Assembly: GCA_028286645.1 (NCBI GenBank)
Contig: JAQBRF010000002.1
Span: forward strand, 1-56,517
Origin: Candidatus Nomurabacteria bacterium
GTDB taxonomy: Bacteria > Patescibacteriota > Minisyncoccia > Phycocordibacterales > UBA5272
DNA length: 56,517 nt
Direction: 5' to 3'
Both the position numbers and the translations under genes were made by a program. Under the pieces are notes generated by a model. That model searched no databases and had not been told where the DNA came from. It worked only from the letters and a program-made list of their open reading frames with translations. Every line of letters begins with the position of its first letter. Within the stretch, counting starts at the first letter, position 1. Below are positions 1 to 56,517 of this stretch, one piece after another.

Positions 1-1
1 T

Positions 2-466
2 TTATACAAGCACTTTCCGAATACTATTAAATATTTAAAGCAATTTGCAAAAGAAAATAATTGCGAACTACAAAGAGTAATTTTTGCTTCCCTTCTTCCC
101 GAAGGGAAAGTACTTCCCCATGTAGACCGTGGTGAGTATTTTAAATATCGCGATAGATATCACTTAGTATTAAAATCCAAAGGAAGTGAATTTAGCAGTG
201 GAAATGAAAAACAAATATTTCAGGAGGGAGAGATGTGGTGGTTTGCAAATAAAGAGTTACATAGTGTAAAAAACTTAGACAACTCTGAAAGGTTACATAT
301 TATTTTTGATCTTTTACCAAAAAACCATTACACTCTTAAACAAAAAATTGTTAAATATTTTTTTAATTATTTTTTTCAAAAATACTTTGATACTTACGGA
401 AAAAATGAATTTACCTACTTTTTAGAGAATAACCCTACTTTAATAAAAGTGTTACTATCTAAATAA
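2..466 (+). CDS. Aspartyl/asparaginyl beta-hydroxylase-family (cupin, 2OG-oxygenase-like) protein, C-terminal part; 5' end lies outside the window
   Basis: Frame 2 is open from base 2 and runs into the listed 233..466 ORF. The translation ...LPEGKVLPHVDRGEYFKYRDRYHLVLKS...EGEMWWFANKELHSVKNLDNSERLHIIFDL resembles the H-x-D...H core of the AspH family (recognised by eye). Confidence 0.55.
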   Translation, partial: LYKHFPNTIKYLKQFAKENNCELQRVIFASLLPEGKVLPHVDRGEYFKYRDRYHLVLKSKGSEFSSGNEKQIFQEGEMWWFANKELHSVKNLDNSERLHIIFDLLPKNHYTLKQKIVKYFFNYFFQKYFDTYGKNEFTYFLENNPTLIKVLLSK

Positions 467-481
467 GTACATTATTACAAA

Positions 482-1210
482 ATGATTTTAAAAAAGAAAA
501 AAGAATTGATTTTAAAGATTGTCTTACTAATAGCCATTATTTATATATTATCTTCATCTTCTCTTCACTATAAAATTGGAAATGTTTTTTTCGGGCAAGT
601 TTCTTCCTTATACAATGTAAACTTAGCTAATCTTTTTTTTAGAGCTTCCATACATCCGATTATTGGCAATCCTCCCCTATTTGCTCATTACCAGCTTTCA
701 AGAACTTATTTTATTAAAGGAGATTTAGATCAAGCGTTGGCAGAAGCACAGAAAGAATTAGAAGTTTATCCCGAAAATATTCGAACCTACTACATACTTG
801 GACTCACTTTGGGATATATGAATAGAGAACATGAAGCGATAGATGCTTTTTCTAAATTTATAGAAGCAAATCCTGAAACATGGGCGGCGAGAAACGATAA
901 AGCCTGGCTTCAGTTTAGAATAGGAGACATGGACGGAGCATTAGCTACAATGAAACCCATTTCTTACATGAAGAACAATCCATGGGTCCAAAACACATAC
1001 GGAACGATCCTTATGAATAAAAAAGATTACAAAGGCGCAATGGAAGCATTTAATCAGGCTCTCAACGAGACTAGTATGATGACGACAGCCGACTGGGGGG
1101 AGGCCTATCCCGGAAATGATCCTAGAATTTATGCTCCGGGATTAAATGCAATGAAATTATCAATTGAAGAAAATATAAAGTTATTAAATACTAAGTTGGA
1201 CCCACAATAA
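482..1210 (+). CDS. Membrane-anchored TPR-repeat protein
   Basis: N-terminal hydrophobic anchor (LILKIVLLIAIIYILSS) followed by TPR-like helices (YFIKGDLDQALAEAQKELEVYPEN, MNKKDYKGAMEAFNQAL). Starts 15 nt after the oxygenase gene. Confidence 0.6.
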   Translation: MILKKKKELILKIVLLIAIIYILSSSSLHYKIGNVFFGQVSSLYNVNLANLFFRASIHPIIGNPPLFAHYQLSRTYFIKGDLDQALAEAQKELEVYPENIRTYYILGLTLGYMNREHEAIDAFSKFIEANPETWAARNDKAWLQFRIGDMDGALATMKPISYMKNNPWVQNTYGTILMNKKDYKGAMEAFNQALNETSMMTTADWGEAYPGNDPRIYAPGLNAMKLSIEENIKLLNTKLDPQ

Positions 1211-1265
1211 TACTTATGTGCATAAGAATCTCTACTAGAAAAAGCGGCATGCTATCCTTAATCTT

Positions 1266-2018
1266 ATGAACATACGGCATATCTCACATTTTTCTCACAT
1301 TTTAAAGAAAAAGAACAAAAAGTTTCTATATCCCGGATTAGGTATACTGGCTTTCTTGTTTATTTTTATAGGAGCTTTCGCCGTAACGAAAAATGGCAAT
1401 CCAGAAGTATCTGAGCTTAGCTTCGTGGAACATTCATCTTTAGGTAAAGACAGCGGATCTGTTGTACCCGCCTCATGTGAATCAGGGTATGTTCATTCAG
1501 ATGCAGAGAACCCCGCAGGTGATCCTAGTGTGTGTGCTGACAGACTTCAGTTTTGGGCAGATAGTTATTCTGTGACTACTGGAACAAGCGTCGGTCTGCA
1601 CTGGTATTTACGTACATCCAGACCAGATATTTATCCAGAAAATGCCTTTCTAACTAGAGGGTGGTATGCGCCTGGGGGTTATTGGCTGACAGGAGGTGAA
1701 GCTATAGCTGTACAGACCTGCCAAGCATCTGGGGATTGGGTAGGAGAACGCTATACAGAAAATGTAGCTGACCCTGTAGGATCTCAACATAATCTCTCAG
1801 CTTTAGGGGGAAATGGTGGAGGGAATGGTTATTGGTACGCCCGGTTAGAAGATACCTATACAGGACCACTAAGCGGACCAGTAACATTTTATTTATCTTG
1901 TACTTTAACTTTTCACGATGGAAGTCATAACTTAATTACAGTTACAACTCCTACCAAAACCGTACATATAGATGTTACACCTCCTATTGCTCCTACCGTA
2001 CAAGTTAACTTCCAATAG
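1266..2018 (+). CDS. Hypothetical membrane-anchored/secreted protein
   Basis: Long ORF with an N-terminal TM (LYPGLGILAFLFIFIGAFAV) and a Gly/Trp/Cys-rich ectodomain. TGcTATCCT -10-like box ends 7 nt before the ATG. No family recognised. Confidence 0.5.
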   Translation: MNIRHISHFSHILKKKNKKFLYPGLGILAFLFIFIGAFAVTKNGNPEVSELSFVEHSSLGKDSGSVVPASCESGYVHSDAENPAGDPSVCADRLQFWADSYSVTTGTSVGLHWYLRTSRPDIYPENAFLTRGWYAPGGYWLTGGEAIAVQTCQASGDWVGERYTENVADPVGSQHNLSALGGNGGGNGYWYARLEDTYTGPLSGPVTFYLSCTLTFHDGSHNLITVTTPTKTVHIDVTPPIAPTVQVNFQ

Positions 2019-2065
2019 TTACAAGTTTCTTTTATAAAAATCATTTCCCCTGTTATACTTTTCTT

Positions 2066-2431
2066 ATGTTTAATCTTTGGCCTTATTTAATCCGATTAGC
2101 GATAGCCCTTTATTTTATTTATCCTCATGGGGTTGCACTCTTGCAAGGAGCAAAGAAACTAGGAACTGCGGTATTTGCTTGTATTGATGAGTACATTCCT
2201 CAAACAATTGCCTTTACTCTCTGGCATGGGCTTTTTGTGCTTCTAGGAGTGTTTATTCTTCTCTGGCCACGACCAGTATTTCCTCTCATCGTCGCCCTCT
2301 GTATCCTTTCTAGCCAGTTATACATAAATTTCTCGATGCAAAGCTACTCGGTTATAAATATGCTTTTATTTGTTCTTGTATTGATAACGCTTGCCCTCAT
2401 CATCTATCACTCCCGCCCTCAATTTAGATAA
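2066..2431 (+). CDS. Small integral membrane protein (about 4 TM), unknown function
   Basis: ORF is hydrophobic throughout. TGtTATACT box at 2051-2059 lies exactly 6 nt before the ATG. Confidence 0.5.
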   Translation: MFNLWPYLIRLAIALYFIYPHGVALLQGAKKLGTAVFACIDEYIPQTIAFTLWHGLFVLLGVFILLWPRPVFPLIVALCILSSQLYINFSMQSYSVINMLLFVLVLITLALIIYHSRPQFR

Positions 2432-2454
2432 TTCTATTTTGTTATACTGATGAA

Positions 2455-4620
2455 ATGAAAACATCCTTGGATGCGCCGATTTCTTCTATTAATCGAATCT
2501 CTCCTATTCATGAAGAAGGGTTAAAGAAATTAAAGTTAAAAACTCTTAGAGATTTGCTTTATCATTTTCCTGTTCGGTATGCAGATATGAGGGAAATAGC
2601 CGGAACGGGTAATTTAACTCCTGGCCAATCAATCACAATTTACGGCATCATGGAAAAGGTGGTTGTGAGAAGGAGTTTCAAAGGCCACATCCCCATGACT
2701 GAGGCGCGTATAGCAGATAACACCGGCACTATACGATGCATATGGTTTAATCAAGCTTATATCGGGAAAATGTATCCAGACGGGACCAAAGTAAAAATTT
2801 CGGGAACAGTACAAGAAGATACGAAAGGTTTTTTTCTATCAAATCCACAAATTGAAAGAGCGGTCGAAATTCCTGAAGCTGAAAGTAGTTTGTTTGCGCC
2901 AAATGCAGATGTAAACTTTCTTACCCCAATTTATAGAGAAACAAAAGGAGTGACCTCGCTTTACCTATACACCCTTATAAAAAAGGCTGTAGCGGGCGGA
3001 TGCTTAGATGATGTATACGATCCAATCCCGCCGCACATAATTAAGAAATTAAATTTGCCAGAATTGAAAGATGCGCTTTTATATATTCATTTTCCTAAAA
3101 ACGAATCATTAACTATCGGATCAAGGAAACGTTTCGCATTTGAGGAAATCTTTTATATGCAGTTAAAATCCTATCAAGAGAAAGTGGAGGCGAAACATTC
3201 TTTAAGCTATAAAATACAAGTTGATAAAGATTCAATACAAAACTTTATAGACAGATTCGACTTTACTCCGACAGACGCCCAATTAGACGCGATAGATTCT
3301 ATTTTAAAAGATATCGGAAAAGGCGAACCAATGGGAAGATTGCTCGAAGGTGACGTAGGTAGCGGAAAGACCTTCGTCGCAGCCGTAGTAACTCAAGCTA
3401 TCTTACAAAATAGAATCGGTAAAGCTGGACCCCGCTTACAAGTAGCATATATGGCCCCTACGGAAATATTAGCCAAACAGCATTTTGAAAGCTTTATAGA
3501 ATATTTTAAAGGAACGGGCGTAGAAATTGGGCTTTTAACTGGTGGCGGATGCTATAAATTCCCAAGCAAAACATACGGAGAAATGTACACGCATACTTCG
3601 AGAACTCAGCTTTTAAAATGGCTCGCAGACGGCCGAGTTTCGGTTGTGATAGGAACGCACGCACTTATTCAAAAGTCGGTGAAGTTCGCGCAATTAGCTC
3701 TTGTGATAATTGACGAACAGCACCGCTTCGGAGTAAAGCAAAGAAAGTCATTGGCTCAAAGCAAAGATGAGAAAAATAAAGTTATCCCGCATTTACTATC
3801 AATGACTGCGACCCCTATCCCCCGCACCCTTGCTTTAACAATTTTCGGAGATTTGGATCTAACGGTAATCGACTCTATGCCAAAGGAAAGAAAAAGAATT
3901 ATCACCGAAGTAGTTCCGCGCACTAAACGAAAAGAAATATACGAGCATATCCGCAAAGAACTCCAGGCTGGTCATCAGGTCTATGTGATATGCCCCCGCA
4001 TAGATGAGCAAGATGAAGATGAGAGACAGAAAAGAATTCTTAAAAGCGTGAAAGAAGAAGCCAAGCATTTAGCAGAAGTGGTGTTCCCCGAATTTATCGT
4101 GGACATTCTTCACAGTAAAATGAAAAAAGAAGACAAGGAAGAAGTAATGCAGGACTTTTTGGATAAGAAATCTGATATATTGGTTGCAACTTCAGTAATA
4201 GAAGTGGGCATCAACGTGCCAAACGCGACAGTTATAGTTATAGAACATGCAGACAGGTTCGGGCTTGCCCAGCTTCATCAATTGCGCGGCCGCGTGGGAC
4301 GAAGAGAATACCAGTCATATTGTTATCTTTTCACTGAAAGCGAGGGTGAGATTACTGAAAAGAGATTGCAAGCTCTTGTTAACGCAAAGAATGGATTTGA
4401 GCTTGCTGAAGCTGATATGATGGCCCGCGGCATAGGAGCGCTTATGGAAGGCAAGCAGTGGGGGCTTAGTGATCTTGCAATGGAGGCAATTAAAAACCCT
4501 AAGCTTGTAGAAATAGCGCGCGATGAAGCAAAGGAATTACTAGATAATGATCAGACATTAGAGAACTACCCAGACCTCGCTAAAATAATAAAAGACCGAG
4601 AGCAAGTGCATATGGAATAA
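2455..4620 (+). CDS. recG: ATP-dependent DNA helicase RecG
   Basis: 721 aa with an N-terminal wedge/OB region, helicase motif I GDVGSGKT, motif II IIDEQHRFG, and LHQLRGRVGRR. TGtTATACT at 2440-2448 lies 6 nt before the ATG. Confidence 0.9.
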   Translation: MKTSLDAPISSINRISPIHEEGLKKLKLKTLRDLLYHFPVRYADMREIAGTGNLTPGQSITIYGIMEKVVVRRSFKGHIPMTEARIADNTGTIRCIWFNQAYIGKMYPDGTKVKISGTVQEDTKGFFLSNPQIERAVEIPEAESSLFAPNADVNFLTPIYRETKGVTSLYLYTLIKKAVAGGCLDDVYDPIPPHIIKKLNLPELKDALLYIHFPKNESLTIGSRKRFAFEEIFYMQLKSYQEKVEAKHSLSYKIQVDKDSIQNFIDRFDFTPTDAQLDAIDSILKDIGKGEPMGRLLEGDVGSGKTFVAAVVTQAILQNRIGKAGPRLQVAYMAPTEILAKQHFESFIEYFKGTGVEIGLLTGGGCYKFPSKTYGEMYTHTSRTQLLKWLADGRVSVVIGTHALIQKSVKFAQLALVIIDEQHRFGVKQRKSLAQSKDEKNKVIPHLLSMTATPIPRTLALTIFGDLDLTVIDSMPKERKRIITEVVPRTKRKEIYEHIRKELQAGHQVYVICPRIDEQDEDERQKRILKSVKEEAKHLAEVVFPEFIVDILHSKMKKEDKEEVMQDFLDKKSDILVATSVIEVGINVPNATVIVIEHADRFGLAQLHQLRGRVGRREYQSYCYLFTESEGEITEKRLQALVNAKNGFELAEADMMARGIGALMEGKQWGLSDLAMEAIKNPKLVEIARDEAKELLDNDQTLENYPDLAKIIKDREQVHME

Positions 4621-4658
4621 GAGACAGCGTGTAGCTAGTAGCGTATAGAGTGTAGATC

Positions 4659-5045
4659 TTAATTCGATAAACCAGTAAGAGATTCTCTTAATTTATTCCT
4701 TAAGTCATCTACTGATTCGTATTCGATAACTACGGTATTTGGAATTCCTTGTGCTAATTTACTTACGAACTGACCCTTTTCTATTAAAAGAATTCTTCTA
4801 AGACCTAAATGATAGGATAGGCCAATTTCTATTCCTACACCGTGACTTCTTTCTGAAACTTCGGCTATGATAACATTGCTAGTCTTTAGATTTTCATAAT
4901 CTCTTTTAAAGATCTCCTCGGGTGTTCCTCCAATTTCAAACACAAATGGTTCTATGCCATTTTCTTCTACTATCTTTTTAATTTCTGGCAACAACTCTAA
5001 TCTACTATTAGTGTGACTAACAGGACATGTTATGTAGGCCTTCAT
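4659..5045 (-). CDS. Nucleoside 2-deoxyribosyltransferase-like (Rossmann-like) small protein
   Basis: 128 aa. The segment NVIIAEVSERSHGVGIEIGLSY resembles the D/E-x-G-T-x-x-E-x-G motif of the deoxyribosyltransferase/Rcl superfamily. Weak call made by eye. Confidence 0.35.
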   Translation of the reverse strand: MKAYITCPVSHTNSRLELLPEIKKIVEENGIEPFVFEIGGTPEEIFKRDYENLKTSNVIIAEVSERSHGVGIEIGLSYHLGLRRILLIEKGQFVSKLAQGIPNTVVIEYESVDDLRNKLRESLTGLSN

Positions 5046-5048
5046 GGG

Positions 5049-5121
5049 TGCATCCGCCTGGACTCGAACCAGGGACCAGTCGTGTATAAGACGACGGCTC
5101 TACCAACTGAGCTACGGATGC
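5049..5121 (-). tRNA. tRNA-Ile with anticodon UAU (decodes AUA); CCA not encoded
   Basis: The reverse complement folds as a canonical cloverleaf. Acceptor GCATCCG/CGGATGC, D stem GCTC/GAGC, anticodon stem GTCGT/ACGAC with loop CT-TAT-AC, T stem CCTGG/CCAGG with loop TTCGAGT, discriminator A. The anticodon corresponds to plus-strand ata at 5086-5088. Confidence 0.9.
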
Positions 5122-5186
5122 ATTTGTCCCTAGAACTATACCAAATTTTAATTATTTAGTTAAATTAAATTCTAAGAACTTAAATT

Positions 5187-7091
5187 TTACACCACTTCTT
5201 CCCTCTTCTTCGGAGTAATTCCATTAGCTATTAAGAGATTCTCAAATTCAGCTCGTTCAATATTTTCTACCCTCATAAGCTCTTCAGCAATAGCAATTAA
5301 TGCATTCTTTTTTTCTAAAATAATAGTCCTTGCTCTCTGCCATGCTTCGTCCATGATCCTTTTCACTTCAGAATCTATCTTTTCTCCAAATGATTCGCTG
5401 TAATCTTTTCCATATATCCCTCGCATTTGATTATCCCCCTCTGGAACAAGCGCGATTGGCCCAAGCTCACTCATGCCATATTTCGTAACCATGGCGCGCG
5501 CCATATTTGTCGCCACCTGAAGATCATTTGATGGACCAGTAGTAATATCCCCAAATATTTCCTTTTCGGCTACATATCCCCCCATAGACATAGCAATGTC
5601 ATCTAAGAAGGCGCTCTTGCTCATCAACCGCCTCTCATCAAAAGGAAGCTTAAGCGTATATCCTCCGGCATGACCGCGAGCAATGATAGAAATTTTGTGA
5701 ACTGGATCGGCATCCGGCAAACATGATGCAACGAGAGCGTGACCCGCTTCATGATATGCCGTAATTTTCTTTTCTTTAGGAGTAAGCACATGACTCTTCC
5801 TTTCAGGACCTAGCATTACTTTTTCTATTGATCTAATCAAATCATATTGAGCAATTGTTTTCCTGCCTTCTCGTGCAGCCAATATCGCCGCCTCGTTCAT
5901 AAGAGATGCAAGATCTGCCCCAGAGAATCCGGGCGTGCGTTCTGCTATAACCTTTAAATTCACATCTTCAGCCAATGGTTTTGTTTTAATGTGCACCGAG
6001 AGAATAGCTTCGCGATCACTTCTATCAGGAAGTTCTAATATTACTCTTCTGTCGAACCGTCCTGGGCGAAGAAGGGCTTGGTCTAACACGTCCGGCCTGT
6101 TTGTCGCCGCCATGACTATTAAATTCTGAGTTGGCTCAAATCCATCCATCTCCACCAATATCTGGTTTAATGTCTGCTCTCGTCCTTCTCCTTGGCCTCC
6201 TATAGAAGCTGATCGAGTACGCCCAACTGCATCGATTTCATCGATGAAAATAATCGCAGGAGATGACTTCTTAGCCATATCGAATAAATCTCGCACGCGT
6301 GATGCTCCCACACCCACAAACATTTCTTCAAATTCGCTCCCTGACAAATGCAAGAACGGAACTCCGGCTTCTCCGGCTACTGCGCGAGCAAGCATAGTTT
6401 TACCAGTCCCTGGGGCACCCATTAAAAGCACGCCTTTAGGAATCTGCGCTCCGATATCAATAAACTTTTTGGGCGCACGCAAAAACTCTACAATTTCCAT
6501 CAGCTCTTCTTTCGCTTCCTTGGCCCCCGCTACATCTTTAAATGTAACTTTTTCTTTTGCATCATTCGGATCGATAATTTTTGCACGTGATTGCCCAAAC
6601 GAAAGAGCTTGCATGTTAGCGCCTTTGATCCCACGAGCTAGCCACCAAATCATAAACGCTAAAAATAGTATCGGCAGAATTATAGGAATAAGAGACCCCC
6701 AAAATGCCAGTCCCTTTTCTCCTTGGACAGTAATATTTGTCGTAGAAAGAGTGGAGGTGCTCACTCCATATGCGCTTAATGTTTGAAATATTGATGCATT
6801 GGCCTCTTTCTTGCTTTGTACGCTTGTCTTATCTTCTTTAATTCCAGTTATGGTATCCCCCGCAACTGTAATTGATGAGATTTGCTTTTGGCTGACGAGT
6901 GATGCGAATTCCGATATAGGAATAGTCGGAGTATTTTTCCCTGTTTGGATATAAGAATATGCCCAGGTAATTACCATGAAAATAATGAAGGCGCCGACTA
7001 ATTGCTGAGTGATTCCCCTAAACTTCATTCCGCTTTTCGGCCCTCCCGCTTTTTTATTATCTCCCCTGTTTTGAAATTTATTCTTAGCCAT
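5187..7091 (-). CDS. ftsH: ATP-dependent zinc metalloprotease FtsH
   Basis: 634 aa with two N-terminal TMs, AAA+ Walker A GAPGTGKT, Walker B IIFIDEID, and zinc motif HEAGHAL. TGtTAGAAT (7098-7106, minus) lies 6 nt before the ATG. Confidence 0.95.
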
Positions 7092-7161
7092 CTCCGTATT
7101 CTAACATAAATTAAATATTAGACTTTAGGCTTAATAAGTTAGATAATACATACTATCTCCT

Positions 7162-7593
7162 ATGAAATTAGTAGAAAATAAAAAACTAACTCTCGTCTAT
7201 TCTATTCAAAATACATTTGAAGCAGGAATAGAACTTGAGGGCCATGAAGTAAAGTCGCTTCGCTCTAAACTTGGGTCCCTGGAAGGATCCAAGGTGCTTA
7301 TTCGTGGCGGAGAAGCCTTCCTTGTCGGAGTATATATTCCGCCATATCAAGCGGCGAACACGGAAAAATCATACGACCCATATAGGACCCGAAAGATTCT
7401 TTTAAATAAAGAAGAGATAGAAGAAATGTACAATTTCGAAATGACGAAGACCTTGACATTACACCCTATTTCGTTGTACACTAAAGGCAACCTCATTAAG
7501 TGTGAAGTAGCAGTTTGTAAGAAAAAAGATACGCGTGATAAAAGACAGGACATAAAGAAAGATATAGACAGACGAGAATTACGAAACCTTTAA
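7162..7593 (+). CDS. smpB: SsrA-binding protein SmpB
   Basis: 143 aa. Carries AGIELEGHEVKSLR and the LLLNKEEI pattern typical of SmpB. Lies next to the tmRNA gene. Confidence 0.9.
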   Translation: MKLVENKKLTLVYSIQNTFEAGIELEGHEVKSLRSKLGSLEGSKVLIRGGEAFLVGVYIPPYQAANTEKSYDPYRTRKILLNKEEIEEMYNFEMTKTLTLHPISLYTKGNLIKCEVAVCKKKDTRDKRQDIKKDIDRRELRNL

Positions 7594-7597
7594 AATA

Positions 7598-7861
7598 ATG
7601 TATTTTGTATATATATTATACAGTGAAAAAGATGGTAAATTGTATGTGGGCTGTTCCGGTAATTTAAATAAGAGAATAGCCAGACATAATAATGGATTAG
7701 TCCTAGCAACAAAAAATCGTCGACCTTTGGTCTGTATATATTATGAAAGTTTCACATCAAAAGGAGAGGCTTTCGCTCGAGAAAGATATCTTAAAAGCCT
7801 ATGGTCTGCACATTTTAAAGAAAAAATTAAGAAAGACTATCTAAATAAACAATCCGCGTAA
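7598..7861 (+). CDS. GIY-YIG nuclease-domain protein (UPF0213-like)
   Basis: 87 aa beginning YFVYILYSEKDGKLYVGCSGNLNKRIARHN (GIY...YVG...R...H pattern), with a conserved E in ARERYLKS. Confidence 0.75.
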   Translation: MYFVYILYSEKDGKLYVGCSGNLNKRIARHNNGLVLATKNRRPLVCIYYESFTSKGEAFARERYLKSLWSAHFKEKIKKDYLNKQSA

Positions 7862-7887
7862 TTTATTATCGTGATAATAAATTACGC
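7856..7887 (+). terminator. AT-rich perfect hairpin overlapping the GIY-YIG stop codon
   Basis: GCGTAATTTATTAT-cgtg-ATAATAAATTACGC gives a 14-bp stem. There is no clear U-tract, so termination activity is uncertain. Confidence 0.4.
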
Positions 7888-7900
7888 GGGCGGCTTATAA

Positions 7901-7940
7901 GGCTAATCCGTCTGCTGGGCTCCTGGCAGACGGACGCCCG
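7901..7940. repeat. GGCTAATCCG-[variable hairpin]-CGGACGCCCG module, copy 1
   Basis: The same conserved flanks enclose a different, self-complementary insert at 18000-18024. Both copies follow an AT-rich palindromic hairpin. Confidence 0.5.
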
Positions 7941-7963
7941 AAAATTGCTTTGCAATTTTTTAG

Positions 7964-8355
7964 GGGGGTGATCTTTGGCTTCGACATATAGAACTTGCTT
8001 GCATGCGCATTGCCGAGATTGCGAGATACCTCGTTAACCATCTCGCAAACACGTTGCAAATAAAACAGCAACAGCAATCCGTTCACCATACGTGAATGGA
8101 CTTGTCCCAGCATTCGCCTAAATTTTAGGCCGATCTGGTGTTATACCGATTCGCATCTGCGGAGTTGGATATAGCAATATAACAGCAGATGTAGATGTAT
8201 TTATTGCATAGTAATTACATCGAAACTCTTATGCTATACATGTACAGGTTTTCGTTTACTTTCTATCTGTACGTGCGAACACATCAGGTAAACTACGCAT
8301 TGTAGAAACATGTAGCGACTCTATATACACGGCGGTTCGATCCCGCCCACCTCCA
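7964..8355 (+). ncRNA. ssrA: tmRNA (SsrA)
   Basis: The 5' GGGGGTGATCTTTGGCTTCGAC pairs with the 3' CACCTCC plus discriminator A. T-arm GGCGGTTCGATCCCGCC. Internal tag frame GCA AAT ... GCA TTC GCC TAA lies at 8056-8121. Adjacent to smpB and followed by an intrinsic terminator. CCA is not encoded (caa follows). Confidence 0.85.
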
Positions 8356-8365
8356 CAAAAATAAG

Positions 8366-8392
8366 AAAACCGCCTCAGGGCGGGTTTTCTAT
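8366..8392 (+). terminator. Intrinsic terminator after tmRNA
   Basis: CCGCC-tcag-GGCGG stem followed by TTTTCTATATTTTT. Confidence 0.7.
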
Positions 8393-8654
8393 ATTTTTGT
8401 AGGATGCCGGTGTAATCACCGGTGCCACTCCAACAAAACCGCTAGGCGGTTTTGTCTTGTCATTTGTAGAGGCGGAAAACATGAACTGCTTCATGTCTGT
8501 GCGGGATCGAAGGCCGCAGGCATATTTTGACAGCAGTCGAAATGCCGAGGGGCGGGCTGCGAGAAAACTTTAGCCGATGCGCCCACGTGCACAAAACTTC
8601 GCGATGTGCGCGGATTTTTTTGTAGCATGCTACAAAATTTTTATTAATAGACTA

Positions 8655-8682
8655 TTGACTTTCTTTCAGAATATTATATGAT
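8655..8682 (+). promoter_or_regulatory. Sigma70-type promoter for 8716..8988
   Basis: TTGACT (8655-8660), 16-nt spacer, TATGAT (8677-8682). AAAGGA ribosome-binding site at 8704-8709. Confidence 0.55.
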
Positions 8683-8715
8683 AGAAGTAACTTCACTTTA
8701 CACGAAAGGAACTCT

Positions 8716-8988
8716 ATGAAGCTCTTTAAGATGATCTGGGAGACTATGAAAAAAGAAGGAGTACTGAGCGTAATGGCGCTGACATTCCTCCTCTGCGCTA
8801 CTGCCGCCACATTCGTGGGAAGTATTGGACTGCCTGCGATAATGACCGAAGAGCAAGCGGTTCGGTCTTATGCCGCCGATCCGAATGCCTACGGCTTGTG
8901 GACGATCATTCTCATCGTGTCCTTCGGCAGCCCGCTAGTCGTGGGAATTGCTATGACACTGTGGAAGCTGGCGTGGCCCTCAAAATAA
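8716..8988 (+). CDS. Small two-TM membrane protein (GC-rich islet)
   Basis: 90-aa ORF with hydrophobic segments VLSVMALTFLLCATAATFVGSIGL and LWTIILIVSFGSPLVVGIAMTLW. It has its own promoter, RBS and terminator. Confidence 0.5.
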   Translation: MKLFKMIWETMKKEGVLSVMALTFLLCATAATFVGSIGLPAIMTEEQAVRSYAADPNAYGLWTIILIVSFGSPLVVGIAMTLWKLAWPSK

Positions 8989-9016
8989 CAAGGATCTTCC
9001 ACTTCACAGTGCCACA

Positions 9017-9050
9017 GCCCGCGACTAACAACCGCGGGCGAATTTTATTT
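9017..9050 (+). terminator. Intrinsic terminator after 8716..8988
   Basis: GCCCGCG-actaacaac-CGCGGGC stem followed by gAATTTTATTT. A second hairpin (CCCGC-ctcg-GCGGG plus ATTTTCTTT) lies at 9096-9119. Confidence 0.65.
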
Positions 9051-9182
9051 ATATTACGTTTAATCCAAATCACCCAAACACGACCATCAATAACCCCCGC
9101 CTCGGCGGGATTTTCTTTACTTGTAATCTACAATTATATCAATAAAGTTTTTTCCTAGACTTTTATATAACAGTTTGACTAC

Positions 9183-9211
9183 TTGACATACTATAAGATA
9201 TATGATATAAT
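9183..9211 (+). promoter_or_regulatory. Consensus sigma70 promoter for 9265..9924
   Basis: TTGACA (9183-9188), 17-nt spacer, TATAAT (9206-9211). AAGGAG at 9252-9257 lies 7 nt before a GTG start. Confidence 0.7.
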
Positions 9212-9264
9212 AAAAGTAAGGGCTATCTCTAGCCATTCGCTGTTTAACATCAAGGAGAAGTCAC

Positions 9265-9924
9265 GTGGAAAAGACCGCCGGAATACTGGTAGTCGTATTT
9301 TTCTTCGGGGCACTCCTCTGGTATGCCCCTCTCATTCTCAACCGAATTGTTTCCCCGCCTCCCGCAACCTGGATCATAGGGTGCTCCGCCGTGACGCTTT
9401 CGGTGTGGTCCTATCACCATACCCCTGGTGCGAGCATCTTAGGAAATGTCGCGCTTTACGGCACGGCAACTTCCATGGTGATCACGCTTGGATTCATCGT
9501 CTTTGCGCTCGTAAGAGACAGAGAATGGAAAGTGTCATTCGACCCTTTCCAAAAGATGTGTCTGGTGATCATGGGGATCACTCTCGCGGTCTTTGTCTTC
9601 AATAAAGACCGCGCAGATGTCGCGTATTGGACCACCCAAGTATTACTGGTGGTGGCATACGCGGTGACCCTCGTGAAAGTCATAAAGCGCGGAGTCGCTT
9701 TTGACTCCATCGGCAACTGGGCACTCATTTTCATGGGGTCGGTTGCCGGGAGCCTGCCCGCAGTAATGAAACAGGATCCTGCGGGGATCGGAAACGTAGC
9801 ACGAGCGGTCATCTCAAGCGGGATCCTGCTTGCATGCCTCATCTGGTATGATCGCAAGACAGGGTTCAAACGCTGGAAAGAGGAGGTGGTGGCATTAAAA
9901 ACGTTTTACATACAAAACAAGTAA
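9265..9924 (+). CDS. Seven-TM integral membrane protein, unknown family (GC-rich islet, GTG start)
   Basis: 219-aa ORF at about 55% GC with about seven hydrophobic segments and a strong SD. The overlapping alternative-frame ORFs are judged to be GC-driven artefacts. Confidence 0.55.
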   Translation: MEKTAGILVVVFFFGALLWYAPLILNRIVSPPPATWIIGCSAVTLSVWSYHHTPGASILGNVALYGTATSMVITLGFIVFALVRDREWKVSFDPFQKMCLVIMGITLAVFVFNKDRADVAYWTTQVLLVVAYAVTLVKVIKRGVAFDSIGNWALIFMGSVAGSLPAVMKQDPAGIGNVARAVISSGILLACLIWYDRKTGFKRWKEEVVALKTFYIQNK

Positions 9925-9978
9925 GTCCCCTCGTGGTTATCCGCGTGGGGGCTTTATAATTTGCTATACTAATTCTTA

Positions 9979-11118
9979 ATGAAAATCTTAATCGTTGGAG
10001 CTGGAATTGCCGGACTCACCCTCGCCTCTTTTTTAAAAGAACACGAAGGATTCGATGTCGATATAATTGATAAAGCTCCAGACTGGTCACATTTAGGATT
10101 TACTATTGATATCTGGGATGTAGGGAGAAGAATACTCGCCCGACTTGATTTAGATGATGATTTCGACGATCTGTCACACCCTGTACATTCATATTATGTA
10201 GCAGACAAAAAACTAAACAATCGTATAGTACTCGAACATTTTGAAAAATTTTACAAGAAATACCCGTCGGTCTTATCACAAATTAATAGAAAGGACGTTC
10301 ATGCCATTCTGATAAAAAAGTCTGAATGTGACATAAGAATGAATTTAAGCATTGAATCGGTAAATGACGCGGGGGATAAGGTCCTGGTCACATTTTCAGA
10401 TAAATCTATAGAAAGCTATGACTTAGTAGTAGGAGCAGATGGAATACATTCCCAAATCCGCGAACTTATCTATCCTGATGTAAAGATTGAATACACTGGT
10501 GATCGAGGATGGTTTACTTGGATTGCGCAAAAGTATGTATCACCTCAAACCATCACTGAAATTTTAGGACCAAATACCATGTGCAGTTTATTCGATAACC
10601 CTAATCAGGCATGCGCATTCTTTACTGCAAAGGAAATTCCTGGAACGTTTTGTGACCCCTCAACTCGAATGGATCGACTAAAAAAACATTTTAAAGATTA
10701 TGGATCTCCGATTCCGGAAATACTTTCAGAACTTAAAGCGGAAGATTTAATGCCGACGGACATAGGCTTTATAAAAACTGACAAATGGATCAAAGGGCGA
10801 ATAATCATTATTGGGGACGCGGCTCACGCAATGGAGCCTTTCGCAGGAATAGGAGCATCTATGGCTATGGAAGACGCGTATGTACTCGCTGATGAGCTCA
10901 TACAAATACAATTAAAAGAAATCCCTAAAGCATTAGAAGCTTATAAAAAAAGAAGACTTCCTCGTATAAAATTGGCCCGCCACCAAACACGATTAAATTA
11001 TTATACAGATGTATCCAAAATTCCCGGGTTACACTTTCTGGAAAGAGTGCTTGCTCCATTTTTCTCCACTTCACATTTTACAAAAGGATATGCTAGGTTA
11101 TTAGAAACTGAACCATAA
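9979..11118 (+). CDS. FAD-dependent monooxygenase (UbiH/salicylate-hydroxylase-like)
   Basis: N-terminal dinucleotide fold KILIVGAGIAGLTLASFL, DLVVGADGIHS, and GDAAHAMEPFAGIGASMAMEDA. Confidence 0.8.
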   Translation: MKILIVGAGIAGLTLASFLKEHEGFDVDIIDKAPDWSHLGFTIDIWDVGRRILARLDLDDDFDDLSHPVHSYYVADKKLNNRIVLEHFEKFYKKYPSVLSQINRKDVHAILIKKSECDIRMNLSIESVNDAGDKVLVTFSDKSIESYDLVVGADGIHSQIRELIYPDVKIEYTGDRGWFTWIAQKYVSPQTITEILGPNTMCSLFDNPNQACAFFTAKEIPGTFCDPSTRMDRLKKHFKDYGSPIPEILSELKAEDLMPTDIGFIKTDKWIKGRIIIIGDAAHAMEPFAGIGASMAMEDAYVLADELIQIQLKEIPKALEAYKKRRLPRIKLARHQTRLNYYTDVSKIPGLHFLERVLAPFFSTSHFTKGYARLLETEP

Positions 11119-11122
11119 TTAT

Positions 11123-11422
11123 ATGCAATTAGAATATTTAATCTCATTACTTGTAGTACTACTAATATCATTTATTCTCCAAAATAAATTTAAGATTACC
11201 CTTTACAAAGATTCAAAGAAAAGATTCCTTTTACCTGCTTTATTTTTCTTTCTTTTCATTTTAGTAGACTCCTTTGCAATTTGGAGAGGTTATTGGGCTT
11301 TTCCATCAGAACATAATGTAGGATTAAAAATAGGATTAATGCCTATCGAAGATTATATTCTCGGATTAGTAATCCCTTATTTTGTATTAGTAATTTATAA
11401 TATCTCTTCTTCCAGAAAGTAA
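11123..11422 (+). CDS. Lycopene-cyclase-domain (CrtYc/Yd-type) small membrane protein
   Basis: 99 aa, 3 TM. VDSFAIWRGYWAFPSEHNVGLKIGLMPIEDYIL matches the FDN...G...Y......G..IG..PLEE pattern of heterodimeric lycopene cyclase subunits (from memory). Starts 4 nt after the monooxygenase gene. Confidence 0.55.
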   Translation: MQLEYLISLLVVLLISFILQNKFKITLYKDSKKRFLLPALFFFLFILVDSFAIWRGYWAFPSEHNVGLKIGLMPIEDYILGLVIPYFVLVIYNISSSRK

Positions 11423-11471
11423 TATTGTCCCGCTACGCTTTTTATGGTATTATTTACTAACTAAAACGACT

Positions 11472-11984
11472 TTGGCAGATAAAGTAAACATCAACAATAA
11501 TATACGCTCGCTTAAACTTCGTGTCATTGGACATATGGGAGAAAACTTAGGCGTACTTACCAAAGATGAGGCGCTAGCGAAAGCAAAGAGCCTAAACCTT
11601 GATCTAATAGAAGTCTCTCCTAACGCCGATCCTCCGGTAGCTAGAATCGCAGATTACGGAAAGTACACCTACGAAACATCTAAAAAGCTAAAAGATGTAA
11701 AAGCGAAATCCCATACCACTGAAACTAAAACCATCCAATTAAGCGTGGCGATCGGCGAAAATGACATTATGATTAAGGCTAAAAAGGCGGCGGAATGGAT
11801 GAAAGAAGGTCACAGAGTGAAAATAGACCTACAACTAAAAGGACGAGTAAAATATATGGATGAGAAATTTCTACGAGAGAGAATGGACCGGATCTTAGCT
11901 ATTATACCTACGGAATACAAAGTAGCCGAACCCTTAAAGAAGGTCCCCAAGTCTATGATGATCGTCCTAGAAAAGTCTAAATAG
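11472..11984 (+). CDS. infC: Translation initiation factor IF-3 (non-ATG TTG start)
   Basis: INNNIRSLKLRVIG...LDLIEVSPNADPPVARIADYGKY and the C-terminal domain KIDLQLKGR are typical IF-3. A non-canonical start codon is a known infC feature. Confidence 0.9.
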   Translation: MADKVNINNNIRSLKLRVIGHMGENLGVLTKDEALAKAKSLNLDLIEVSPNADPPVARIADYGKYTYETSKKLKDVKAKSHTTETKTIQLSVAIGENDIMIKAKKAAEWMKEGHRVKIDLQLKGRVKYMDEKFLRERMDRILAIIPTEYKVAEPLKKVPKSMMIVLEKSK

Positions 11985-11999
11985 TTTCTCGATAGGTTC

Positions 12000-12028
12000 T
12001 TGATTTCCTATATAAATCATGTTAGAAT
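12000..12028 (+). promoter_or_regulatory. Promoter of rpmI-rplT
   Basis: TTGATT (12000-12005), 17-nt spacer, TGtTAGAAT (12020-12028). A 32-nt leader carries GAGGA before the ATG. Confidence 0.55.
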
Positions 12029-12060
12029 ATCGAAACTAACTCGAATCTGCGAGGAAACGT

Positions 12061-12249
12061 ATGAAGACAAATAAATCATTCCTAAAAAGACTAAAGATCA
12101 CTAAAAATGGTAAAATCATTGGCCGAAAGCCAGGACTTAACCATTTTAATGCAAAAGCCTCACGAAGAAAGCAGCTTGCTGGTAAGCGTGGACAGGAGTT
12201 TGTAATGACAGGAAAAGAAAAGTCTCGTTTCCTACCAGGACTTCTATAG
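12061..12249 (+). CDS. rpmI: 50S ribosomal protein L35
   Basis: 62-aa basic protein (KTNKSFLKRLKITKNGKI...) in the conserved infC-rpmI-rplT order. Confidence 0.9.
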   Translation: MKTNKSFLKRLKITKNGKIIGRKPGLNHFNAKASRRKQLAGKRGQEFVMTGKEKSRFLPGLL

Positions 12250-12298
12250 GAATTCTGTATCTACCAATAACTAATCACTACCAACTAATAACTATCTT

Positions 12299-12646
12299 AT
12301 GGCACGAGTAAAAAGAAGCAAAATAGCAATGAAGCATCGCCGGAACGTTTTAAGTCAGGCGAAGGGATTTAGATTTGGAAGAAGCAAGAAAGAAATTGAA
12401 GCTAAAGTTGCTTTAAGAAAGGCGGGAGCCCATGCATTCGCTCACAGAAGAGATAAAAAGAATGACATGAGAAGACTTTGGACGGTTCGCCTAAACGCAG
12501 GATTACGAGCAGAAGGAATGACATACAGCACATTTATCGGTACACTTTCAAAGAAAGGAATGACCATAAACAGAAAAGTGCTTTCAGAAATCGCAGCGCA
12601 GCATCCAGAAACATTTAAGAGAGTGCTAGAGCAAGTAAAAGCATAG
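12299..12646 (+). CDS. rplT: 50S ribosomal protein L20
   Basis: MARVKRSKIAMKHRRNVLSQAKGFRFGRS...RRDKKNDMRRLW is typical of L20. Confidence 0.95.
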   Translation: MARVKRSKIAMKHRRNVLSQAKGFRFGRSKKEIEAKVALRKAGAHAFAHRRDKKNDMRRLWTVRLNAGLRAEGMTYSTFIGTLSKKGMTINRKVLSEIAAQHPETFKRVLEQVKA

Positions 12647-12684
12647 GCACAAGACCACTGAGAGATGTCAGATTATAGACAAGT

Positions 12685-12715
12685 AAAAAGAGCGCCTAGG
12701 TGCTCTTTTTACTTT
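12685..12715 (+). terminator. Intrinsic terminator after rplT
   Basis: AAAAAGAGC-gcctaggt-GCTCTTTTT followed by ACTTTT. Confidence 0.7.
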
Positions 12716-12772
12716 TGATTATTAAATCTGAAATCTGTTTTTCTAATATCTGCTATCTAATTTCTATCTAAC

Positions 12773-13348
12773 TTATAGCCTTATCTCCCTTCCGTTTCCT
12801 TCTTCTTGCTTTCTAACCATTGCAATTAATCTTTCTACTAGCTTTTTCGGATCTTTCTCGAAAATTACATTTGGATTTACTCTATTGCTGCTTTTGATTA
12901 TATTTTTAATAACCTCATCTGTAGCCCATTCTCCTTCTACTATTCCTAAGGGCATATTTGCCTCCCAGGCAACGGTAAATTCATGAATAGTCCCAATACG
13001 CCCACAGCCTATTATCATGGCGTCTGAGGACCTTACAAGCATTAAATCGCGCCCTGGGAATCCGAATCCTGTATAAACTACAGCGTCAAGTGCCTTTAAG
13101 GGAAGCCTGTATACTTCTTCGTGCTCTTTCTTACTTGCTGCAGGAGATAGACCAAATGAAAATCCTCCAGCTTCTTTCGCTCCTTCTGCAGAATACATAG
13201 GAAACCCTGATGTAGCACCCGTCATGATCTGCGCTCCTTGTCGCGCTATCTCTCTTCCTATTTCTTTAGCTATCGGTATGACTGATGGTCCGCAATGCGC
13301 AATTTCTGCTGCGCCGGAAACACCGATTGTAATTCTTTGAGCTTTCAT
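12773..13348 (-). CDS. TIGR00725/LOG-family (SLOG, lysine-decarboxylase-like) protein
   Basis: ITIGVSGAAE...IMTGATSGFPMYSAEGAKEAGG...VYTGFGFPGRDLMLVRSSDAMIIGCGRIGTIHEF fits the LOG-like Rossmann pattern (by eye). Confidence 0.55.
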   Translation of the reverse strand: MKAQRITIGVSGAAEIAHCGPSVIPIAKEIGREIARQGAQIMTGATSGFPMYSAEGAKEAGGFSFGLSPAASKKEHEEVYRLPLKALDAVVYTGFGFPGRDLMLVRSSDAMIIGCGRIGTIHEFTVAWEANMPLGIVEGEWATDEVIKNIIKSSNRVNPNVIFEKDPKKLVERLIAMVRKQEEGNGREIRL

Positions 13349-13477
13349 TATTTAGATAGTATATAGGGTATAGCGTGTAGCGGATAGTGGAAACATAACA
13401 AAATAAATGACTAAATTAAAAAGATTAATAGAAAGAGATGTAAAATAAATTAATGTCTGTATTCTATCATCTGAAAT

Positions 13478-14851
13478 CTATCCCAGTTCTACGGCATCCC
13501 CTCTTTCTGGAATTACTATATCTAATCCATATTCTTCATGAAGTCTTTGACCTAAGAAAAACGAACTCTTCGGCTCTCCTAAAACTATAAAAACTTTCTT
13601 TAACGATTTTGCAATAGAACTGACAAAGGCTACTAGATTATCACTATCTTTGTGTGCAGAAAATCCATGTATATTTACTAATCTCGCATTAACTTTCACC
13701 GGCATATTATGTATCATCACTTCTTTTGCGCCATCTACAATTCTCCTTCCGAGAGTATTTACGCTTTGATAGCCTACGATAATAATCGTACTATTTGGGT
13801 CTGGAAGATATTTAGCTTCATGGAAAAGAATTCTTCCTCCGTTACTCATTCCGCTCCCCGCGATAATTACTTTTGGGCGAGAGTCGCTAGCGATTCCTCT
13901 ACTCTCATCCGGGGATAAAGTTTGGACCAGGCCTTTAAATGCAAAGATGTCATCTCCGCTTTTTATTATCTCTTTTACATTTTCATTAAACCAGCTTTCG
14001 TACTTTTTATACACGCGGGTAATGTTAATTCCAAGCGGCGAGTCTAAATAAACTGGAACCTCTGGTATTTGTTTACTTTCTACTAATTCATTAAACGCAA
14101 GCAAGATTTCTTGAGTACGCTCAATAGAAAAGGCGGGGATAAGCACTGTGCCTCCTTTATTTATCGTAGATACTACTGCCTCTTTAAAGATTTCTATTCT
14201 TTTATCTTTGTCTTTGTGATTCCGGTCTCCGTAAACGCTTTCCATAACTAAATAATCTATATCTTTTAGTTCTGTAGTGTCTTTCATCAAAGGCGATGGA
14301 GTATTTCCGAGATCCCCGGTAAAGGCAATTTTCTCTCCTTTGTAAGAAATTTCAATAATAGCTCCGCCCAAAATATGTCCAGAATCATGAAAAGTAACAA
14401 TTGCATCTTCATCCTTTGTCTTAAATATAAAAGGCTTTTCATATTCTAATGCAATGCTCCATAAATGAATGGCTTGAAGTACGTCCTTTTCTTCATACAA
14501 AGGAGGCTCTCCTGTATGCATAGCTTCTTTGCCTAATACTCCCATGGAATCAAGCATGATAAGCTCGGCAATTTCACGAGTGGGTTCGGTACTTGCGATA
14601 ATACCCTTAAAGCCCGCCTTTACTAATACAGGAATACGTCCAACATGGTCTAAATGCCCATGTGTTACAAAAAGCATATCAACGCTGGAGGTGTCGTATT
14701 TAAATGATTCACGATTCATGGGGATAGAATACTTCTCTCCCTGGACCAGTCCGCAATCAATTAAAACTTTCTTTCCGCCAAATTCCACAAGAAAATTTGA
14801 TCCCGTAGGCATCTGTGCCCCTCCATAAAAAGTAATTTTGAAAACTGACAT
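13478..14851 (-). CDS. MBL-fold beta-CASP family RNA-metabolising hydrolase
   Basis: HGHLDHVG metallo-beta-lactamase motif, a later DSGH, and a beta-CASP-like C-terminal part ending FSAHKD. Start placed at Met11 (14851), one nt after the stop of the upstream gene; the listed ORF extends to 14881. Confidence 0.75.
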   Translation of the reverse strand: MSVFKITFYGGAQMPTGSNFLVEFGGKKVLIDCGLVQGEKYSIPMNRESFKYDTSSVDMLFVTHGHLDHVGRIPVLVKAGFKGIIASTEPTREIAELIMLDSMGVLGKEAMHTGEPPLYEEKDVLQAIHLWSIALEYEKPFIFKTKDEDAIVTFHDSGHILGGAIIEISYKGEKIAFTGDLGNTPSPLMKDTTELKDIDYLVMESVYGDRNHKDKDKRIEIFKEAVVSTINKGGTVLIPAFSIERTQEILLAFNELVESKQIPEVPVYLDSPLGINITRVYKKYESWFNENVKEIIKSGDDIFAFKGLVQTLSPDESRGIASDSRPKVIIAGSGMSNGGRILFHEAKYLPDPNSTIIIVGYQSVNTLGRRIVDGAKEVMIHNMPVKVNARLVNIHGFSAHKDSDNLVAFVSSIAKSLKKVFIVLGEPKSSFFLGQRLHEEYGLDIVIPERGDAVELG

Positions 14852-14852
14852 A

Positions 14853-15209
14853 TTATCTTTTCGCAAATAAATAAAGCACACTCATGCCGATAAATCCGTC
14901 GATCGTATCTTTTATAGTATCGAACCATCCATTCCAAACTCTACCCAAAAGCATGTCATGGATGTATTCGTATGCCTCCCATATAATAGCTACAACTATA
15001 TATGCTACAAACAATTTCCAAAATGAAACCTTTACACCATTATATGCAAGTAGCGAAGCGGTGAGGGCGGCCACACCCAATCCTCCTAAAATATGCATTG
15101 GTATGTCTAACCATTTTATTTCGTAGTACAAATGGGTTGGGTCAAATATAAACTGTGATATGGAGAAAAGGATAATCAGATAAAGAGCGGACAGGATAAT
15201 ATTTTTCAT
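14853..15209 (-). CDS. Small integral membrane protein (about 4 TM)
   Basis: 118-aa hydrophobic ORF with a TGTACACT box 6 nt before the ATG. No family recognised. Confidence 0.45.
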   Translation of the reverse strand: MKNIILSALYLIILFSISQFIFDPTHLYYEIKWLDIPMHILGGLGVAALTASLLAYNGVKVSFWKLFVAYIVVAIIWEAYEYIHDMLLGRVWNGWFDTIKDTIDGFIGMSVLYLFAKR

Positions 15210-15270
15210 ATCTCCAGTGTACAGTTTTAAGCTGTTAGTTTCCAGCTATATCACTTTATTAATGGCAGAG

Positions 15271-15298
15271 AAAAAAGCAAACTTTCGTTTGCTTTTTT
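15271..15298 (-). terminator. Intrinsic terminator (bidirectional-looking)
   Basis: AAAAAAGCAAAC-tttc-GTTTGCTTTTTT is a perfect stem flanked by A and T runs. Confidence 0.7.
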
Positions 15299-15300
15299 CT

Positions 15301-15400
15301 CGTGGGCCCCTAGGACATCTTCCTGAACTTTATTGTCAGGTGGGTAGGAAAAGGTGAGGCCTACTGGCATTCACCCAATATTCCATGACCCGAAGATGTA
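15301..15400. other. GC-enriched rod-like structured intergenic segment, unknown class
   Basis: ACATCTTC (15315-15322) pairs with GAAGATGT (15392-15399). Nested helices are CCTGA/TCAGG, GTGGGT/ACCCA and GGTGA/TCACC. It sits between the pyrophosphatase-like gene and the terminator. Confidence 0.3.
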
Positions 15401-15491
15401 TTAAGCAGAAAAATACCTAGAAACCCTATTTCCAGTAAATCAGATTGTTCTTTTTTTGTAAAGGAATTAGAGAAAAGCTAGAGAAATTGGG

Positions 15492-15869
15492 CTATCTTAA
15501 TATTACTGTATCAAAATATTGCTCTTGGAATTTAATAGCCCCCATTATTTCTTCATTTGTCAGAGTAACACCTTCAGGAACAACAATTAACTTATCGTCA
15601 TCATTATCTCTTCTATGTGCAATAGCAATGCATATTCCGTCTGCCTTATCTAAAGGTTTATTTATTCCTAAAAAATAGGCGTCTAACTCTTCTCCATCGG
15701 GAGCTTTTGTGCCTGGGATAAATCCATAATTAACTTCATACACAAATCCGTGTTTAGGATGGTTAGTCCCTAATGGTCTATCCATAACCACAGCCACATT
15801 TTCCCCAAGATATTGTTTTGCCATTCCTAGAGACTTAGACTCTTGAATAGGCAGTTTGTTATTTGCCAT
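15492..15869 (-). CDS. Inorganic-pyrophosphatase-like small protein
   Basis: 125 aa. YGFIPGTKAPDGEELDAYFLG and RRDNDDDKLIVV resemble the DGDPxD/acidic clusters of family I PPases. Weak call made by eye. Confidence 0.4.
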   Translation of the reverse strand: MANNKLPIQESKSLGMAKQYLGENVAVVMDRPLGTNHPKHGFVYEVNYGFIPGTKAPDGEELDAYFLGINKPLDKADGICIAIAHRRDNDDDKLIVVPEGVTLTNEEIMGAIKFQEQYFDTVILR

Positions 15870-15880
15870 CTAACTAATTA

Positions 15881-16504
15881 CTATTCTAACGCCCCATCAA
15901 GGTTTACATCATAAAGAATTTCTTCTTGAACCAATCTATAGTTGATGATTTCCTCCGGCTTAAACCAGATATCTATTTCTCTTTGAGCCTCTACCTGATC
16001 TCCATCTGTGCAATGAAGTAAATTTCTCATAGCGCGGGATTCTTCCACATCACAAAGAAAGTAAGAATCAAAAGTATAATCTCCGCGAATAGTTCCTACA
16101 TCTGAATTCACCGGGTCTGTGGCCCCTGTGAGTTTTTTCACAACCTGCACCACATGAGCTCCTTCCCAAATCATAGCCACTACAGGACCCGAAGTCATAT
16201 ATTTGACTATCGCTCGTATAATGTCCCTTCCGTATTCAATAGGCTCTTTATCTAAAGGCAGATTAAGAGTTTTTCTGTTTTCGTAGATTCCCGTCCCCTT
16301 TTTAAGAAACCATGCATCATCTTTTTTATAATGAGCCCAGCATTGTTCTTCCGTCACATTAATGAACTTCATCGCCACAAGCTTTACCCCCACTCTTTCA
16401 AAGCGGGAAATAATCTCTCCCATTAAGGATCTCTGTACTCCGTCTGGCTTAATCAATACTAATGTTCTTTCTTTTTTTGGATGAGCGTGTGTAGTTGGTT
16501 GCAT
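15881..16504 (-). CDS. ndk: Nucleoside diphosphate kinase (expanded, 207 aa)
   Basis: ERTLVLIKPDGVQRSLMGEIISRFERVGVKLVAMKF, SGPVVAMIWEG, GTIRGDY and the active-site His in NLLHCTDG. Contains insertions and a C-terminal extension relative to the usual ~140-aa enzyme. Confidence 0.8.
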   Translation of the reverse strand: MQPTTHAHPKKERTLVLIKPDGVQRSLMGEIISRFERVGVKLVAMKFINVTEEQCWAHYKKDDAWFLKKGTGIYENRKTLNLPLDKEPIEYGRDIIRAIVKYMTSGPVVAMIWEGAHVVQVVKKLTGATDPVNSDVGTIRGDYTFDSYFLCDVEESRAMRNLLHCTDGDQVEAQREIDIWFKPEEIINYRLVQEEILYDVNLDGALE

Positions 16505-16572
16505 ACTTTTAACAAATTTAAAATAATCTATAGATCATAACATAAAAACTGTAGTTTTTAACCTCTAGTTAT

Positions 16573-17328
16573 TTAATCCCCAGGATGTTCCTTATCCCAT
16601 AGGAGTCTTTCAATTGCCGCATCTTGAGCAATCTTATAGTCTTTAATAAGAACAGAAGCACCTGCGGTTTTTGCATTCTCTGAATAAAATGCTCTGTCGC
16701 GGCCCTCTTTATCACCCAAGAATAACATTTCTTCTTCGTCTGAGTTAAATTCTCTTTTTGCTTCTTCATACGTTGAACTCATAACTTTCATGTTTCCATC
16801 CGAATCTCTAATAACCAACTTACCGTCAGAGAATACCACCTTTGTTCCGTCGGTGGTGACTCCGACAATTTCTTTTCCATCATCAATAATCCGCGCCCAG
16901 ACATCTCCCCCCTCTTTTACGGTAACACCGATTAATCTAGAATAAACACCTGTATTTGGATTAAACAAATAATCTTCTAAGCCCGAGGATTCACCTGGAA
17001 AACCTTTTTGCTTCTTCTGTAAGTCCTCCCGTAGGAAATTTTCTGTATAGGCGTCAATTGTTCTAAAATCATCCGGCGATATACCGGTTAACATGCTTCT
17101 GACTTTAAGCATGTTTTCGTATTCTCCTCGATTTTCGTACAAAGATTCTGTTTTGTTGTCTAAATCACTCATAGACTTATCCTCTTGCGGTAAATCATAT
17201 TTAGCACTTAAACTTTCCATTCTTGCCGCATGTTGCGCGGGTGTTTCTGCAGGAGAGGCTTCTTCTGCGCTTGCCATTTCGAGATTTAGAGAATTGCTTT
17301 CTGATGCGAAATCTGGTGAGTTTTTCAT
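16573..17328 (-). CDS. Hypothetical acidic soluble protein
   Basis: 251-aa ORF with TATAAT 6 nt before the ATG. No family recognised. Confidence 0.5.
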   Translation of the reverse strand: MKNSPDFASESNSLNLEMASAEEASPAETPAQHAARMESLSAKYDLPQEDKSMSDLDNKTESLYENRGEYENMLKVRSMLTGISPDDFRTIDAYTENFLREDLQKKQKGFPGESSGLEDYLFNPNTGVYSRLIGVTVKEGGDVWARIIDDGKEIVGVTTDGTKVVFSDGKLVIRDSDGNMKVMSSTYEEAKREFNSDEEEMLFLGDKEGRDRAFYSENAKTAGASVLIKDYKIAQDAAIERLLWDKEHPGD

Positions 17329-17469
17329 TTTTTAATTATAAACCTTTCTAGCAGGAAAGAAACCGCTGTTCTTTCCTTTTTTGGATGCATATATAAGTCA
17401 AATTAAATGTAAATATCACTTTATTCTACTATAAATCACCAAAGAATAAACAAAAACTAATTATCAATT

Positions 17470-17922
17470 TTAGGGTCCCCCTTCTAATTTTTGGCTCATC
17501 TTTTCTATCATTTTAGCCATATCATTTACGACTCCCTGAGACATTCCCTGAAAAACCTTATCAGCTACATCTTGGGCCACCTTATTTGTCGAGATCGGCA
17601 TCCCGTTTGTATCCTTTAAATCATATTTGAAAGAAGCCAGTGACTGTTTGATATCCAGCTTCCCCTCCGTGTCTAGATTTTCAATTGAAGCTTCAACCAG
17701 GTTTTCATTTACTTGTGAAAAATCAATAGGTAAATTATTTTGAAGCATGTGATTAGACAATGCCGTAAGGAAGAGCTGTTTAAAATATGCATCTTTTAAA
17801 GCTTTGTTTAAGATGCTCATTGTATCTTTAGTATCAAGATCGGTTTCTAATCTATCTAATTCTGGATTAAAGCGCTCTAATATCTCCTGATCAGATTCAT
17901 TTCCTTTGTGGGCTTCTAGCAT
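17470..17922 (-). CDS. Hypothetical helical protein
   Basis: 150-aa ORF with TATACT 7 nt before the ATG. No family recognised. Confidence 0.5.
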   Translation of the reverse strand: MLEAHKGNESDQEILERFNPELDRLETDLDTKDTMSILNKALKDAYFKQLFLTALSNHMLQNNLPIDFSQVNENLVEASIENLDTEGKLDIKQSLASFKYDLKDTNGMPISTNKVAQDVADKVFQGMSQGVVNDMAKMIEKMSQKLEGGP

Positions 17923-17954
17923 GGCTTAAAGTATATATCGAATTATTCATTAAT

Positions 17955-17982
17955 AAAAGAGCACCTCTAGAGGTGCTCTTTT
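17955..17982. terminator. Palindromic bidirectional terminator hairpin
   Basis: AAAAGAGCACCTCTAGAGGTGCTCTTTT. Confidence 0.65.
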
Positions 17983-17999
17983 ATTAATGCGCTACGTAT

Positions 18000-18024
18000 G
18001 GCTAATCCGCAAAGCGGACGCCCG
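18000..18024. repeat. GGCTAATCCG-[variable hairpin]-CGGACGCCCG module, copy 2
   Basis: GGCTAATCCGC-aaa-GCGGACGCCCG has the same flanks as 7901-7940 with a shorter internal stem. Confidence 0.5.
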
Positions 18025-18030
18025 GTTGCA

Positions 18031-18234
18031 CTAATGGGCAACATAGGGAAGTAGTCCCATGAAGCGGGCGCGCTTTATTGAGTTCGCTAAAGCTCGCTGA
18101 TTCTTGGCAGTAAGGCCGGTTTTTCTTCTATTTAAGATTCTTGCATGTGGATTTAAGAATTTAACTAGGATTTCTGTATCCTTATAGTCGATAAACTTTA
18201 TATTGTTTTGGTTAAAATAATCTTGTTTTTTCAT
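18031..18234 (-). CDS. rpsR: 30S ribosomal protein S18
   Basis: FIDYKDTEILVKFLNPHARILNRRKTGLTAKNQRALANSIKRARFMGLLPY is typical of S18. Confidence 0.9.
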   Translation of the reverse strand: MKKQDYFNQNNIKFIDYKDTEILVKFLNPHARILNRRKTGLTAKNQRALANSIKRARFMGLLPYVAH

Positions 18235-18272
18235 AAGTGTATTTGTTAATTTGTTTTAAGTTAAATTGTTTT

Positions 18273-18371
18273 AGATACGCGAAGCTTAGAAATTTTACGA
18301 GAGAGATGTACATATTAGTACATTGATCGAGTAAAACTTTCGTAGCGACAAAGTAGATGAAATGATTTTAC
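18273..18371 (-). repeat. Conserved ~95-nt structured intergenic element, copy A (ssb-rpsR spacer)
   Basis: Aligns along its whole length with 36383-36472. Shared blocks are CGTAGCGACAAAG, GCGAAGC and GATTTT. Two nested stems carry compensatory changes (details in findings). Confidence 0.65.
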
Positions 18372-18833
18372 TTAAAATGGTATGTCGTCAACATTAATAT
18401 TGGCATCTCCATAATCAATGGTATCCAAATCCGGCACAGATGAAGTTGGCGCTGGAGTGCTGGAATCTTTTTGGAAGGATCCCGCTCCTTCACCTCCACT
18501 TCCTCCTTTAGGACCGAACTGTACAGCATCCGCAATGATTTCAGTTCTGTATTTCTTCTCTCCTGAGGTTTTATCATCCCAGGATCTCGTTTGAATTCTT
18601 CCTTCAATCATTACTCCTTGGCCTTTCTTTAAGTACTGAGCAGATGTTTCTGCTTGTCGGCCGAATACTACGATATTATGATACTCAGTATTTTCCTTTC
18701 TGTTACCATCTTTGTCTTTATAAACACGATTAGTCGCAAGTGAAAACGAAGTAACTTTAGCACCCGATGGAAGAGATTTCATCTCAGGGTCTCGAGTTAG
18801 ATTTCCGTATAAATATACTTTATTTAGATACAT
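18372..18833 (-). CDS. ssb: Single-stranded DNA-binding protein
   Basis: OB-fold N-terminus (NKVYLYGNLTRDPE...YHNIVVFGRQAE), Gly-rich linker, and acidic tail ending DDIPF. TGaTATAAT lies 6 nt before the ATG. Confidence 0.9.
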   Translation of the reverse strand: MYLNKVYLYGNLTRDPEMKSLPSGAKVTSFSLATNRVYKDKDGNRKENTEYHNIVVFGRQAETSAQYLKKGQGVMIEGRIQTRSWDDKTSGEKKYRTEIIADAVQFGPKGGSGGEGAGSFQKDSSTPAPTSSVPDLDTIDYGDANINVDDIPF

Positions 18834-18910
18834 AATTTTATTATATCAGATTACAGACATCAGAGTCCAGATTGCAGTTTTTCTGATACCGGTCTTCTTC
18901 TCTCTGGTTT

Positions 18911-19453
18911 CTACTTCACTTCTTCGCCAGTTACTTCAGGAGTGACTTCTGGTAACTCATCTGCTGGAGGAATTATGGCAGTTTCTGATCCTGCGATTAC
19001 TTCTTCCGGCATAGTAGTTGTATCAATATCGTCTTCATTGTTTACAAGAGATTCTGCCTTTATGACAGGAGCTCTTTTTGTGTAGACGGTGTTTTCACGT
19101 ACTGTTTTAACAACTAAATATCTAACAACTTCTTCATCTAACTTTATGCTTTTTTCTAATTCCTTTACCTTTTCACCATCTAATTCGAATTTGATCCATC
19201 CAAAGTACCCTTCATTAAAGCGCACATTAATATTGTTAACGACGCGGATCATTTCATAGGCAAGCTCCCTCATATATGGGGCTTCTTCTGAGATGAAGCT
19301 ACCTCCTAGGGTAGCAATAGACTGCTTGATTGCGTCGGCTTTCTCAAGCGCTTTGTTTTCGTCAATCTTATTATCAAAGATATAAGATATTTCGTAAACT
19401 CGGCTGTCTACTATGGTTTCATTATTTTCAGTCATAGGAGCATACTCTACCAT
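18911..19453 (-). CDS. rpsF: 30S ribosomal protein S6 with acidic C-terminal extension
   Basis: VYEISYIF...APYMRELAYEM...GYFGWIKFE...VVRYLVVK matches S6, in the conserved rpsF-ssb-rpsR order. An alternative start at Met7 (19435) is preceded by TGgTAGAGT-N8. Confidence 0.8.
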   Translation of the reverse strand: MVEYAPMTENNETIVDSRVYEISYIFDNKIDENKALEKADAIKQSIATLGGSFISEEAPYMRELAYEMIRVVNNINVRFNEGYFGWIKFELDGEKVKELEKSIKLDEEVVRYLVVKTVRENTVYTKRAPVIKAESLVNNEDDIDTTTMPEEVIAGSETAIIPPADELPEVTPEVTGEEVK

Positions 19454-19461
19454 TAATTAGG

Positions 19462-19493
19462 TAAAAAATAAAGGCCCCGCCAAAGCGGGAGCC
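19462..19493 (-). terminator. Intrinsic terminator of 19509..19982
   Basis: The minus strand reads GGCUCCCGC-UUUG-GCGGGGCC followed by UUUAUUUUUU. Confidence 0.7.
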
Positions 19494-19508
19494 TAATAGA
19501 GCCGATCG

Positions 19509-19982
19509 TCAAACCCCCTCACTTTGGTTTTTCCACTCTTGGAGCGATCTGATAAATTCCTTGAAAATTGGGTCAGTGAGTTGGACCGCTTCACCCGTTT
19601 TATCGACCACACAACTTCTCACGAAATTCAGGTGGCGATGAAATGCGTTGTAGTAGTCGCTCCCGTCTCGAAATGTGAAGCATTCGAAGATATTGGACAA
19701 CCTCTCGAATTCTTCGTCGGGAGAAAAAACTGACCCGAGAGGAGCCACCGCTCCCTTATCCTGAAAAGAGGTATGGAAGTAATGCTCCGCATCCATTCCC
19801 CAGTAAGGGACCTGGGTCTTTTCGCAGGAAAAGTACAGCTCCTTATCTCGATCTTGTCCATGAGCCACCCAAAACTTCGGGGCCACGACAATTCCGAAAC
19901 GACTACGTTTCAAATCATTGGAATCTTTCACGAACACGATGCTTCCCGGCGGTACTTCAAGTACGTATTGATGCTTTGACAT
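19509..19982 (-). CDS. Hypothetical protein (GC-rich islet 2)
   Basis: ORF at about 48-55% GC. Start moved to the ATG at 19982, which is preceded by AGGAGA (19989-19994); the listed ORF begins at a GTG at 20006. No family recognised. Confidence 0.5.
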   Translation of the reverse strand: MSKHQYVLEVPPGSIVFVKDSNDLKRSRFGIVVAPKFWVAHGQDRDKELYFSCEKTQVPYWGMDAEHYFHTSFQDKGAVAPLGSVFSPDEEFERLSNIFECFTFRDGSDYYNAFHRHLNFVRSCVVDKTGEAVQLTDPIFKEFIRSLQEWKNQSEGV

Positions 19983-20043
19983 GCTATGTCTCCTATGATG
20001 TTCCACTAATGAGAATAAACACTGGAGGAAGACCTTCGTTTAA

Positions 20044-20071
20044 ATACTACGCTTATAATCTTTTAAGTCAA
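20044..20071 (-). promoter_or_regulatory. Sigma70-type promoter for 19509..19982
   Basis: Minus strand TTGACT (20066-20071), 16-nt spacer, TAGTAT (20044-20049). Confidence 0.5.
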
Positions 20072-20083
20072 AGCGTCTTAACT

Positions 20084-20110
20084 TAAAATAAAGCCCACCG
20101 AAGTGGGGGT
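20084..20110 (-). terminator. Intrinsic terminator of 20120..20473
   Basis: The minus strand reads CCCAC-UUCG-GUGGG followed by CUUUAUUUUAAG. Confidence 0.65.
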
Positions 20111-20119
20111 GCCTCACCT

Positions 20120-20473
20120 TCAAAGATTGGTGAAGAGGTTGATGTCGGCCACATAGTGGGGGCTCGCCTGAACACATGTGAGCAGAGTGAAGGTGCCATC
20201 TTTGATCATGCGTTGTATGTTACGAATCAAAGATGTCGCTGGCGTGTTAAAAATGGCGAGAATGAGGACCCTTTGGTCAGGTCGCACCCAAAAAAGAACG
20301 AACCTCCTGGTGGTGCCCACGCGCAGGTGTTTAAGTCCTGGGTCATCTACACCCACGAACTTATACTCTCCGGCAATGCCCACTTCGATAAGAAGGTCTG
20401 TCCTTTCCAGACGGTGGACACTCCCCACAAGATAAGAAATGTCGCTAGTTGATAACCTCTGCCGAGACTTCAA
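20120..20473 (-). CDS. Hypothetical protein (GC-rich islet 2, TTG start)
   Basis: 117-aa ORF at about 55% GC. AAGGAG lies 7 nt before the TTG start, and the stop is TGA. No family recognised. Confidence 0.45.
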   Translation of the reverse strand: MKSRQRLSTSDISYLVGSVHRLERTDLLIEVGIAGEYKFVGVDDPGLKHLRVGTTRRFVLFWVRPDQRVLILAIFNTPATSLIRNIQRMIKDGTFTLLTCVQASPHYVADINLFTNL

Positions 20474-20528
20474 AATACTCTCCTTGGTGGATCTAACATT
20501 TATATCCTCTACTTTTAACCAAAAAAAG

Positions 20529-21353
20529 TCAAATGCCGAATGTTCTTCTCGCGTTTTTTAAAAGCTGCTCCCTTACTTTTTCCCCAGCCTCTCCTTTTAT
20601 TTCTGCTATTTTCGCCACTACATCTTTTACATTTCTAGGATCATTTCTTTTTCCTCTATTTGGGACTGGAGTAGCGTATGGGCTATCAGTTTCTGCATGG
20701 ATATGTTCTAATGGGATAAATCTAACCACTTCCTCGTATTCAGAAGCAAACGTTATTACCCCGGAAAAGCTCATGGTAAATCCTATATCTATAAACCTTT
20801 TTGCTATTTCAATATTCCCAACAAAAAAATGAGCGTTTCCCTGTAACTTTTCTCCATGCTTTTCTTCGTAATTTTCTAAGAGCTCAAGCATATCTTCATA
20901 AGCGTCCATTTTTCCCTTGCTTGGTCGTCCGTGAACCATGAGAGGCTTATTCACTTCAAGAGCAAGCTTGATCTGAGCATCAAAAATTATTTTCTGGCGC
21001 AGTTTCTCATCGAGAATGGCACGAGGGTTTCCCGGATCTTCTTGTAAGCGATAATAATCCAGTCCGCATTCCCCTATGGCTACTACTTTCTTGCTTTTTA
21101 GTAATTCTTTGTATTCTGAAATATGTTCGTGAAATATTTCTTCCATGTTATCCGTCGGATGAAGACCAACTGTGGCGTATAAATTGTCATGGAGTTCCGC
21201 CAAAGCTACAGCCTTCTTGCTTTCCGTAATATCAGACCCGACTAAAATTGTCCCGATATTCTTATTCTTCATATCATCTATGATATAGTCTCTATCCTCA
21301 TCAAAAGATTTATCGTGAAGATGGGAATGAATGTCAAAAAATGAATAGTTCAT
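20529..21353 (-). CDS. tatD: TatD-family metal-dependent hydrolase/DNase
   Basis: FDIHSHLHD, GECGLDYY, MVHGR and HAETDSPY motifs of the TatD amidohydrolase fold. Confidence 0.85.
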   Translation of the reverse strand: MNYSFFDIHSHLHDKSFDEDRDYIIDDMKNKNIGTILVGSDITESKKAVALAELHDNLYATVGLHPTDNMEEIFHEHISEYKELLKSKKVVAIGECGLDYYRLQEDPGNPRAILDEKLRQKIIFDAQIKLALEVNKPLMVHGRPSKGKMDAYEDMLELLENYEEKHGEKLQGNAHFFVGNIEIAKRFIDIGFTMSFSGVITFASEYEEVVRFIPLEHIHAETDSPYATPVPNRGKRNDPRNVKDVVAKIAEIKGEAGEKVREQLLKNARRTFGI

Positions 21354-21946
21354 ATGGTAGTTTTTTTCCTAAGGGCATACATTTCTCCTGGCACAGGTAA
21401 CATATCCATAGCTTTCATGACATCATCATTTGAAAGAAATTCGGGTTCTTGCGAAAGAGTAAAGAGGTCTTCATATGTATCTGCGTATTCTATAAATAGC
21501 CTCTTTGCAACATCTGGAGTATATGAGTCCATAATTACAATCTCTCCATGCAAAGACAAGACTCGGGCCAATTCAGAAAAAAGTTTTTTAAGATGCTCTT
21601 TAGCTAATTCAGGGAAAATCCCATGCAACGGAGAAGGCTGAGAATTTCCCTGCACCTTGCCAACCTCCATTCCTGAATTGCCAAAAAAATTCCTAGCTAA
21701 AATATATTTAAATTCTCCATCTCTAAAAGGTAGGTTGTAGGCCTTGGCGATAACTCTGGGCACTTTTTCTGAATCATTTAGATTATTTTCTTTTAACATT
21801 GCTTTTGCACTCATGTCTGAAATAACAGAAAAGCCCATGTTAACGCCGGATTTCTTTAAGTAGTCTACAATCGGTCTAAAACCTGCGCCAATTTCCAATA
21901 TCTTTTCAGGAGGACTTTCGATATTTCTTTCAGGTGAAAATTCCAT
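21350..21946 (-). CDS. Class I SAM-dependent methyltransferase-like protein
   Basis: Motif I-like ILEIGAGF plus an acidic motif II region. Start placed at Met32 (21946), one nt after the metG stop; the listed ORF overlaps metG up to 22039. Confidence 0.45.
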   Translation of the reverse strand: MEFSPERNIESPPEKILEIGAGFRPIVDYLKKSGVNMGFSVISDMSAKAMLKENNLNDSEKVPRVIAKAYNLPFRDGEFKYILARNFFGNSGMEVGKVQGNSQPSPLHGIFPELAKEHLKKLFSELARVLSLHGEIVIMDSYTPDVAKRLFIEYADTYEDLFTLSQEPEFLSNDDVMKAMDMLPVPGEMYALRKKTTI

Positions 21947-21947
21947 A

Positions 21948-23426
21948 TTATAATCGCGCAAAAAGCGGTTTTTCTGGCATTTTGTTAACACTGATAGTTT
22001 CCTTAATCTTTTCTGCCGTTCTCGGAATAATCGGTTCAAGCATTATAGCTACCTCCCATAAATTTCTGACAAGTTTATAAATCATTTCTTTTCCACGAGC
22101 TTCATCCACTTTTATAACCTTAAATGGCTCATTTGTTTGCATATACTCATCCATCTTTTGTGTCGTCTGAGTTATAGCTTCTACTGCTTTTTTTATATCA
22201 TACGCGTTCAAGTTTTGTATATACTGTTTATATAAATCATCATCTTTATAAGTTTCGCTCCATTTGTACTCCTCTGATAGAGTAACTTTATATGTTTCGG
22301 CTAATTTCATAATGCGGTTAGTAAGATTGCCTATACCATTTGCTAAATAAGCCGAATATATATCTTTGATGCTTGTGATGTCAATATTAGTATCTTCAAA
22401 CGAAGGAAGCTGCAGCAAAAAGAATCTTAGTACGTCCTCCGGAAAATCCGTAAATGGTTTAAATAATTCTACTACCTCGTAAGGATTTATAACATTCCCT
22501 AATGACTTACTCATTTTTCTTCCATCGACTCCATTTATAAAACCATTAATTATGATTTTTTTAGATGGGTTAAGTCCTGCTGAGATTAGCATAGCTTGCC
22601 ACATCGAAGATTGCTGGCGATTATTATCTTTTCCGCAATATTGGATAACCCCACCTGATTGATTCCACCACTTTTCAAAAGTATCCTTATCATGCGGCCA
22701 TCCAATTGCTGAAATATAACTAACTAAAGCATCAAACCATACATACATGACTTGTGTCTCGTCCCCTGGTACAGGTATTCCCCAAGGCATTTTAGATTTT
22801 AAACGCGAAATAGAAAAGTCCTCTAAGCCTCTTTCTGTCCACTTCAAGGTTTCATTAAAGCGAAATTGAGGAGTGATAAAATCAGGATGTTCTTTATATA
22901 AAGACATGAGTTTATCTTGGTACTTTGAATACTTAAAAAAATAATTTTCTTCTTCGCGAATTTCAATTTCAAGGTTTGTGTGGAGTGGGCATTTACCGTC
23001 TACTAACTCACTGTCGGTTTTTTCCAGTTCACAGCCATTGCAATATTTCACCTTATACTGTTTTTTATAAATATCGCCGGTCTCATCGCATAATTTCCAA
23101 AATTTCTTCGCTGCTTCTATATGTTTTTCATCTGTAGTACGGACAAAACTACTAATAGAAAGATTAAGAGCTTCTATAAGTTCAGAAAACTTGGCGCTAT
23201 AAATATCCACATATTCCTGAGGAGTTTTGCCAGCGAGTGTCGCCTCTTCAAAGATTTTAACTCCATGTTCATCTGTTCCTGTATTAAAAAAAACTTCTTC
23301 GTTTAATGAATTATGGTATCGAGCAATAGCATCCGCACGTACTATTTCCATAGCAAAGCCGATATGCGGATCCGAGTTCACATAAGGAAGCGTGGTGGTA
23401 ATGTAAAAAGGTTTTTTAGATGGCAT
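21948..23426 (-). CDS. metG: Methionyl-tRNA synthetase
   Basis: HIGH-type PYVNSDPHIGFA, zinc knuckles CNGCE...CPLH, and KMSKS as RKMSKSLGN. Start placed at Met9 (23426), just after the upstream stop; the listed ORF extends to 23450. Confidence 0.9.
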   Translation of the reverse strand: MPSKKPFYITTTLPYVNSDPHIGFAMEIVRADAIARYHNSLNEEVFFNTGTDEHGVKIFEEATLAGKTPQEYVDIYSAKFSELIEALNLSISSFVRTTDEKHIEAAKKFWKLCDETGDIYKKQYKVKYCNGCELEKTDSELVDGKCPLHTNLEIEIREEENYFFKYSKYQDKLMSLYKEHPDFITPQFRFNETLKWTERGLEDFSISRLKSKMPWGIPVPGDETQVMYVWFDALVSYISAIGWPHDKDTFEKWWNQSGGVIQYCGKDNNRQQSSMWQAMLISAGLNPSKKIIINGFINGVDGRKMSKSLGNVINPYEVVELFKPFTDFPEDVLRFFLLQLPSFEDTNIDITSIKDIYSAYLANGIGNLTNRIMKLAETYKVTLSEEYKWSETYKDDDLYKQYIQNLNAYDIKKAVEAITQTTQKMDEYMQTNEPFKVIKVDEARGKEMIYKLVRNLWEVAIMLEPIIPRTAEKIKETISVNKMPEKPLFARL

Positions 23427-24459
23427 TCTTTCTTTTGTCAAAATCAGCAACTAGCTCCATAAACACTGAAGCTAGCGGAACGGCTAATATTATTCCCCAG
23501 ATACCTGCAAACTTCGCGCCAATTATAACGGCCACGATTACGATAATAGATGGGACCCCAACTAACTTAGTCATAACTCTCGGCACAAGCACATGATTTT
23601 CCAACTGATGGATGATAATAAATATTACCGCGACTATTCCTAATAAAGAACCTCCTCCATGAGCATAAGCTAAGAATAATCCCGGGACCACAGAAAATAG
23701 TAGACCGACAATAGGAATGAGTTCTCCAAAAAATGCAAGTATCGCAAGTAATGCAGCGTATGGAATACCTAAAATAAGCATTGGGATGAGCACGAGAATT
23801 CCCATTATAAATGATAGCAGAAGCTGTCCCTGTACCCATAGTCCGATCTTTCTTTGGGATCTTATCATTATATCCTTTATGTATTCTTCATAGCTTTTTG
23901 GAAAAATTAAATGCAAGAACTTTTCCACCCCTCTTTCTTGAAGAGAAAGATAAAATGCCATAACAAACACTATAATAATATTCACTACAGAACCAAGTAA
24001 GGCCGTCGTGGTAGCGAAGAAACTTCCAGCGCCGAACAATGTTTCTTTCGCCACTGTAAGAATTTGCGTTCCGGATATTTCACCTGAATAAGCCTGAAGA
24101 GAGGCAGAGAGATCGCGAAAGCCTAAGTCCTTGCCGAAGATCCTAAATGAATCTAATAGCTGTGGGAGATTATGGATAAATCGCGCAGCATCATCTGCAA
24201 GCGGTGGGACAACTACCGCGACTAAAGAAGCAATTATTGCTACAAAGATAATAAAAATAGCTGCGACAGATAGACCGCGGGATAACCCCCATTTCATTAA
24301 CGACTTAATAGGCATTTCTGCGGCGGATGCCAATACCACCGCCACAAGCAAAGCAATGATCACATCGCGCGCGTAGTAAAGCCCGGCAAAAAAGGCAATC
24401 CAAAGTATAGTTTTAATAATAGTAGACGAGGCTACGGTAATGCGTACATTTTCTTTCAT
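23416..24459 (-). CDS. AI-2E family (PerM-like) transporter
   Basis: 347 aa, about 8 TM. The layout and the C-terminal GELIPIVG...ILAVPL pattern are typical of AI-2E/PerM. TGaTAGGAT lies 6 nt before the ATG. Confidence 0.7.
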   Translation of the reverse strand: MKENVRITVASSTIIKTILWIAFFAGLYYARDVIIALLVAVVLASAAEMPIKSLMKWGLSRGLSVAAIFIIFVAIIASLVAVVVPPLADDAARFIHNLPQLLDSFRIFGKDLGFRDLSASLQAYSGEISGTQILTVAKETLFGAGSFFATTTALLGSVVNIIIVFVMAFYLSLQERGVEKFLHLIFPKSYEEYIKDIMIRSQRKIGLWVQGQLLLSFIMGILVLIPMLILGIPYAALLAILAFFGELIPIVGLLFSVVPGLFLAYAHGGGSLLGIVAVIFIIIHQLENHVLVPRVMTKLVGVPSIIVIVAVIIGAKFAGIWGIILAVPLASVFMELVADFDKRKNAI

Positions 24460-24502
24460 TGCTTTATCCTATCATAGGAATATTCTATTTGCCACGAAAG
24501 AT

Positions 24503-26368
24503 TTACTTGTCTACTACAATTCCTGAATTTACACCTAGGGATTCATTTGATAATTTGGTGGTAAGCGCCGATATCGTGGTACGAAGGTGAGCTTTTGAAG
24601 TTTCTTCATCAGCATCCAATACTATCCCAGAAGTAATAGAAGGAGACTTTCCTGCATGACTCTGAGAAGGTTTAACAGTGAGCCCTATATCCCCTGTGGT
24701 AGTTTTTCCTGCATCAATACGCCCTATATTCCATGTAACCGTCCTAGTATTTGGCTCATATGTAATAGCAGCATTATCGGAGGTTACCCCTCTCCAGGAA
24801 ACATATATTGGAAGTACGAATGATACCTTTGAATTCACCAAAGCATTTTGCGCAGAAACAACTATATGAGCTGTATATGTCGTATCTTTATTTACTACAG
24901 GAGGAATCGGCCCTGTATTAGTAAATGTAGATATTTTATAATGAGTCTCTGCATTTATCGTGGCGCTTCCTTGAACCACCCAAGACTTATTAACTTTTGC
25001 CACTACATCATTACTGGATTGAAGGGAGCCAGCTCCTGTTATCCCTACTTTAAGCGACGGTGAATTTGTTCCTTTTAGAACTATAGGAATAACGACCCTT
25101 ACGTAACTTTCTTTATGTGGCGGCAATGATTGGAAGTCAGGAATAATACTTTTATCCCAAGTTATTGTTCTGGAAGCCGAGTCATAATACCCTGTGCCTG
25201 GATCAATTTGATTATAAAGCGGCGCATCTCCATCAATATTTAAAGTAAGCTTTACATTCTGAATAGGCGTATCGCTGCTGTTAGTATATGTAATCGTAAG
25301 AGTGGCACTGTCTCCGTATCTTAATGTCTCCGCCTGGCCCCTATCAGTATCTAAAGCTACTTTGAATGAAAGCGGTGAAGATCTTAAGTGAATATCATAC
25401 ACCTGAGAAGAATATACTATGCCGATAGTATTTATGTTACCCCCCTGAGAACCGATTATAGCCTTCATGGTACCTGTTTCGCCACCGGAACCAGAAAGAG
25501 CTCCTGAGAAACCAATTTTATATGTCGAACCGCTCTCGATAGCGGGGATCTGCCATGTGGGGCCATATCCGGATTGCTTTGGGCTAGAACTATTAAATGT
25601 AAAATTTGCCGGGAGAGTTAAAAGAAGTAAGCTGGGAAGCGAGGTGGTGGCAGTATTATTTGTTACTATCATGGAAAAATCTCCGTTTTGATCAGCTGAT
25701 AATGTATCAGGCCCCGAAAGTACTATAGACAGGGGTGGAGTTTTTAAAACTACAGAGGAAGTAATGGTCTTGCTAAAAATCGCATTTGATCCGCTGACCT
25801 TATAATCCAACTTTAATGTGACGTCTCTTGCTTCCGCCTCACTTCCATAAAGTGTTATTTTAAAATCCTGTTTTTTATATTCATCCGGATTTATTGTCCC
25901 TATAACTCTTTTTTCTTGAACTTTTTCCTGTTGATCTTGTGATCCCACCCCCTGCTTATAAATAAGAGTAAGGGAAGCACTTTCTAATAGAACGCTATTT
26001 TTATTATGAATAGTTACAGTTACTGGTATTTCTTCTCCTCCGGAAATTGTAGGGGCTACATCAGCCGTCATTTCAATATTATTGCTAGATACAATATTTC
26101 TAGAGGATAAAATCCTCCAAGACGTAAACAAAAGAGCAAGCAGCAATATAATGCCTGAAATAATTAAAAACTTAGCGCCAAAAGATAAGCCTTCATTCTT
26201 CTTTAGCTCTTTTATAATTTGAGTATTTTCACCCCAAGAAGTCGGAAGCTCTACCTCGCGACGATTCTTCACTCTATGGACAGAGATTGATTCCTCCTTT
26301 TTCTTTGGATCATATAATTGGTGCTCAATGGAATCTAAAGCACTATTTTCTTCAAACGAATCGTTCAT
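24503..26368 (-). CDS. Large single-pass surface protein with beta-rich (Ig/DUF11-like) ectodomain
   Basis: 621 aa with a cytosolic N-terminus, TM FGAKFLIISGIILLLALLF, and a long Ser/Thr/Gly-rich repetitive beta-strand-type sequence. TGtTATACT lies 6 nt before the ATG. Confidence 0.5.
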   Translation of the reverse strand: MNDSFEENSALDSIEHQLYDPKKKEESISVHRVKNRREVELPTSWGENTQIIKELKKNEGLSFGAKFLIISGIILLLALLFTSWRILSSRNIVSSNNIEMTADVAPTISGGEEIPVTVTIHNKNSVLLESASLTLIYKQGVGSQDQQEKVQEKRVIGTINPDEYKKQDFKITLYGSEAEARDVTLKLDYKVSGSNAIFSKTITSSVVLKTPPLSIVLSGPDTLSADQNGDFSMIVTNNTATTSLPSLLLLTLPANFTFNSSSPKQSGYGPTWQIPAIESGSTYKIGFSGALSGSGGETGTMKAIIGSQGGNINTIGIVYSSQVYDIHLRSSPLSFKVALDTDRGQAETLRYGDSATLTITYTNSSDTPIQNVKLTLNIDGDAPLYNQIDPGTGYYDSASRTITWDKSIIPDFQSLPPHKESYVRVVIPIVLKGTNSPSLKVGITGAGSLQSSNDVVAKVNKSWVVQGSATINAETHYKISTFTNTGPIPPVVNKDTTYTAHIVVSAQNALVNSKVSFVLPIYVSWRGVTSDNAAITYEPNTRTVTWNIGRIDAGKTTTGDIGLTVKPSQSHAGKSPSITSGIVLDADEETSKAHLRTTISALTTKLSNESLGVNSGIVVDK

Positions 26369-26465
26369 ATTACTAGTATAACAGGGGCAGTCGGTAGCGG
26401 GTAGCGTTTAGAAAAGGAAATACGCATTTCTTTATAAGAATTTATTCCAACTCCGCCTATTCTAT

Positions 26466-27020
26466 CTATAACTGAATTTCCTTGAGGACGAGAGAGACGT
26501 GGGAGTGCACATCTTTATATGCAAGCGTTAGGTGGGTATATATATCGTCCATACTCCAGGAAATATATTCCTTCATGTTTTTGGCGCCTATAGCTTTAAT
26601 ATCTGCATATCCTAAATCTACTAAAATTATATAATAAAGAAGCACCTTTGCTTTTGAAGGTTCGTAAGTAGTGAACTTCTGAAAAAACTCGCCCAGCCTG
26701 TCGTATAAAATCTTGTGTTCTCCTTCGCCACGAATAAGCCTTCTAATAATTTTAATTGCTTCTTGTACAGCTTCTCCTTTAGCTTTTTGATTTTCTGCCC
26801 CCACCAATCTCCATACCTCCTTACCTTTCACTAAGGTAACTAGCCCCACTCTTCCCGGGAGCACATGGGCACGCAATTTGCTGGCAAGCTTTCGTATGCT
26901 TCTTGCATGGACCATTACCATTCCAAATTCTCGGGTAAATAACTTTATTACACGATCATGCTCTCCTTGATCAAAAGCATCTATGACAATACTTTCGGTT
27001 GTATGTTTTTCAATAGCCAT
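26466..27020 (-). CDS. recO: DNA repair protein RecO (short form)
   Basis: The N-terminal OB-like segment ESIVIDAFDQGEHDRVIKLFTREFGMVMVHARSIRK...LVKGKEVWRL resembles RecO. Confidence 0.55.
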   Translation of the reverse strand: MAIEKHTTESIVIDAFDQGEHDRVIKLFTREFGMVMVHARSIRKLASKLRAHVLPGRVGLVTLVKGKEVWRLVGAENQKAKGEAVQEAIKIIRRLIRGEGEHKILYDRLGEFFQKFTTYEPSKAKVLLYYIILVDLGYADIKAIGAKNMKEYISWSMDDIYTHLTLAYKDVHSHVSLVLKEIQL

Positions 27021-27067
27021 GGGAATGGATTTTAGACATTAGATTTTAGATGGGGAAAAATCACTAA

Positions 27068-30000
27068 TTAAAACTCGAAAGAAATTTCACCGGAAGATAC
27101 TTCGACTTTATTTTTTAATTCATCTTGAGTAATTTTAATTTCTGAAATATTACAGATCTTTTTCAAATCATCCAAAGATTCATCATCAAAAGAAGACTGG
27201 AGTGTGAGAATAACTTTATCTTTTGGCGATAATCCCATTTCCTTTCTCTTATCTTGAATGGCTCGGATTAATTCACGTACATCCCCTTCCTTTTTTAATT
27301 CCTCAGTTAAATTTAAATCTAAAGATACCACACTGTCGCCCTCTGAGCCAACTATTATCTCTTTTACATTTACTTCTTCTTTTATTAACTGATGATATTT
27401 AACTGAAATGTTTTTGATAGTGGTCAAAGTTTGAAGAGGCTGACGCACAGAAATTTTACTCTTGGTTCTTTCCATTAAAGCTTGAGACACGACATCTCGA
27501 ACTTCCTGCATTTCGGATATGATTTCCGATTCTACTTCTCCACCCTTTGGCCAACTTTCTAAGTGAACACTTTCTTTTTCTCCTCCAACTGCTTTATATA
27601 TTCTTTCTGATATAAATGGCATGACGGGAGCCATTACTTTTGAAAGCTCTAGAAGAACGTAAGTAAGCGTTACATATGCGTTCTTTTGTTCGTCTTCCCC
27701 ATCATCCCCCTTTAATCTACTTCGTGAGCGTCTTACATACCATACGGATAAATCATCAATTAATTGCTCAAGCGGACGCACAGCTTCATCAATTTTATAA
27801 CTGTCATAAGATAATGTTGCTGATTTTATAACCTCATGGATACGGCTTAGTATCCACTTGTCTATAACAGCATCTGAAGTGAGAGGAGAAGTGATTTGAA
27901 TCTTATTCATTTCATAAAGAGATACTACATTTTCCAATCTAGAAATTAACTTTTTATATACAGACGAGACATTTTCGTCATCAAACTCTACATTCTCGCC
28001 TTTTACTAAAGGACTAGAGATAAGAGCATATCTAATAGCATCAGCTCCGTACTTTTCAATCAATACCATAGGATCGGTGTAGTTCCCTTCTCTTTTTGAA
28101 AGTTTTGCGCCTGACTTTGCCATTACCCACCCGGTAACTATCACATGCTTATATGGAGCTCTGTTGAATAACCCCACCCCTAAATTAAGAAGCGAGTAAA
28201 ACCACCCCCTCGTCTGGTCCATAGCCTCACCAATAAAGTCTGCCGGGTATGCTGTATCAAATAAATCTTTGTTCTCAAATGGATAATGAATAGACGCAAA
28301 CGGCATTGATCCTGATTCGAACCAGCAGTCAAACACATCGGGAATTCTTTTCATTTCGCCTCCGCAATCACAAGTAAATTTAAAATCATCAATATATGGA
28401 CGATGAAGATTAATAACTCCTGTTTCATCTCTAGGAATCACCTTGGGAACAAGCTCACGAGCAACGGCGTTAGGCATCCAATCCCCAGGACCCAGATTAA
28501 TCATTTCATTATTTATATCGCTGTCAGTCCTTAAAGTTACTCCAGAAGAAAGCATCCAACCTGGACCTCCGTGAGTAATTATTAAAATATTTTTACCTTT
28601 ATATTTCTTTTCTAAGTCATACCACGCGGACATTACCCTTTTCATTAGCTCTCGGTGAGTCTCACCATCTTTTATTTCAGAATCTAAATTTATTTCTTTA
28701 AATGTGCCGTGATAATCAGATATTGGCCTTTTATCAAAAACCCCTAGATTAAATTCCTTCAGCCTTTCCTCCTCAATTATTTCTATCCCGCCTAATGATT
28801 TACTAACTATTTCCGCCGTCTCTTTGGTACGAAGAAATGGAGATGCGACGATTAAATCAATTTTTTCGTTTAACGCTTCTTTTACTTTTTCTGCTTGGCT
28901 TCTTCCATTCTCGGTGAGATGATTATTTGGGTCACCACTACAATCTATTACGCCATTTTGATTGCTAATTGCTTCTCCATGGCGCATTATAAAATATTTA
29001 TTATTAGCCTCTCTTCCTTCTGAAAGTTCTTCTAGAGATCCTATCACCTTTATTTTTTCACATTCTTCACATTTCCATACAGGAAGCGGCGCCCCCCAAT
29101 ATCGTGCGCGAGACACGGCCCATTCTCGTGCTCCTTCTAACCACTTTCCAAAACGCCCATCGCGCACATGTTCTGGCGTCCATCCAATTTTAGAATTCTC
29201 TTCGAGTAATTTATCCTTCATCTTAGGTACATCCACGAACCATGATGATGTTGCATACTGAATTAGCGGAGTCTTACATCTCCAACAAAGCGGGTACGAG
29301 TGGATTATTTTATGCTTTTCGAAAAGTAATCCGTGGTGCGCTAAATATTTTATTATTTCAATGTCCGCTGATTGCGTGTCATTTACTTGTTTTACCTTCA
29401 TCTGGGCAAAGTCAGTAACTTCAGAAATAAATCTCCCATCCATAGTTACATGCTTTATAATTGGAATATTATTTTGCTTTGCTAATTCCATGTCTTCCGC
29501 ACCAAATGCTGGCGCTTCGTGAGCTATCCCAGTTCCTGTATCTAATGTAATAAAATCTGCATGCCAGGTTTTCCAAATGTTTTCCTTATTTTCTAATTCT
29601 GTATCTTTGAAATATGGAAATACCGGAAGGTAAGATTTACCGAGCAGCTTTTCTCCCTTGAAGGTATCTACAACTTCGTATTTATGATCCTTTAGTACTT
29701 CTTCGACTCTTTCTTTTGCCAATATATATATGCCTTCCATTCCATCAACTTTTACTTTTTCATAATCAGCATCCTTATGAAGAGCAAGAGCGGTATTGCC
29801 TGGTAGCGTCCAAGGGGTCGTAGTCCAAGCTAAAATAAATGTTCCCGGTTCGTCTGTTAGCTCAAACTTAGCAGTTACAGAAATATCCGTAACATCATGA
29901 TATTCTAATCCCACTTCAGATTGAGCAAGAGGAGTCTCGCACCTCGGACAAATGTGCATCATTTTAAATCCTTCATAAGCTAAACCTTTTTTCCATAACT

Positions 30001-30499
30001 CATTCCACGCCCACCAAATACTTTCGGTATAAGTTGCGTCCATGGTTTTATATGGATGATCCATGTCCACCCATCTTCCAAGTCGAGGGATTACCCCCCT
30101 CCACTCTTCTTCGTATTTAAGAACTGACTCATATGCATCGCGATTAAATTTATCAATACCAAACTCTTCAATATCTTTTTTACTATTTAAATTAAGTTTC
30201 TTCTCTATTAGATTTTCTATCGGAAGACCGTGGCAATCCCATCCCCAAACTCGGCGAACACGCTTTCCGTTCATAGTTTGGTATCGTGGGACAGCATCTT
30301 TTACAACACTTTGAAGTATGTGGCCATAATGAGGAAGTCCCGTAGCAAATGGAGGACCATCGTAAAAAGAGAAATCTCCCCTTGGCTCGTCTCCCGCTGG
30401 AGTTTCTAGCGACTTTCCAAAAATGTTATTTTCATTCCAAAAAGCTAGTACTTCTTTTTCTTTTTCGCTTATTGTTTTTTGTTTGTTTGGTTCTTGCAT
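27068..30499 (-). CDS. ileS: Isoleucyl-tRNA synthetase (type 2-like) with an inserted histidine-phosphatase domain
   Basis: PHYGHIL (HIGH), TTTPWTLPGN editing motif, WAVSRARYWG, DVFDCWFESGSMPF, DQTRGWFYS, KLSKR (KMSKS). Start set at the ATG at 30499, because the 33 upstream codons of the listed ORF are the T-box leader. Confidence 0.95.
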   Translation of the reverse strand: MQEPNKQKTISEKEKEVLAFWNENNIFGKSLETPAGDEPRGDFSFYDGPPFATGLPHYGHILQSVVKDAVPRYQTMNGKRVRRVWGWDCHGLPIENLIEKKLNLNSKKDIEEFGIDKFNRDAYESVLKYEEEWRGVIPRLGRWVDMDHPYKTMDATYTESIWWAWNELWKKGLAYEGFKMMHICPRCETPLAQSEVGLEYHDVTDISVTAKFELTDEPGTFILAWTTTPWTLPGNTALALHKDADYEKVKVDGMEGIYILAKERVEEVLKDHKYEVVDTFKGEKLLGKSYLPVFPYFKDTELENKENIWKTWHADFITLDTGTGIAHEAPAFGAEDMELAKQNNIPIIKHVTMDGRFISEVTDFAQMKVKQVNDTQSADIEIIKYLAHHGLLFEKHKIIHSYPLCWRCKTPLIQYATSSWFVDVPKMKDKLLEENSKIGWTPEHVRDGRFGKWLEGAREWAVSRARYWGAPLPVWKCEECEKIKVIGSLEELSEGREANNKYFIMRHGEAISNQNGVIDCSGDPNNHLTENGRSQAEKVKEALNEKIDLIVASPFLRTKETAEIVSKSLGGIEIIEEERLKEFNLGVFDKRPISDYHGTFKEINLDSEIKDGETHRELMKRVMSAWYDLEKKYKGKNILIITHGGPGWMLSSGVTLRTDSDINNEMINLGPGDWMPNAVARELVPKVIPRDETGVINLHRPYIDDFKFTCDCGGEMKRIPDVFDCWFESGSMPFASIHYPFENKDLFDTAYPADFIGEAMDQTRGWFYSLLNLGVGLFNRAPYKHVIVTGWVMAKSGAKLSKREGNYTDPMVLIEKYGADAIRYALISSPLVKGENVEFDDENVSSVYKKLISRLENVVSLYEMNKIQITSPLTSDAVIDKWILSRIHEVIKSATLSYDSYKIDEAVRPLEQLIDDLSVWYVRRSRSRLKGDDGEDEQKNAYVTLTYVLLELSKVMAPVMPFISERIYKAVGGEKESVHLESWPKGGEVESEIISEMQEVRDVVSQALMERTKSKISVRQPLQTLTTIKNISVKYHQLIKEEVNVKEIIVGSEGDSVVSLDLNLTEELKKEGDVRELIRAIQDKRKEMGLSPKDKVILTLQSSFDDESLDDLKKICNISEIKITQDELKNKVEVSSGEISFEF

Positions 30500-30690
30500 A
30501 GATAAAAATAAAACTCGTCCTTGAGAAACAACCAAAGGTTGCTTTCCAAGGACGAGCGCTATATTCGCGATCGTGGTACCACCTTGATTCTCCCTCACAA
30601 ATGTTCGGGACTCATTTATGGGCTCTACGTTCCGTAATTTACGGAGTTCTTCCCGAAGCTCAGGGGTGATTAGTCCCGTCGTCGCTATAT
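30500..30690 (-). promoter_or_regulatory. T-box riboswitch leader of ileS (antiterminator/terminator)
   Basis: The minus strand shows AAUCAAGGUGGUACCACG (30572-30590). The terminator is CUCGUCCUUG/CAAGGACGAG (30514-30523 with 30548-30557) plus a U-tract. An alternative antiterminator pairing is CGAUCGC/GCGCUCG with CAAGG/CCUUG. Confidence 0.75.
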
Positions 30691-30694
30691 ATTT

Positions 30695-30722
30695 ATCTTA
30701 CATCAGGAGGATAAAAAGTAAA
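30695..30722 (-). promoter_or_regulatory. Candidate promoter of the ileS leader
   Basis: Minus strand TTTACT (30717-30722), 16-nt spacer, TAAGAT (30695-30700). Confidence 0.35.
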
Positions 30723-30731
30723 GAGCTCTCG

Positions 30732-30840
30732 ACTCCACGGCAGCGGAGTGATTTCTCGCCCTGGCCTACAGGAAAAATTTACTCACAACTCCATGGTCGT
30801 TGGAGTGATTTCTCGCTCATGCAATCCGGCGAGAAATCAC
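30732..30840. repeat. Repeated hairpin modules in the argS-ileS spacer
   Basis: ACTCCacggcagcGGAGTGATTTCTCGCC (30732-30760) and ACTCCAtggtcgtTGGAGTGATTTCTCGCT (30788-30817) are direct copies. GCGAGAAATCAC (30829-30840, overlapping the argS stop) is the inverted partner of GTGATTTCTCGC. Confidence 0.6.
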
Positions 30841-32558
30841 ATTTTCTCGGGAGCTTCTACGGCGATCATATTTAAAGACTTTTTTAATACTAATGATACG
30901 GAGTTAACAATTGCCAGCCGATGTGGAGTAGCTTGATCGCCTTCTACGATAATTGGAGTTGTCGCATAATAATTATTAAATAACTGAGATAGGTCAAATA
31001 AATATTTAACTATGTGTTGCGGAGATATTTCTTCTATTGCTCTAATAGCCAAACTTTCAAAATGGATTAATTTTCTTTCAAGCGTAGTGATATTTTGTTC
31101 ATTACTATAAGAAGGTGAACTATTTAAACTTTCAGATTTCTCTAACAGCGAGCGGGCGCGGGCGTATGTATATTGCACATATGGACCCGAGTCTCCCTCA
31201 AAAGAAAGGGATGTTTCTGGATCAAAGTTAATGTTGCTTCCAAGTTTAGAGCGTAAAATAGAAAACTTAAGGGCAGCGAGCGCCACTTGCTTATATACTT
31301 TTTCTTTTTCAATTTCTTCTAAGCCCTGTAACTTTTCACTTCCTATATTTTTTACTTCTTCTATTACAGTATTGATAACGTCCATTGCGAGAGGTACCCC
31401 GCCTAAACGCGATGACATTTTCTCTCCTTTAAAAGTCATTCGTCCGTGAGGAATATGCTGACTTTTTTCTGCCCAGTTCTTTTCTATCTTTTCTGCAGCA
31501 GCAAGTACCACTTTAAAATGCGTGGTTTGTTCATTGTCTGTCACAAACAATGAGTAATCAGGATCAAATTTCTCAAACTTATAAGACAGCAGTCCGATAT
31601 CTTTGGCTTCATAGGTAGGATTGCCTTGGCTATTAATAAATACAAGAGTATTTAAATCTTTTCTTTCTTCTGGCGGAATATAAACTATTGCCCCTTCGCT
31701 TTTAGTAAATACTTCAGGTGTGTATTTAAGAACTATTTCTTTTCCAAGATCCCCTGCTTGAGATTCATAGTAGAAATCATCAAAGTGAGAGCCCAGAGAA
31801 TCCATTAATGAAATAAAGTATTCCATATTGAACTTCTTTGCCTTTTCATAAATCTCCAACTCTTTGCTTTCTGTCTTAGAATATAACTTTTGCGCAATGC
31901 TTTTTATTTCCTTTTGCAAGTCTGGGTACTTTTCGTAGTGAGCGACTCCTTCTACATAAGACTTTCCTAAGTATGCGACTATCTCTTCTTTATCTTTTTG
32001 TAAAACTTCTTCAAATTTATCTTCCTCGAGCTTGATTATATAAATAGCTTTCGCGATGCCTAAAGAAATGTCTGATGGAAAGGCAATGGTATTTACTTTG
32101 GCTCCTCCGGCTCTCATTAAATGCCCTACCGCCTCTCCAGTGATATTATTCATTAAATGTCCCACGCTAAAAGGTTTGAAAAGATTCGGAGAAGAATGTT
32201 CTATAAGAATCTTTTTCCCGGTGTATTTGGTTTCAAAGAAAGCCTTTTCTTCAAAATTCCTAATACAATCTCTAATCACTTCGTCATTTAAGGAAAAGTT
32301 TATAAATCCTGGCCCAGCAATTTCTACTTTCGAGATTACATTGCTTTTGTCTTCATTTAATAAGAGCGCTAATTTCTCTGCTGCTTCTTTAGGGGAGCAC
32401 TTTAGTTGTTTCGAAAGTGGGAATGCGACATTTGTAGCAAAGTCCCCATGTGAAGAATCCTCCGGCTGTTCTATCGTAAAAATTATATCATCTATGATAT
32501 TAAGTTTTTTTACTGCTTCATGTACTATTTCTTTTATCTTCCCTGAGATATTTTCCAT
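30837..32558 (-). CDS. argS: Arginyl-tRNA synthetase
   Basis: 573 aa with the N-terminal Arg-tRNA-synthetase additional domain, a class I core (SSPNLFKPFSVGHL), MSSRLGG in the KMSK position, and a DALR-type C-terminus ending ...AVEAPEKM. TAGTAT lies 6 nt before the ATG. Confidence 0.95.
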   Translation of the reverse strand: MENISGKIKEIVHEAVKKLNIIDDIIFTIEQPEDSSHGDFATNVAFPLSKQLKCSPKEAAEKLALLLNEDKSNVISKVEIAGPGFINFSLNDEVIRDCIRNFEEKAFFETKYTGKKILIEHSSPNLFKPFSVGHLMNNITGEAVGHLMRAGGAKVNTIAFPSDISLGIAKAIYIIKLEEDKFEEVLQKDKEEIVAYLGKSYVEGVAHYEKYPDLQKEIKSIAQKLYSKTESKELEIYEKAKKFNMEYFISLMDSLGSHFDDFYYESQAGDLGKEIVLKYTPEVFTKSEGAIVYIPPEERKDLNTLVFINSQGNPTYEAKDIGLLSYKFEKFDPDYSLFVTDNEQTTHFKVVLAAAEKIEKNWAEKSQHIPHGRMTFKGEKMSSRLGGVPLAMDVINTVIEEVKNIGSEKLQGLEEIEKEKVYKQVALAALKFSILRSKLGSNINFDPETSLSFEGDSGPYVQYTYARARSLLEKSESLNSSPSYSNEQNITTLERKLIHFESLAIRAIEEISPQHIVKYLFDLSQLFNNYYATTPIIVEGDQATPHRLAIVNSVSLVLKKSLNMIAVEAPEKM

Positions 32559-32595
32559 CTCCCTATACTACCTTATTTATGGGCTTTTTTACAGG

Positions 32596-32624
32596 TTGCA
32601 CACGGCAAACATTAAGCATATTCT
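32596..32624 (+). promoter_or_regulatory. Sigma70-type promoter of thyA
   Basis: TTGCAC (32596-32601), 17-nt spacer, TATTCT (32619-32624). AAGGA lies before the ATG. Confidence 0.45.
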
Positions 32625-32654
32625 AAATACATACGCATTTACCAAAAGGAATAT

Positions 32655-33449
32655 ATGCGATCCTACCTTGATCTTTTACGGCGTGTGCGAGAAAATGGTG
32701 CTCAGAAAAGAGATCGGACTGGCACAGGGACTCTTTCCATTTTCGGAGAACAACTTCGCTTTGATTTAAATGCGCGTTTTCCGCTTCTAACCACGAAGAA
32801 GGTTTTCCTGAAGGGAGTTATCCACGAATTGCTCTGGTTCTTAAAGGGCGAAACCAACATCGAGTACCTGAAAGAAAATGGTGTAAAGATCTGGGACGAG
32901 TGGGCCGATGAAAACGGCGATCTCGGACCAGTATACGGGTATCAGTGGAGAAGCTGGCCGGCGTCTGATGGCAGGTACATCGACCAGATATCTCAAGTGC
33001 TGGAGCAGCTTCGCACCAATCCCGACTCGCGCCGAATGTGTGTATCAGCATGGAATGTAGCCGACTTAGACGAAATGGCACTCATGCCATGTCACATGTA
33101 TTTTCAGTTCTATGTGGCAGATGGAAGACTTTCGTGCCAGGTCTATCAACGAAGCGCGGACATCTTCCTGGGGGTACCATTCAACATCGCGTCATACGCG
33201 CTGCTTACAATGATGGTCGCACAAGTTTGCGGACTCGCACTCGGGGACTTCGTTCACACCTTTGGTGACACCCATCTTTACTTAAACCACATCAAGCAAG
33301 CAGATGAGCAGCTCACACGAGATCCTCGACCGCTGCCTATCATGCATCTTAACCCTGAGGTAAAAGACCTCTTCGCATTCAAGTATGAGGACTTCACTCT
33401 CGAAGGCTACGATCCGCATCCTGCAATTGCAGGCAAGGTCGCAGTCTGA
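32655..33449 (+). CDS. thyA: Thymidylate synthase ThyA (GC-rich islet 3)
   Basis: 264 aa. [28 protein letters not shown], catalytic Cys in [13 protein letters not shown], and [18 protein letters not shown]. About 55% GC. Confidence 0.95.
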
Positions 33450-33454
33450 ACTTT

Positions 33455-33478
33455 CCGCGCAGGAGTGCGCGGTTTTTT
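33455..33478 (+). terminator. Intrinsic terminator of thyA
   Basis: CCGCGCA-ggag-TGCGCGG followed by TTTTTT. Confidence 0.8.
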
Positions 33479-33500
33479 ATTGCAAAATAAATTTAGCATA

Positions 33501-33530
33501 AAAAATGCCCGTCCTTTCGGCGGGCAAAAA
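33501..33530 (-). terminator. Intrinsic terminator of 33550..34638
   Basis: The minus strand reads UGCCCG-ccgaaagga-CGGGCA followed by UUUUU. Confidence 0.7.
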
Positions 33531-33549
33531 TGTGTTTCCTGCTTCATGG

Positions 33550-34638
33550 TCACAGGGTCGGCATCGTGACCATCGGCGGAAGTTGCGGGATCAAATTCTG
33601 GTTCGCGGAGAAACCTTCATAGATCGGTGCGTCCGGGTCCACCCGATCGAGCCCGAAAGAGGCGACAAACGACCCTTCATAAGCTCGCACATCAGATGAA
33701 AGGGTAACCATCTCGAGAGTGGCACCACCCTGAAATCCATGCCCGAAATACTCTGCGAAATGGATTGCCCCCCGGAAAAGACTGGAATCGAGCTGCTTCA
33801 ACGAAGCACATAGTCCTTCTCGCAGGTTGAGTCCCTCTCGGGTAATGAAGAGGTAATACCCCGTTTCCCGCAAATCAACGTAGAGCCTTCCGTCGCCGCC
33901 CCTGTTCGCGTACACCGGTTCGAAAAAGTCCTCCCACTTTTGCCCACGAAGGGACAAGTCCAGGACCTTTGCGTCTTTCCGAAGCTTAAAACCGCACAGA
34001 CCCTCCTGAAGGTGGAGCGTGGCGAGTAAGCGACCGTCCGGAGTTACTCGTCGAAGCTGCAGTTCTTTTTCCAGAGGCTTGCCAGTTCGCGGGTCGATGA
34101 AAAGATTATGGCCTGATACAAGGATCTTAAGCACCTCTTCTCTTCCGAGCCGCGCATCTTTGCGAGAAATGCGCATTTGAAGAAGAGATTCTTTGCCGAG
34201 GCCAGTCACTGGAATACGAGAAATCGCACTAATGATAACTCTTCTGGAAAGGCCGTCGCGCGAATAGGCGCAATTCATTTCCCCGAAGCCATCTACATGT
34301 GCTGTGGACTCGAGTCCAATACGGGCCATGCCAGACCTACTGCTGAAACCCACATGGAACGGTTCGAGCAGGTTCAGCCGTACGGCTGCCTGAGCAAGGA
34401 CTGTGTGTCCAGGCCGCAAGATCAGCCCGTCAAGCCCCACTTCTTCCCCGAACATATTCATATCCGGGTATCCAGTGGAAGCAAAAGGCTTATTGGCCAG
34501 GCGCACGGGCTGTGAAAGGCCGATGTCGATTGTTTCATTTTTGACTTCGACCAGCCCTCCAGTCTTAACCAAAAATCCCTCATCCAGAAGCATCCGTAAC
34601 GCATCTCGTCCTAAAACGCCACAGAACGGCTTTTTCAT
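33550..34638 (-). CDS. Divergent dCTP-deaminase/dUTPase-fold protein, two-lobed DCD-like paralog (GC-rich)
   Basis: 362 aa. The N-lobe SSRSGMARIGL resembles the Dcd RSSLARLGL motif. The C-lobe FAEYFGHGFQGGATLEMV resembles H.A.fiDPGf.G..TLE. Colinear with the neighbouring 34732..35820 protein. Strong SD AAGGAGGG at 34646-34653. Confidence 0.55.
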   Translation of the reverse strand: MKKPFCGVLGRDALRMLLDEGFLVKTGGLVEVKNETIDIGLSQPVRLANKPFASTGYPDMNMFGEEVGLDGLILRPGHTVLAQAAVRLNLLEPFHVGFSSRSGMARIGLESTAHVDGFGEMNCAYSRDGLSRRVIISAISRIPVTGLGKESLLQMRISRKDARLGREEVLKILVSGHNLFIDPRTGKPLEKELQLRRVTPDGRLLATLHLQEGLCGFKLRKDAKVLDLSLRGQKWEDFFEPVYANRGGDGRLYVDLRETGYYLFITREGLNLREGLCASLKQLDSSLFRGAIHFAEYFGHGFQGGATLEMVTLSSDVRAYEGSFVASFGLDRVDPDAPIYEGFSANQNLIPQLPPMVTMPTL

Positions 34639-34731
34639 ATCTATGCCCTCCTTGGGCGAATGGTTAGGTTTACAGAATGCACCGATGGTGCACTGTTTCG
34701 TCCTTACCCTATCATAAATTTATACCGAAAA

Positions 34732-35820
34732 CTACTTGAACTGTTTTGCAAGTTTCGGTCCAGATTGCATCTTATAATTTGAATTTTTCTGATCATAATG
34801 CACTTCCGGAACTTGCGCCATTCTTTCAAAACGGACCTTTCCTATCGGCTGACCATGCGTAACTACCACATCTTCGAATGATCGCACCTCTAATGTAATA
34901 GGCCTTCCTTTTCCTTCGCCTTTCGCTCCGTACCCCCACCCCGGGTCGAAGAATCCAGCATAATGAGTTCTGAATTCTCCCGTTCTAGAATCCATATCAA
35001 CCATTTCACTTGCGATATATGGAGGAACTCGCAGAGCTTCTTTCGTGGAAAGAATATAAAAGCTATCTTTGTGAAGCAACAGACTGTCTCCATTTTTATG
35101 TAATGGAGTAAAATACTTTGAAGAATCTAATGATGCATTAGCTGCTCCTAAATCAAGCACGGTGTTGCCTCCCCTACACTCGTATCCGACAATGTCTTGA
35201 GACAAATCAAGCGTGAGCAAAATAGATCCGTCGCCATCAGTCATCACGAGATCATTATATTGGGATGGTACGCCATTTAATTGATACACAAAAGGCGATA
35301 TCTCAAACTGCTTTCTAAGATCTTCTTCACTAAAACGAGTATCTTCATTAAAAAAACGGATTTGAGATATAGGAAAGTTAATGGGGAGTAAAACCGGGTA
35401 GGATCTAGGAACAACAATGGCCCACAAATCCCCTTTGCTTCCCTTTGGCAAAGTATCATACCTGGCTACGTCATCTTTTATAACTCTTACATGCAGGTCA
35501 TGCCGCCCGGTGGATGATTTCGGATTGCAGTATCCATAAATATCATGAGGGAGATCAAACTGTTCGTTTAAACGTACGACATATATCACCCCTCGTTCTA
35601 GAGGTTCGTTAATAGCATGCCTGGTGCCATTCATTCTTTTAATTAAAGATTGTATTGACTCTCCTGTTTTTGGCAAAAAGACTCCATCAACTCTGTATAT
35701 CTCTCCTGATATGGTTACGTCTATAGATGCTGGACTTATATGCTCCTCCTTAACGTTCTTAAATACACCTAAATTAACATTCTTCTTTAGATCTTGTGAT
35801 GGAATAGCTCCCTTAGTCAT
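34732..35820 (-). CDS. 2'-deoxycytidine 5'-triphosphate deaminase (long DCD family)-like protein
   Basis: About 362 aa. NPKSSTGRHDL in the N-lobe, and HYAGFFDPGWGYG...GRPITLEVRSF...HGQPIGKVRFERM in the C-lobe (dCTP deaminase catalytic Glu context). Start set at the ATG at 35820, preceded by TGtTATGAT-N6; the listed ORF starts one codon earlier at a TTG. Confidence 0.65.
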   Translation of the reverse strand: MTKGAIPSQDLKKNVNLGVFKNVKEEHISPASIDVTISGEIYRVDGVFLPKTGESIQSLIKRMNGTRHAINEPLERGVIYVVRLNEQFDLPHDIYGYCNPKSSTGRHDLHVRVIKDDVARYDTLPKGSKGDLWAIVVPRSYPVLLPINFPISQIRFFNEDTRFSEEDLRKQFEISPFVYQLNGVPSQYNDLVMTDGDGSILLTLDLSQDIVGYECRGGNTVLDLGAANASLDSSKYFTPLHKNGDSLLLHKDSFYILSTKEALRVPPYIASEMVDMDSRTGEFRTHYAGFFDPGWGYGAKGEGKGRPITLEVRSFEDVVVTHGQPIGKVRFERMAQVPEVHYDQKNSNYKMQSGPKLAKQFK

Positions 35821-35853
35821 CAAACCATCATAACAGATACATTAACCAAAACA

Positions 35854-35879
35854 AAAATCCGCAACTAATGCGGATTTTT
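35854..35879 (-). terminator. Intrinsic terminator after rplK
   Basis: AAAAATCCGC-aactaat-GCGGATTTTT. Confidence 0.8.
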
Positions 35880-35892
35880 GTTTGTATTTTCA

Positions 35893-36306
35893 CTAAACTA
35901 CTTTTATTCCTGCAGACTTGGCCGTACCTTCAATAATCTTAGCAGCCTGTTCTACAGTATGAGCAGTTAAGTCTTTTAACTTAATTTCTGCAATTTCTCT
36001 AATTTTATCTTTTGAGATTGTACCTGCTCCACCTTTAGAATTTCCTTTAGCAACGTTTGCTGCTTTCATTACAAGAGAAGTGGCGGTGGGGGTTTTAATA
36101 ACGAAATCATATGTTCGGTCTTCGTATACGTAAATCTTTACTGAAAGCCTTCCCTGCTGACCTTGAGTGGCAGCATTGAACTTGTTTACGAAATCTCCAA
36201 TCTGAACACCAGCCTGTCCAAGAGCAGGTCCAAGCGGTGGAGCAGGAGTGGCCTTCCCTGCTTCTATCTGAACTTTAACGTATTTTGTAATTTTTTTAGC
36301 TGCCAT
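35893..36306 (-). CDS. rplK: 50S ribosomal protein L11
   Basis: [35 protein letters not shown]... is typical of L11. TGtTATAAT lies 12 nt upstream of the ATG. Confidence 0.95.
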
Positions 36307-36382
36307 ATAAGTTTCGGTATTATAACACTTAATTTATTTAATTTCAAGGTCTTCTTTTATGTAAAAAGAGAGAAATTGCTTC

Positions 36383-36472
36383 AGATGAGCGAAGCATAGG
36401 GATTTTGTAAAGAGACGTACAATGAGTACGTTGATGAGCAAAATTCCGTAGCGACAAAGCAGATGGAGTGAT
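36383..36472 (-). repeat. Conserved ~95-nt structured intergenic element, copy B (nusG-rplK spacer)
   Basis: Aligns with 18273-18371 (see findings). Begins directly after the nusG stop codon. Confidence 0.65.
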
Positions 36473-37018
36473 TTATATCTTTTTAATCTGGAGGAAGTCG
36501 AGCTCAACTGGAGTCTCTCTCCCAAACATGTTCACAAGCACCTTCAGCTTGCCTCTTGCCTTATCCACCTCGCTTACCTTGCCTTCAAAGTCTTTGAATG
36601 GACCATCAACAATAGAAACTAATTCCCCGACTTCTACAGCTACCTCATGCTCAATTTCTCCCGTTTTCATGCGATTAAATAGAAAATCAATTTCTTTTTG
36701 TGATAGTGGAACCGGAGTTGTCCCAGCTCCCACGAATCCTGTAACTCGAGGAGTGTTACGAACAACGTACCATGAGTTATCATCCACAATCATGTCTACC
36801 AGAACATATCCAGGATAAATTTTTTCCTCAACTTCCACACGCTTTGTCCCCTTAATTTTAATTTTCTTTTCAAGCGGAACTACCACATCGAAGATTTTAT
36901 TTTCCATGCCAAGAGACTCGATTCTCTGCTTTAGATTTCTCTGCACGGCATTTTCGTAACCGCTGTATGTATGGATAGCATACCAATGTCGCTCTCCTGT
37001 AAATTCTTGTTTAGCCAT
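36473..37018 (-). CDS. nusG: Transcription termination/antitermination factor NusG
   Basis: NGN domain (WYAIHTYSGYENAV) and KOW motif (GELVSIVDGPFKDFEGKVSEVD), in the conserved secE-nusG-rplK order. Confidence 0.9.
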   Translation of the reverse strand: MAKQEFTGERHWYAIHTYSGYENAVQRNLKQRIESLGMENKIFDVVVPLEKKIKIKGTKRVEVEEKIYPGYVLVDMIVDDNSWYVVRNTPRVTGFVGAGTTPVPLSQKEIDFLFNRMKTGEIEHEVAVEVGELVSIVDGPFKDFEGKVSEVDKARGKLKVLVNMFGRETPVELDFLQIKKI

Positions 37019-37082
37019 ATGAATAATTTATAGTTACTGGTAATTAGTTATTTGTAAATGCAAGCTTAAACTTTAAAGATGC

Positions 37083-37265
37083 TTATTTAGCGAGAAACTT
37101 TGTAAGCGCTTCACGAAGTCCTAAGTCTATTCCTCCAAGCACAGCCGCCACCACTACAGATAAAACCACAACTATGATTGTGTAAGTTATGGTCTGGGAA
37201 ACACTAGGGAAATGAACCTCCTTCAGTTCAGCTTTGGTTTCTTTTAAATATTTAATGATGTCCAT
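37083..37265 (-). CDS. secE: Preprotein translocase subunit SecE
   Basis: The 60-aa form MDIIKYLKETKAELKEVHFPS...single TM. Start placed at the internal Met (37265), preceded by TATAAT-N6; the listed ORF extends to 37370. Confidence 0.75.
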   Translation of the reverse strand: MDIIKYLKETKAELKEVHFPSVSQTITYTIIVVVLSVVVAAVLGGIDLGLREALTKFLAK

Positions 37266-37406
37266 AATGAAATTATATAATGACCTTATTCTAAAAAACA
37301 CCCCGGGGGGTATTGATAAAGTAACTATACTAAACAAAGAGAAATAAGTCAACAGCAAACAAAAAAGCACTAAATAGTGCTTTTTTGTTTCTTATAATTA
37401 AGAGGT

Positions 37407-38192
37407 TTAGTCTAGATTATACATAATGGTTACATGTATTTTCTTAATAGTTTCACCTGTTGGAATGCTCACTGTTTGGTTCCCCGCGGCTTGTGGTGCC
37501 ATTCCGAATGCCGCTTTATCATACATAGGGTATGGCATATTGCTTGAATCATCGCTATAACCAACGATGTCTCCTAAATCTACCCCAAGAGATCTAGCGG
37601 TTTCTTTAGCCTTTGCTCTGGCATCTTCTACCGCTTTTTGTTTAGCTTCCGAAATTATCTTATCCATATCATCAACTGTAAACTCAGGCCCTGTAATTTC
37701 TGTTATATTTGCTTTTCCAAGTGTGGCAATGACATCTCCAGAAATATCAATCTTCCTAACTTTTATCTCTAAAACTTCAGCCACATCATATCCTACGATC
37801 TTCGGAGCGCCAACCGGGCATGACCCATTTATGCAATATGTATTTTGATATTCATACTTAGGATTAACAGTGTATGAAGTAGTCTTAATGTCCTTTTCTG
37901 CAATTCCCAAAATCACCATTTGATCCGTTGCATCTTTAATTTTAGCTTCTACGGTTTTTTGAGCTTCAGGCACAGTTTTCCCTGTTTCTCTCACCGTTAC
38001 ATTTAAAGTCGCGATGTCTGGTATTGCAGTGGCTTCCCCTTCTCCAGTTACAGAAATGCTAGCTTGCTGTCCTCCTGGATGCTCTGATGAGCTAAATGCA
38101 GACATTCCTAGTCCCAAAGCACCGAATGCCACACATAGTAATGCAATGCCTCCTGCAATCCACGTATATTTTTTATAATCAAAATTTCCCAT
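37407..38192 (-). CDS. SIMPL-domain (DUF541) periplasmic/surface protein
   Basis: N-terminal TM anchor, then SISVTGEGEATAIPDIATLNVTV...EAQ... and the C-terminal pattern typical of SIMPL/26-kDa immunogenic proteins. Confidence 0.65.
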   Translation of the reverse strand: MGNFDYKKYTWIAGGIALLCVAFGALGLGMSAFSSSEHPGGQQASISVTGEGEATAIPDIATLNVTVRETGKTVPEAQKTVEAKIKDATDQMVILGIAEKDIKTTSYTVNPKYEYQNTYCINGSCPVGAPKIVGYDVAEVLEIKVRKIDISGDVIATLGKANITEITGPEFTVDDMDKIISEAKQKAVEDARAKAKETARSLGVDLGDIVGYSDDSSNMPYPMYDKAAFGMAPQAAGNQTVSIPTGETIKKIHVTIMYNLD

Positions 38193-38295
38193 ATATATTT
38201 TTACTATTAATAATTTCCTTAAGTATAACCGCTATCCTTACTATATACTATAAGCATTAATTTCTAGAACTGTGACAAAGTAACCCAGCCTTCCA

Positions 38296-39027
38296 TTAAA
38301 TCCGACCATTACTATACATATATCCCAATATAAGAAGTATGAGTAACAGCATTGCAATTGCTATAAAAATAAGATGCTCATCTTTCTTCGTCGGAGGAGT
38401 TTTAGTTATATAAACATTCTCTACCAGTTTTTCTGGTGGGAGTGTTACATCTTCTTTTTTTTCTATCTCTTTTACTTCAGGTGCTTTTGCTTCTACTTTA
38501 CTTTCTACTTTTGTTTTTATCCGCACTTCTTTCTTTTCCTCAATTTTGGTTTCTAAAGAAGGCGCAGGCTCTGGCATGACATCTCCATAAAATACATCTT
38601 TATATTTAGAAAACTCCCAAACATGCGGAGCTGTTTCAAATGGGCGAAGAGGTAAATTGTGCGGTGGCTCAGCTTCTTTTTTAGCAACTTTTATTTCACT
38701 AATTTTTACATTTTCTATTCCTGGCGATAGCAAAGACTCTGGTTCTTTTGTTCTTACATCAACATCTTCATTTTTATCTAAAAGAAGATGGCCCGAATCT
38801 ACTTCTGGAGGAAGAAGATTTTCTTCCTCCATCTTGGAAAGGCTTTCAACTTTCACCTTACTCATGGAAGGGCTTTCTTTTTTATGATGGAAAAGAAGTA
38901 CTGCATCTTTTATTGCTCTCTCATCCCATCCGCCAGCTTCAAGAAGCGTAATAAGAAGCTCATCATCAAGATCGGGGTGACGTTTTTTAAGTGTGCTAAG
39001 AGTTTCTTCTATCTCATTAAGGGTCAT
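38296..39027 (-). CDS. Hypothetical tail-anchored, Glu/Lys-rich protein
   Basis: 243-aa ORF, highly charged with EKKE-type repeats, and a C-terminal TM (LIFIAIAMLLLILLILGYMY). Starts 5 nt after the upstream gene. Confidence 0.45.
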   Translation of the reverse strand: MTLNEIEETLSTLKKRHPDLDDELLITLLEAGGWDERAIKDAVLLFHHKKESPSMSKVKVESLSKMEEENLLPPEVDSGHLLLDKNEDVDVRTKEPESLLSPGIENVKISEIKVAKKEAEPPHNLPLRPFETAPHVWEFSKYKDVFYGDVMPEPAPSLETKIEEKKEVRIKTKVESKVEAKAPEVKEIEKKEDVTLPPEKLVENVYITKTPPTKKDEHLIFIAIAMLLLILLILGYMYSNGRI

Positions 39028-39032
39028 TACTT

Positions 39033-41072
39033 TTATTTCTTTGCCGGAACTTTTGGTGTGGCTGCAGGAGCTGCGGCTTGTGTAGGTGTTAGAGTTTTCT
39101 TTAAGGCCACAAGGTCTGCATTTCCTGGATTTTGCGTAAGAAGCTGATCTACAATTTGCTTGGCTAAGTCTGGCCGTCCGCCGTCTCTAAGTGATAACGC
39201 TAAGAAGTATGCGACATTTGCATTATTTGGATCTAAAGTTAGAGCCTTGTTAAGAGCAGTTACAGCATTGGCATAATCCTTTTGTCCGTAAAGCAGAAGT
39301 CCGGCTTGGACATATACTAATGGATCATTCGGCGCATTCTTCACTGCTTCAAGAGCATAGTTTAATGCTTCTGTGATTTTATTATCTGATGCTTCTAGCT
39401 GACTCATTAGGTACAGTGCGTCGGCAAAGTTTTGCTTCTTTTTAAGTGCTTCTGTTAATTGAATTCTCACTCCTTCTTTTGTCCCCGCAGATGCCTCTAG
39501 GCGAGCAAGTATCACATAAAGATATGGATTCTCTGGATAAAGTTTTACGGCTTCTTCGTATGCGGCTTTAGCGTGGGCGTATCCAGAATCCTTCTCGAAA
39601 GGAATTGCCAGTTCGTAGGCCTGTCCTAATGAAACATAATTCTTATAATTTGATCCGTTTAATTTAACAGCATTTAATCCTGCATCAACTGATGAAGATG
39701 CGTTTGTAAGATAGATGTTCTGAATCTGATCTTGAGATAAAGTCGTAGTTGAAACTATTAGCCTGTTTGCTTGTATACCTGTTTCAACTTGTGCTCTATA
39801 AAACCCATCATATGGATATGCTACCGAAGCGCGGCTTAAAAGTGTTATAACTTCCTGTGGGTTTGTTGATGTTGCCGCTTTGCTATAAAGAGCGTAAGCT
39901 TTTATTTTGTTTAAAGTGACTCCTAGGTTTACGAGTAATAAGACAGCGAGAGGAATCATTAAGAATGCAAGTTTTTTACTTGGGTGATATTCAGTAAGTC
40001 TTGCCTTTGCGATTCCAAGGCCTGCCACCACCATCCAGACCATTAACATCGCAAATGAGAATGGAATCAGCCATGCGACAATCGCCATGTAAAGAAGTAC
40101 CATGGTAAGCATGCCGAGGATTAGGTGCTCTTTCCCCTCCCTTACTTGTCTATAGCTTAGATAAGTACTATATAAAGCTGAAAGTACTAACGCTAAGAAT
40201 GAAACTAACCCTAATATTCCTATGTTTACAAAGAGAGTGCTCATCGTATCTGCCCCTTGATTGAAGTCATAAATAAAGAATGGTGATGCAATTACACTAG
40301 CTGGACGATAAAGCTGCCATGCACGGTCGAAATGCCCCGCCCCTATTCCAAACACACCTTCTTTTAGCATTACAGTTTTGCCAACTATAAAAGAACTCTT
40401 TGAATCCGGACGGATATTATCTTGCACTGAAAGAGACACAGCCCACGAAAGGAAGAATATGGCGGTTACTACGATTGCTGCTTTGTATTTTTTAGCAAGC
40501 GGAACCTTTTTTACAAATAAGAGACACCCTATAACAAATATTCCAATGTAAACCGCAAGGGCAGAGCCCGTAGTAAATCCAGAAAATAACTGATTCCCTA
40601 CCGTCGCAATTTTGCCAGTAAACATAAGAGCAGATACAAACACGAAAGACGAAACTCCCAGCATTACCAAAAGAATATACTTAAGTCTTTGTCGCAAAGC
40701 TTCAGGAAGAGTTCTCACAAGATACATTACCGCCGGGAGCATAAGAAGCGATACAGCAGACATTGGATTAAACATATCTCCAAAAAGTGTTGTTTTCTGA
40801 TCTTGCGAAAAGATTACAGAACCGATTACACATATAGAAAATGCGATATACGAGTAAAACTCAAGCTTGGAGACTGTATGCCAAGTACGGGTTATGGCAG
40901 CAGAAATTACGTATGAAACCAGCGCGACAGCTACCAGAACGGTCATCGTCAAGTAATAGGTTATTTCAGGCGCGAAGCTTGTACGAGGAATAAAGAATAA
41001 TGGAGATCCTACGATTATGCATATAGTGGCATATCTATAGAGTCTGGAAAAAAAGGACGCGAGTAATTTCAT
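39033..41072 (-). CDS. Polytopic membrane protein (O-antigen-ligase-like core) with C-terminal TPR domain
   Basis: About 11 TM segments in the first ~400 aa, then TPR helices (YKNYVSLGQAYELA, NFADALYLMSQLEAS, DYANAVTALNKALTLDPNN). The family call is tentative. Confidence 0.45.
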   Translation of the reverse strand: MKLLASFFSRLYRYATICIIVGSPLFFIPRTSFAPEITYYLTMTVLVAVALVSYVISAAITRTWHTVSKLEFYSYIAFSICVIGSVIFSQDQKTTLFGDMFNPMSAVSLLMLPAVMYLVRTLPEALRQRLKYILLVMLGVSSFVFVSALMFTGKIATVGNQLFSGFTTGSALAVYIGIFVIGCLLFVKKVPLAKKYKAAIVVTAIFFLSWAVSLSVQDNIRPDSKSSFIVGKTVMLKEGVFGIGAGHFDRAWQLYRPASVIASPFFIYDFNQGADTMSTLFVNIGILGLVSFLALVLSALYSTYLSYRQVREGKEHLILGMLTMVLLYMAIVAWLIPFSFAMLMVWMVVAGLGIAKARLTEYHPSKKLAFLMIPLAVLLLVNLGVTLNKIKAYALYSKAATSTNPQEVITLLSRASVAYPYDGFYRAQVETGIQANRLIVSTTTLSQDQIQNIYLTNASSSVDAGLNAVKLNGSNYKNYVSLGQAYELAIPFEKDSGYAHAKAAYEEAVKLYPENPYLYVILARLEASAGTKEGVRIQLTEALKKKQNFADALYLMSQLEASDNKITEALNYALEAVKNAPNDPLVYVQAGLLLYGQKDYANAVTALNKALTLDPNNANVAYFLALSLRDGGRPDLAKQIVDQLLTQNPGNADLVALKKTLTPTQAAAPAATPKVPAKK

Positions 41073-41181
41073 GTTTTTATAAATAAATTGTTATTATGTA
41101 ATCTTATTATATCTCTATACGACGCGATTTGACTGTGGATATAACAAAGCAATAGAGAACATAAAAACAAGCTATACTCAT

Positions 41182-41370
41182 ATGATGGATACAGAATCAC
41201 AAAAAATAAATCTTCAAAAGGAAGACTCTACCGTGCAAAATAAAAAAGATATAAATCTTTACCCCGCTCTTCGAAGAGGATTCCTCATTTTTTGCATCAT
41301 AGCGGCAATCTTTATCATTTTGTTTTTAATTTACCAAAATGGTAAAAGCATATATGCTAACGGTATCTAA
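41182..41370 (+). CDS. Small single-TM protein (uncertain)
   Basis: 62-aa ORF with TM FLIFCIIAAIFIILFLIY. The TATACT box at 41173-41178 is 6 nt from the second ATG (41185). Overlaps the listed start of the next ORF. Confidence 0.35.
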   Translation: MMDTESQKINLQKEDSTVQNKKDINLYPALRRGFLIFCIIAAIFIILFLIYQNGKSIYANGI

Positions 41371-42919
41371 TCTGCTTTCCAATGTTCCCCCACTTTTCGG
41401 AGATCTGGCAAAAATCTTATCTGGTGAAATAGTTTTCTCTCATCAAGCTTTTTTAGAAGCAAGCCTTGATGGGTCTCCTTACGAAGTAATGCCTCAGACC
41501 ATTATCTATCCAAAAACAACCACGGATATAAAACATGCAATTGCATTTTCTAGAGAGTTTAAAATTCCTATAACTGTGCGAGGTGGAGGCACATCCCAAA
41601 CTGGCGGCGCGCTTGGAGAAGGAATAATTATTGATTTAACCAGACATTTTAACCGCATTAGAAATGTAAACATGATGGATCACACTGTAACGGTAGATGC
41701 AGGGACTTCTATCACTACATTACAAGAAAAACTAAAAGGCTGGAATATGGAGATCCCTTCGCTTGGAGTTGATAGCAATAAGTCAACAATAGGCGGACTC
41801 GTTGCTACAAAAAGCGCTACATCAGCCTCCTTTTATGCAGGCACGATTAGAGAATGGATAGAGGGAGTCACAATAATAGTCGATACGGGCGAAGAACATA
41901 TAATTAAAGACGGAATTACTCCAAGCGGGCGGCTTCTCGGAATTTATCAATCTGTTTTTCCTTTGCTTATTGATTCGTCCCCCATTTTAAGAGCCGCCAA
42001 GCCAGAACAGCCTGATGATGCGACAGGATATTCTATATGGAATACTTCCATTGGACCAAGGCAGCTTCTAGATCAGATAGTCGGGTCGGATGGAACGCTT
42101 GGAATAATTACATCAGTAACATTCAGAGTGTCCCCAAGTAAGCTCTTTTCTATTACAAATGCTATACAAATAAAAGATCCGGAACTAATATCCATGTTTG
42201 TAGATGTAGCCGTCCATCATAATGCGGAAAGAATCTTTTTGCTTGATCAGACACTTGTCACTCTTACTCAGAAATTTCACCCGGACCTCCTTCCTTCACT
42301 TAAAAAAGCACAGTTTACACTTTTGGTCACCCACAGGGATGATGATGTTAAAAAGGTGAAGAATAAAGCTACTATGTTTATAAAAGGTCTGAAAGTCGAA
42401 GAAGATGAACATGTAGAGTTTGATGAGACATTAGTAAATACCATAACTAACTCTGACTTTGCATATTCTCTTATCCATAATTATGGGAGAGGAGCCCATA
42501 AGGTTATAACTTCAGCTGGAGGGATGATCGTCTCACTTCCACAATATGCATCACTAATTAAAAATATAGACGAATACATGGGGAGCAAGGGCAAGTTATA
42601 TGCGCTTTCTGGATATGCCGGCAGCGGACATTTATCTTTGCTCTCTCTTTTTGACCCCGGAACAAAACACTTTGAAGAAGAGATTTTAAACTACAACGAA
42701 GAAATCTTTAAAATTGTTAAGAAACATAAAGGAGGCATAAGCGCCGTAGGAGGAGATGGTCTGGCTCGCACCCCCTACTTAGAATCCTTTTATAATGAAG
42801 CAACACGAGAAATATTTAAGAAGCTAAAAGAGGCATGGGACCCACTTTCTATATTTAATCCATCAAAAAAGGTTGGCGGAAGTACAAATTATCTGCGAAC
42901 TCACATTTCAAGGCGATAA
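41339..42919 (+). CDS. FAD-binding oxidoreductase (PCMH-type, GlcD/D-lactate dehydrogenase-like)
   Basis: YPKTTTDIKHAIAFSREFKIPITVRGGGTSQTGGAL and IVGSDGTLGIIT are typical of FAD_binding_4 enzymes. The exact start is uncertain (Met1 at 41339 or Met6 at 41354). Confidence 0.7.
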   Translation: MVKAYMLTVSNLLSNVPPLFGDLAKILSGEIVFSHQAFLEASLDGSPYEVMPQTIIYPKTTTDIKHAIAFSREFKIPITVRGGGTSQTGGALGEGIIIDLTRHFNRIRNVNMMDHTVTVDAGTSITTLQEKLKGWNMEIPSLGVDSNKSTIGGLVATKSATSASFYAGTIREWIEGVTIIVDTGEEHIIKDGITPSGRLLGIYQSVFPLLIDSSPILRAAKPEQPDDATGYSIWNTSIGPRQLLDQIVGSDGTLGIITSVTFRVSPSKLFSITNAIQIKDPELISMFVDVAVHHNAERIFLLDQTLVTLTQKFHPDLLPSLKKAQFTLLVTHRDDDVKKVKNKATMFIKGLKVEEDEHVEFDETLVNTITNSDFAYSLIHNYGRGAHKVITSAGGMIVSLPQYASLIKNIDEYMGSKGKLYALSGYAGSGHLSLLSLFDPGTKHFEEEILNYNEEIFKIVKKHKGGISAVGGDGLARTPYLESFYNEATREIFKKLKEAWDPLSIFNPSKKVGGSTNYLRTHISRR

Positions 42920-43324
42920 TTACCTCTGAGGCTTATCTATTAAATGCTTGATCTGATCTCGCGGATCATAACTTGCCCTCACCACCTCGCGGGCCCAGAT
43001 ACGGAATTCTTTCCCCCACTCTCCTTTGACGCGGAATCCGAGCGCGATTACTACATCTGCATTATATACGTATACTTTCCTTTCAACTTTTTTCTTACCT
43101 TCTGTTTGAGTAATCATTAAGGCTCGTTCGCTTGATGCTTTCATCAGTTCTCTTTCTCTATAAATCTTTTTTAAATGATCGTTTATTGTGGGAATGCTGC
43201 GCCCATAAATCCGAGCAATTCTTTTTTGAGTGCTCCAAACTTCTTCGTCTAAAATAAACACCCCTTCTTTTACAAGTTTAGGGAATTGATCTATATGGAT
43301 GCGAGGAAGAGCGGATTCTGACAT
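42920..43324 (-). CDS. RhuM-family protein, short (N-terminal region only)
   Basis: WSTQKRIARIYGRSIPTINDHLKKIYRERELMKAS...YNADVVIALGFRVKGEWGKEFRIWAREVV parallels the RhuM pattern ...TINEHLKNIF...YNLDAIISVGYRVNS..ATQFRIWAT (from memory). At 134 aa it is much shorter than typical members. Confidence 0.55.
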   Translation of the reverse strand: MSESALPRIHIDQFPKLVKEGVFILDEEVWSTQKRIARIYGRSIPTINDHLKKIYRERELMKASSERALMITQTEGKKKVERKVYVYNADVVIALGFRVKGEWGKEFRIWAREVVRASYDPRDQIKHLIDKPQR

Positions 43325-43339
43325 GAAAAAAGTATAACA

Positions 43340-43783
43340 CTAAGGCGTACCTTTCAATTCATTCCTTAATTTCATCCAGATTTTTCCTAAGTTATTTTGT
43401 CCGTCTTTATTCGGGCCCCAGCCCCAGAAAGCGTCCCTATAAGACTCTTCAATGATTTCTCTTTCCCCGCTATCTCTTAACTTTTTCTGTACATATTCAT
43501 GCTGCGTAATCTTGGCACGAATAATATCTTCCATAATTTCGAGTTTCTGACTTTTTAAACTGGCGTCCATTTTTTCTTCATGGCGATGTGCGATTCTGTA
43601 AGCCTCGTCAGCAGACCTGGCATTTCTTATTTCTTCTTGGATCATCTCATCTGTAAATTTAGAAGCTTGGTATGCGTGCTCTACCGTCATCCATAATTTC
43701 CCTCTCCACTCAACGACAAAAGAAGAGAAATTAGAAAATATATAAAACTCACTTTCATAAAACAAAATTGGTGAATCTTTCAT
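43340..43783 (-). CDS. NADAR (YbiA/DUF1768) family protein
   Basis: FYESEFYIFSNFSSFVVEWRGKLWMTVEHAYQASKF, then DAFWGWGPNKDGQNNLGKIWMKLR, are signature NADAR segments. Confidence 0.75.
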   Translation of the reverse strand: MKDSPILFYESEFYIFSNFSSFVVEWRGKLWMTVEHAYQASKFTDEMIQEEIRNARSADEAYRIAHRHEEKMDASLKSQKLEIMEDIIRAKITQHEYVQKKLRDSGEREIIEESYRDAFWGWGPNKDGQNNLGKIWMKLRNELKGTP

Positions 43784-43787
43784 AATA

Positions 43788-44249
43788 TTAATATCCTTCT
43801 GGAGGCTTAGCTTTCTTCCCTAAAAGATTTAAATCTAATTCTTTTATATCCTCTATTATCTTTTCTACATATAATTCAAAAGATTGTTTTTCTCTATCTG
43901 TAAGCTTTTCTAATATGTATTCAACTGTCTTATCAAAATTATTTTTAAACTTTACATTTAAATCTTTCCACGGCACCCCTTTTAATAGCTCTCCTAGATT
44001 TTCATCATATTCTAATACCCCCACTTTCATAAGATAGGCAATTGCCGGATATCCTAAGTCCCCTTTCCAGTAAGATGAATTATCATTACACATGATGGCA
44101 TTTTTGGACGCGTCGTACGAAATATCATAGAATTTATTCCCGCTTGAAGAATAAACTTTAGCTTCGTCTCCAGATACTTCTATACGCTTATCCGCTACTA
44201 CTCCTAAAGCCTCATAAACTTTGGGTTTACCGGGGATTTTCCATTTCAT
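43788..44249 (-). CDS. Hypothetical protein co-oriented with NADAR
   Basis: 153-aa ORF whose stop lies 4 nt upstream of the NADAR start. No family recognised. Confidence 0.45.
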   Translation of the reverse strand: MKWKIPGKPKVYEALGVVADKRIEVSGDEAKVYSSSGNKFYDISYDASKNAIMCNDNSSYWKGDLGYPAIAYLMKVGVLEYDENLGELLKGVPWKDLNVKFKNNFDKTVEYILEKLTDREKQSFELYVEKIIEDIKELDLNLLGKKAKPPEGY

Positions 44250-44264
44250 TTTAGTAAGTATACC

Positions 44265-44855
44265 TTAGAGCAAACTTTCTTCTACTAGTGGCTTTTTTGA
44301 TCTTTCCCGAGTAATAAGCCAGATAAAAATAATGATGGCGAAAAAGAAAAATATGAATCTGCTTGTTTGCGTTAAATACTTTTCAATTGTCTGATAATAT
44401 TGCCCGAAGTAGTATCCTATTACCATATAAAATACGGCCTTCGGAATTGAAACAATTATCATACTTATAACATACTTCCTAAAATCATATTTAGTCATTC
44501 CCGCAGCCATCATAATGATAAACACTGGCGCCTGCATAAATTTACCTATAAGGATGGTTTTACCTAAATGTCTATCAGTATGATTCTTCGTTTTTTCTAA
44601 TCTTTCTGCGGTAAGCCCCAGCCTTTTACCATACTTTGCAACTAGTTTTTTTCCCCCCTTCCTTCCAATCCAATAATACATAATATCTCCTAACACATCT
44701 CCTCCTACCACCACTAGGAAAACCAGATAAATATTTAAAGTTCCGAGGGAAGCCAGAAAACTAGAAACCACCGTAGCTATAGGTCCCTCAAATGTTACGA
44801 TGGGGAGTAATAACCAATACTTATACGTTATTATTAAATAATAAAAGTATTCCAT
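44265..44855 (-). CDS. DedA/SNARE-associated family membrane protein
   Basis: 196 aa. FEGPIATVVSSFLASLG...GDVLGDIMYYWIGRKGG...IGKFMQAPVFIIMMAAG are typical DedA motifs. Confidence 0.7.
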   Translation of the reverse strand: MEYFYYLIITYKYWLLLPIVTFEGPIATVVSSFLASLGTLNIYLVFLVVVGGDVLGDIMYYWIGRKGGKKLVAKYGKRLGLTAERLEKTKNHTDRHLGKTILIGKFMQAPVFIIMMAAGMTKYDFRKYVISMIIVSIPKAVFYMVIGYYFGQYYQTIEKYLTQTSRFIFFFFAIIIFIWLITRERSKKPLVEESLL

Positions 44856-44892
44856 TAAAGTTTAGTGTACAGCATGAATTATGAAGAAATAA

Positions 44893-45474
44893 TTAAGTCC
44901 TTCTCGACTTCTGTAATGCAATGATTGAAAATGCCAAAGAGACTAAACTTAAAATAAGAGGAAGCGTGGAACTAGAGTCTTTCTTGGTCTCTATTAAATC
45001 ATTAATAACTTCAGTCTTGGAATATGGCCCGCTCTTAGAAAGATCGGAGCCCCCATCTTTATTCGGCTGAGCATCAGCATCCAAATCCCATGAAATTATT
45101 GATCCGTCTTTATATGTTTGATATGCCTTCCACTGTATGTTAGTTGTAGATATTGGCGCTTTAGCACTAAATAAGAAATCATCTCGCTCTCCTGCTGGGA
45201 TATTCCCTCCTGTCCAATCTATTTCCGTGATCTTGCCTTCGGAATTTTTCTTAACTTCAATTCTCCAGCCCGGTTTAACATTTGGAGTCACATAATCTAA
45301 CCCCGAAGGGATAAGAAGCTTAAGTGAGACTGTAGGGATACTTTTTTCTGAAGGGACCCCTATTGTAAAGGTTTGAAACATTCCTATTCCCACTTTATTT
45401 GGCGTCACTACAACATGGGCAAAAGCAGTAAAAGACAAAGCAAGAAGCGGGAGGGCAAGTAGAAGTTTTTTCAT
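44893..45474 (-). CDS. YcnI-family (DUF1775) copper-binding surface protein
   Basis: Signal peptide followed by AHVVVTPNKV... (N-terminal His brace context), ITEIDWTGGNIPAGERDDFLFSAKAP, and a C-terminal TM anchor. Confidence 0.7.
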   Translation of the reverse strand: MKKLLLALPLLALSFTAFAHVVVTPNKVGIGMFQTFTIGVPSEKSIPTVSLKLLIPSGLDYVTPNVKPGWRIEVKKNSEGKITEIDWTGGNIPAGERDDFLFSAKAPISTTNIQWKAYQTYKDGSIISWDLDADAQPNKDGGSDLSKSGPYSKTEVINDLIETKKDSSSTLPLILSLVSLAFSIIALQKSRRT

Positions 45475-45476
45475 AA

Positions 45477-45983
45477 TTATTTATGCCTCCTATTATATAT
45501 AAATAGGAAAGCTATTAATAGCAGAGCCGCAATTATAAGGTAAATTTCATACTTTGGCGCTGAGTCTTGGTTATTTGCTCCTTCGACCCGCTTATCAAAT
45601 ATTATATTAAATGCCTTAAAGTCACCGCCTGATTTTGGCACTCCGCGTACTGATATTTGGTATATTCCCGCGTGCGGAAAGACCTCGTGTACAGTTGCGC
45701 TTGACTCGCCTTTTAAAAAGATCTTGGTGTTTAAAATATCCTTTCCTCCATCTGTAACAGATAAAGAACAGTCGCAATTATTTGAATTGAAAAATCCCCT
45801 GCTGTCGCTTAGTAAAATTAAAAGCTCTGAATTTTCTTCTGCTTTCGGATCGTCATTTGGATTAATATGCAAAAAAGCAGAAATAGTTCCATCGTACTTT
45901 ACTTCATGAGCAAATACATGATCATACGATAAAAAGTAACTACACAAAAAAAGCATCCCCACAGCCATAATTAGCCTATTCAT
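45477..45983 (-). CDS. Hypothetical secreted protein with C-terminal TM, upstream of ycnI-like gene
   Basis: Signal-like N-terminus ending FAHEVKYDG, a beta-rich middle, and a C-terminal anchor. Its stop lies 2 nt before the YcnI start. TATACT lies 6 nt before the ATG. Confidence 0.45.
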   Translation of the reverse strand: MNRLIMAVGMLFLCSYFLSYDHVFAHEVKYDGTISAFLHINPNDDPKAEENSELLILLSDSRGFFNSNNCDCSLSVTDGGKDILNTKIFLKGESSATVHEVFPHAGIYQISVRGVPKSGGDFKAFNIIFDKRVEGANNQDSAPKYEIYLIIAALLLIAFLFIYNRRHK

Positions 45984-46050
45984 ATGATGAGTATATCAAT
46001 GCTTAGAGCAAAAGTATTGTATTTGTAAAACATGATATAATTAAGGTTAT

Positions 46051-46425
46051 ATGGATTTTAAACCTGGCTCAGGAGAGCCTCGACCAGACAAGCTAGAAAC
46101 AGAGTTTGCTTCCGAATTAAAGAATTTATTTATTGATTTAAATAGAAAAGGATACCCACCAGAAGGGAAAGCTCTTGTAGTAGATTTTGTTACACGGTTT
46201 ATGGAGGGATTAGGACGTCCTCCGTATGCAGAAATTAGTGATGCTTTTCAATTAATTTGTAACATGACAAACCCTTACGCCCCCGAAGAAGAGCTCTACA
46301 AAGATGTAAAGTATGGAGCATCAAACTTAGTGGCAGAAGCATATGAGCAAATTTGGAATATCAATGCGGCCGAAAAAGAAACTAAGAGTGTCTTAAAGAA
46401 TACTTCCCAGCCTGAAATACATTAA
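46051..46425 (+). CDS. Hypothetical soluble protein
   Basis: 124-aa ORF with TGaTATAAT 9 nt upstream. No family recognised. Confidence 0.45.
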   Translation: MDFKPGSGEPRPDKLETEFASELKNLFIDLNRKGYPPEGKALVVDFVTRFMEGLGRPPYAEISDAFQLICNMTNPYAPEEELYKDVKYGASNLVAEAYEQIWNINAAEKETKSVLKNTSQPEIH

Positions 46426-46525
46426 CTCACCCCATTCATCGAACAGAGGTTAGCCTTTCACTGATTTAATATTCAAAACAATGAGCTTGTGTCATTGGTA
46501 AATAATTAAATAATGTTTTCAGTGT

Positions 46526-48046
46526 CTAAAGTGTATATAGATCTTTATATTTTTTCTCTATATATTCTATAAAGTAACTGCTGTTTAGCTTTTCGCCCGT
46601 AACTTTTTTAATTAGTTCCCCCGAGGAATATGTTCTTCCTAAAGAATGTATATTTTTCTTTAACCATTCTCCTGCTTCTGTAAACTCACCTTTTGCCATC
46701 TTCTTTTCCATGTTGGGCATCTCTCTTTTCATAATTGCAAAAATTTGTGCAGAATATAAATTGCCTAAGGCGTATGTTGGGAAATAACCAAAAGCCCCGA
46801 TTGACCAATGGACATCTTGTAGCACCCCCAAAGAATCATCTGGCACGTCTACTCCTAAATACTCTTTTACTTTTGCGCTCCAGATAGTCGGAAGATCCTT
46901 TAAATTGATATGACCTTCCATTATTTCCTTCTCTATTTCAAAGCGAATTATAATATGGAGATTATACGTTACTTCGTCTGCCTCGGTTCGGATAAAACTC
47001 GGACTAACTTTATTAATAATTCTATAAAACTCTTCAAGCTTTATGCTTTTATATGGACTTGGAAATTCCTTTTGAACTTTTGGATAAAAGAACTTCCAAA
47101 ACTCAATGCTTTTACCAAACATATTTTCCCATAGTCGGGACTGTGATTCATGGATACCTAAAGATATGTATTCAGCAAGCGGAGTGCCGAAATGTTTTTC
47201 CGGTAGACCCTGTTCATATAATGCATGTCCAGTCTCATGAATAGTGGACCCGAGTGCGTACATTAAATCATTTTCTTTATATCTGGTAGTTATGCGAACA
47301 TCTTGCATATGAGGACTCTCGGTAAATGGATGAGTGCTTATATCTAGCCGACCAGAATTGAAGTCAAAGCCTATTTTCTCCGATACGTACTTATTGAATT
47401 CATACTGCTCGGGTATAGAAAACTTGCCGAGTAACTTTTTTGTATTTACTTTGACTTTCGATTCTTTTATCTTTTGAAGATATGGAATAAGAAAACTCTT
47501 AAGATCTTGAAGTACCGCTTCGACTTCTTTCGTTGTCATGCCGGGCTCATATTCATCAAGAAGCGCATCGTATGATGAATCTTTATATCCGACAAGCTCT
47601 GCTTCCTTTTTCTTCAATTCTACGATTTTAGTAAGCCATGGCAAAAAGGCCTTAAAGTTATTATCCTTTCTAGCCTGAGCCCAAGCGTTTTGCGACTTAG
47701 ATGCGGCTTCAGATAGTTCGCGGACAAAAGACTCTGGAAGTTTCTTTTTTCTTTCAATCTGTTTAAAAACTTCTTTTATGATTATTGCGTCCTTCCCTTT
47801 TATTGATTTAGAGTCTGCTTCTTTTTTTAATTCATTTAATAACCCGTCTCGTTCTATGGCTAAAAACTTTCCATGAATGATTCCAGATAGCAGCGACACT
47901 GCCACAGCTCGAGAGTCTGAGGCATTCTTTGGCATCATAACTTCTTGGTCCCACTTGCTAAGCTTTAATAACGTTTCTAAATGCGCTATTTCTAGCAGTC
48001 TTTCTTTCAGTAAATCAATAGGTTTAGTTTTCATAAGTATGGTCAT
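46526..48046 (-). CDS. Carboxypeptidase Taq (M32) family metallopeptidase
   Basis: HETGHALYEQG (HExxH), HESQSRLWEN, IRTEADEVTYNLHI and DVHWS are M32 signatures. Start placed at Met10 (48046), preceded by TATTAT-N6; the listed ORF starts at a TTG at 48073. Confidence 0.85.
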   Translation of the reverse strand: MTILMKTKPIDLLKERLLEIAHLETLLKLSKWDQEVMMPKNASDSRAVAVSLLSGIIHGKFLAIERDGLLNELKKEADSKSIKGKDAIIIKEVFKQIERKKKLPESFVRELSEAASKSQNAWAQARKDNNFKAFLPWLTKIVELKKKEAELVGYKDSSYDALLDEYEPGMTTKEVEAVLQDLKSFLIPYLQKIKESKVKVNTKKLLGKFSIPEQYEFNKYVSEKIGFDFNSGRLDISTHPFTESPHMQDVRITTRYKENDLMYALGSTIHETGHALYEQGLPEKHFGTPLAEYISLGIHESQSRLWENMFGKSIEFWKFFYPKVQKEFPSPYKSIKLEEFYRIINKVSPSFIRTEADEVTYNLHIIIRFEIEKEIMEGHINLKDLPTIWSAKVKEYLGVDVPDDSLGVLQDVHWSIGAFGYFPTYALGNLYSAQIFAIMKREMPNMEKKMAKGEFTEAGEWLKKNIHSLGRTYSSGELIKKVTGEKLNSSYFIEYIEKKYKDLYTL

Positions 48047-48075
48047 TATTCCATAATATTTACTAAGAGCCAACT

Positions 48076-48726
48076 TTAGAGGGTTAGCCTGCGCTCTTTT
48101 TTAAAGAAGAACCTCGAAATTTCAAAGACACCATAGGCGATAAAAAAAGCTGAAAATACATCGATAGAATAATGTAAATGCCCAAGTATTACTATAACCG
48201 CACCTACAAGAGATGAAAGTAAAAAGAAATAACGCAGATACTTACTTTGCCAAAATATGAGAGCAAGCAGAAATGGATACCCTGCATGCCCTGAAAAGAA
48301 TAAATCATTTCCAGAACTCACAGTAAATAATATTTCTTTCACATGATTTTCATGATGAATATAGTTGTAATACTCAACAGAGGGAGCCGTTAAATGAGTC
48401 ATCACCATAAAAAGCGATCTCACGAAGAAGAAAAGGGCTGTGCTTTCTAAAACAAATGGAATATATTTCGGTTCATAAAATAAAACACCAACCAATATTA
48501 AAATAAAAATAAAAGCTCCTTGGAAAAATATAATGCCCACATTAATTACAGGCAATATATCCAAAAGAAGATCAGGCACGATGTATTGGGAGTAGGTCTT
48601 AGTGTAAGTAGTGGCTATATAAGTAAGAAGCAAACTAATTACAAAAAGACCCACGCTTACTAATAGGTGGAAAAGCACCGCCCTGTCTGTCCAAAACAGT
48701 TTATGTTTAAGTAGGAAATCTTTCAT
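48076..48726 (-). CDS. PAP2_C / sphingomyelin-synthase-like membrane protein
   Basis: Six TM segments, with FFSGHAGYPF and LHYSIDVFSAFF as in the SGH...H-Y-x-x-D-V motif pair of the PAP2 C-terminal family. Confidence 0.5.
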   Translation of the reverse strand: MKDFLLKHKLFWTDRAVLFHLLVSVGLFVISLLLTYIATTYTKTYSQYIVPDLLLDILPVINVGIIFFQGAFIFILILVGVLFYEPKYIPFVLESTALFFFVRSLFMVMTHLTAPSVEYYNYIHHENHVKEILFTVSSGNDLFFSGHAGYPFLLALIFWQSKYLRYFFLLSSLVGAVIVILGHLHYSIDVFSAFFIAYGVFEISRFFFKKERRLTL

Positions 48727-48739
48727 TTTGTACCTCTCT

Positions 48740-49513
48740 TTAAACTACATTCTGCACGTCTTTCCGAGTTCTTGCAATGTATACAACCGTTCCGAGTATT
48801 GCTGCGAGAAAAATAAGGCTTGTCGTTGTGGTACCCAACCCTAGACCCCCATTATCCTTGGCCTGAGATAAATAATCTCCAAATGATGCTCCAAGCGGGC
48901 GTGTTAGGATATATGCCGCCCAAAAAGCAAAGACTGAGTTTAGGTGCAACTTTTTATATGCCGCATATATAATCGCAATTAATATACCAAACAAAATAAC
49001 AGATACTCCGTAGCCTAAGCCAAAAGATTCTGCAGTTAAATCTCCCGCGGCGGTTCCTAATGCAAAGGTAAACAAAACAGCCAGCCAGTAAAATGATTCC
49101 CGTCGTACTGTATAAATTGTATGAATCGACAAAGTCTTTTCGTAAATATACCAAGCACTAAATATAATTGCTAAGGCTACTGCAAATATAATTGTAGTAG
49201 TTTGTAATGCTACCCCGAAATTATCCACCAAATTATCCGTAATCAGAGTTCCGAATATGCTTATAAGTACTACTGCCAGCCAATAAATGCTCGGTTTATA
49301 TTTATCCGACATAAACTGGAAAAACAAAGTCACGATAAGCAGGATACCCATGATTAACGTAGTGCCCGATAGGCCTAAATTAAGATTGGTATTTAAAAAG
49401 TCCGCCGCAGTTTCCCCTACTGTCGTACATAAGATTTTAATAATCCAGAAATAAACAGTTACTTCCGGCACCTTATTTAGCATCGTGCGTAATTCAGGTG
49501 TTTTCATATTCAA
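48740..49513 (-). CDS. Polytopic membrane protein with internal G-E/T-T/A-x-x-D repeats (paralog 1)
   Basis: TVGETAADFL, LGTAAGDLT and PLGASFGDYL recur after paired TMs. Clear paralog of 49556..50359. Confidence 0.5.
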   Translation of the reverse strand: MNMKTPELRTMLNKVPEVTVYFWIIKILCTTVGETAADFLNTNLNLGLSGTTLIMGILLIVTLFFQFMSDKYKPSIYWLAVVLISIFGTLITDNLVDNFGVALQTTTIIFAVALAIIFSAWYIYEKTLSIHTIYTVRRESFYWLAVLFTFALGTAAGDLTAESFGLGYGVSVILFGILIAIIYAAYKKLHLNSVFAFWAAYILTRPLGASFGDYLSQAKDNGGLGLGTTTTSLIFLAAILGTVVYIARTRKDVQNVV

Positions 49514-49555
49514 AATATAACTAAATTTTATGAAGAAGTTATGAAGATGCCTTTC

Positions 49556-50359
49556 TTATAAGCCCGAATCTAGTTCTTTCCTTCCTCCTCCATGCTCGCC
49601 AGCCCTCTGCGGTAGGATAGCAATTAAAACTCCCACGATAACAAGGAGAACGAGAGAGGCAAGGGGGCGGCTAAAGTTAAGCCCTCCATGAGAGATTGGC
49701 TTATCTAAGAAGTCTCCGAGGGTGGCACCGAGTGGACGAGTAAGAATAAATGCCGCCCAGAATAACCACACGCGCGATATCTGGGTCTTGTAATACATAA
49801 TGGAAAGAATCAAAAGACCTATCCCAAACACAGCAGATGCTTTTAAATATCCAAAGTTATTTGTATCCGCCATCCAATCTCCAAGGGCTGTACCAAGAGT
49901 TTGAGAAAATGTAATTGCGATCCAATAAAATGTTTCTGTCTTTGGAGTGTTAACTGTTTCTACTGAGATTGTGCCGCTTGACCATTTCCATAACCCTAAG
50001 GTTGCAAGTACGCATAAAAGTAAAATGAGAGACCCTCCTGTGTATCCTATGCCTAGGGACCTGTCAAAGAAGTCTGCCATAGTAGTTCCCGCAGTCGTTG
50101 AGGCGATTATAGTTGCCCAATAAAGGCTAGGGTGAAATTTTTTCGCCTTTGTCTGAATAACTATAAGCACGATTAGAATCGTAAGGAAAATCGCAGTACC
50201 TATCAAATAGCCTAAATTAAGAGTCATCGTAACTGCGTCTCCTCCGGTTTCTCCTAAAGTGGTACAGATTATTTTTATAATCCAAAATCCCAACGTTACC
50301 GCGGGAACTTTGCTTATAACTTTTTGTGATATTGAGTTCATATAATTTTGATTTAGCAA
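49556..50359 (-). CDS. Polytopic membrane protein with internal repeats (paralog 2)
   Basis: TLGETGGDAV, AGTTMADFF, LGTALGDWM and PLGATLGDFL. Colinear with 48740..49513 (VPAVTLGFWIIKIICTT versus VPEVTVYFWIIKILCTT). Confidence 0.5.
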   Translation of the reverse strand: MLNQNYMNSISQKVISKVPAVTLGFWIIKIICTTLGETGGDAVTMTLNLGYLIGTAIFLTILIVLIVIQTKAKKFHPSLYWATIIASTTAGTTMADFFDRSLGIGYTGGSLILLLCVLATLGLWKWSSGTISVETVNTPKTETFYWIAITFSQTLGTALGDWMADTNNFGYLKASAVFGIGLLILSIMYYKTQISRVWLFWAAFILTRPLGATLGDFLDKPISHGGLNFSRPLASLVLLVIVGVLIAILPQRAGEHGGGRKELDSGL

Positions 50360-50415
50360 AAAATAATTACCACCTCAATCCTTATAAAGGACTAAAGCAG
50401 TAATTATTTTTATTT

Positions 50416-50673
50416 CTATTGGGTTACTTTTATAGTAGTTGTGCCTGTCGTCTGGTTTTCTGCATTTGGATTAATGGAATTTCCGCTGTCGTCATTTGTT
50501 TCCTCGTCTTGTTGATTATTCATTTGCATCTTTTGTTCTCCCCGCCCCCCTCTTTCTCCTCCATGTTCATGGCCTCCAAATGATCCGATAGCACCCCCTA
50601 TTCCTCCTCCTATAATCGCCCCCACAAGTGCGGCTAAAGTTATAATTGTAACGGTCTTCTTGTCTAGGTGCAT
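50416..50673 (-). CDS. Small secreted/anchored Gly-rich acidic protein
   Basis: 85-aa ORF with N-terminal TM/signal TIITLAALVGAIIGGGIGGAIG, followed by HEHGGERGGRG and an acidic tail containing DEETNDDSGN. Confidence 0.4.
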   Translation of the reverse strand: MHLDKKTVTIITLAALVGAIIGGGIGGAIGSFGGHEHGGERGGRGEQKMQMNNQQDEETNDDSGNSINPNAENQTTGTTTIKVTQ

Positions 50674-50760
50674 GTTTGTTGTAGTTAGTACGTATCATTA
50701 AAGCAACACGTTTCTTTACACTAGCATCCTAGACATGAAGAAATCATGAATTGAGTGTCG

Positions 50761-50985
50761 TTATAAAATGCTTTGTAGTTTTTTCTTTTCCTTTAGCTTC
50801 TTATAACGCAGGCTTCCATGGCTTTTTGTATTATTTGTTGTCTTCCCGTCGCTTAAACTCTGTACTTTTGTAACCTTGGCTACACTTTGTGCTGCAAATG
50901 TCTCGGCAGAAACAGAAAGCATGGTAGCACTAAGACTCACCGCCCCGATAAAAGCCAGAGTTCGCAGTCTTTTATATGGCTTCAT
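50761..50985 (-). CDS. Small secreted basic protein
   Basis: 74-aa ORF with a signal-like N-terminus (LRTLAFIGAVSLSATMLSVSAETFA) and a Lys-rich C-terminus. Confidence 0.35.
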   Translation of the reverse strand: MKPYKRLRTLAFIGAVSLSATMLSVSAETFAAQSVAKVTKVQSLSDGKTTNNTKSHGSLRYKKLKEKKKLQSIL

Positions 50986-50991
50986 AAGTTA

Positions 50992-51303
50992 TTATTGGGT
51001 TATCCCTGCATCATCGTTTGTTTCGGTATCAGTTCCTGCTTGATCCTGTTGAGAACTTTTATTTCCATCATCATTAGTCTCGTTATCTGTGTCCACCGCT
51101 CCTGTCTTATCATCTACTTCAACCCCGCCCTGATCTTTTATGTTATCAGTATCAGTTGCCGAAGTTACAGAAGAAGTTTGTACTGTGGGTGCAGCCGCAA
51201 CTACCGGCGGAACAGACTGTGCTTGCACAGCAAGTCCTATAGATAATGCCGCCCCAGTAATAACTCCTAGTCCAACTAATATACCCGTTTTTTTATTTTT
51301 CAT
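50992..51303 (-). CDS. Small secreted acidic protein with ETNDD repeats
   Basis: 103-aa ORF with signal peptide GILVGLGVITGAALSIGLAVQA, then repeats DTDNETNDDGN and TDTETNDDAG. Confidence 0.4.
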   Translation of the reverse strand: MKNKKTGILVGLGVITGAALSIGLAVQAQSVPPVVAAAPTVQTSSVTSATDTDNIKDQGGVEVDDKTGAVDTDNETNDDGNKSSQQDQAGTDTETNDDAGITQ

Positions 51304-51404
51304 ATGTTTTATATTATGTAAGTTTTTATTAATGTTAATAGTGCTTCATATGCGCCGTATGAAGTACATTAACTATAATGAGTAGACATGAGAAAAAAAT
51401 GAAT

Positions 51405-52367
51405 TTATGAAGGAATTTTAATAATAACCTCTGTCCCTTTATGAACTTCGCTATTAATTACGACGGTTCCTCCGCTTTTCTCTATAATTTCTTTAGTTAT
51501 GGATAGGCCAAGACCGGAACCATTATTATCGCTTCGAGAATGAGATGCTTTATAAAAGCGCTCAAATATATATGGAAGGTCATCCGACGATATGCCTGTG
51601 CCGTTATCTTTAATTGAAAGCTTCAAATGCTTTTTATCTTTACTTAGAACAACATCTATTTGTCCTCCTTCTTGAGTGTAATTAATAGCATTTTGAATAA
51701 CGTTTTGAACCGCTCTCGTTAAAAGACTCTCGTTGATTAAAACTTTTCCGTTTTCTTTTATATTTAAATTCAAATTTATAGACTTTCGAGCAGCCTGATG
51801 GGAAATTCTCGCTACTATCTTTTTTATGCACTCACCCAGATCAATTTGTTCTTTTGAACTTTTTGAATCTGATTCGCTGCGCGCAAGAGTAAGCAGATCT
51901 TCTGTCAAGAAAGACATTGTTTTAATTTCTTCCAGGCCGCTTTTTAACACTTCTTTATACATGTCGGGGTTCTGTGTTTTATTCTGAAGAGCAACCTCCA
52001 TCCCTGTTTTTAAAATAGTAAGAGGAGTACGCAAATCATGAGATGCATCAGCTGTAAACCTTTTTTGCCTGTCCATGGCCTCTTTGATCGGAGAAAGGGT
52101 CCTTCCTGCCAATAAATACCCCAGACTTCCCACAAGAAGAATAATCACTCCATCTGCCAGAAATATGGAAGCTTCTAGCCCGTCCTTAGTTCTTATGAAA
52201 ACTTCATTACGCGTATGATTGTTATCAATAATCTCTTCAAATGAATCTCTAAGATTCTTTTCTAGAGTAGATATAAGCAGCACGCTGAATATGCCCGTAA
52301 CAATAACAGTGCTTATCAAATAATAAACAGTTAACTTTATGCGAGCTCGCTCAAACGGATTATGCAT
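51405..52367 (-). CDS. Two-component sensor histidine kinase
   Basis: Two TMs, H-box FTADASHDLRTPL, N-box NVIQNAINYT, G-boxes DNGTGI and GSGLGLSI. Start placed at the ATG at 52367, which overlaps the regulator stop (ATGCATAA); the listed ORF extends to 52454. Confidence 0.85.
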   Translation of the reverse strand: MHNPFERARIKLTVYYLISTVIVTGIFSVLLISTLEKNLRDSFEEIIDNNHTRNEVFIRTKDGLEASIFLADGVIILLVGSLGYLLAGRTLSPIKEAMDRQKRFTADASHDLRTPLTILKTGMEVALQNKTQNPDMYKEVLKSGLEEIKTMSFLTEDLLTLARSESDSKSSKEQIDLGECIKKIVARISHQAARKSINLNLNIKENGKVLINESLLTRAVQNVIQNAINYTQEGGQIDVVLSKDKKHLKLSIKDNGTGISSDDLPYIFERFYKASHSRSDNNGSGLGLSITKEIIEKSGGTVVINSEVHKGTEVIIKIPS

Positions 52368-53031
52368 TAAATCTGTAGCCCACCCCGTGAATTGTCTCAA
52401 ATATTGTTTCATTTTTGTTTTGAAGCTTCTTTCGAAGATTTTTAACGTGAACATCGATTATATTACTAAAGGCATCATATGCATGATCCCATACATGGGC
52501 GAGAATTTGGTCCCTGGAAAGAACCTGGTTTGCATGAAGCATGAAATATTCCAAGATCGCAAACTCTTTTAATGTAAGAGGGACCTCTACGCCGCGCTTG
52601 GTAATTTTATGATTAAGCGTATTTAATACGATATCGCCACATTGCAATTCACTCGCCACCATTATTTCCGGACGTCTTAGAAGGGCACGGATTCGCGCTA
52701 CTAATTCCTCAAAAGAAAACGGCTTAATTATATAATCATCTGCCCCAGCATCCAAGCCGCTGACTTTATTTTCTACCGTATCGCGCGCTGTAAGCATTAT
52801 AATCGGAATCATAATATTCTTATTTCTTAAAGTAGAGCATATAACTATTCCGTCTGTTCCCGGAAGCATGATATCTAGCAAAACTATATCATAGTTATAA
52901 TATCCGAATTCTAAGAGGGCAAGCGCCTTTGTCCCATCATGTACAGCATCTACTGCATACCCAAAATTCTCCAGTCCTTCTTTAATAGAGTTCGCAAGCT
53001 TTATTTGGTCTTCCACAACTAAAACCTTCAT
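52360..53031 (-). CDS. OmpR/PhoB-type response regulator
   Basis: Receiver domain (KVLVVEDQ, DIVLLDIMLPGTDG, IIKPF) plus a winged-helix output domain (LTLKEFAILEYFM...HVKNLRKKL). Start placed at Met9 (53031), preceded by TATAGT-N6. Confidence 0.9.
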   Translation of the reverse strand: MKVLVVEDQIKLANSIKEGLENFGYAVDAVHDGTKALALLEFGYYNYDIVLLDIMLPGTDGIVICSTLRNKNIMIPIIMLTARDTVENKVSGLDAGADDYIIKPFSFEELVARIRALLRRPEIMVASELQCGDIVLNTLNHKITKRGVEVPLTLKEFAILEYFMLHANQVLSRDQILAHVWDHAYDAFSNIIDVHVKNLRKKLQNKNETIFETIHGVGYRFNA

Positions 53032-53092
53032 AAGGGTACTATACACTTTTCCCATGAATTTTTCATGAAGGGATCAATACTTCAATAAAATA

Positions 53093-53368
53093 CTATAACA
53101 GATTTACAATAATTAAAGATCCTGAGGCTAAAATAGTTAAAGTCGAGGAAATTAAAAGAGTTCCCATTTTACAGTGAAGTCCATACATAACCCAAACGAG
53201 GCTATTTAATAAAATAATAAAAAGTGACGTTTGTGACATAGTATTGGTCGTATGGGTACTAAACACCCTATAGACTTCCGGGAAAAGGCTAAGGCCGGAA
53301 ACAAAACTGCTTATCACAATTACCCTATCTATTACATGATGATGTACTGTCGAATGATTTTCTTTCAT
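53093..53368 (-). CDS. SemiSWEET/PQ-loop-like 3-TM protein
   Basis: The 91-aa form starts at the internal Met. LSLFPEVYRVF (PQ-loop-like) and SLVWVMYG (W..YG) patterns. The longer listed ORF overlaps the upstream gene. Confidence 0.4.
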   Translation of the reverse strand: MKENHSTVHHHVIDRVIVISSFVSGLSLFPEVYRVFSTHTTNTMSQTSLFIILLNSLVWVMYGLHCKMGTLLISSTLTILASGSLIIVNLL

Positions 53369-53391
53369 GGATGCAATAATCTTTTTATGGT

Positions 53392-54099
53392 TTAGTATCC
53401 AGAAAACTCCTCTGTCTTTATATCGTCCTCGCTTACTTTCATATCGTTGAGAAGTTTTCTCATGGCTCCAACCATAGCCTGAGGACCAGATATATACCAT
53501 ACAACATTGTTGATATCTGGAACATGTCTTTTTATCATGTCTTCATCCATGTATCCTTTTTCTCCATTCCAAGATTCTTCCTCTTCTGTAAAAGTGGGCA
53601 CAAAAGTAAAGTTCGGATACGATTTCTGACAGATTTCTAATTCCTTGAAGAGGGCTGCATCTTTTTTCTTGCGATTTGAATAAAATAAAGTGAGTTTATG
53701 AGGAAGGTTATTGTGGCTGGCATCTTGGATGATGCTGTAAACAGGAGTAATGCCGATTCCTCCAATTAAAAATACTGCTTTGCGTTCCGTGTTTTGGTGT
53801 AAGACAAAAGAGCCAATTGGTCCATCAAGCTCCATCTCTACTTCATCTCTATTTTTAAGATTTCTTTTAAATGCGGTGTCTCGCATGCGTGTAGCAAAAG
53901 CAATATCGTCCTCATGCGGAGCGGTCAAAATAGAAAAGGCGCGAAGAGGCCCTTCGGTATCGTCTTCCTTCGGATTAAGGATTTTCCAATCAAGAAATTG
54001 CCCAGCTTTATAAATGAACCCTTCGGGTTTGGTAAAGTGAAAGGCCATAGTACCGTCTGCGATTTCCTCTTTTTTTATTAGTGTAGTTGTATATTTCAT
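53392..54099 (-). CDS. Ferredoxin-NADP reductase-like FAD/NAD(P)-binding oxidoreductase
   Basis: RAFSILT (RxYS-type FAD motif), FLIGGIGITPVYS (NAD(P) binding), and a C-terminal EEFSGY. Confidence 0.7.
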   Translation of the reverse strand: MKYTTTLIKKEEIADGTMAFHFTKPEGFIYKAGQFLDWKILNPKEDDTEGPLRAFSILTAPHEDDIAFATRMRDTAFKRNLKNRDEVEMELDGPIGSFVLHQNTERKAVFLIGGIGITPVYSIIQDASHNNLPHKLTLFYSNRKKKDAALFKELEICQKSYPNFTFVPTFTEEEESWNGEKGYMDEDMIKRHVPDINNVVWYISGPQAMVGAMRKLLNDMKVSEDDIKTEEFSGY

Positions 54100-54410
54100 T
54101 ACTTAATTGCATTAATAATGGTAGTTACTAATTCGTCTTTCATGCGCGGAGTATAATAGACTGATCTTCCGACTTTTTCTTTTGTCAAAAGTCCAGTAAT
54201 TTCCAAAATCTTTAAGTGCTGGGAAGCAAGCGACATTGATATGTGGAATGTCTTTGATATGTCACTCACGCATAACCGGTCTTTCTTTAAGAAGCTTCTA
54301 AATATAAGGCAGCGCCGTGGATCAGAAAGAGCCCCGAATATAATCGGGAGCCTTTCATCTTTTTTCTTCATTAAGCTTTGCAGCTTTTCTATTTCTTTCG
54401 GCTTAAGCAT
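54099..54410 (-). CDS. ArsR/SmtB-family transcriptional regulator
   Basis: 103 aa. LSDPRRCLIFRSFL...CVSDISKTFHISMSLASQHLKILEITGLL is a winged HTH. Its stop overlaps the next start by 1 nt. Confidence 0.8.
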   Translation of the reverse strand: MLKPKEIEKLQSLMKKKDERLPIIFGALSDPRRCLIFRSFLKKDRLCVSDISKTFHISMSLASQHLKILEITGLLTKEKVGRSVYYTPRMKDELVTTIINAIK

Positions 54411-54428
54411 TCTCCCAGTGTACAGAGT

Positions 54429-54827
54429 TTACTTGGCTATTCCAAGCTCTTTAAGTCCGTCCGTAAGCGTGGCCAGTACCACTGCCCCGACTGCCAGCAA
54501 CACATCGCGAATAGCAATGTCTATATAACCAAGCATGAGCAGATTGATCGCAATTATAAGAAGCCAGGCGGTAGCGAGATACGCTCCGATCTTTTGAAAC
54601 TTAGTAAGAATAAGCAGTGCTACCACAACTTCTACAATACCGATAATAACGAGGAAAGTTCCTACGCTAAAAGGAAGCATGGATTCTGCAAGCGGGCTTA
54701 CATACTTCGGCCAGCTTACTATTAAATTAGTTCCAAATATCTTATCAAGTCCTGCTAGTAATACTACCAATCCATAGGCCCATTTGAGTAAATTCCAAGA
54801 GAATAATACTTCTTTTTTTCCATTCAT
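54429..54827 (-). CDS. DoxX-family membrane protein
   Basis: 132 aa, 4 TM. GLDKIFG and the overall topology are typical of DoxX. Confidence 0.6.
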   Translation of the reverse strand: MNGKKEVLFSWNLLKWAYGLVVLLAGLDKIFGTNLIVSWPKYVSPLAESMLPFSVGTFLVIIGIVEVVVALLILTKFQKIGAYLATAWLLIIAINLLMLGYIDIAIRDVLLAVGAVVLATLTDGLKELGIAK

Positions 54828-54910
54828 AGTTGTTTGTTAAATACTTTAATAACTATTTAAGTATATGCTATATGGTATTTATTGTAAAGAGGCTAACTGT
54901 CCACAAAGAG

Positions 54911-56299
54911 TTAGGAAGCGTATGTATCAGAGAGTGACGGATCGCTCTCCCCTAATGGTGTATGGGTGACGCAAAGATCCCGAAGCATATCTTCTTTGGC
55001 AAAGGTAACCTTTGGATTAAACTTTATTATCTGATCTGCATCCCTCATGGCATTATAAAGTGAAACAGAAGCTCCGGGAGATGGCGACATGTTAAACAAT
55101 ATATTATCTCCTAATATCTTCCCCTCGCCGAGCAGAAGACTTCTGGTATTTGTGTCTACTCTTTGCAATCGCATTCCTCCGTAATTTTTGGCCCTCGTAA
55201 TATCAGACCACCTAAGCGTAGGAATTATTTTCTTAACTTCGCCCAAAAAGAAATAGGTGCCCACAAATGGCAGGTCGTAAAAAAGGTTTTTAAGAAGATA
55301 CCAAAACCGCAAAGGGTCAAGGAGAATAGCTCCGAAGCTTATCCATGTCTTTATCCTAAAGATGCCAGCAGACGAAAAGAAATCCTTCATGGTGCCTATT
55401 TTCCTTGCTTCCAAAACTGGATAAAACCGTGCAGTGGGACCCCACCTTGTCACATTTGATTTAGTTAAATCCGGATCTCCATGAACAGCAGCAAAAGGCA
55501 TTCTTTTATCTTGGACTCTATAGACTTTTCCTTGCAACTTTTGAGGGGTAAAATAAAAGCTTCCAGCAATGGGGATAAGGGAAAACTCTTTTCCATACCC
55601 AAGAGATTTAGCAAATCCGAGACTATACGCATCAGTGTCTACGACCACCACATCTGCATAAACATTGCCACGGGAGGAGTGGAGCGTGTACCCGCTATCT
55701 CCCTTTTCTATTTTTTCAACTTTTTGTCCCAAAAGAATATCAATTCTTTTTTCCTTAATTTGCTTTGCTTTTTCACCTAAAGATTTGGCCAGATTTCCAA
55801 AGTTCACCGCATACCCTTCCGGATTATACAAAGCTAGCACGAGTTCTTTTGAATCGCGTCCTTTTATTATTTCCGGCTCTAATTCTTCGATTTCTTTTCT
55901 GCCAATCTTTTTTAGCGTTGGATATAATTCTCCTATTTCTAAAAATCTTTTTTCCAACTCTTCTACTTCATCTTTTCCAATGGCTAAAACCATCTTTTGT
56001 ATGCTGGAAATTATAGGCTTTTTCTCTTCTTCAGATAATGAATCCGTATATCTCTTGACCATCATGGCAGCCGGCATGACTTGCCTGGCTTTCTCTAATG
56101 GGTAATTAGTTTCGATATCCCCTACATGAAGCGTTTGACTATTATTTACCGGATTTGAGTTTACAATTCCTAATTCCTCATACTTTTCAATTAAAACTAT
56201 ATTTTTTATATTTGTATATTTAGCCAGCACATATAAAAACGCGGTGCCGCTAGCCCCTCCTCCTATTATTGCTACATCATAGGTATTATTATCGTTCAT
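54911..56299 (-). CDS. FAD-dependent oxidoreductase, malate:quinone oxidoreductase (Mqo)-like
   Basis: YDVAIIGGGASGTAF dinucleotide fold. NSQTLHVGDIETNY resembles the Mqo NAGTGHSALCELNYT. Start placed at Met9 (56299), preceded by TGtTATAAT-N6; the listed ORF starts at a TTG at 56323. Confidence 0.5.
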   Translation of the reverse strand: MNDNNTYDVAIIGGGASGTAFLYVLAKYTNIKNIVLIEKYEELGIVNSNPVNNSQTLHVGDIETNYPLEKARQVMPAAMMVKRYTDSLSEEEKKPIISSIQKMVLAIGKDEVEELEKRFLEIGELYPTLKKIGRKEIEELEPEIIKGRDSKELVLALYNPEGYAVNFGNLAKSLGEKAKQIKEKRIDILLGQKVEKIEKGDSGYTLHSSRGNVYADVVVVDTDAYSLGFAKSLGYGKEFSLIPIAGSFYFTPQKLQGKVYRVQDKRMPFAAVHGDPDLTKSNVTRWGPTARFYPVLEARKIGTMKDFFSSAGIFRIKTWISFGAILLDPLRFWYLLKNLFYDLPFVGTYFFLGEVKKIIPTLRWSDITRAKNYGGMRLQRVDTNTRSLLLGEGKILGDNILFNMSPSPGASVSLYNAMRDADQIIKFNPKVTFAKEDMLRDLCVTHTPLGESDPSLSDTYAS

Positions 56300-56517
56300 A
56301 TTTACATTATAACACTTTAACAATGGTTAAAGTAACAACTTCCTCGCAAAACTTAAACACCAACCTATTGGCTTATATTGATATATTGTTTAAATAATAA
56401 AGGAAGGATATTTTTAAAATAATCATATTCTTCCATAGTATATATGTGGGTACCAAAATCAACTCTTACTGTATATGGCCACTTTTGGCCACTGTTACTC
56501 ATTACGCCAAAATCAAT

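Follow-up and report, generated by a model that had tools for sequence, protein, structure and literature searches.

Two spacers in the window (the whole stretch of DNA that was analysed, 56,517 nt) contain the same structured element. Copy A lies between ssb and rpsR, and copy B lies between nusG and rplK. By Pfam, the flanking genes encode SSB and S18 (copy A) and NusG and L11 (copy B), and all four are on the minus strand. The two spacers are homologous, align end to end and share a long hairpin. An earlier note on this DNA had described both copies, and all the coordinates and pairings it gave agree with the sequence. The length it gave, about 95 nt, was too short, however. The element is a rod-like hairpin of about 125-135 nt, whose outer stem reaches the ssb stop codon in copy A and covers the nusG stop codon in copy B. 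The features of the two copies are:

18248..18385, plus strand: full covariance-model match of copy A (model R1, 121.6 bits, E=7e-23)
18253-18378, plus strand: hairpin proper of copy A, antisense to ssb and rpsR
18273..18283, plus strand: 5' half of the conserved core of copy A (A, GA of the tandem G.A loop, UAC helix, internal loop GCGAA; consensus of 85 copies)
18293-18298/18331-18336, plus strand: copy A stem TTTTAC/GTAAAA
18306..18323, plus strand: apical hairpin of copy A with the near-invariant GTAC/GTAC stem (ATGTAC/GTACAT at 18306-18311/18318-18323)
18347..18358, plus strand: 3' half of the conserved core of copy A (internal loop GACAAA, GUA helix, GA of the tandem G.A loop, U; consensus)
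18372..18374, minus strand: ssb stop codon TAA, within the 3' arm of the outer stem of copy A
36319..36347, minus strand: rplK promoter TTGAAA-17-TATAAT with TG, 11/12 consensus matches
36358..36491, plus strand: full covariance-model match of copy B (model R1, 110.9 bits, E=2e-20)
36363-36484, plus strand: hairpin of copy B, antisense to nusG and rplK
36402-36407/36439-36444, plus strand: copy B stem ATTTTG/CAAAAT
36415-36420/36426-36431, plus strand: inner stem of copy B, ACGTAC/GTACGT
36473..36484, minus strand: nusG stop and last three codons (K K I), forming one arm of the outer stem of copy B

The ssb open reading frame (18372..18833) ends in ...DDIPF. Folded as the plus strand, copy A has a minimum free energy of -42.8 kcal/mol compared to -22.1 for its reverse complement (z = -6.4 against shuffled sequences), and copy B has -44.4 compared to -24.7 kcal/mol. 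The comparison with Rfam that the earlier note had proposed gave the element no family: nothing in Rfam 15 matched it at gathering score across the whole window, and nothing matched any of seven copies at E-values up to 5. Elsewhere in the window Rfam finds a tmRNA gene (7964-8358, plus strand, 94.7 bits) and a tRNA gene (5049-5121, minus strand).

The hairpin is built in layers. Its base is formed by an outer stem of roughly 11 bp, whose sequence is particular to each copy and whose length is fairly constant (10-13 bp). Above it come the AAAUUG/YAAUUU stem, which is conserved, a symmetric 2x2 loop with AGAU on both sides (tandem G.A), a 3-bp UAC/GUA helix and a purine-rich internal loop that is also conserved (GCGAA or NAGGC opposite RACAAA). 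Toward the tip there is a variable stem, a second purine-rich loop and a tip stem that is almost always (C)GUAC/GUAC(G). The 5' core motif of copy A is also present in copies from Acidaminococcus.

Compensatory changes, which the earlier note had read from two copies, hold across an alignment of 85 copies from about 50 genomes. Both sides have changed in 38 of the 43 pairs, standard pairs fill 90.4% of 3625 cells and all four Watson-Crick types occur in the stems. Covariation scores 0.64, compared to 0.20 for shuffled columns and 0.12-0.18 for slid partners; because the alignment was fitted to the model these figures lean toward structure, yet the margin is large. By covariation, the UAC/GUA helix becomes UUC/GAA or UGC/GCA in some copies (pair 33-190 is AU in 51 copies, GC in 25 and UA in 8). 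Tip columns 65-68 with 152-155 are near-invariant or covary (CG 65, GC 18). The outer stem is paired in 91% of its cells, so that terminal inverted repeats are present, while its sequence is not conserved within the family. Hammerhead and hairpin ribozymes, K-turns and 6S-like RNAs were considered and rejected, since their motifs do not fit and Rfam gives no match.

Two congeners have copies with an extra 45-55 nt in the apical part (L085:1747-1938 and L136:2596-2776), which break the GUAC tip and leave the rest intact. Either the tip tolerates insertions or these are nested elements.

The element is also much more frequent than the two copies of the earlier note suggested. With copy A as query, a search of the 863-kb genome returns copy B at E=8e-14 and five further copies. 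Iterated nhmmer and the covariance model R1 bring the number to 19 in this 0.86-Mb genome. Among 24 congeners 23 carry between 1 and 54 copies (overall range 0-54), and a genome with a single copy still has a well-formed one. Nothing points to a recent burst: among 20 copies sampled from the genome with 54, pairwise identity reaches 85% at most, with a median of 66%.

Outside the genus, model matches come from 4 of 16 other families of the order and from 7 of the 150 genomes sampled across the phylum; these copies, too, are antisense and follow stop codons. We also scanned one genome per species with a pattern and then applied the covariance model, which within the phylum confirms copies in Saccharibacteria, Kaiserbacteria and Yonathbacteria. 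About 110 chance matches are expected from the pattern, and all counts are therefore restricted to model-confirmed loci; pattern matches in Megasphaera and Ktedonosporobacter were not confirmed and are due to chance. Outside the phylum, the cultured species Acidaminococcus fermentans has 13 confirmed copies, which lie behind gamma-glutamyltranspeptidase, Tex and other genes. Further confirmed copies occur in Peptococcaceae, Christensenella, Limiplasma, several Deltaproteobacteria MAGs, Bdellovibrionales, Gemmatimonadales and a Treponema MAG. Of the options in the earlier note, a lineage-specific REP/MITE-like repeat came closest, but a repeat found in several phyla is not lineage-specific. We found no description of the element in the papers searched on CPR repeats, structured RNAs of Patescibacteria, stop-codon MITEs or Acidaminococcus repeats. 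Hence, the family is apparently undescribed.

The copies of A. fermentans (L188, L209) show conservation of their outer arms (CCAGGCGCGGAAGAUG...) and of an 11-nt tail (GUUAUGCGUUA), whereas the arms differ in every Nomurabacteria copy. The A. fermentans hairpins reach about -100 kcal/mol.

Copies are placed at the ends of genes. Fourteen of the 19 own copies touch or overlap, with the 3' end of their folding strand, the stop codon of a gene encoded on the opposite strand. Four further copies have the usual orientation and lie farther from the stop. Only one copy is reversed (C5:2030-2163); here the folding strand is the sense strand of a transketolase gene and begins 3 nt past its stop. Of the more distant copies, one follows the 16S rRNA at 172 nt and one follows, at 50 nt, a small Lys/Ala-rich gene that has a canonical terminator of its own; for a third, the nearest upstream ORF ends about 170 nt away and no stop codon adjoins the hairpin. 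All large contigs contain dispersed copies, and the core genes that precede them are mutually unrelated: gyrA, tsaD, a DUF4015 hydrolase, an M23/LysM peptidase, uvrA, nrdB, SOD, a DEAD-box helicase, pilB, FtsW/RodA, ssb, nusG, rpsO, rpsG and dnaJ. The copies behind tsaD, uvrA and dnaJ sit between convergent genes, and the sites include the S7/EF-G boundary. Translation genes adjoin only 5 of the 19 copies. The link to ribosomal operons that the earlier note had drawn is therefore not supported; its view that the element is no mimic for single-protein autoregulation is.

The position of the stop codon can be given for 79 copies with a callable upstream frame. It falls inside the hairpin in 61 of them, either in the outermost 3-9 nt as in copy A (47 copies) or beside the conserved stem as in copy B, where about four last codons form the outer arm (14 copies). 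In another 15 of the 79 the stop lies 1-29 nt upstream of the hairpin.

The small Lys/Ala-rich protein (25-36 aa, MAAKKKAAKK...) is encoded at L178:286-363 (= own C5:456685-456762) and at L053:1682-1792. Its gene has a GC-stem/T-tract terminator of its own, with the element just behind it. This site holds the sole copy of one congener. Between two species the terminator is better conserved than the element.

Which of the two strands folds can be told from the copies themselves. The folding strand is the plus strand of the window, antisense to all four neighbouring genes. It is the more stable strand in all 19 own copies (mean -41.7 compared to -29.0 kcal/mol) and in all 29 copies from other phyla (-67.7 compared to -56.0), so that the antisense side wins in 48 of the 48 copies folded. 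The base pairs agree with this. Read on the folding strand, the modelled pairs of the 85-copy alignment comprise 2970 Watson-Crick, 307 G.U and 55 A.C pairs, and G.U is concentrated at the fixed pairs 22-200, 28-195 and 62-158. Deamination on an exposed sense strand would give a bias opposite to this excess of G.U. The surplus of G.U over A.C together with the asymmetry in stability indicates that the constrained molecule is the template-strand side, which may be single-stranded DNA or an antisense transcript, and not the mRNA.

Gene strand and GC skew are confounded in the own genome, and gene direction and replication direction are thus inseparable there. A single copy behind a gene that opposes its arm (C3:133205) follows the orientation of the gene, and one case is too few to decide. 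Two small metatranscriptomes of the source study have nothing over 17500-37400 of the window, which carries no weight either way.

Presence of the element varies between species. The ssb/rpsR site is filled in 17 of 30 congeners, and at five of the unfilled sites the spacer has no more than 9-12 nt. Six of the 30 have a copy at a second site, immediately downstream of rpsR, and in two species rpsR is bracketed by two copies. The nusG/rplK site is empty in 5 congeners. One unit occurs at ssb/rpsR in one species and after rpsR in another; the two are 93.7% identical over their full length, arms included, and are flanked at both sites by TA...TA (ACAGAC subfamily), of which the left TA is part of the stop codon. 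This pair is our strongest argument that the unit has moved as a whole and that TA may be its target.

Many copies look as if they had been inserted into the TA of a stop codon. The hairpin base has the consensus UAAA...UUUA; as TA is palindromic and merges with the stem, a target duplication is ambiguous. In several copies one of the two ends has no clean TA; at the FtsW site, TC or TG stands in place of the right-hand TA in 7 of 12 copies. Losses are visible as well. Three species (L087, L094, L095) have truncated remnants after rpsR, which consist of the left arm alone, of the right arm alone, or of both arms around a deleted centre. Hence, copies are lost through internal deletion and not through precise excision.

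The rpsR end of the window has a small insertion of its own. Directly after the rpsR stop TAG (18031-18033) lie 29 inserted nucleotides (18002-18030, minus strand) that begin with TGCAAC, the complement of GTTGC in rpsR itself. They are followed by a spare rpsR end, CCATACGTAGCGCATTAA (17984-18001, minus strand), which codes for P Y V A H and a stop, and then by a canonical terminator with A-tract, GC stem and T-tract (about 17949-17983, minus strand). Two congeners have the same layout of insert, spare end and terminator, and one of the two has the hairpin element against the spare rpsR stop, not the real one.

Where a copy is present it is well conserved. Orthologous ssb/rpsR copies are 70-89% identical between species, whereas the fourfold degenerate sites of ssb and rpsR are 30-57% identical and close to saturation. 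Such conservation far above synonymous sites, with compensation in place, looks more like selection at the level of the host than like a selfish repeat.

The outer arms show how closely a copy can fit its site. In copy B the far arm (36363-36374) is the complement of the nusG-end arm and pairs with AAAAAGA of the KKI codons. These codons are native to the gene: five congeners that lack the element have the same C-terminus, KK[IV] and stop. The same holds for FtsW/RodA, where the C-terminus NEF[VL]GLE and stop is found in species with and without the element. Here the far arm, about 100 nt downstream, complements the codon choice of each of 12 species, including GGC CTC GAA, GGA TTG GAG, GGT TTA GAG and GGA CTT GAG. 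Arm pairs are Watson-Crick in 140 of 168 cells, and the third codon positions show 3-4 different pair types.

Arms that were palindromic targets before the insertion can be rejected as an explanation, because empty orthologous sites hold no palindrome. The far arm must therefore have been made or tuned during or after insertion. Template switching is a known mutational process at quasi-palindromes. The arms may be kept matched by such switching within the hairpin, by selection or by both.

The surroundings of the copies do not make the element a transcription signal of a familiar type. A T-rich tail follows the hairpin on the sense strand in only 7 of 84 copies and on the plus strand in 13 of 84. 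In the 100 nt upstream of the 84 copies there is no position-specific or fixed -10-like promoter signal on either strand. Canonical terminators with GC stem and U-tract occur separately, following or preceding the element, and thus the element is not needed to terminate. A canonical terminator is excluded in either direction because the U-tract is absent on both strands. An independent small-RNA gene with a promoter of its own also appears to be excluded, judged from the absence of a fixed promoter and of a terminator tail in these alignments.

Behind copy B there is a promoter that belongs to the next gene. The rplK promoter begins 15 nt beyond the far end of the hairpin (36363), and 12 nt separate its end from the ATG. 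In five congeners that lack the element, the same promoter comes directly after the nusG stop. Its position predicts a leader of about 5 nt, which is consistent with leaderless or near-leaderless translation. Copy B also contains an alternative hairpin on the sense strand, TGCTTC...GAAGCA with a T-rich tail (36377-36396, minus strand), that resembles a nusG terminator; copy A has no counterpart.

As for a putative cognate enzyme, the own genome with its 19 copies has no match to Y1_Tnp/RAYT (PF01797), RVT_1, IS110 or IS630-type DDE_3. Y1_Tnp, IS110 and DDE_3 occur sporadically in congeners and do not track copy number. The only tyrosine recombinases are Xer-like, one being present in every genome checked, and no extra recombinase tracks copy number. 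A. fermentans has a RAYT/IS200-like ORF of 164 aa (L298:1312-1806; HUH motif HIHFIV, YYEH) that is below the Pfam cut-off, and no copy of the element lies within 1.5 kb of it.

Comparison with known repeats places the element near several of them. ERIC, Correia/NEMIS and RUP-type MITEs are imperfect palindromes of 100-160 bp with a TA target; they are co-transcribed with their neighbours and have orientation-dependent effects on RNA. Our element resembles them in size, in forming one hairpin over its whole length, in its intergenic position near stop codons, in having no coding capacity, in the TA at both ends (in at least one subfamily) and in a presence that varies between species. It differs from ERIC, Correia and RUP in that its ends are the most variable and its interior loops the most conserved parts. 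Its copies are old (at most 85% identity within a genome) and spread across phyla, no matching IS was found, its orientation is nearly fixed with an antisense fold, and its outer arms can be the last codons of a host gene.

With REP/BIME and REPIN sequences, the element shares dispersed extragenic hairpins at gene 3' ends that are long-lived. The REP/BIME/REPIN-RAYT system is one in which folded single-stranded DNA is recognised. However, our element is longer and has three conserved internal loops, and its GTAG-like tetranucleotide, which is invariant and single-stranded in the known system, forms base pairs here and changes by covariation to GAAG or GCAG. A REP-RAYT pair is excluded, as the own genome has no match to PF01797 and GUA pairs with UAC and covaries.

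Rickettsia palindromic elements are also small hairpin repeats of a reduced genome that touch or enter coding sequence. They insert in frame and are translated, whereas our element stays outside and only its stem arm borrows the last codons.

Taken together, we think it probable, though well short of certain, that the family is a non-autonomous insertion element of gene ends, of the MITE/REP/ERIC kind, that is recognised by its structure, the recognised form being the folded single strand of the template side. The folded strand would be single-stranded DNA during movement or replication, or else an antisense transcript. Once inserted, a copy would persist across speciation as a hairpin at the gene boundary. 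Its outer stem would stay complementary, even to the last codons of the gene, through concerted evolution of the two arms, for which template switching within the hairpin, selection or both could be responsible. If the host benefits, then the likeliest effect is a separation of transcription units, because rplK has its own promoter right behind copy B. The earlier note had expected dozens of copies at random intergenic sites to favour a simple selfish repeat. A repeat is indeed favoured, but a simple selfish repeat does not cover this family: the sites are non-random and the covariation is strong.

A bolder version of this reading takes the matching of the arms literally. The outer stem would then be written to match each site, down to synonymous codons, and would be read on the antisense or template strand, by an element that crosses phyla and encodes no protein. 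We offer this tentatively and think it rather less than likely. If it were true, there would have to be a templated step that matches the arms at insertion or during maintenance (snap-back or template-switch synthesis), or a universal host factor that is guided to gene ends by base pairing. Either mechanism would make this a new class of mobile element or gene-boundary signal and not another MITE.

The main rival to an insertion element is an antisense-RNA insulator that is selected by the host. It would act at gene ends, in transcripts that run back from the AT-rich, near-symmetric promoter of the next gene, and its hairpin would stop or mark these transcripts, as a dsRNase target or a protein site, before they reach the upstream essential gene. 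An insulator accounts for the conservation better than a mobile element does, since the copies are conserved far above synonymous sites and their arms change in step, and even a genome with one copy keeps it well formed. The antisense fold with RNA-like fixed G.U pairs, a tandem G.A loop and purine-rich loops would suit an RNA, the hairpin base coincides with the stop codon, and a strong promoter of the next gene lies directly behind copy B. What makes the insulator unlikely in our view is that the folding strand has no promoter-like element at a fixed upstream distance, that a U-tract follows the hairpin in 13 of 84 copies only, that congeners with the same gene set carry anything from 0 to 54 copies, and that some sites contain decayed remnants.

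The element could also act on the sense strand, as a 3'-UTR element whose weaker, reverse-complement hairpin ends, processes or stabilises the upstream mRNA, as REP and ERIC do in enterobacteria. This seems improbable. The preference for the other strand, in pairing (G.U 307 compared to A.C 55) and in stability (48 of 48 folded copies), speaks against it, as do the scarcity of U-tracts (7 of 84 copies) and the canonical terminators nearby, which leave termination without need of the element. It is true that the element is always directly 3' of a gene, that the reverse complement still folds at about -29 kcal/mol and that copy B separates nusG from the promoter-bearing rplK. Moreover, the sites include classical unit boundaries (rpsO, dnaJ, S7/EF-G and downstream of the 16S).

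Very doubtful, too, is a recombination site of folded single-stranded DNA, similar to the attC sites of integrons, in which a tyrosine or HUH recombinase would read the bottom-strand hairpin and the copies would mark gene-sized units of exchange. The likeness to attC is real: both lie directly after a stop codon, fold better as the bottom strand and conserve structure while the stem sequence is free to vary. The distribution across phyla, the bracketing of rpsR by two copies in two species and the Xer-like recombinase of every genome checked would also fit. However, the consensus ends, nnnunnaaa ... uuunnn, contain no R''/R' core sites (RYYYAAC ... GTTRRRY). The copies are dispersed behind core housekeeping genes whose order is conserved and form no array beside an integrase, and no additional recombinase follows copy number. 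An integron attC site proper is excluded by the missing core sites, the missing cassette array beside intI and the restriction to Xer-like recombinases. Finally, a ribosomal-protein leader for rpsR and rplK, or the intra-operon attenuator that the earlier note had listed, would be suggested by the two copies upstream of S18 and L11, but is contradicted by strand and distribution alike and hardly credible: the remaining own copies include fourteen behind unrelated genes, the plus strand, which folds, is the wrong one, antisense to ssb-rpsR and nusG-rplK, no Rfam leader matches, and close relatives with the same operons have empty sites.

For annotation, neither ribosomal-protein leader nor terminator is a suitable name for these elements. 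In ultra-small genomes they take up a visible share of the scarce non-coding DNA. Their traits have not been found together in known bacterial repeats: placement at stop codons, a near-fixed orientation and an antisense fold, combined with conservation above synonymous sites and arms that covary with the last codons. The copies in A. fermentans, which is cultured, make the question testable at the bench. A mechanistic matching of the arms would point to a hitherto undescribed route by which insertions are made or targeted, and a selective one to an uncharacterised structural signal at gene ends in leaderless, compact genomes.

What the first reader, a model, noticed from the sequence alone, without database searches (positions are those of the whole stretch)
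28415..29014. Complete histidine-phosphatase (PGAM-like) domain inserted in frame inside the catalytic core of isoleucyl-tRNA synthetase
IleS reads normally through PHYGHIL, TTTPWTLPGN and [36 protein letters not shown]. About 200 aa then intervene before INLHRPYID...DVFDCWFESGSMPF, DQTRGWFYS and KLSKR resume in the same frame. From memory, eukaryote-like/type-2 IleRS has only a few residues between the ...ELEELSG and DLHR... segments. The insert carries the hallmarks of histidine phosphatase superfamily branch 1. These are FIMRHGEAISN (RHG catalytic Arg-His), LTENGRSQA, SPFLRTKETA (second Arg), ERLKEFNLG (acidic residue), ETHRELMKRV and ILIITHGGPG (second His). It therefore looks like a functional enzyme module rather than a linker. 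There is no stop, frameshift or composition break, so it does not look like two fused genes or an assembly join. I am not aware of a described IleRS with this architecture. Speculative roles: removing 2',3'-cyclic or 3'-phosphate ends from damaged tRNA before charging, hydrolysing a phosphorylated inhibitor or Ap4A-type by-product, or regulatory dephosphorylation.
Basis: partly seen in the sequence, partly recalled or inferred. Interest (0 to 1): 0.85.

Follow-up and report, generated by a model that had tools for sequence, protein, structure and literature searches.

The report
Phosphatase grafted into isoleucyl-tRNA synthetase
A complete, apparently active phosphatase enzyme sits inside the protein that loads isoleucine onto tRNA. 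The same phosphatase family is joined to tRNA-charging enzymes again and again across a large group of tiny uncultured bacteria, which points to an undescribed link between a phosphatase and tRNA charging.

Summary
Window 27068..30499(-) encodes a 1143-aa type-2 IleRS. Residues 496-695 (28415..29014) are a whole histidine-phosphatase domain (Pfam His_Phos_1, E 4.8e-31; AF2 pLDDT 93.7). It replaces a ~10-residue loop in the CP3 subdomain.

It is not an assembly artefact. 91 of 93 insert-bearing loci from different Parcubacteria/Patescibacteria species carry the same uninterrupted ORF. The catalytic residues R506, H507, N513, R557, E582, R621 and H643 are invariant in 64/64 orthologues, although the domain is only 39% identical on average.

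In sister lineages the same phosphatase is a ~190-aa gene immediately upstream of an insert-less ileS (argS-HP-ileS, median gap 4 nt). This held in 65 of 78 informative loci; the other 13 had it inside ileS.

The family also occurs:
- at two other IleRS sites, in one or two copies per protein;
- at the homologous CP3 site of ValRS, in up to four copies;
- fused to the C-terminus of ArgRS;
- fused to Sua5/TsaC.

All copies with the full catalytic region keep the core catalytic residues.

Best reading: an active PhoE/GpmB-type phosphatase that began as an operon partner and is functionally coupled to class-Ia tRNA charging. The substrate is unknown; my favoured guess is a blocking phosphate on the tRNA 3' end. 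I found no paper describing this, and databases label these proteins only as "isoleucyl-tRNA synthetase".

The parts
27068..30499 (-). ileS coding sequence: 1143 aa plus stop, a type-2 (eukaryote-like) isoleucyl-tRNA synthetase that carries the insert
   Evidence: ORF. NCBIfam TIGR00392 850.8 bits against cut-off 621.4. Best solved relatives are IleRS2 8c8u, yeast IleRS and T. thermophilus 1ile. Full-length AF2 pLDDT 89.4, pTM 0.82.
29015..30499 (-). IleRS residues 1-495: first Rossmann half with HYGH (57-60), CP core, CP1 editing domain (TTTPWT 226-231, GTGIAH 322-327), CP2, the CP2-3 linker [10 protein letters not shown] (460-469), and the first CP3 hairpin with CEEC (477-480)
   Evidence: Domain names follow PMC7191050 and PMC7955072.
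28415..29014 (-). The insert, residues 496-695: a whole histidine-phosphatase (HP) protein equivalent, including its C-terminal helices and last strand, matching stand-alone homologues of about 186-228 aa (median 192)
   Evidence: translation; stand-alone sequences; alignments; stand-alone ORF lengths. AF2 on the insert alone gives pLDDT 93.7 and pTM 0.91.
28544..28993 (-). Pfam His_Phos_1 match, residues 503-652
   Evidence: E 4.8e-31, 108.4 bits (cut-off 21.7). Foldseek top hits are 9mmh, 4ij5/4ij6 (PspA) and 1h2e (PhoE), with query-normalised TM 0.74-0.76.
28979..28984 (-). Codons for R506-H507 of the RHG motif (H507 is the phospho-accepting histidine in this superfamily)
   Evidence: for coordinates. 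R 64/64 and H 64/64 in orthologues.
28571..28573 (-). Codon for H643, the second catalytic histidine
   Evidence: H 64/64. Other invariant pocket residues: N513 (28961..28963), R557 (28829..28831), E582 (28754..28756), R621 (28637..28639).
27068..28414 (-). IleRS residues 696-1143: second CP3 hairpin with CDC (710-712), second Rossmann half (DVFDCWFESG 721-730, KLSKR 799-803), anticodon-binding domain and C-terminal DUF5915 domain
30500..30836 (-). ileS leader: an Ile-specific T-box riboswitch with a very short stem I (Rfam match 30545..30691), followed by a terminator hairpin and U-run just before the ATG
   Evidence: RF00230 31 bits, E 2.6e-5, below the gathering score of 93. Fold z-score -3.7. 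The motif is conserved in 15 related loci and absent elsewhere. The specifier AUC is visible in the alignment. 11 of 22 pairs show compensatory changes.
30837..32558 (-). argS (arginyl-tRNA synthetase), the conserved upstream neighbour. In sister lineages the stand-alone phosphatase gene lies between argS and ileS.
   Evidence: Pfam. Synteny.
26466..27020 (-). recO-like gene, the conserved downstream neighbour of ileS
   Evidence: Pfam RecO_N. Synteny.

Best explanation
Core claim (confidence 0.6). The insert is a complete, catalytically competent PhoE/GpmB/PspA-type histidine phosphatase (HP). It derives from a ~190-aa gene that lies immediately upstream of ileS, translationally coupled to it, in sister Parcubacteria lineages. 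It has been grafted into a surface loop of the CP3 subdomain of a type-2 IleRS. CP3 starts right after the CP2-3 linker ([10 protein letters not shown]), which lines the pocket for the tRNA 3'-CCA end. The synthetase keeps all its own catalytic and editing motifs, so the polypeptide is two enzymes in one. The phosphatase is functionally coupled to class-Ia aminoacylation rather than being a passenger.

Shown:
- the fold and the invariant active site;
- intact ORFs in many species;
- the argS-HP-ileS operon;
- repeated, independent joining of this one phosphatase family to IleRS (three sites, one or two copies), ValRS (homologous sites, up to four copies), ArgRS (C-terminus) and Sua5/TsaC (C-terminus).

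Inferred:
- that the phosphatase is active;
- that it acts in cis next to the synthetase active-site face.

Favoured mechanism (about 0.25-0.3 of total probability). The synthetase body, or Sua5, acts as a tRNA-docking platform. The phosphatase removes a phosphomonoester that blocks charging, such as a 2'/3'-phosphate or the remnant of a pyrophosphorylated or cyclic-phosphate end on A76, before the class-I enzyme acylates the 2'-OH.

Other coupled mechanisms (clearing PPi or AMP, dephosphorylating the synthetase, destroying an adenylate-mimic inhibitor) are listed as rivals.
For: Fold and active site. Pfam E 4.8e-31. AF2 pLDDT 93.7, and Foldseek matches to solved histidine phosphatases at E ~1e-12 with TM 0.74-0.76. 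R506, H507, N513, R557, E582, R621 and H643 are invariant in 64/64 full-length orthologues. Mean identity is 39% in the domain, 27% in the linker and 60% in the IleRS core.

Real gene. 78 of 80 loci from the first genome scan and 13 more from the second have an uninterrupted ORF across both junctions. The full-length model is confident and still IleRS-like.

Origin and linkage. A scan with stand-alone homologues found the gene directly upstream of an insert-less ileS in 65 of 80 loci and inside ileS in 13; 2 were uninformative. So 78 of 78 informative loci are ileS-linked, and argS lies upstream in 71. The distance from the HP stop to the ileS start has a median of 4 nt (IQR 1-15, n=49). The window shows the same argS-ileS-recO synteny.

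Recurrence.
- Two IleRS clades carry the CP3 insert. In the second clade the HP is up to 79% identical to stand-alone HPs and at most 52% identical to first-clade inserts. Its IleRS core is up to 66% identical to an insert-less IleRS and at most 52% to the first clade. This suggests at least two captures at the same loop.
- Other IleRS proteins carry two HPs, either in tandem or at two different sites. These sites are after WFESG... and at the junction of the catalytic and anticodon domains. At least one copy always sits at CP3 or the loop just after it.
- ValRS carries HP at the homologous CP3 site in 14 of the 17 HP-bearing fragment clusters recovered. Two intact ORFs are seen in reference genomes, and there are up to four copies.
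- ArgRS-HP fusion. Sua5/YrdC-HP fusions sit next to genes for the CCA-adding enzyme, TGT and TruD.

All copies keep R, H, R, E, E, R, H apart from four isolated substitutions (P0154 copy 1 has Q at the second E and third R; P0123 copy 4 has G at the first E; P0275 has K for the third R; P0287 has C for the first E). Some fragments lack part of the region. Copies within one protein are only 26-52% identical, so the duplications are old and both copies have been retained.

Site. CP3 follows the linker that forms part of the CCA/reveromycin pocket, and CP3 topology differs among solved IleRSs, so it tolerates change (PMC7955072, PMC7191050).
Against: - No biochemical data exist, and no histidine-phosphatase-superfamily member is known to me to act on RNA ends.
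- The nearest solved relatives are small-molecule phosphatases: an ARPP phosphatase of riboflavin synthesis, phosphoserine phosphatase, PhoE, and glucosyl-3-phosphoglycerate phosphatase.
- Fusion to the ArgRS and Sua5 C-termini, and an insertion at the junction of the catalytic and anticodon domains, show that a precise geometry is not required.
- The IleRS and ArgRS joins could be helped along simply by gene adjacency.
- Sua5/TsaC does not handle the tRNA 3' end.
- I could not obtain model coordinates, so the distance from H507 to the tRNA A76 site is unknown.
- Whether the stand-alone protein binds IleRS is untested.
- The phylogeny is neighbour-joining only, so the count of independent insertions is approximate.
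Confidence: 0.6

Rival explanations
1. Passenger enzyme. The phosphatase is an ordinary small-molecule housekeeping phosphatase (sugar phosphate, phosphoserine-type or nucleotide) with no mechanistic link to tRNA charging. It sat in the argS-ileS operon, and genome streamlining or local rearrangement fused it to its neighbours. It persists because it is needed and the CP3 loop tolerates it.
For: The closest solved relatives are all small-molecule phosphatases. The IleRS and ArgRS joins involve immediate neighbours. CP3 varies structurally among IleRSs. The genes occasionally found between HP and ileS are unrelated to each other, so the region is simply a conserved gene string with insertions.
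Against: The same family is also joined to ValRS and to Sua5/TsaC, and no adjacency was seen in the loci examined for either. Insertions recur at homologous loops in two paralogous synthetases, in one to four copies that all keep the active site almost without exception. Insertion into an essential enzyme is unlikely to be fixed repeatedly without benefit. 78 of 78 informative loci keep the ileS linkage across a deep radiation.
Confidence: 0.22
2. Product clearance. The phosphatase hydrolyses a small phosphorylated product released at the active site of adenylate-forming enzymes (pyrophosphate, or AMP). This would pull amino-acid activation forward in organisms that may lack, or deliberately limit, soluble pyrophosphatase.
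For: Every partner (IleRS, ValRS, ArgRS, Sua5/TsaC) uses ATP and releases PPi. This is the only chemistry shared by all four (established enzymology; partners). Insensitivity to exact placement fits a diffusible substrate, and at least one copy always sits close to the active-site side. From my own memory, not checked here, PhoE-type enzymes hydrolyse AMP.
Against: PPi is a phosphoanhydride, not the phosphomonoester typical of this superfamily, and I know of no member that is a pyrophosphatase. It is unclear why only a few of the roughly 20 synthetases would need it. Hydrolysing AMP would be wasteful for a salvage-dependent cell. I could not test whether these genomes lack ppa or hppA.
Confidence: 0.1
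3. Protein phosphatase. The domain removes an inhibitory phosphate from the synthetase itself or from a translation partner. That phosphate could be placed by a HipA-type toxin kinase or a host or competitor kinase. The domain would then be a built-in antidote or regulator.
For: From general knowledge, not checked here: the superfamily includes protein phosphatases (SixA, PGAM5, Sts-1), and HipA-family kinases are known to inactivate aaRSs by phosphorylation. A tether to the target would explain fusion at many positions.
Against: SixA model scores are below the cut-off and cover only the N-terminal half. No kinase gene is consistently nearby. Two to four diverged active copies per synthetase are hard to explain. 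There is no match to known defence families.
Confidence: 0.05
4. Inhibitor detoxification. The domain destroys a phosphate- or phosphoramidate-containing mimic of isoleucyl- or valyl-adenylate at the target enzyme. This would be analogous to the immunity enzymes against microcin-C-type antibiotics.
For: Parcubacteria encode MccH-like HIT phosphoramidases, one of which confers resistance to processed microcin C (bioRxiv 10.1101/2020.03.04.977132). NCBIfam curates an IleRS with a GNAT domain (NF040702). From my own memory, GNAT enzymes such as MccE detoxify aminoacyl-nucleotide antibiotics. A HIT gene lies about 4 kb upstream in the Staskawiczbacteria loci.
Against: This is entirely indirect. 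No such inhibitor of IleRS or ValRS is known. Histidine phosphatases attack terminal phosphates, not the internal phosphate of an adenylate analogue. The Sua5 and ArgRS fusions fit poorly.
Confidence: 0.02
5. Not a working enzyme or not real: an inert structural or dimerisation module, an intein-like mobile insert, or an assembly or frameshift artefact.
For: Histidine phosphatases often dimerise, and tandem copies could be pseudo-dimers. Some database entries are short fragments carrying both Pfam domains.
Against: The seven pocket residues are invariant in 64/64 orthologues at 39% domain identity. There is no Hint/intein family among the Pfam matches. The ORF is intact in 91 independent assemblies. 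The two short fragments examined, on long contigs, were frameshift-split gene calls in long-read assemblies.
Confidence: 0.01

Closest known systems
Type-2 (eukaryote-like) bacterial IleRS, e.g. Priestia megaterium IleRS2 (PDB 8c8u) and Thermus thermophilus IleRS (1ile)
   Same: Same family and domain order: Rossmann fold with HIGH and KMSKS, CP core, CP1 editing, CP2, CP3, anticodon-binding domain and C-terminal domain. phmmer E 2.9e-219 to 8c8u. The AF2 model superposes with target-normalised TM 0.81. Like T. thermophilus, the window protein has a CxxC...CxC pair in CP3.
   Different: About 200 residues (a whole enzyme) replace the ~10-residue CP3 loop of IleRS2. No solved or described IleRS has a catalytic domain there.
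PhoE / GpmB / PspA-type broad-specificity histidine phosphatases (PDB 1h2e, 4ij5, 9mmh; Pfam PF00300)
   Same: Same fold and size (~190-210 aa). Same RHG...R...E...H catalytic set and the GE...R motif.
   Different: Only 20-25% identical. It scores below the cut-off of every curated NCBIfam equivalog (CobC, dPGM, GpmB, PspA, SixA). It belongs to a family found here almost only in Patescibacteria (343 clusters at E<=1e-30). That family is genetically tied to ileS, valS, argS or sua5, which is not known for the characterised enzymes.
CP1 editing domain of class-Ia synthetases
   Same: A hydrolytic domain inserted into the Rossmann fold of IleRS, ValRS and LeuRS that acts on the tRNA acceptor end. 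It is the classical precedent for 'an enzyme inside the synthetase'.
   Different: CP1 is universal, ancient and an ester hydrolase. This is a lineage-specific phosphatase of an unrelated fold, inserted in CP3 (or CP2, or later loops), in addition to an intact CP1.
IleRS with an N-acetyltransferase domain (NCBIfam NF040702, ileS_w_GNAT)
   Same: Another curated case of an IleRS that carries an extra enzyme domain.
   Different: It has a different accessory fold, and the window protein scores 304 bits against a cut-off of 1999, so it is not a member. I could not establish where the GNAT domain sits or what it does.
Bifunctional RNase H / acid phosphatase (Rv2228c type; NCBIfam NF005567)
   Same: A CobC/PhoE-like histidine phosphatase fused to an enzyme that acts on nucleic acid. 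The window insert matches the phosphatase half (68-71 bits).
   Different: That is an end-to-end fusion, not an internal insertion, and the partner is RNase HI, not a synthetase. The score is far below the cut-off of 326.

Membership tests
Isoleucyl-tRNA synthetase (TIGR00392), type 2 | Whole-protein score above the curated equivalog cut-off | tested here: met
   850.8 bits against 621.4, matched as two stretches around the insert.
Isoleucyl-tRNA synthetase (TIGR00392), type 2 | Class-I signature motifs HIGH and KMSKS | tested here: met
   HYGH at 57-60 and KLSKR at 799-803.
Isoleucyl-tRNA synthetase (TIGR00392), type 2 | CP1 editing domain with the threonine-rich peptide and the GTG.VH motif | tested here: met
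   WTTTPWTLPGN (226-231) and GTGIAHEAP (322-327). Residues 200-403 match isolated IleRS editing-domain structures 1wk8 and 1wny.
Isoleucyl-tRNA synthetase (TIGR00392), type 2 | Closer to type-2/eukaryote-like than to type-1 IleRS | tested here: met
   8c8u (IleRS2) E 2.9e-219, yeast IleRS ~1e-200, against S. aureus type 1 at 2.7e-88. Foldseek gives the same order.
Isoleucyl-tRNA synthetase (TIGR00392), type 2 | Isoleucine-specific aminoacylation activity | not testable with these tools
   Needs an enzyme assay. Indirect support: the leader is a T-box with an AUC (Ile) specifier.
Histidine phosphatase superfamily, branch 1 (PF00300) | Profile match above the Pfam gathering score | tested here: met
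   108.4 bits against 21.7, E 4.8e-31, profile positions 2-156 of 194.
Histidine phosphatase superfamily, branch 1 (PF00300) | Catalytic core: RHG histidine, second histidine, two arginines, acidic proton donor | tested here: met
   R506, H507, R557, E582 and H643 (plus N513 and R621) are each 64/64 in orthologues. They are also kept, apart from four isolated substitutions, in all copies with the region present in the ValRS, ArgRS, Sua5 and multi-copy proteins.
Histidine phosphatase superfamily, branch 1 (PF00300) | Alpha/beta fold of the superfamily | tested here: met
   AF2 pLDDT 93.7 and pTM 0.91. Foldseek finds 299 PDB matches at E<=0.001; all 50 listed are histidine phosphatases or mutases, with query-normalised TM 0.74-0.76 for the closest phosphatases.
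Histidine phosphatase superfamily, branch 1 (PF00300) | Phosphatase (or mutase) activity | not testable with these tools
   Needs purified protein.
Cofactor-dependent phosphoglycerate mutase (dPGM) | Score above the curated dPGM model cut-offs, and the conserved H-G-N after the second histidine | tested here: not met
   dPGM_arch 73.8-77.6 bits against 225. PRK14115 16 bits against 305. GpmB 59-64 bits against 261. The residue two positions after H643 varies (G/S/Y/D/A), and the residue next to it is G in only 34 of 64.
Alpha-ribazole phosphatase CobC (TIGR03162) | Score above the equivalog cut-off | tested here: not met
   75-79 bits against 162.9.
Phosphohistidine phosphatase SixA (TIGR00249) | Score above the cut-off over the full model | tested here: not met
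   40.7-44 bits against 74.5, covering only model positions 3-74 of 154.
IleRS with GNAT domain (NF040702) | Score above the exception-model cut-off | tested here: not met
   304 bits against 1999.
Intein / self-splicing insert | Hint/intein domain, and nucleophile residues at both junctions | tested here: not met
   No Hint/intein family is among the five Pfam families matched at E<=0.01. The junction residues are ...SEG|REANNKY and ...ETGV|INLHRP, with no Cys/Ser/Thr in the +1 pattern or His-Asn.
T-box leader (RF00230) (side finding) | Rfam gathering score; T-box sequence; specifier loop; terminator/antiterminator | tested here: inconclusive
   31 bits against a gathering score of 93 (not met), because stem I is almost absent. 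However, E is 2.6e-5, the AAGGUGGUACCACG box, the AUC+A specifier and the terminator are conserved in 16 leaders, and 11 of 22 pairs show compensatory changes.

The most novel reading that the evidence does not exclude
Patescibacteria have a dedicated 'synthetase-associated phosphatase' that adds a previously unknown step to tRNA charging. Working from inside IleRS or ValRS, or as their operon partner, it would remove a blocking 2'/3'-phosphate or pyrophosphate from the tRNA acceptor end, or another phospho-lesion of the charging cycle. Such lesions could be left by nucleases or by toxins such as tRNA-pyrophosphorylating RelA/SpoT homologues. Selection for physical proximity would have been strong enough to graft the enzyme independently, several times, into homologous CP3 loops of two different synthetases.
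Probability: 0.25. Interest if true: 0.9.

Novelty: new variant of a known kind. Interest (0 to 1): 0.75.

Why it matters
Aminoacyl-tRNA synthetases are among the best-studied enzymes. Apart from the universal editing domain, catalytic domains inserted inside their core are essentially unknown in bacteria.

Here one phosphatase family is tied to class-Ia synthetases in several ways: as a translationally coupled operon partner, as an insert, as tandem repeats and as a terminal fusion. This is seen across hundreds of species of a major uncultured radiation. That pattern is the classic signature of a functional partnership, and it implies a phosphate-removal step linked to tRNA charging that is not in any textbook scheme.

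The question is directly testable with one recombinant protein and two point mutants.

The case is also a natural example of repeated domain insertion at the same loop of paralogous enzymes. That is useful for protein engineering, because it marks CP3 as a permissive graft site. It also matters for annotation, because these genes are currently labelled simply IleRS or 'class I tRNA ligase'.

Tried and rejected
- Short proteins (160-300 aa) carrying both Pfam domains on long contigs looked like genuinely split genes. The two I checked, P0056 and P0017, are frameshift-fragmented gene calls in long-read assemblies.
- P0086 (TMP-TENI + tRNA-synt_1) looked like a different insert. It is an insert-less IleRS fragment with an odd N-terminus on a 1.4-kb contig.
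- The genes that occasionally sit between HP and ileS (16 loci) were checked for a consistent third partner. They are unrelated to one another.
- A PADLOC scan for a defence-system link found nothing meaningful.
- I looked for a second HP copy or a remnant upstream of ileS in the window. There is none.
- I tried to name the lineage of the tandem-HP IleRS (P0271) by scanning reference genomes. Only two weak, unrelated hits came back.
- The context of a stand-alone HP-HP tandem (P0233) was uninformative because the contig is only 2 kb.
- Pfam annotation of 30 window ORFs, looking for a pyrophosphatase or kinase clue, found only ordinary housekeeping genes.
- Whether HP-bearing genomes lack ppa or hppA could not be tested, because only ~10-kb loci can be fetched.
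- Model coordinates are not returned, so I could not superpose the model on IleRS-tRNA complexes.
- A shared C-junction motif (LP[HY]N...LD[LF]HRP) first looked like proof of a single insertion. From my memory of the T. thermophilus sequence (PLPEPFDPHRP), it resembles native IleRS sequence, so it does not decide the question.
- Eight literature searches found nothing on this architecture.

Full report
OBSERVATION

The minus-strand ORF 27068..30598 most likely starts at ATG 30499, because the upstream GTG lies inside a riboswitch leader. It encodes 1143 residues. Coordinates 28415..29014 are exactly residues 496-695.

Pfam finds tRNA-synt_1 in two pieces (E 2.5e-127), His_Phos_1 at residues 503-652 (E 4.8e-31, 108 bits, cut-off 21.7), Anticodon_1 and DUF5915. 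NCBIfam ileS scores 850.8 bits against a cut-off of 621.4. Against P. megaterium IleRS2 (8c8u), residues 1-493 align to chain residues 1-475 and residues 696-1082 to chain residues 486-884. About 200 residues therefore stand where IleRS2 has about 10. GC content does not change across the borders.

WHERE THE INSERT SITS

The insert follows [36 protein letters not shown] and precedes INLHRPYIDDFKFTCDCGG...DVFDCWFESG. In the nomenclature of the yeast and Candida IleRS structures this is the CP3 subdomain. CP3 begins right after the CP2-3 linker (ARDWNVSRNRYWG in yeast). That linker forms part of the pocket occupied by reveromycin A and the tRNA CCA end (PMC7955072). CP3 topology differs among the T. 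thermophilus, S. aureus and C. albicans enzymes, and only the Thermus enzyme has a zinc knuckle there (PMC7191050).

So the domain is grafted into a variable, peripheral loop between the two halves of a CxxC...CxC pair. It is not in the Rossmann strands. The four cysteines are present in the window protein but are not conserved among its orthologues.

IS IT A REAL, FOLDED, ACTIVE-LOOKING ENZYME?

- AF2 on the 200-residue insert gives pLDDT 93.7 and pTM 0.91.
- Foldseek against the PDB returns only histidine phosphatases and mutases among its listed matches. The top hits are 9mmh (a histidine-family phosphatase of riboflavin synthesis), PspA 4ij5/4ij6 and PhoE 1h2e, with E ~1e-12 and query-normalised TM 0.74-0.76.
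- The full-length model has pLDDT 89.4 and pTM 0.82 and still superposes on IleRS2 (target-normalised TM 0.81).
- In 64 full-length orthologues, R506, H507, N513, R557, E582, R621 and H643 are each 64/64. Mean pairwise identity is 39% in the domain, 27% in the C-terminal linker part and 60% in the synthetase core.
- The insert is below the cut-off for every curated subfamily: CobC 75-79 against 162.9, archaeal dPGM 74-78 against 225, GpmB, PspA and SixA. It also lacks the dPGM H-G-N signature.

It is best described as a PhoE/GpmB/PspA-like phosphatase of unknown substrate.

IT IS NOT AN ARTEFACT

A scan of one genome per species found 80 loci that match the insert plus both flanks. The record titles that name a lineage include Nomura-, Kaiser-, Adler-, Wolfe-, Vogel-, Yonath-, Lloyd- and Taylorbacteria, and 'Paceibacterota'. 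Many other titles are generic or carry other labels. The named groups checked in the taxonomy belong to the Parcubacteria group of Patescibacteria.

78 of the 80 loci have no stop between the N- and C-terminal IleRS matches. Where the locus holds the whole gene, the ORFs are 1117-1300 aa. Insert length is 200-213 residues in all but one orthologue. The short database proteins with both Pfam domains that I examined are frameshift-split gene calls in long-read assemblies.

ORIGIN: THE UPSTREAM OPERON NEIGHBOUR

The closest stand-alone homologues are about 186-228 aa (median 192) and 35-42% identical to the insert. They align over its whole length. In Staskawiczbacteria the gene order is argS - HP - ileS (946 aa, no insert) - x - recO, with 2-4 nt between genes. 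This is the same synteny as in the window: argS 30837..32558, ileS, recO-like 26466..27020.

A genome scan with the stand-alone family returned 80 loci:
- in 65 the gene is upstream of an insert-less ileS (49 adjacent, 16 with one unrelated gene in between);
- in 13 it is inside ileS;
- 2 loci are truncated.

So 78 of 78 informative loci are ileS-linked, and argS is upstream in 71. The distance from the HP stop to the first possible ileS start has a median of 4 nt (IQR 1-15, n=49). The window has no second copy and no remnant upstream.

RECURRENCE

On a neighbour-joining tree of the IleRS core, inserted proteins form two clades: 58 sequences including the window, and 12 others. In the second clade:
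- the HP is up to 79% identical to stand-alone HPs and at most 52% identical to first-clade inserts;
- the IleRS core is up to 66% identical to an insert-less IleRS and at most 52% identical to the first clade.

The site is the same in both clades. This pattern favours at least two captures at one loop, although a better phylogeny is needed.

A profile search of 1.84 billion representative proteins finds 343 clusters at E<=1e-30. Among the best 146 there are:
- 68 stand-alone proteins;
- 45 IleRS with one insert, plus fragments;
- IleRS with two HPs in tandem at CP3 (the P0168/P0271 type, seen on 8 contigs from at least three samples);
- IleRS with HPs at two different sites. P0148 has CP3 plus the junction of the catalytic and anticodon domains. 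P0165 has the loop after WFESGSMPYA plus that junction. P0154 has CP3 plus the post-WFESG loop. The ORFs of P0148 and P0165 are intact;
- an ArgRS-HP C-terminal fusion followed directly by recO, with no ileS in that operon;
- two Sua5/YrdC-HP fusions (plus P0076), whose neighbours in the loci examined (P0076) are genes for the CCA-adding enzyme, TGT, queuosine salvage and TruD;
- HP-HP tandems.

In every two-site IleRS, at least one copy is at CP3 or the loop just after it.

P0123 is a ValRS (valS models 380-410 bits against ileS 199). It has one HP in CP2 and three in tandem after DWCISRQIWWGHRIPVWY, which is the CP3 site homologous to the IleRS one. Searching with that segment recovered 17 HP-bearing ValRS fragment clusters. 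Where a source names the lineage, they are Gracilibacteria, Parcubacteria and Doudnabacteria.
- 14 have HP at CP3;
- one has it after DTWFSSG...;
- one has it in CP2;
- the last is P0284, whose HP lies between the DWxISRQ and WFSSG motifs but has an atypical N-junction, so I did not count it.

Three reference genomes carry such ValRS genes. Two are clearly intact ORFs of 1010 aa and of 1278 aa with two HPs.

All copies with the region present keep the core catalytic residues, apart from four isolated substitutions and some variation at the N position. Copies within one protein are only 26-52% identical. The duplications are therefore old and both copies have been maintained.

INTERPRETATION

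Shown: a complete histidine-phosphatase fold with an invariant active site; a real gene in many species; an origin from, or common ancestry with, the gene translationally coupled to ileS; and repeated physical joining of this one family to IleRS, ValRS, ArgRS and Sua5/TsaC.

Inferred: that the phosphatase is active and that its function is coupled to the partner enzymes. Gene adjacency alone could explain the IleRS and ArgRS joins. It does not explain the ValRS and Sua5 joins, the reuse of homologous loops in two paralogous synthetases, or the long-term retention of multiple active copies. I put about 0.6 on functional coupling.

The substrate is unknown. All partners are ATP-dependent, PPi-releasing, tRNA-related enzymes, and the three synthetases are class I, which acylate the 2'-OH of A76. 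Because this superfamily hydrolyses phosphomonoesters, and because the dominant site adjoins the CCA pocket, my favoured mechanism (about 0.25-0.3) is removal of a blocking phosphate from the tRNA acceptor end, with the synthetase or Sua5 serving as the tRNA-binding platform.

The other possibilities are:
- an unlinked small-molecule phosphatase carried as a passenger (about 0.22);
- clearance of PPi or AMP (about 0.1);
- dephosphorylation of the synthetase (about 0.05);
- destruction of an adenylate-mimic inhibitor (about 0.02). Parcubacteria do encode MccH-like phosphoramidases, one of which confers resistance to processed microcin C.

An inert module or an artefact is essentially excluded.

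COMPARISON WITH WHAT IS KNOWN

The host protein is a bona fide type-2 IleRS. The insert is a bona fide member of histidine-phosphatase branch 1, but it belongs to none of the curated functional subfamilies.

The nearest precedents are:
- the universal CP1 editing domain, a hydrolase inserted in the same enzymes;
- the curated IleRS-with-GNAT family (NF040702), of which the window protein is not a member (304 bits against 1999);
- the RNase H / acid-phosphatase fusion of actinobacteria.

None of these is a phosphatase inside a synthetase. Source databases name these proteins 'isoleucyl-tRNA synthetase', 'class I tRNA ligase family protein' or 'histidine phosphatase family protein, partial'. Eight full-text searches found no description. 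The library lacks most subscription journals, so absence of a report is not proof.

I rate it a new variant of a known kind: a synthetase with an accessory domain.

VERDICT

The finding is real. Interest 0.75.

Noticed in passing
window 30500..30836 (-), Rfam match 30545..30691; also L001-L005, L007-L011, L014, L020, L029, L035, L042 upstream of ileS: ileS is preceded by an atypical T-box riboswitch. Stem I is almost absent (6 nt where the model has 75). The specifier loop ACUAAUCAC carries the Ile codon AUC. The AAGGUGGUACCACG box is conserved and a strong terminator with a U-run ends just before the ATG. The Rfam score is only 31 bits (gathering 93). However, the core motif occurs once, at the same place, in 15 related loci and nowhere else in ~1.6 Mb of loci, and 11 of 22 predicted pairs show compensatory changes. 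None of the 65 loci with a separate phosphatase gene has it. From memory, not checked here, short-stem-I ileS T-boxes are known from Actinobacteria; I did not check whether they are reported in Patescibacteria.
   Followed up: partly
window 5045..5122 (-): A tRNA-Ile gene with anticodon TAT (UAU). This is unusual for bacteria, which normally read AUA with a lysidine-modified CAU tRNA. It hints that this organism may lack TilS and that its IleRS must accept a UAU anticodon. The T-box specifier is AUC, so the leader senses the major GAU isoacceptor.
   Followed up: no
window 7964..8358 (+): A tmRNA gene (Rfam 94.7 bits) with the unusually short predicted tag peptide ADVDVFIA.
   Followed up: no
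window 30692..30836 (-): The 5' part of the ileS leader, upstream of the T-box match, holds two copies of GCGAGAAAUCACUCC about 70 nt apart, each at the foot of a predicted hairpin. Their role (extra leader structure, protein-binding sites) is unexplained.
   Followed up: no
window 21948..23450 (-), 27068..30499 (-), 30837..32558 (-): Three class-I synthetase genes (metG, ileS, argS) lie within 11 kb on the same strand. They are interleaved with recO, a DUF11 surface protein and an AI-2E transporter. The argS-ileS-recO order is conserved across Parcubacteria.
   Followed up: partly
window 33550..34638 (-) and 34732..35823 (-): Two adjacent paralogous dCTP-deaminase-like genes sit next to thymidylate synthase (32655..33449 +). 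The second copy matches only the C-terminal DCD domains weakly, so it may be a degenerate duplicate.
   Followed up: no
L172/L173 5001..7070: In one lineage the phosphatase is fused to the C-terminus of ArgRS (689 aa), and recO follows immediately. ileS has therefore left the operon while the phosphatase stayed with argS.
   Followed up: partly
L089-L091 (Sua5-HP gene at L089 1964..3292): The Sua5/YrdC-phosphatase fusion sits in a tRNA-maturation neighbourhood that includes the CCA-adding enzyme with its HD domain, tRNA-guanine transglycosylase, a queuosine-salvage protein and TruD.
   Followed up: no
L176, L177-L179 (IleRS with two phosphatase domains): The multi-copy IleRS genes come from genomes with ~50% GC and neighbouring SLH-domain proteins, a long RelA/SpoT protein and a DAHP-synthase-family gene, with no argS upstream. 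They probably belong to a different lineage from the ~32-39% GC Parcubacteria-type loci. I could not identify it.
   Followed up: partly
(homologue search output): The word-indexed protein search returned no protein longer than about 660 aa for either query, although full-length 1100-1470-aa relatives exist in the representative library and in genomes. Counts of full-length proteins from that tool are therefore unreliable for long proteins.
   Followed up: no
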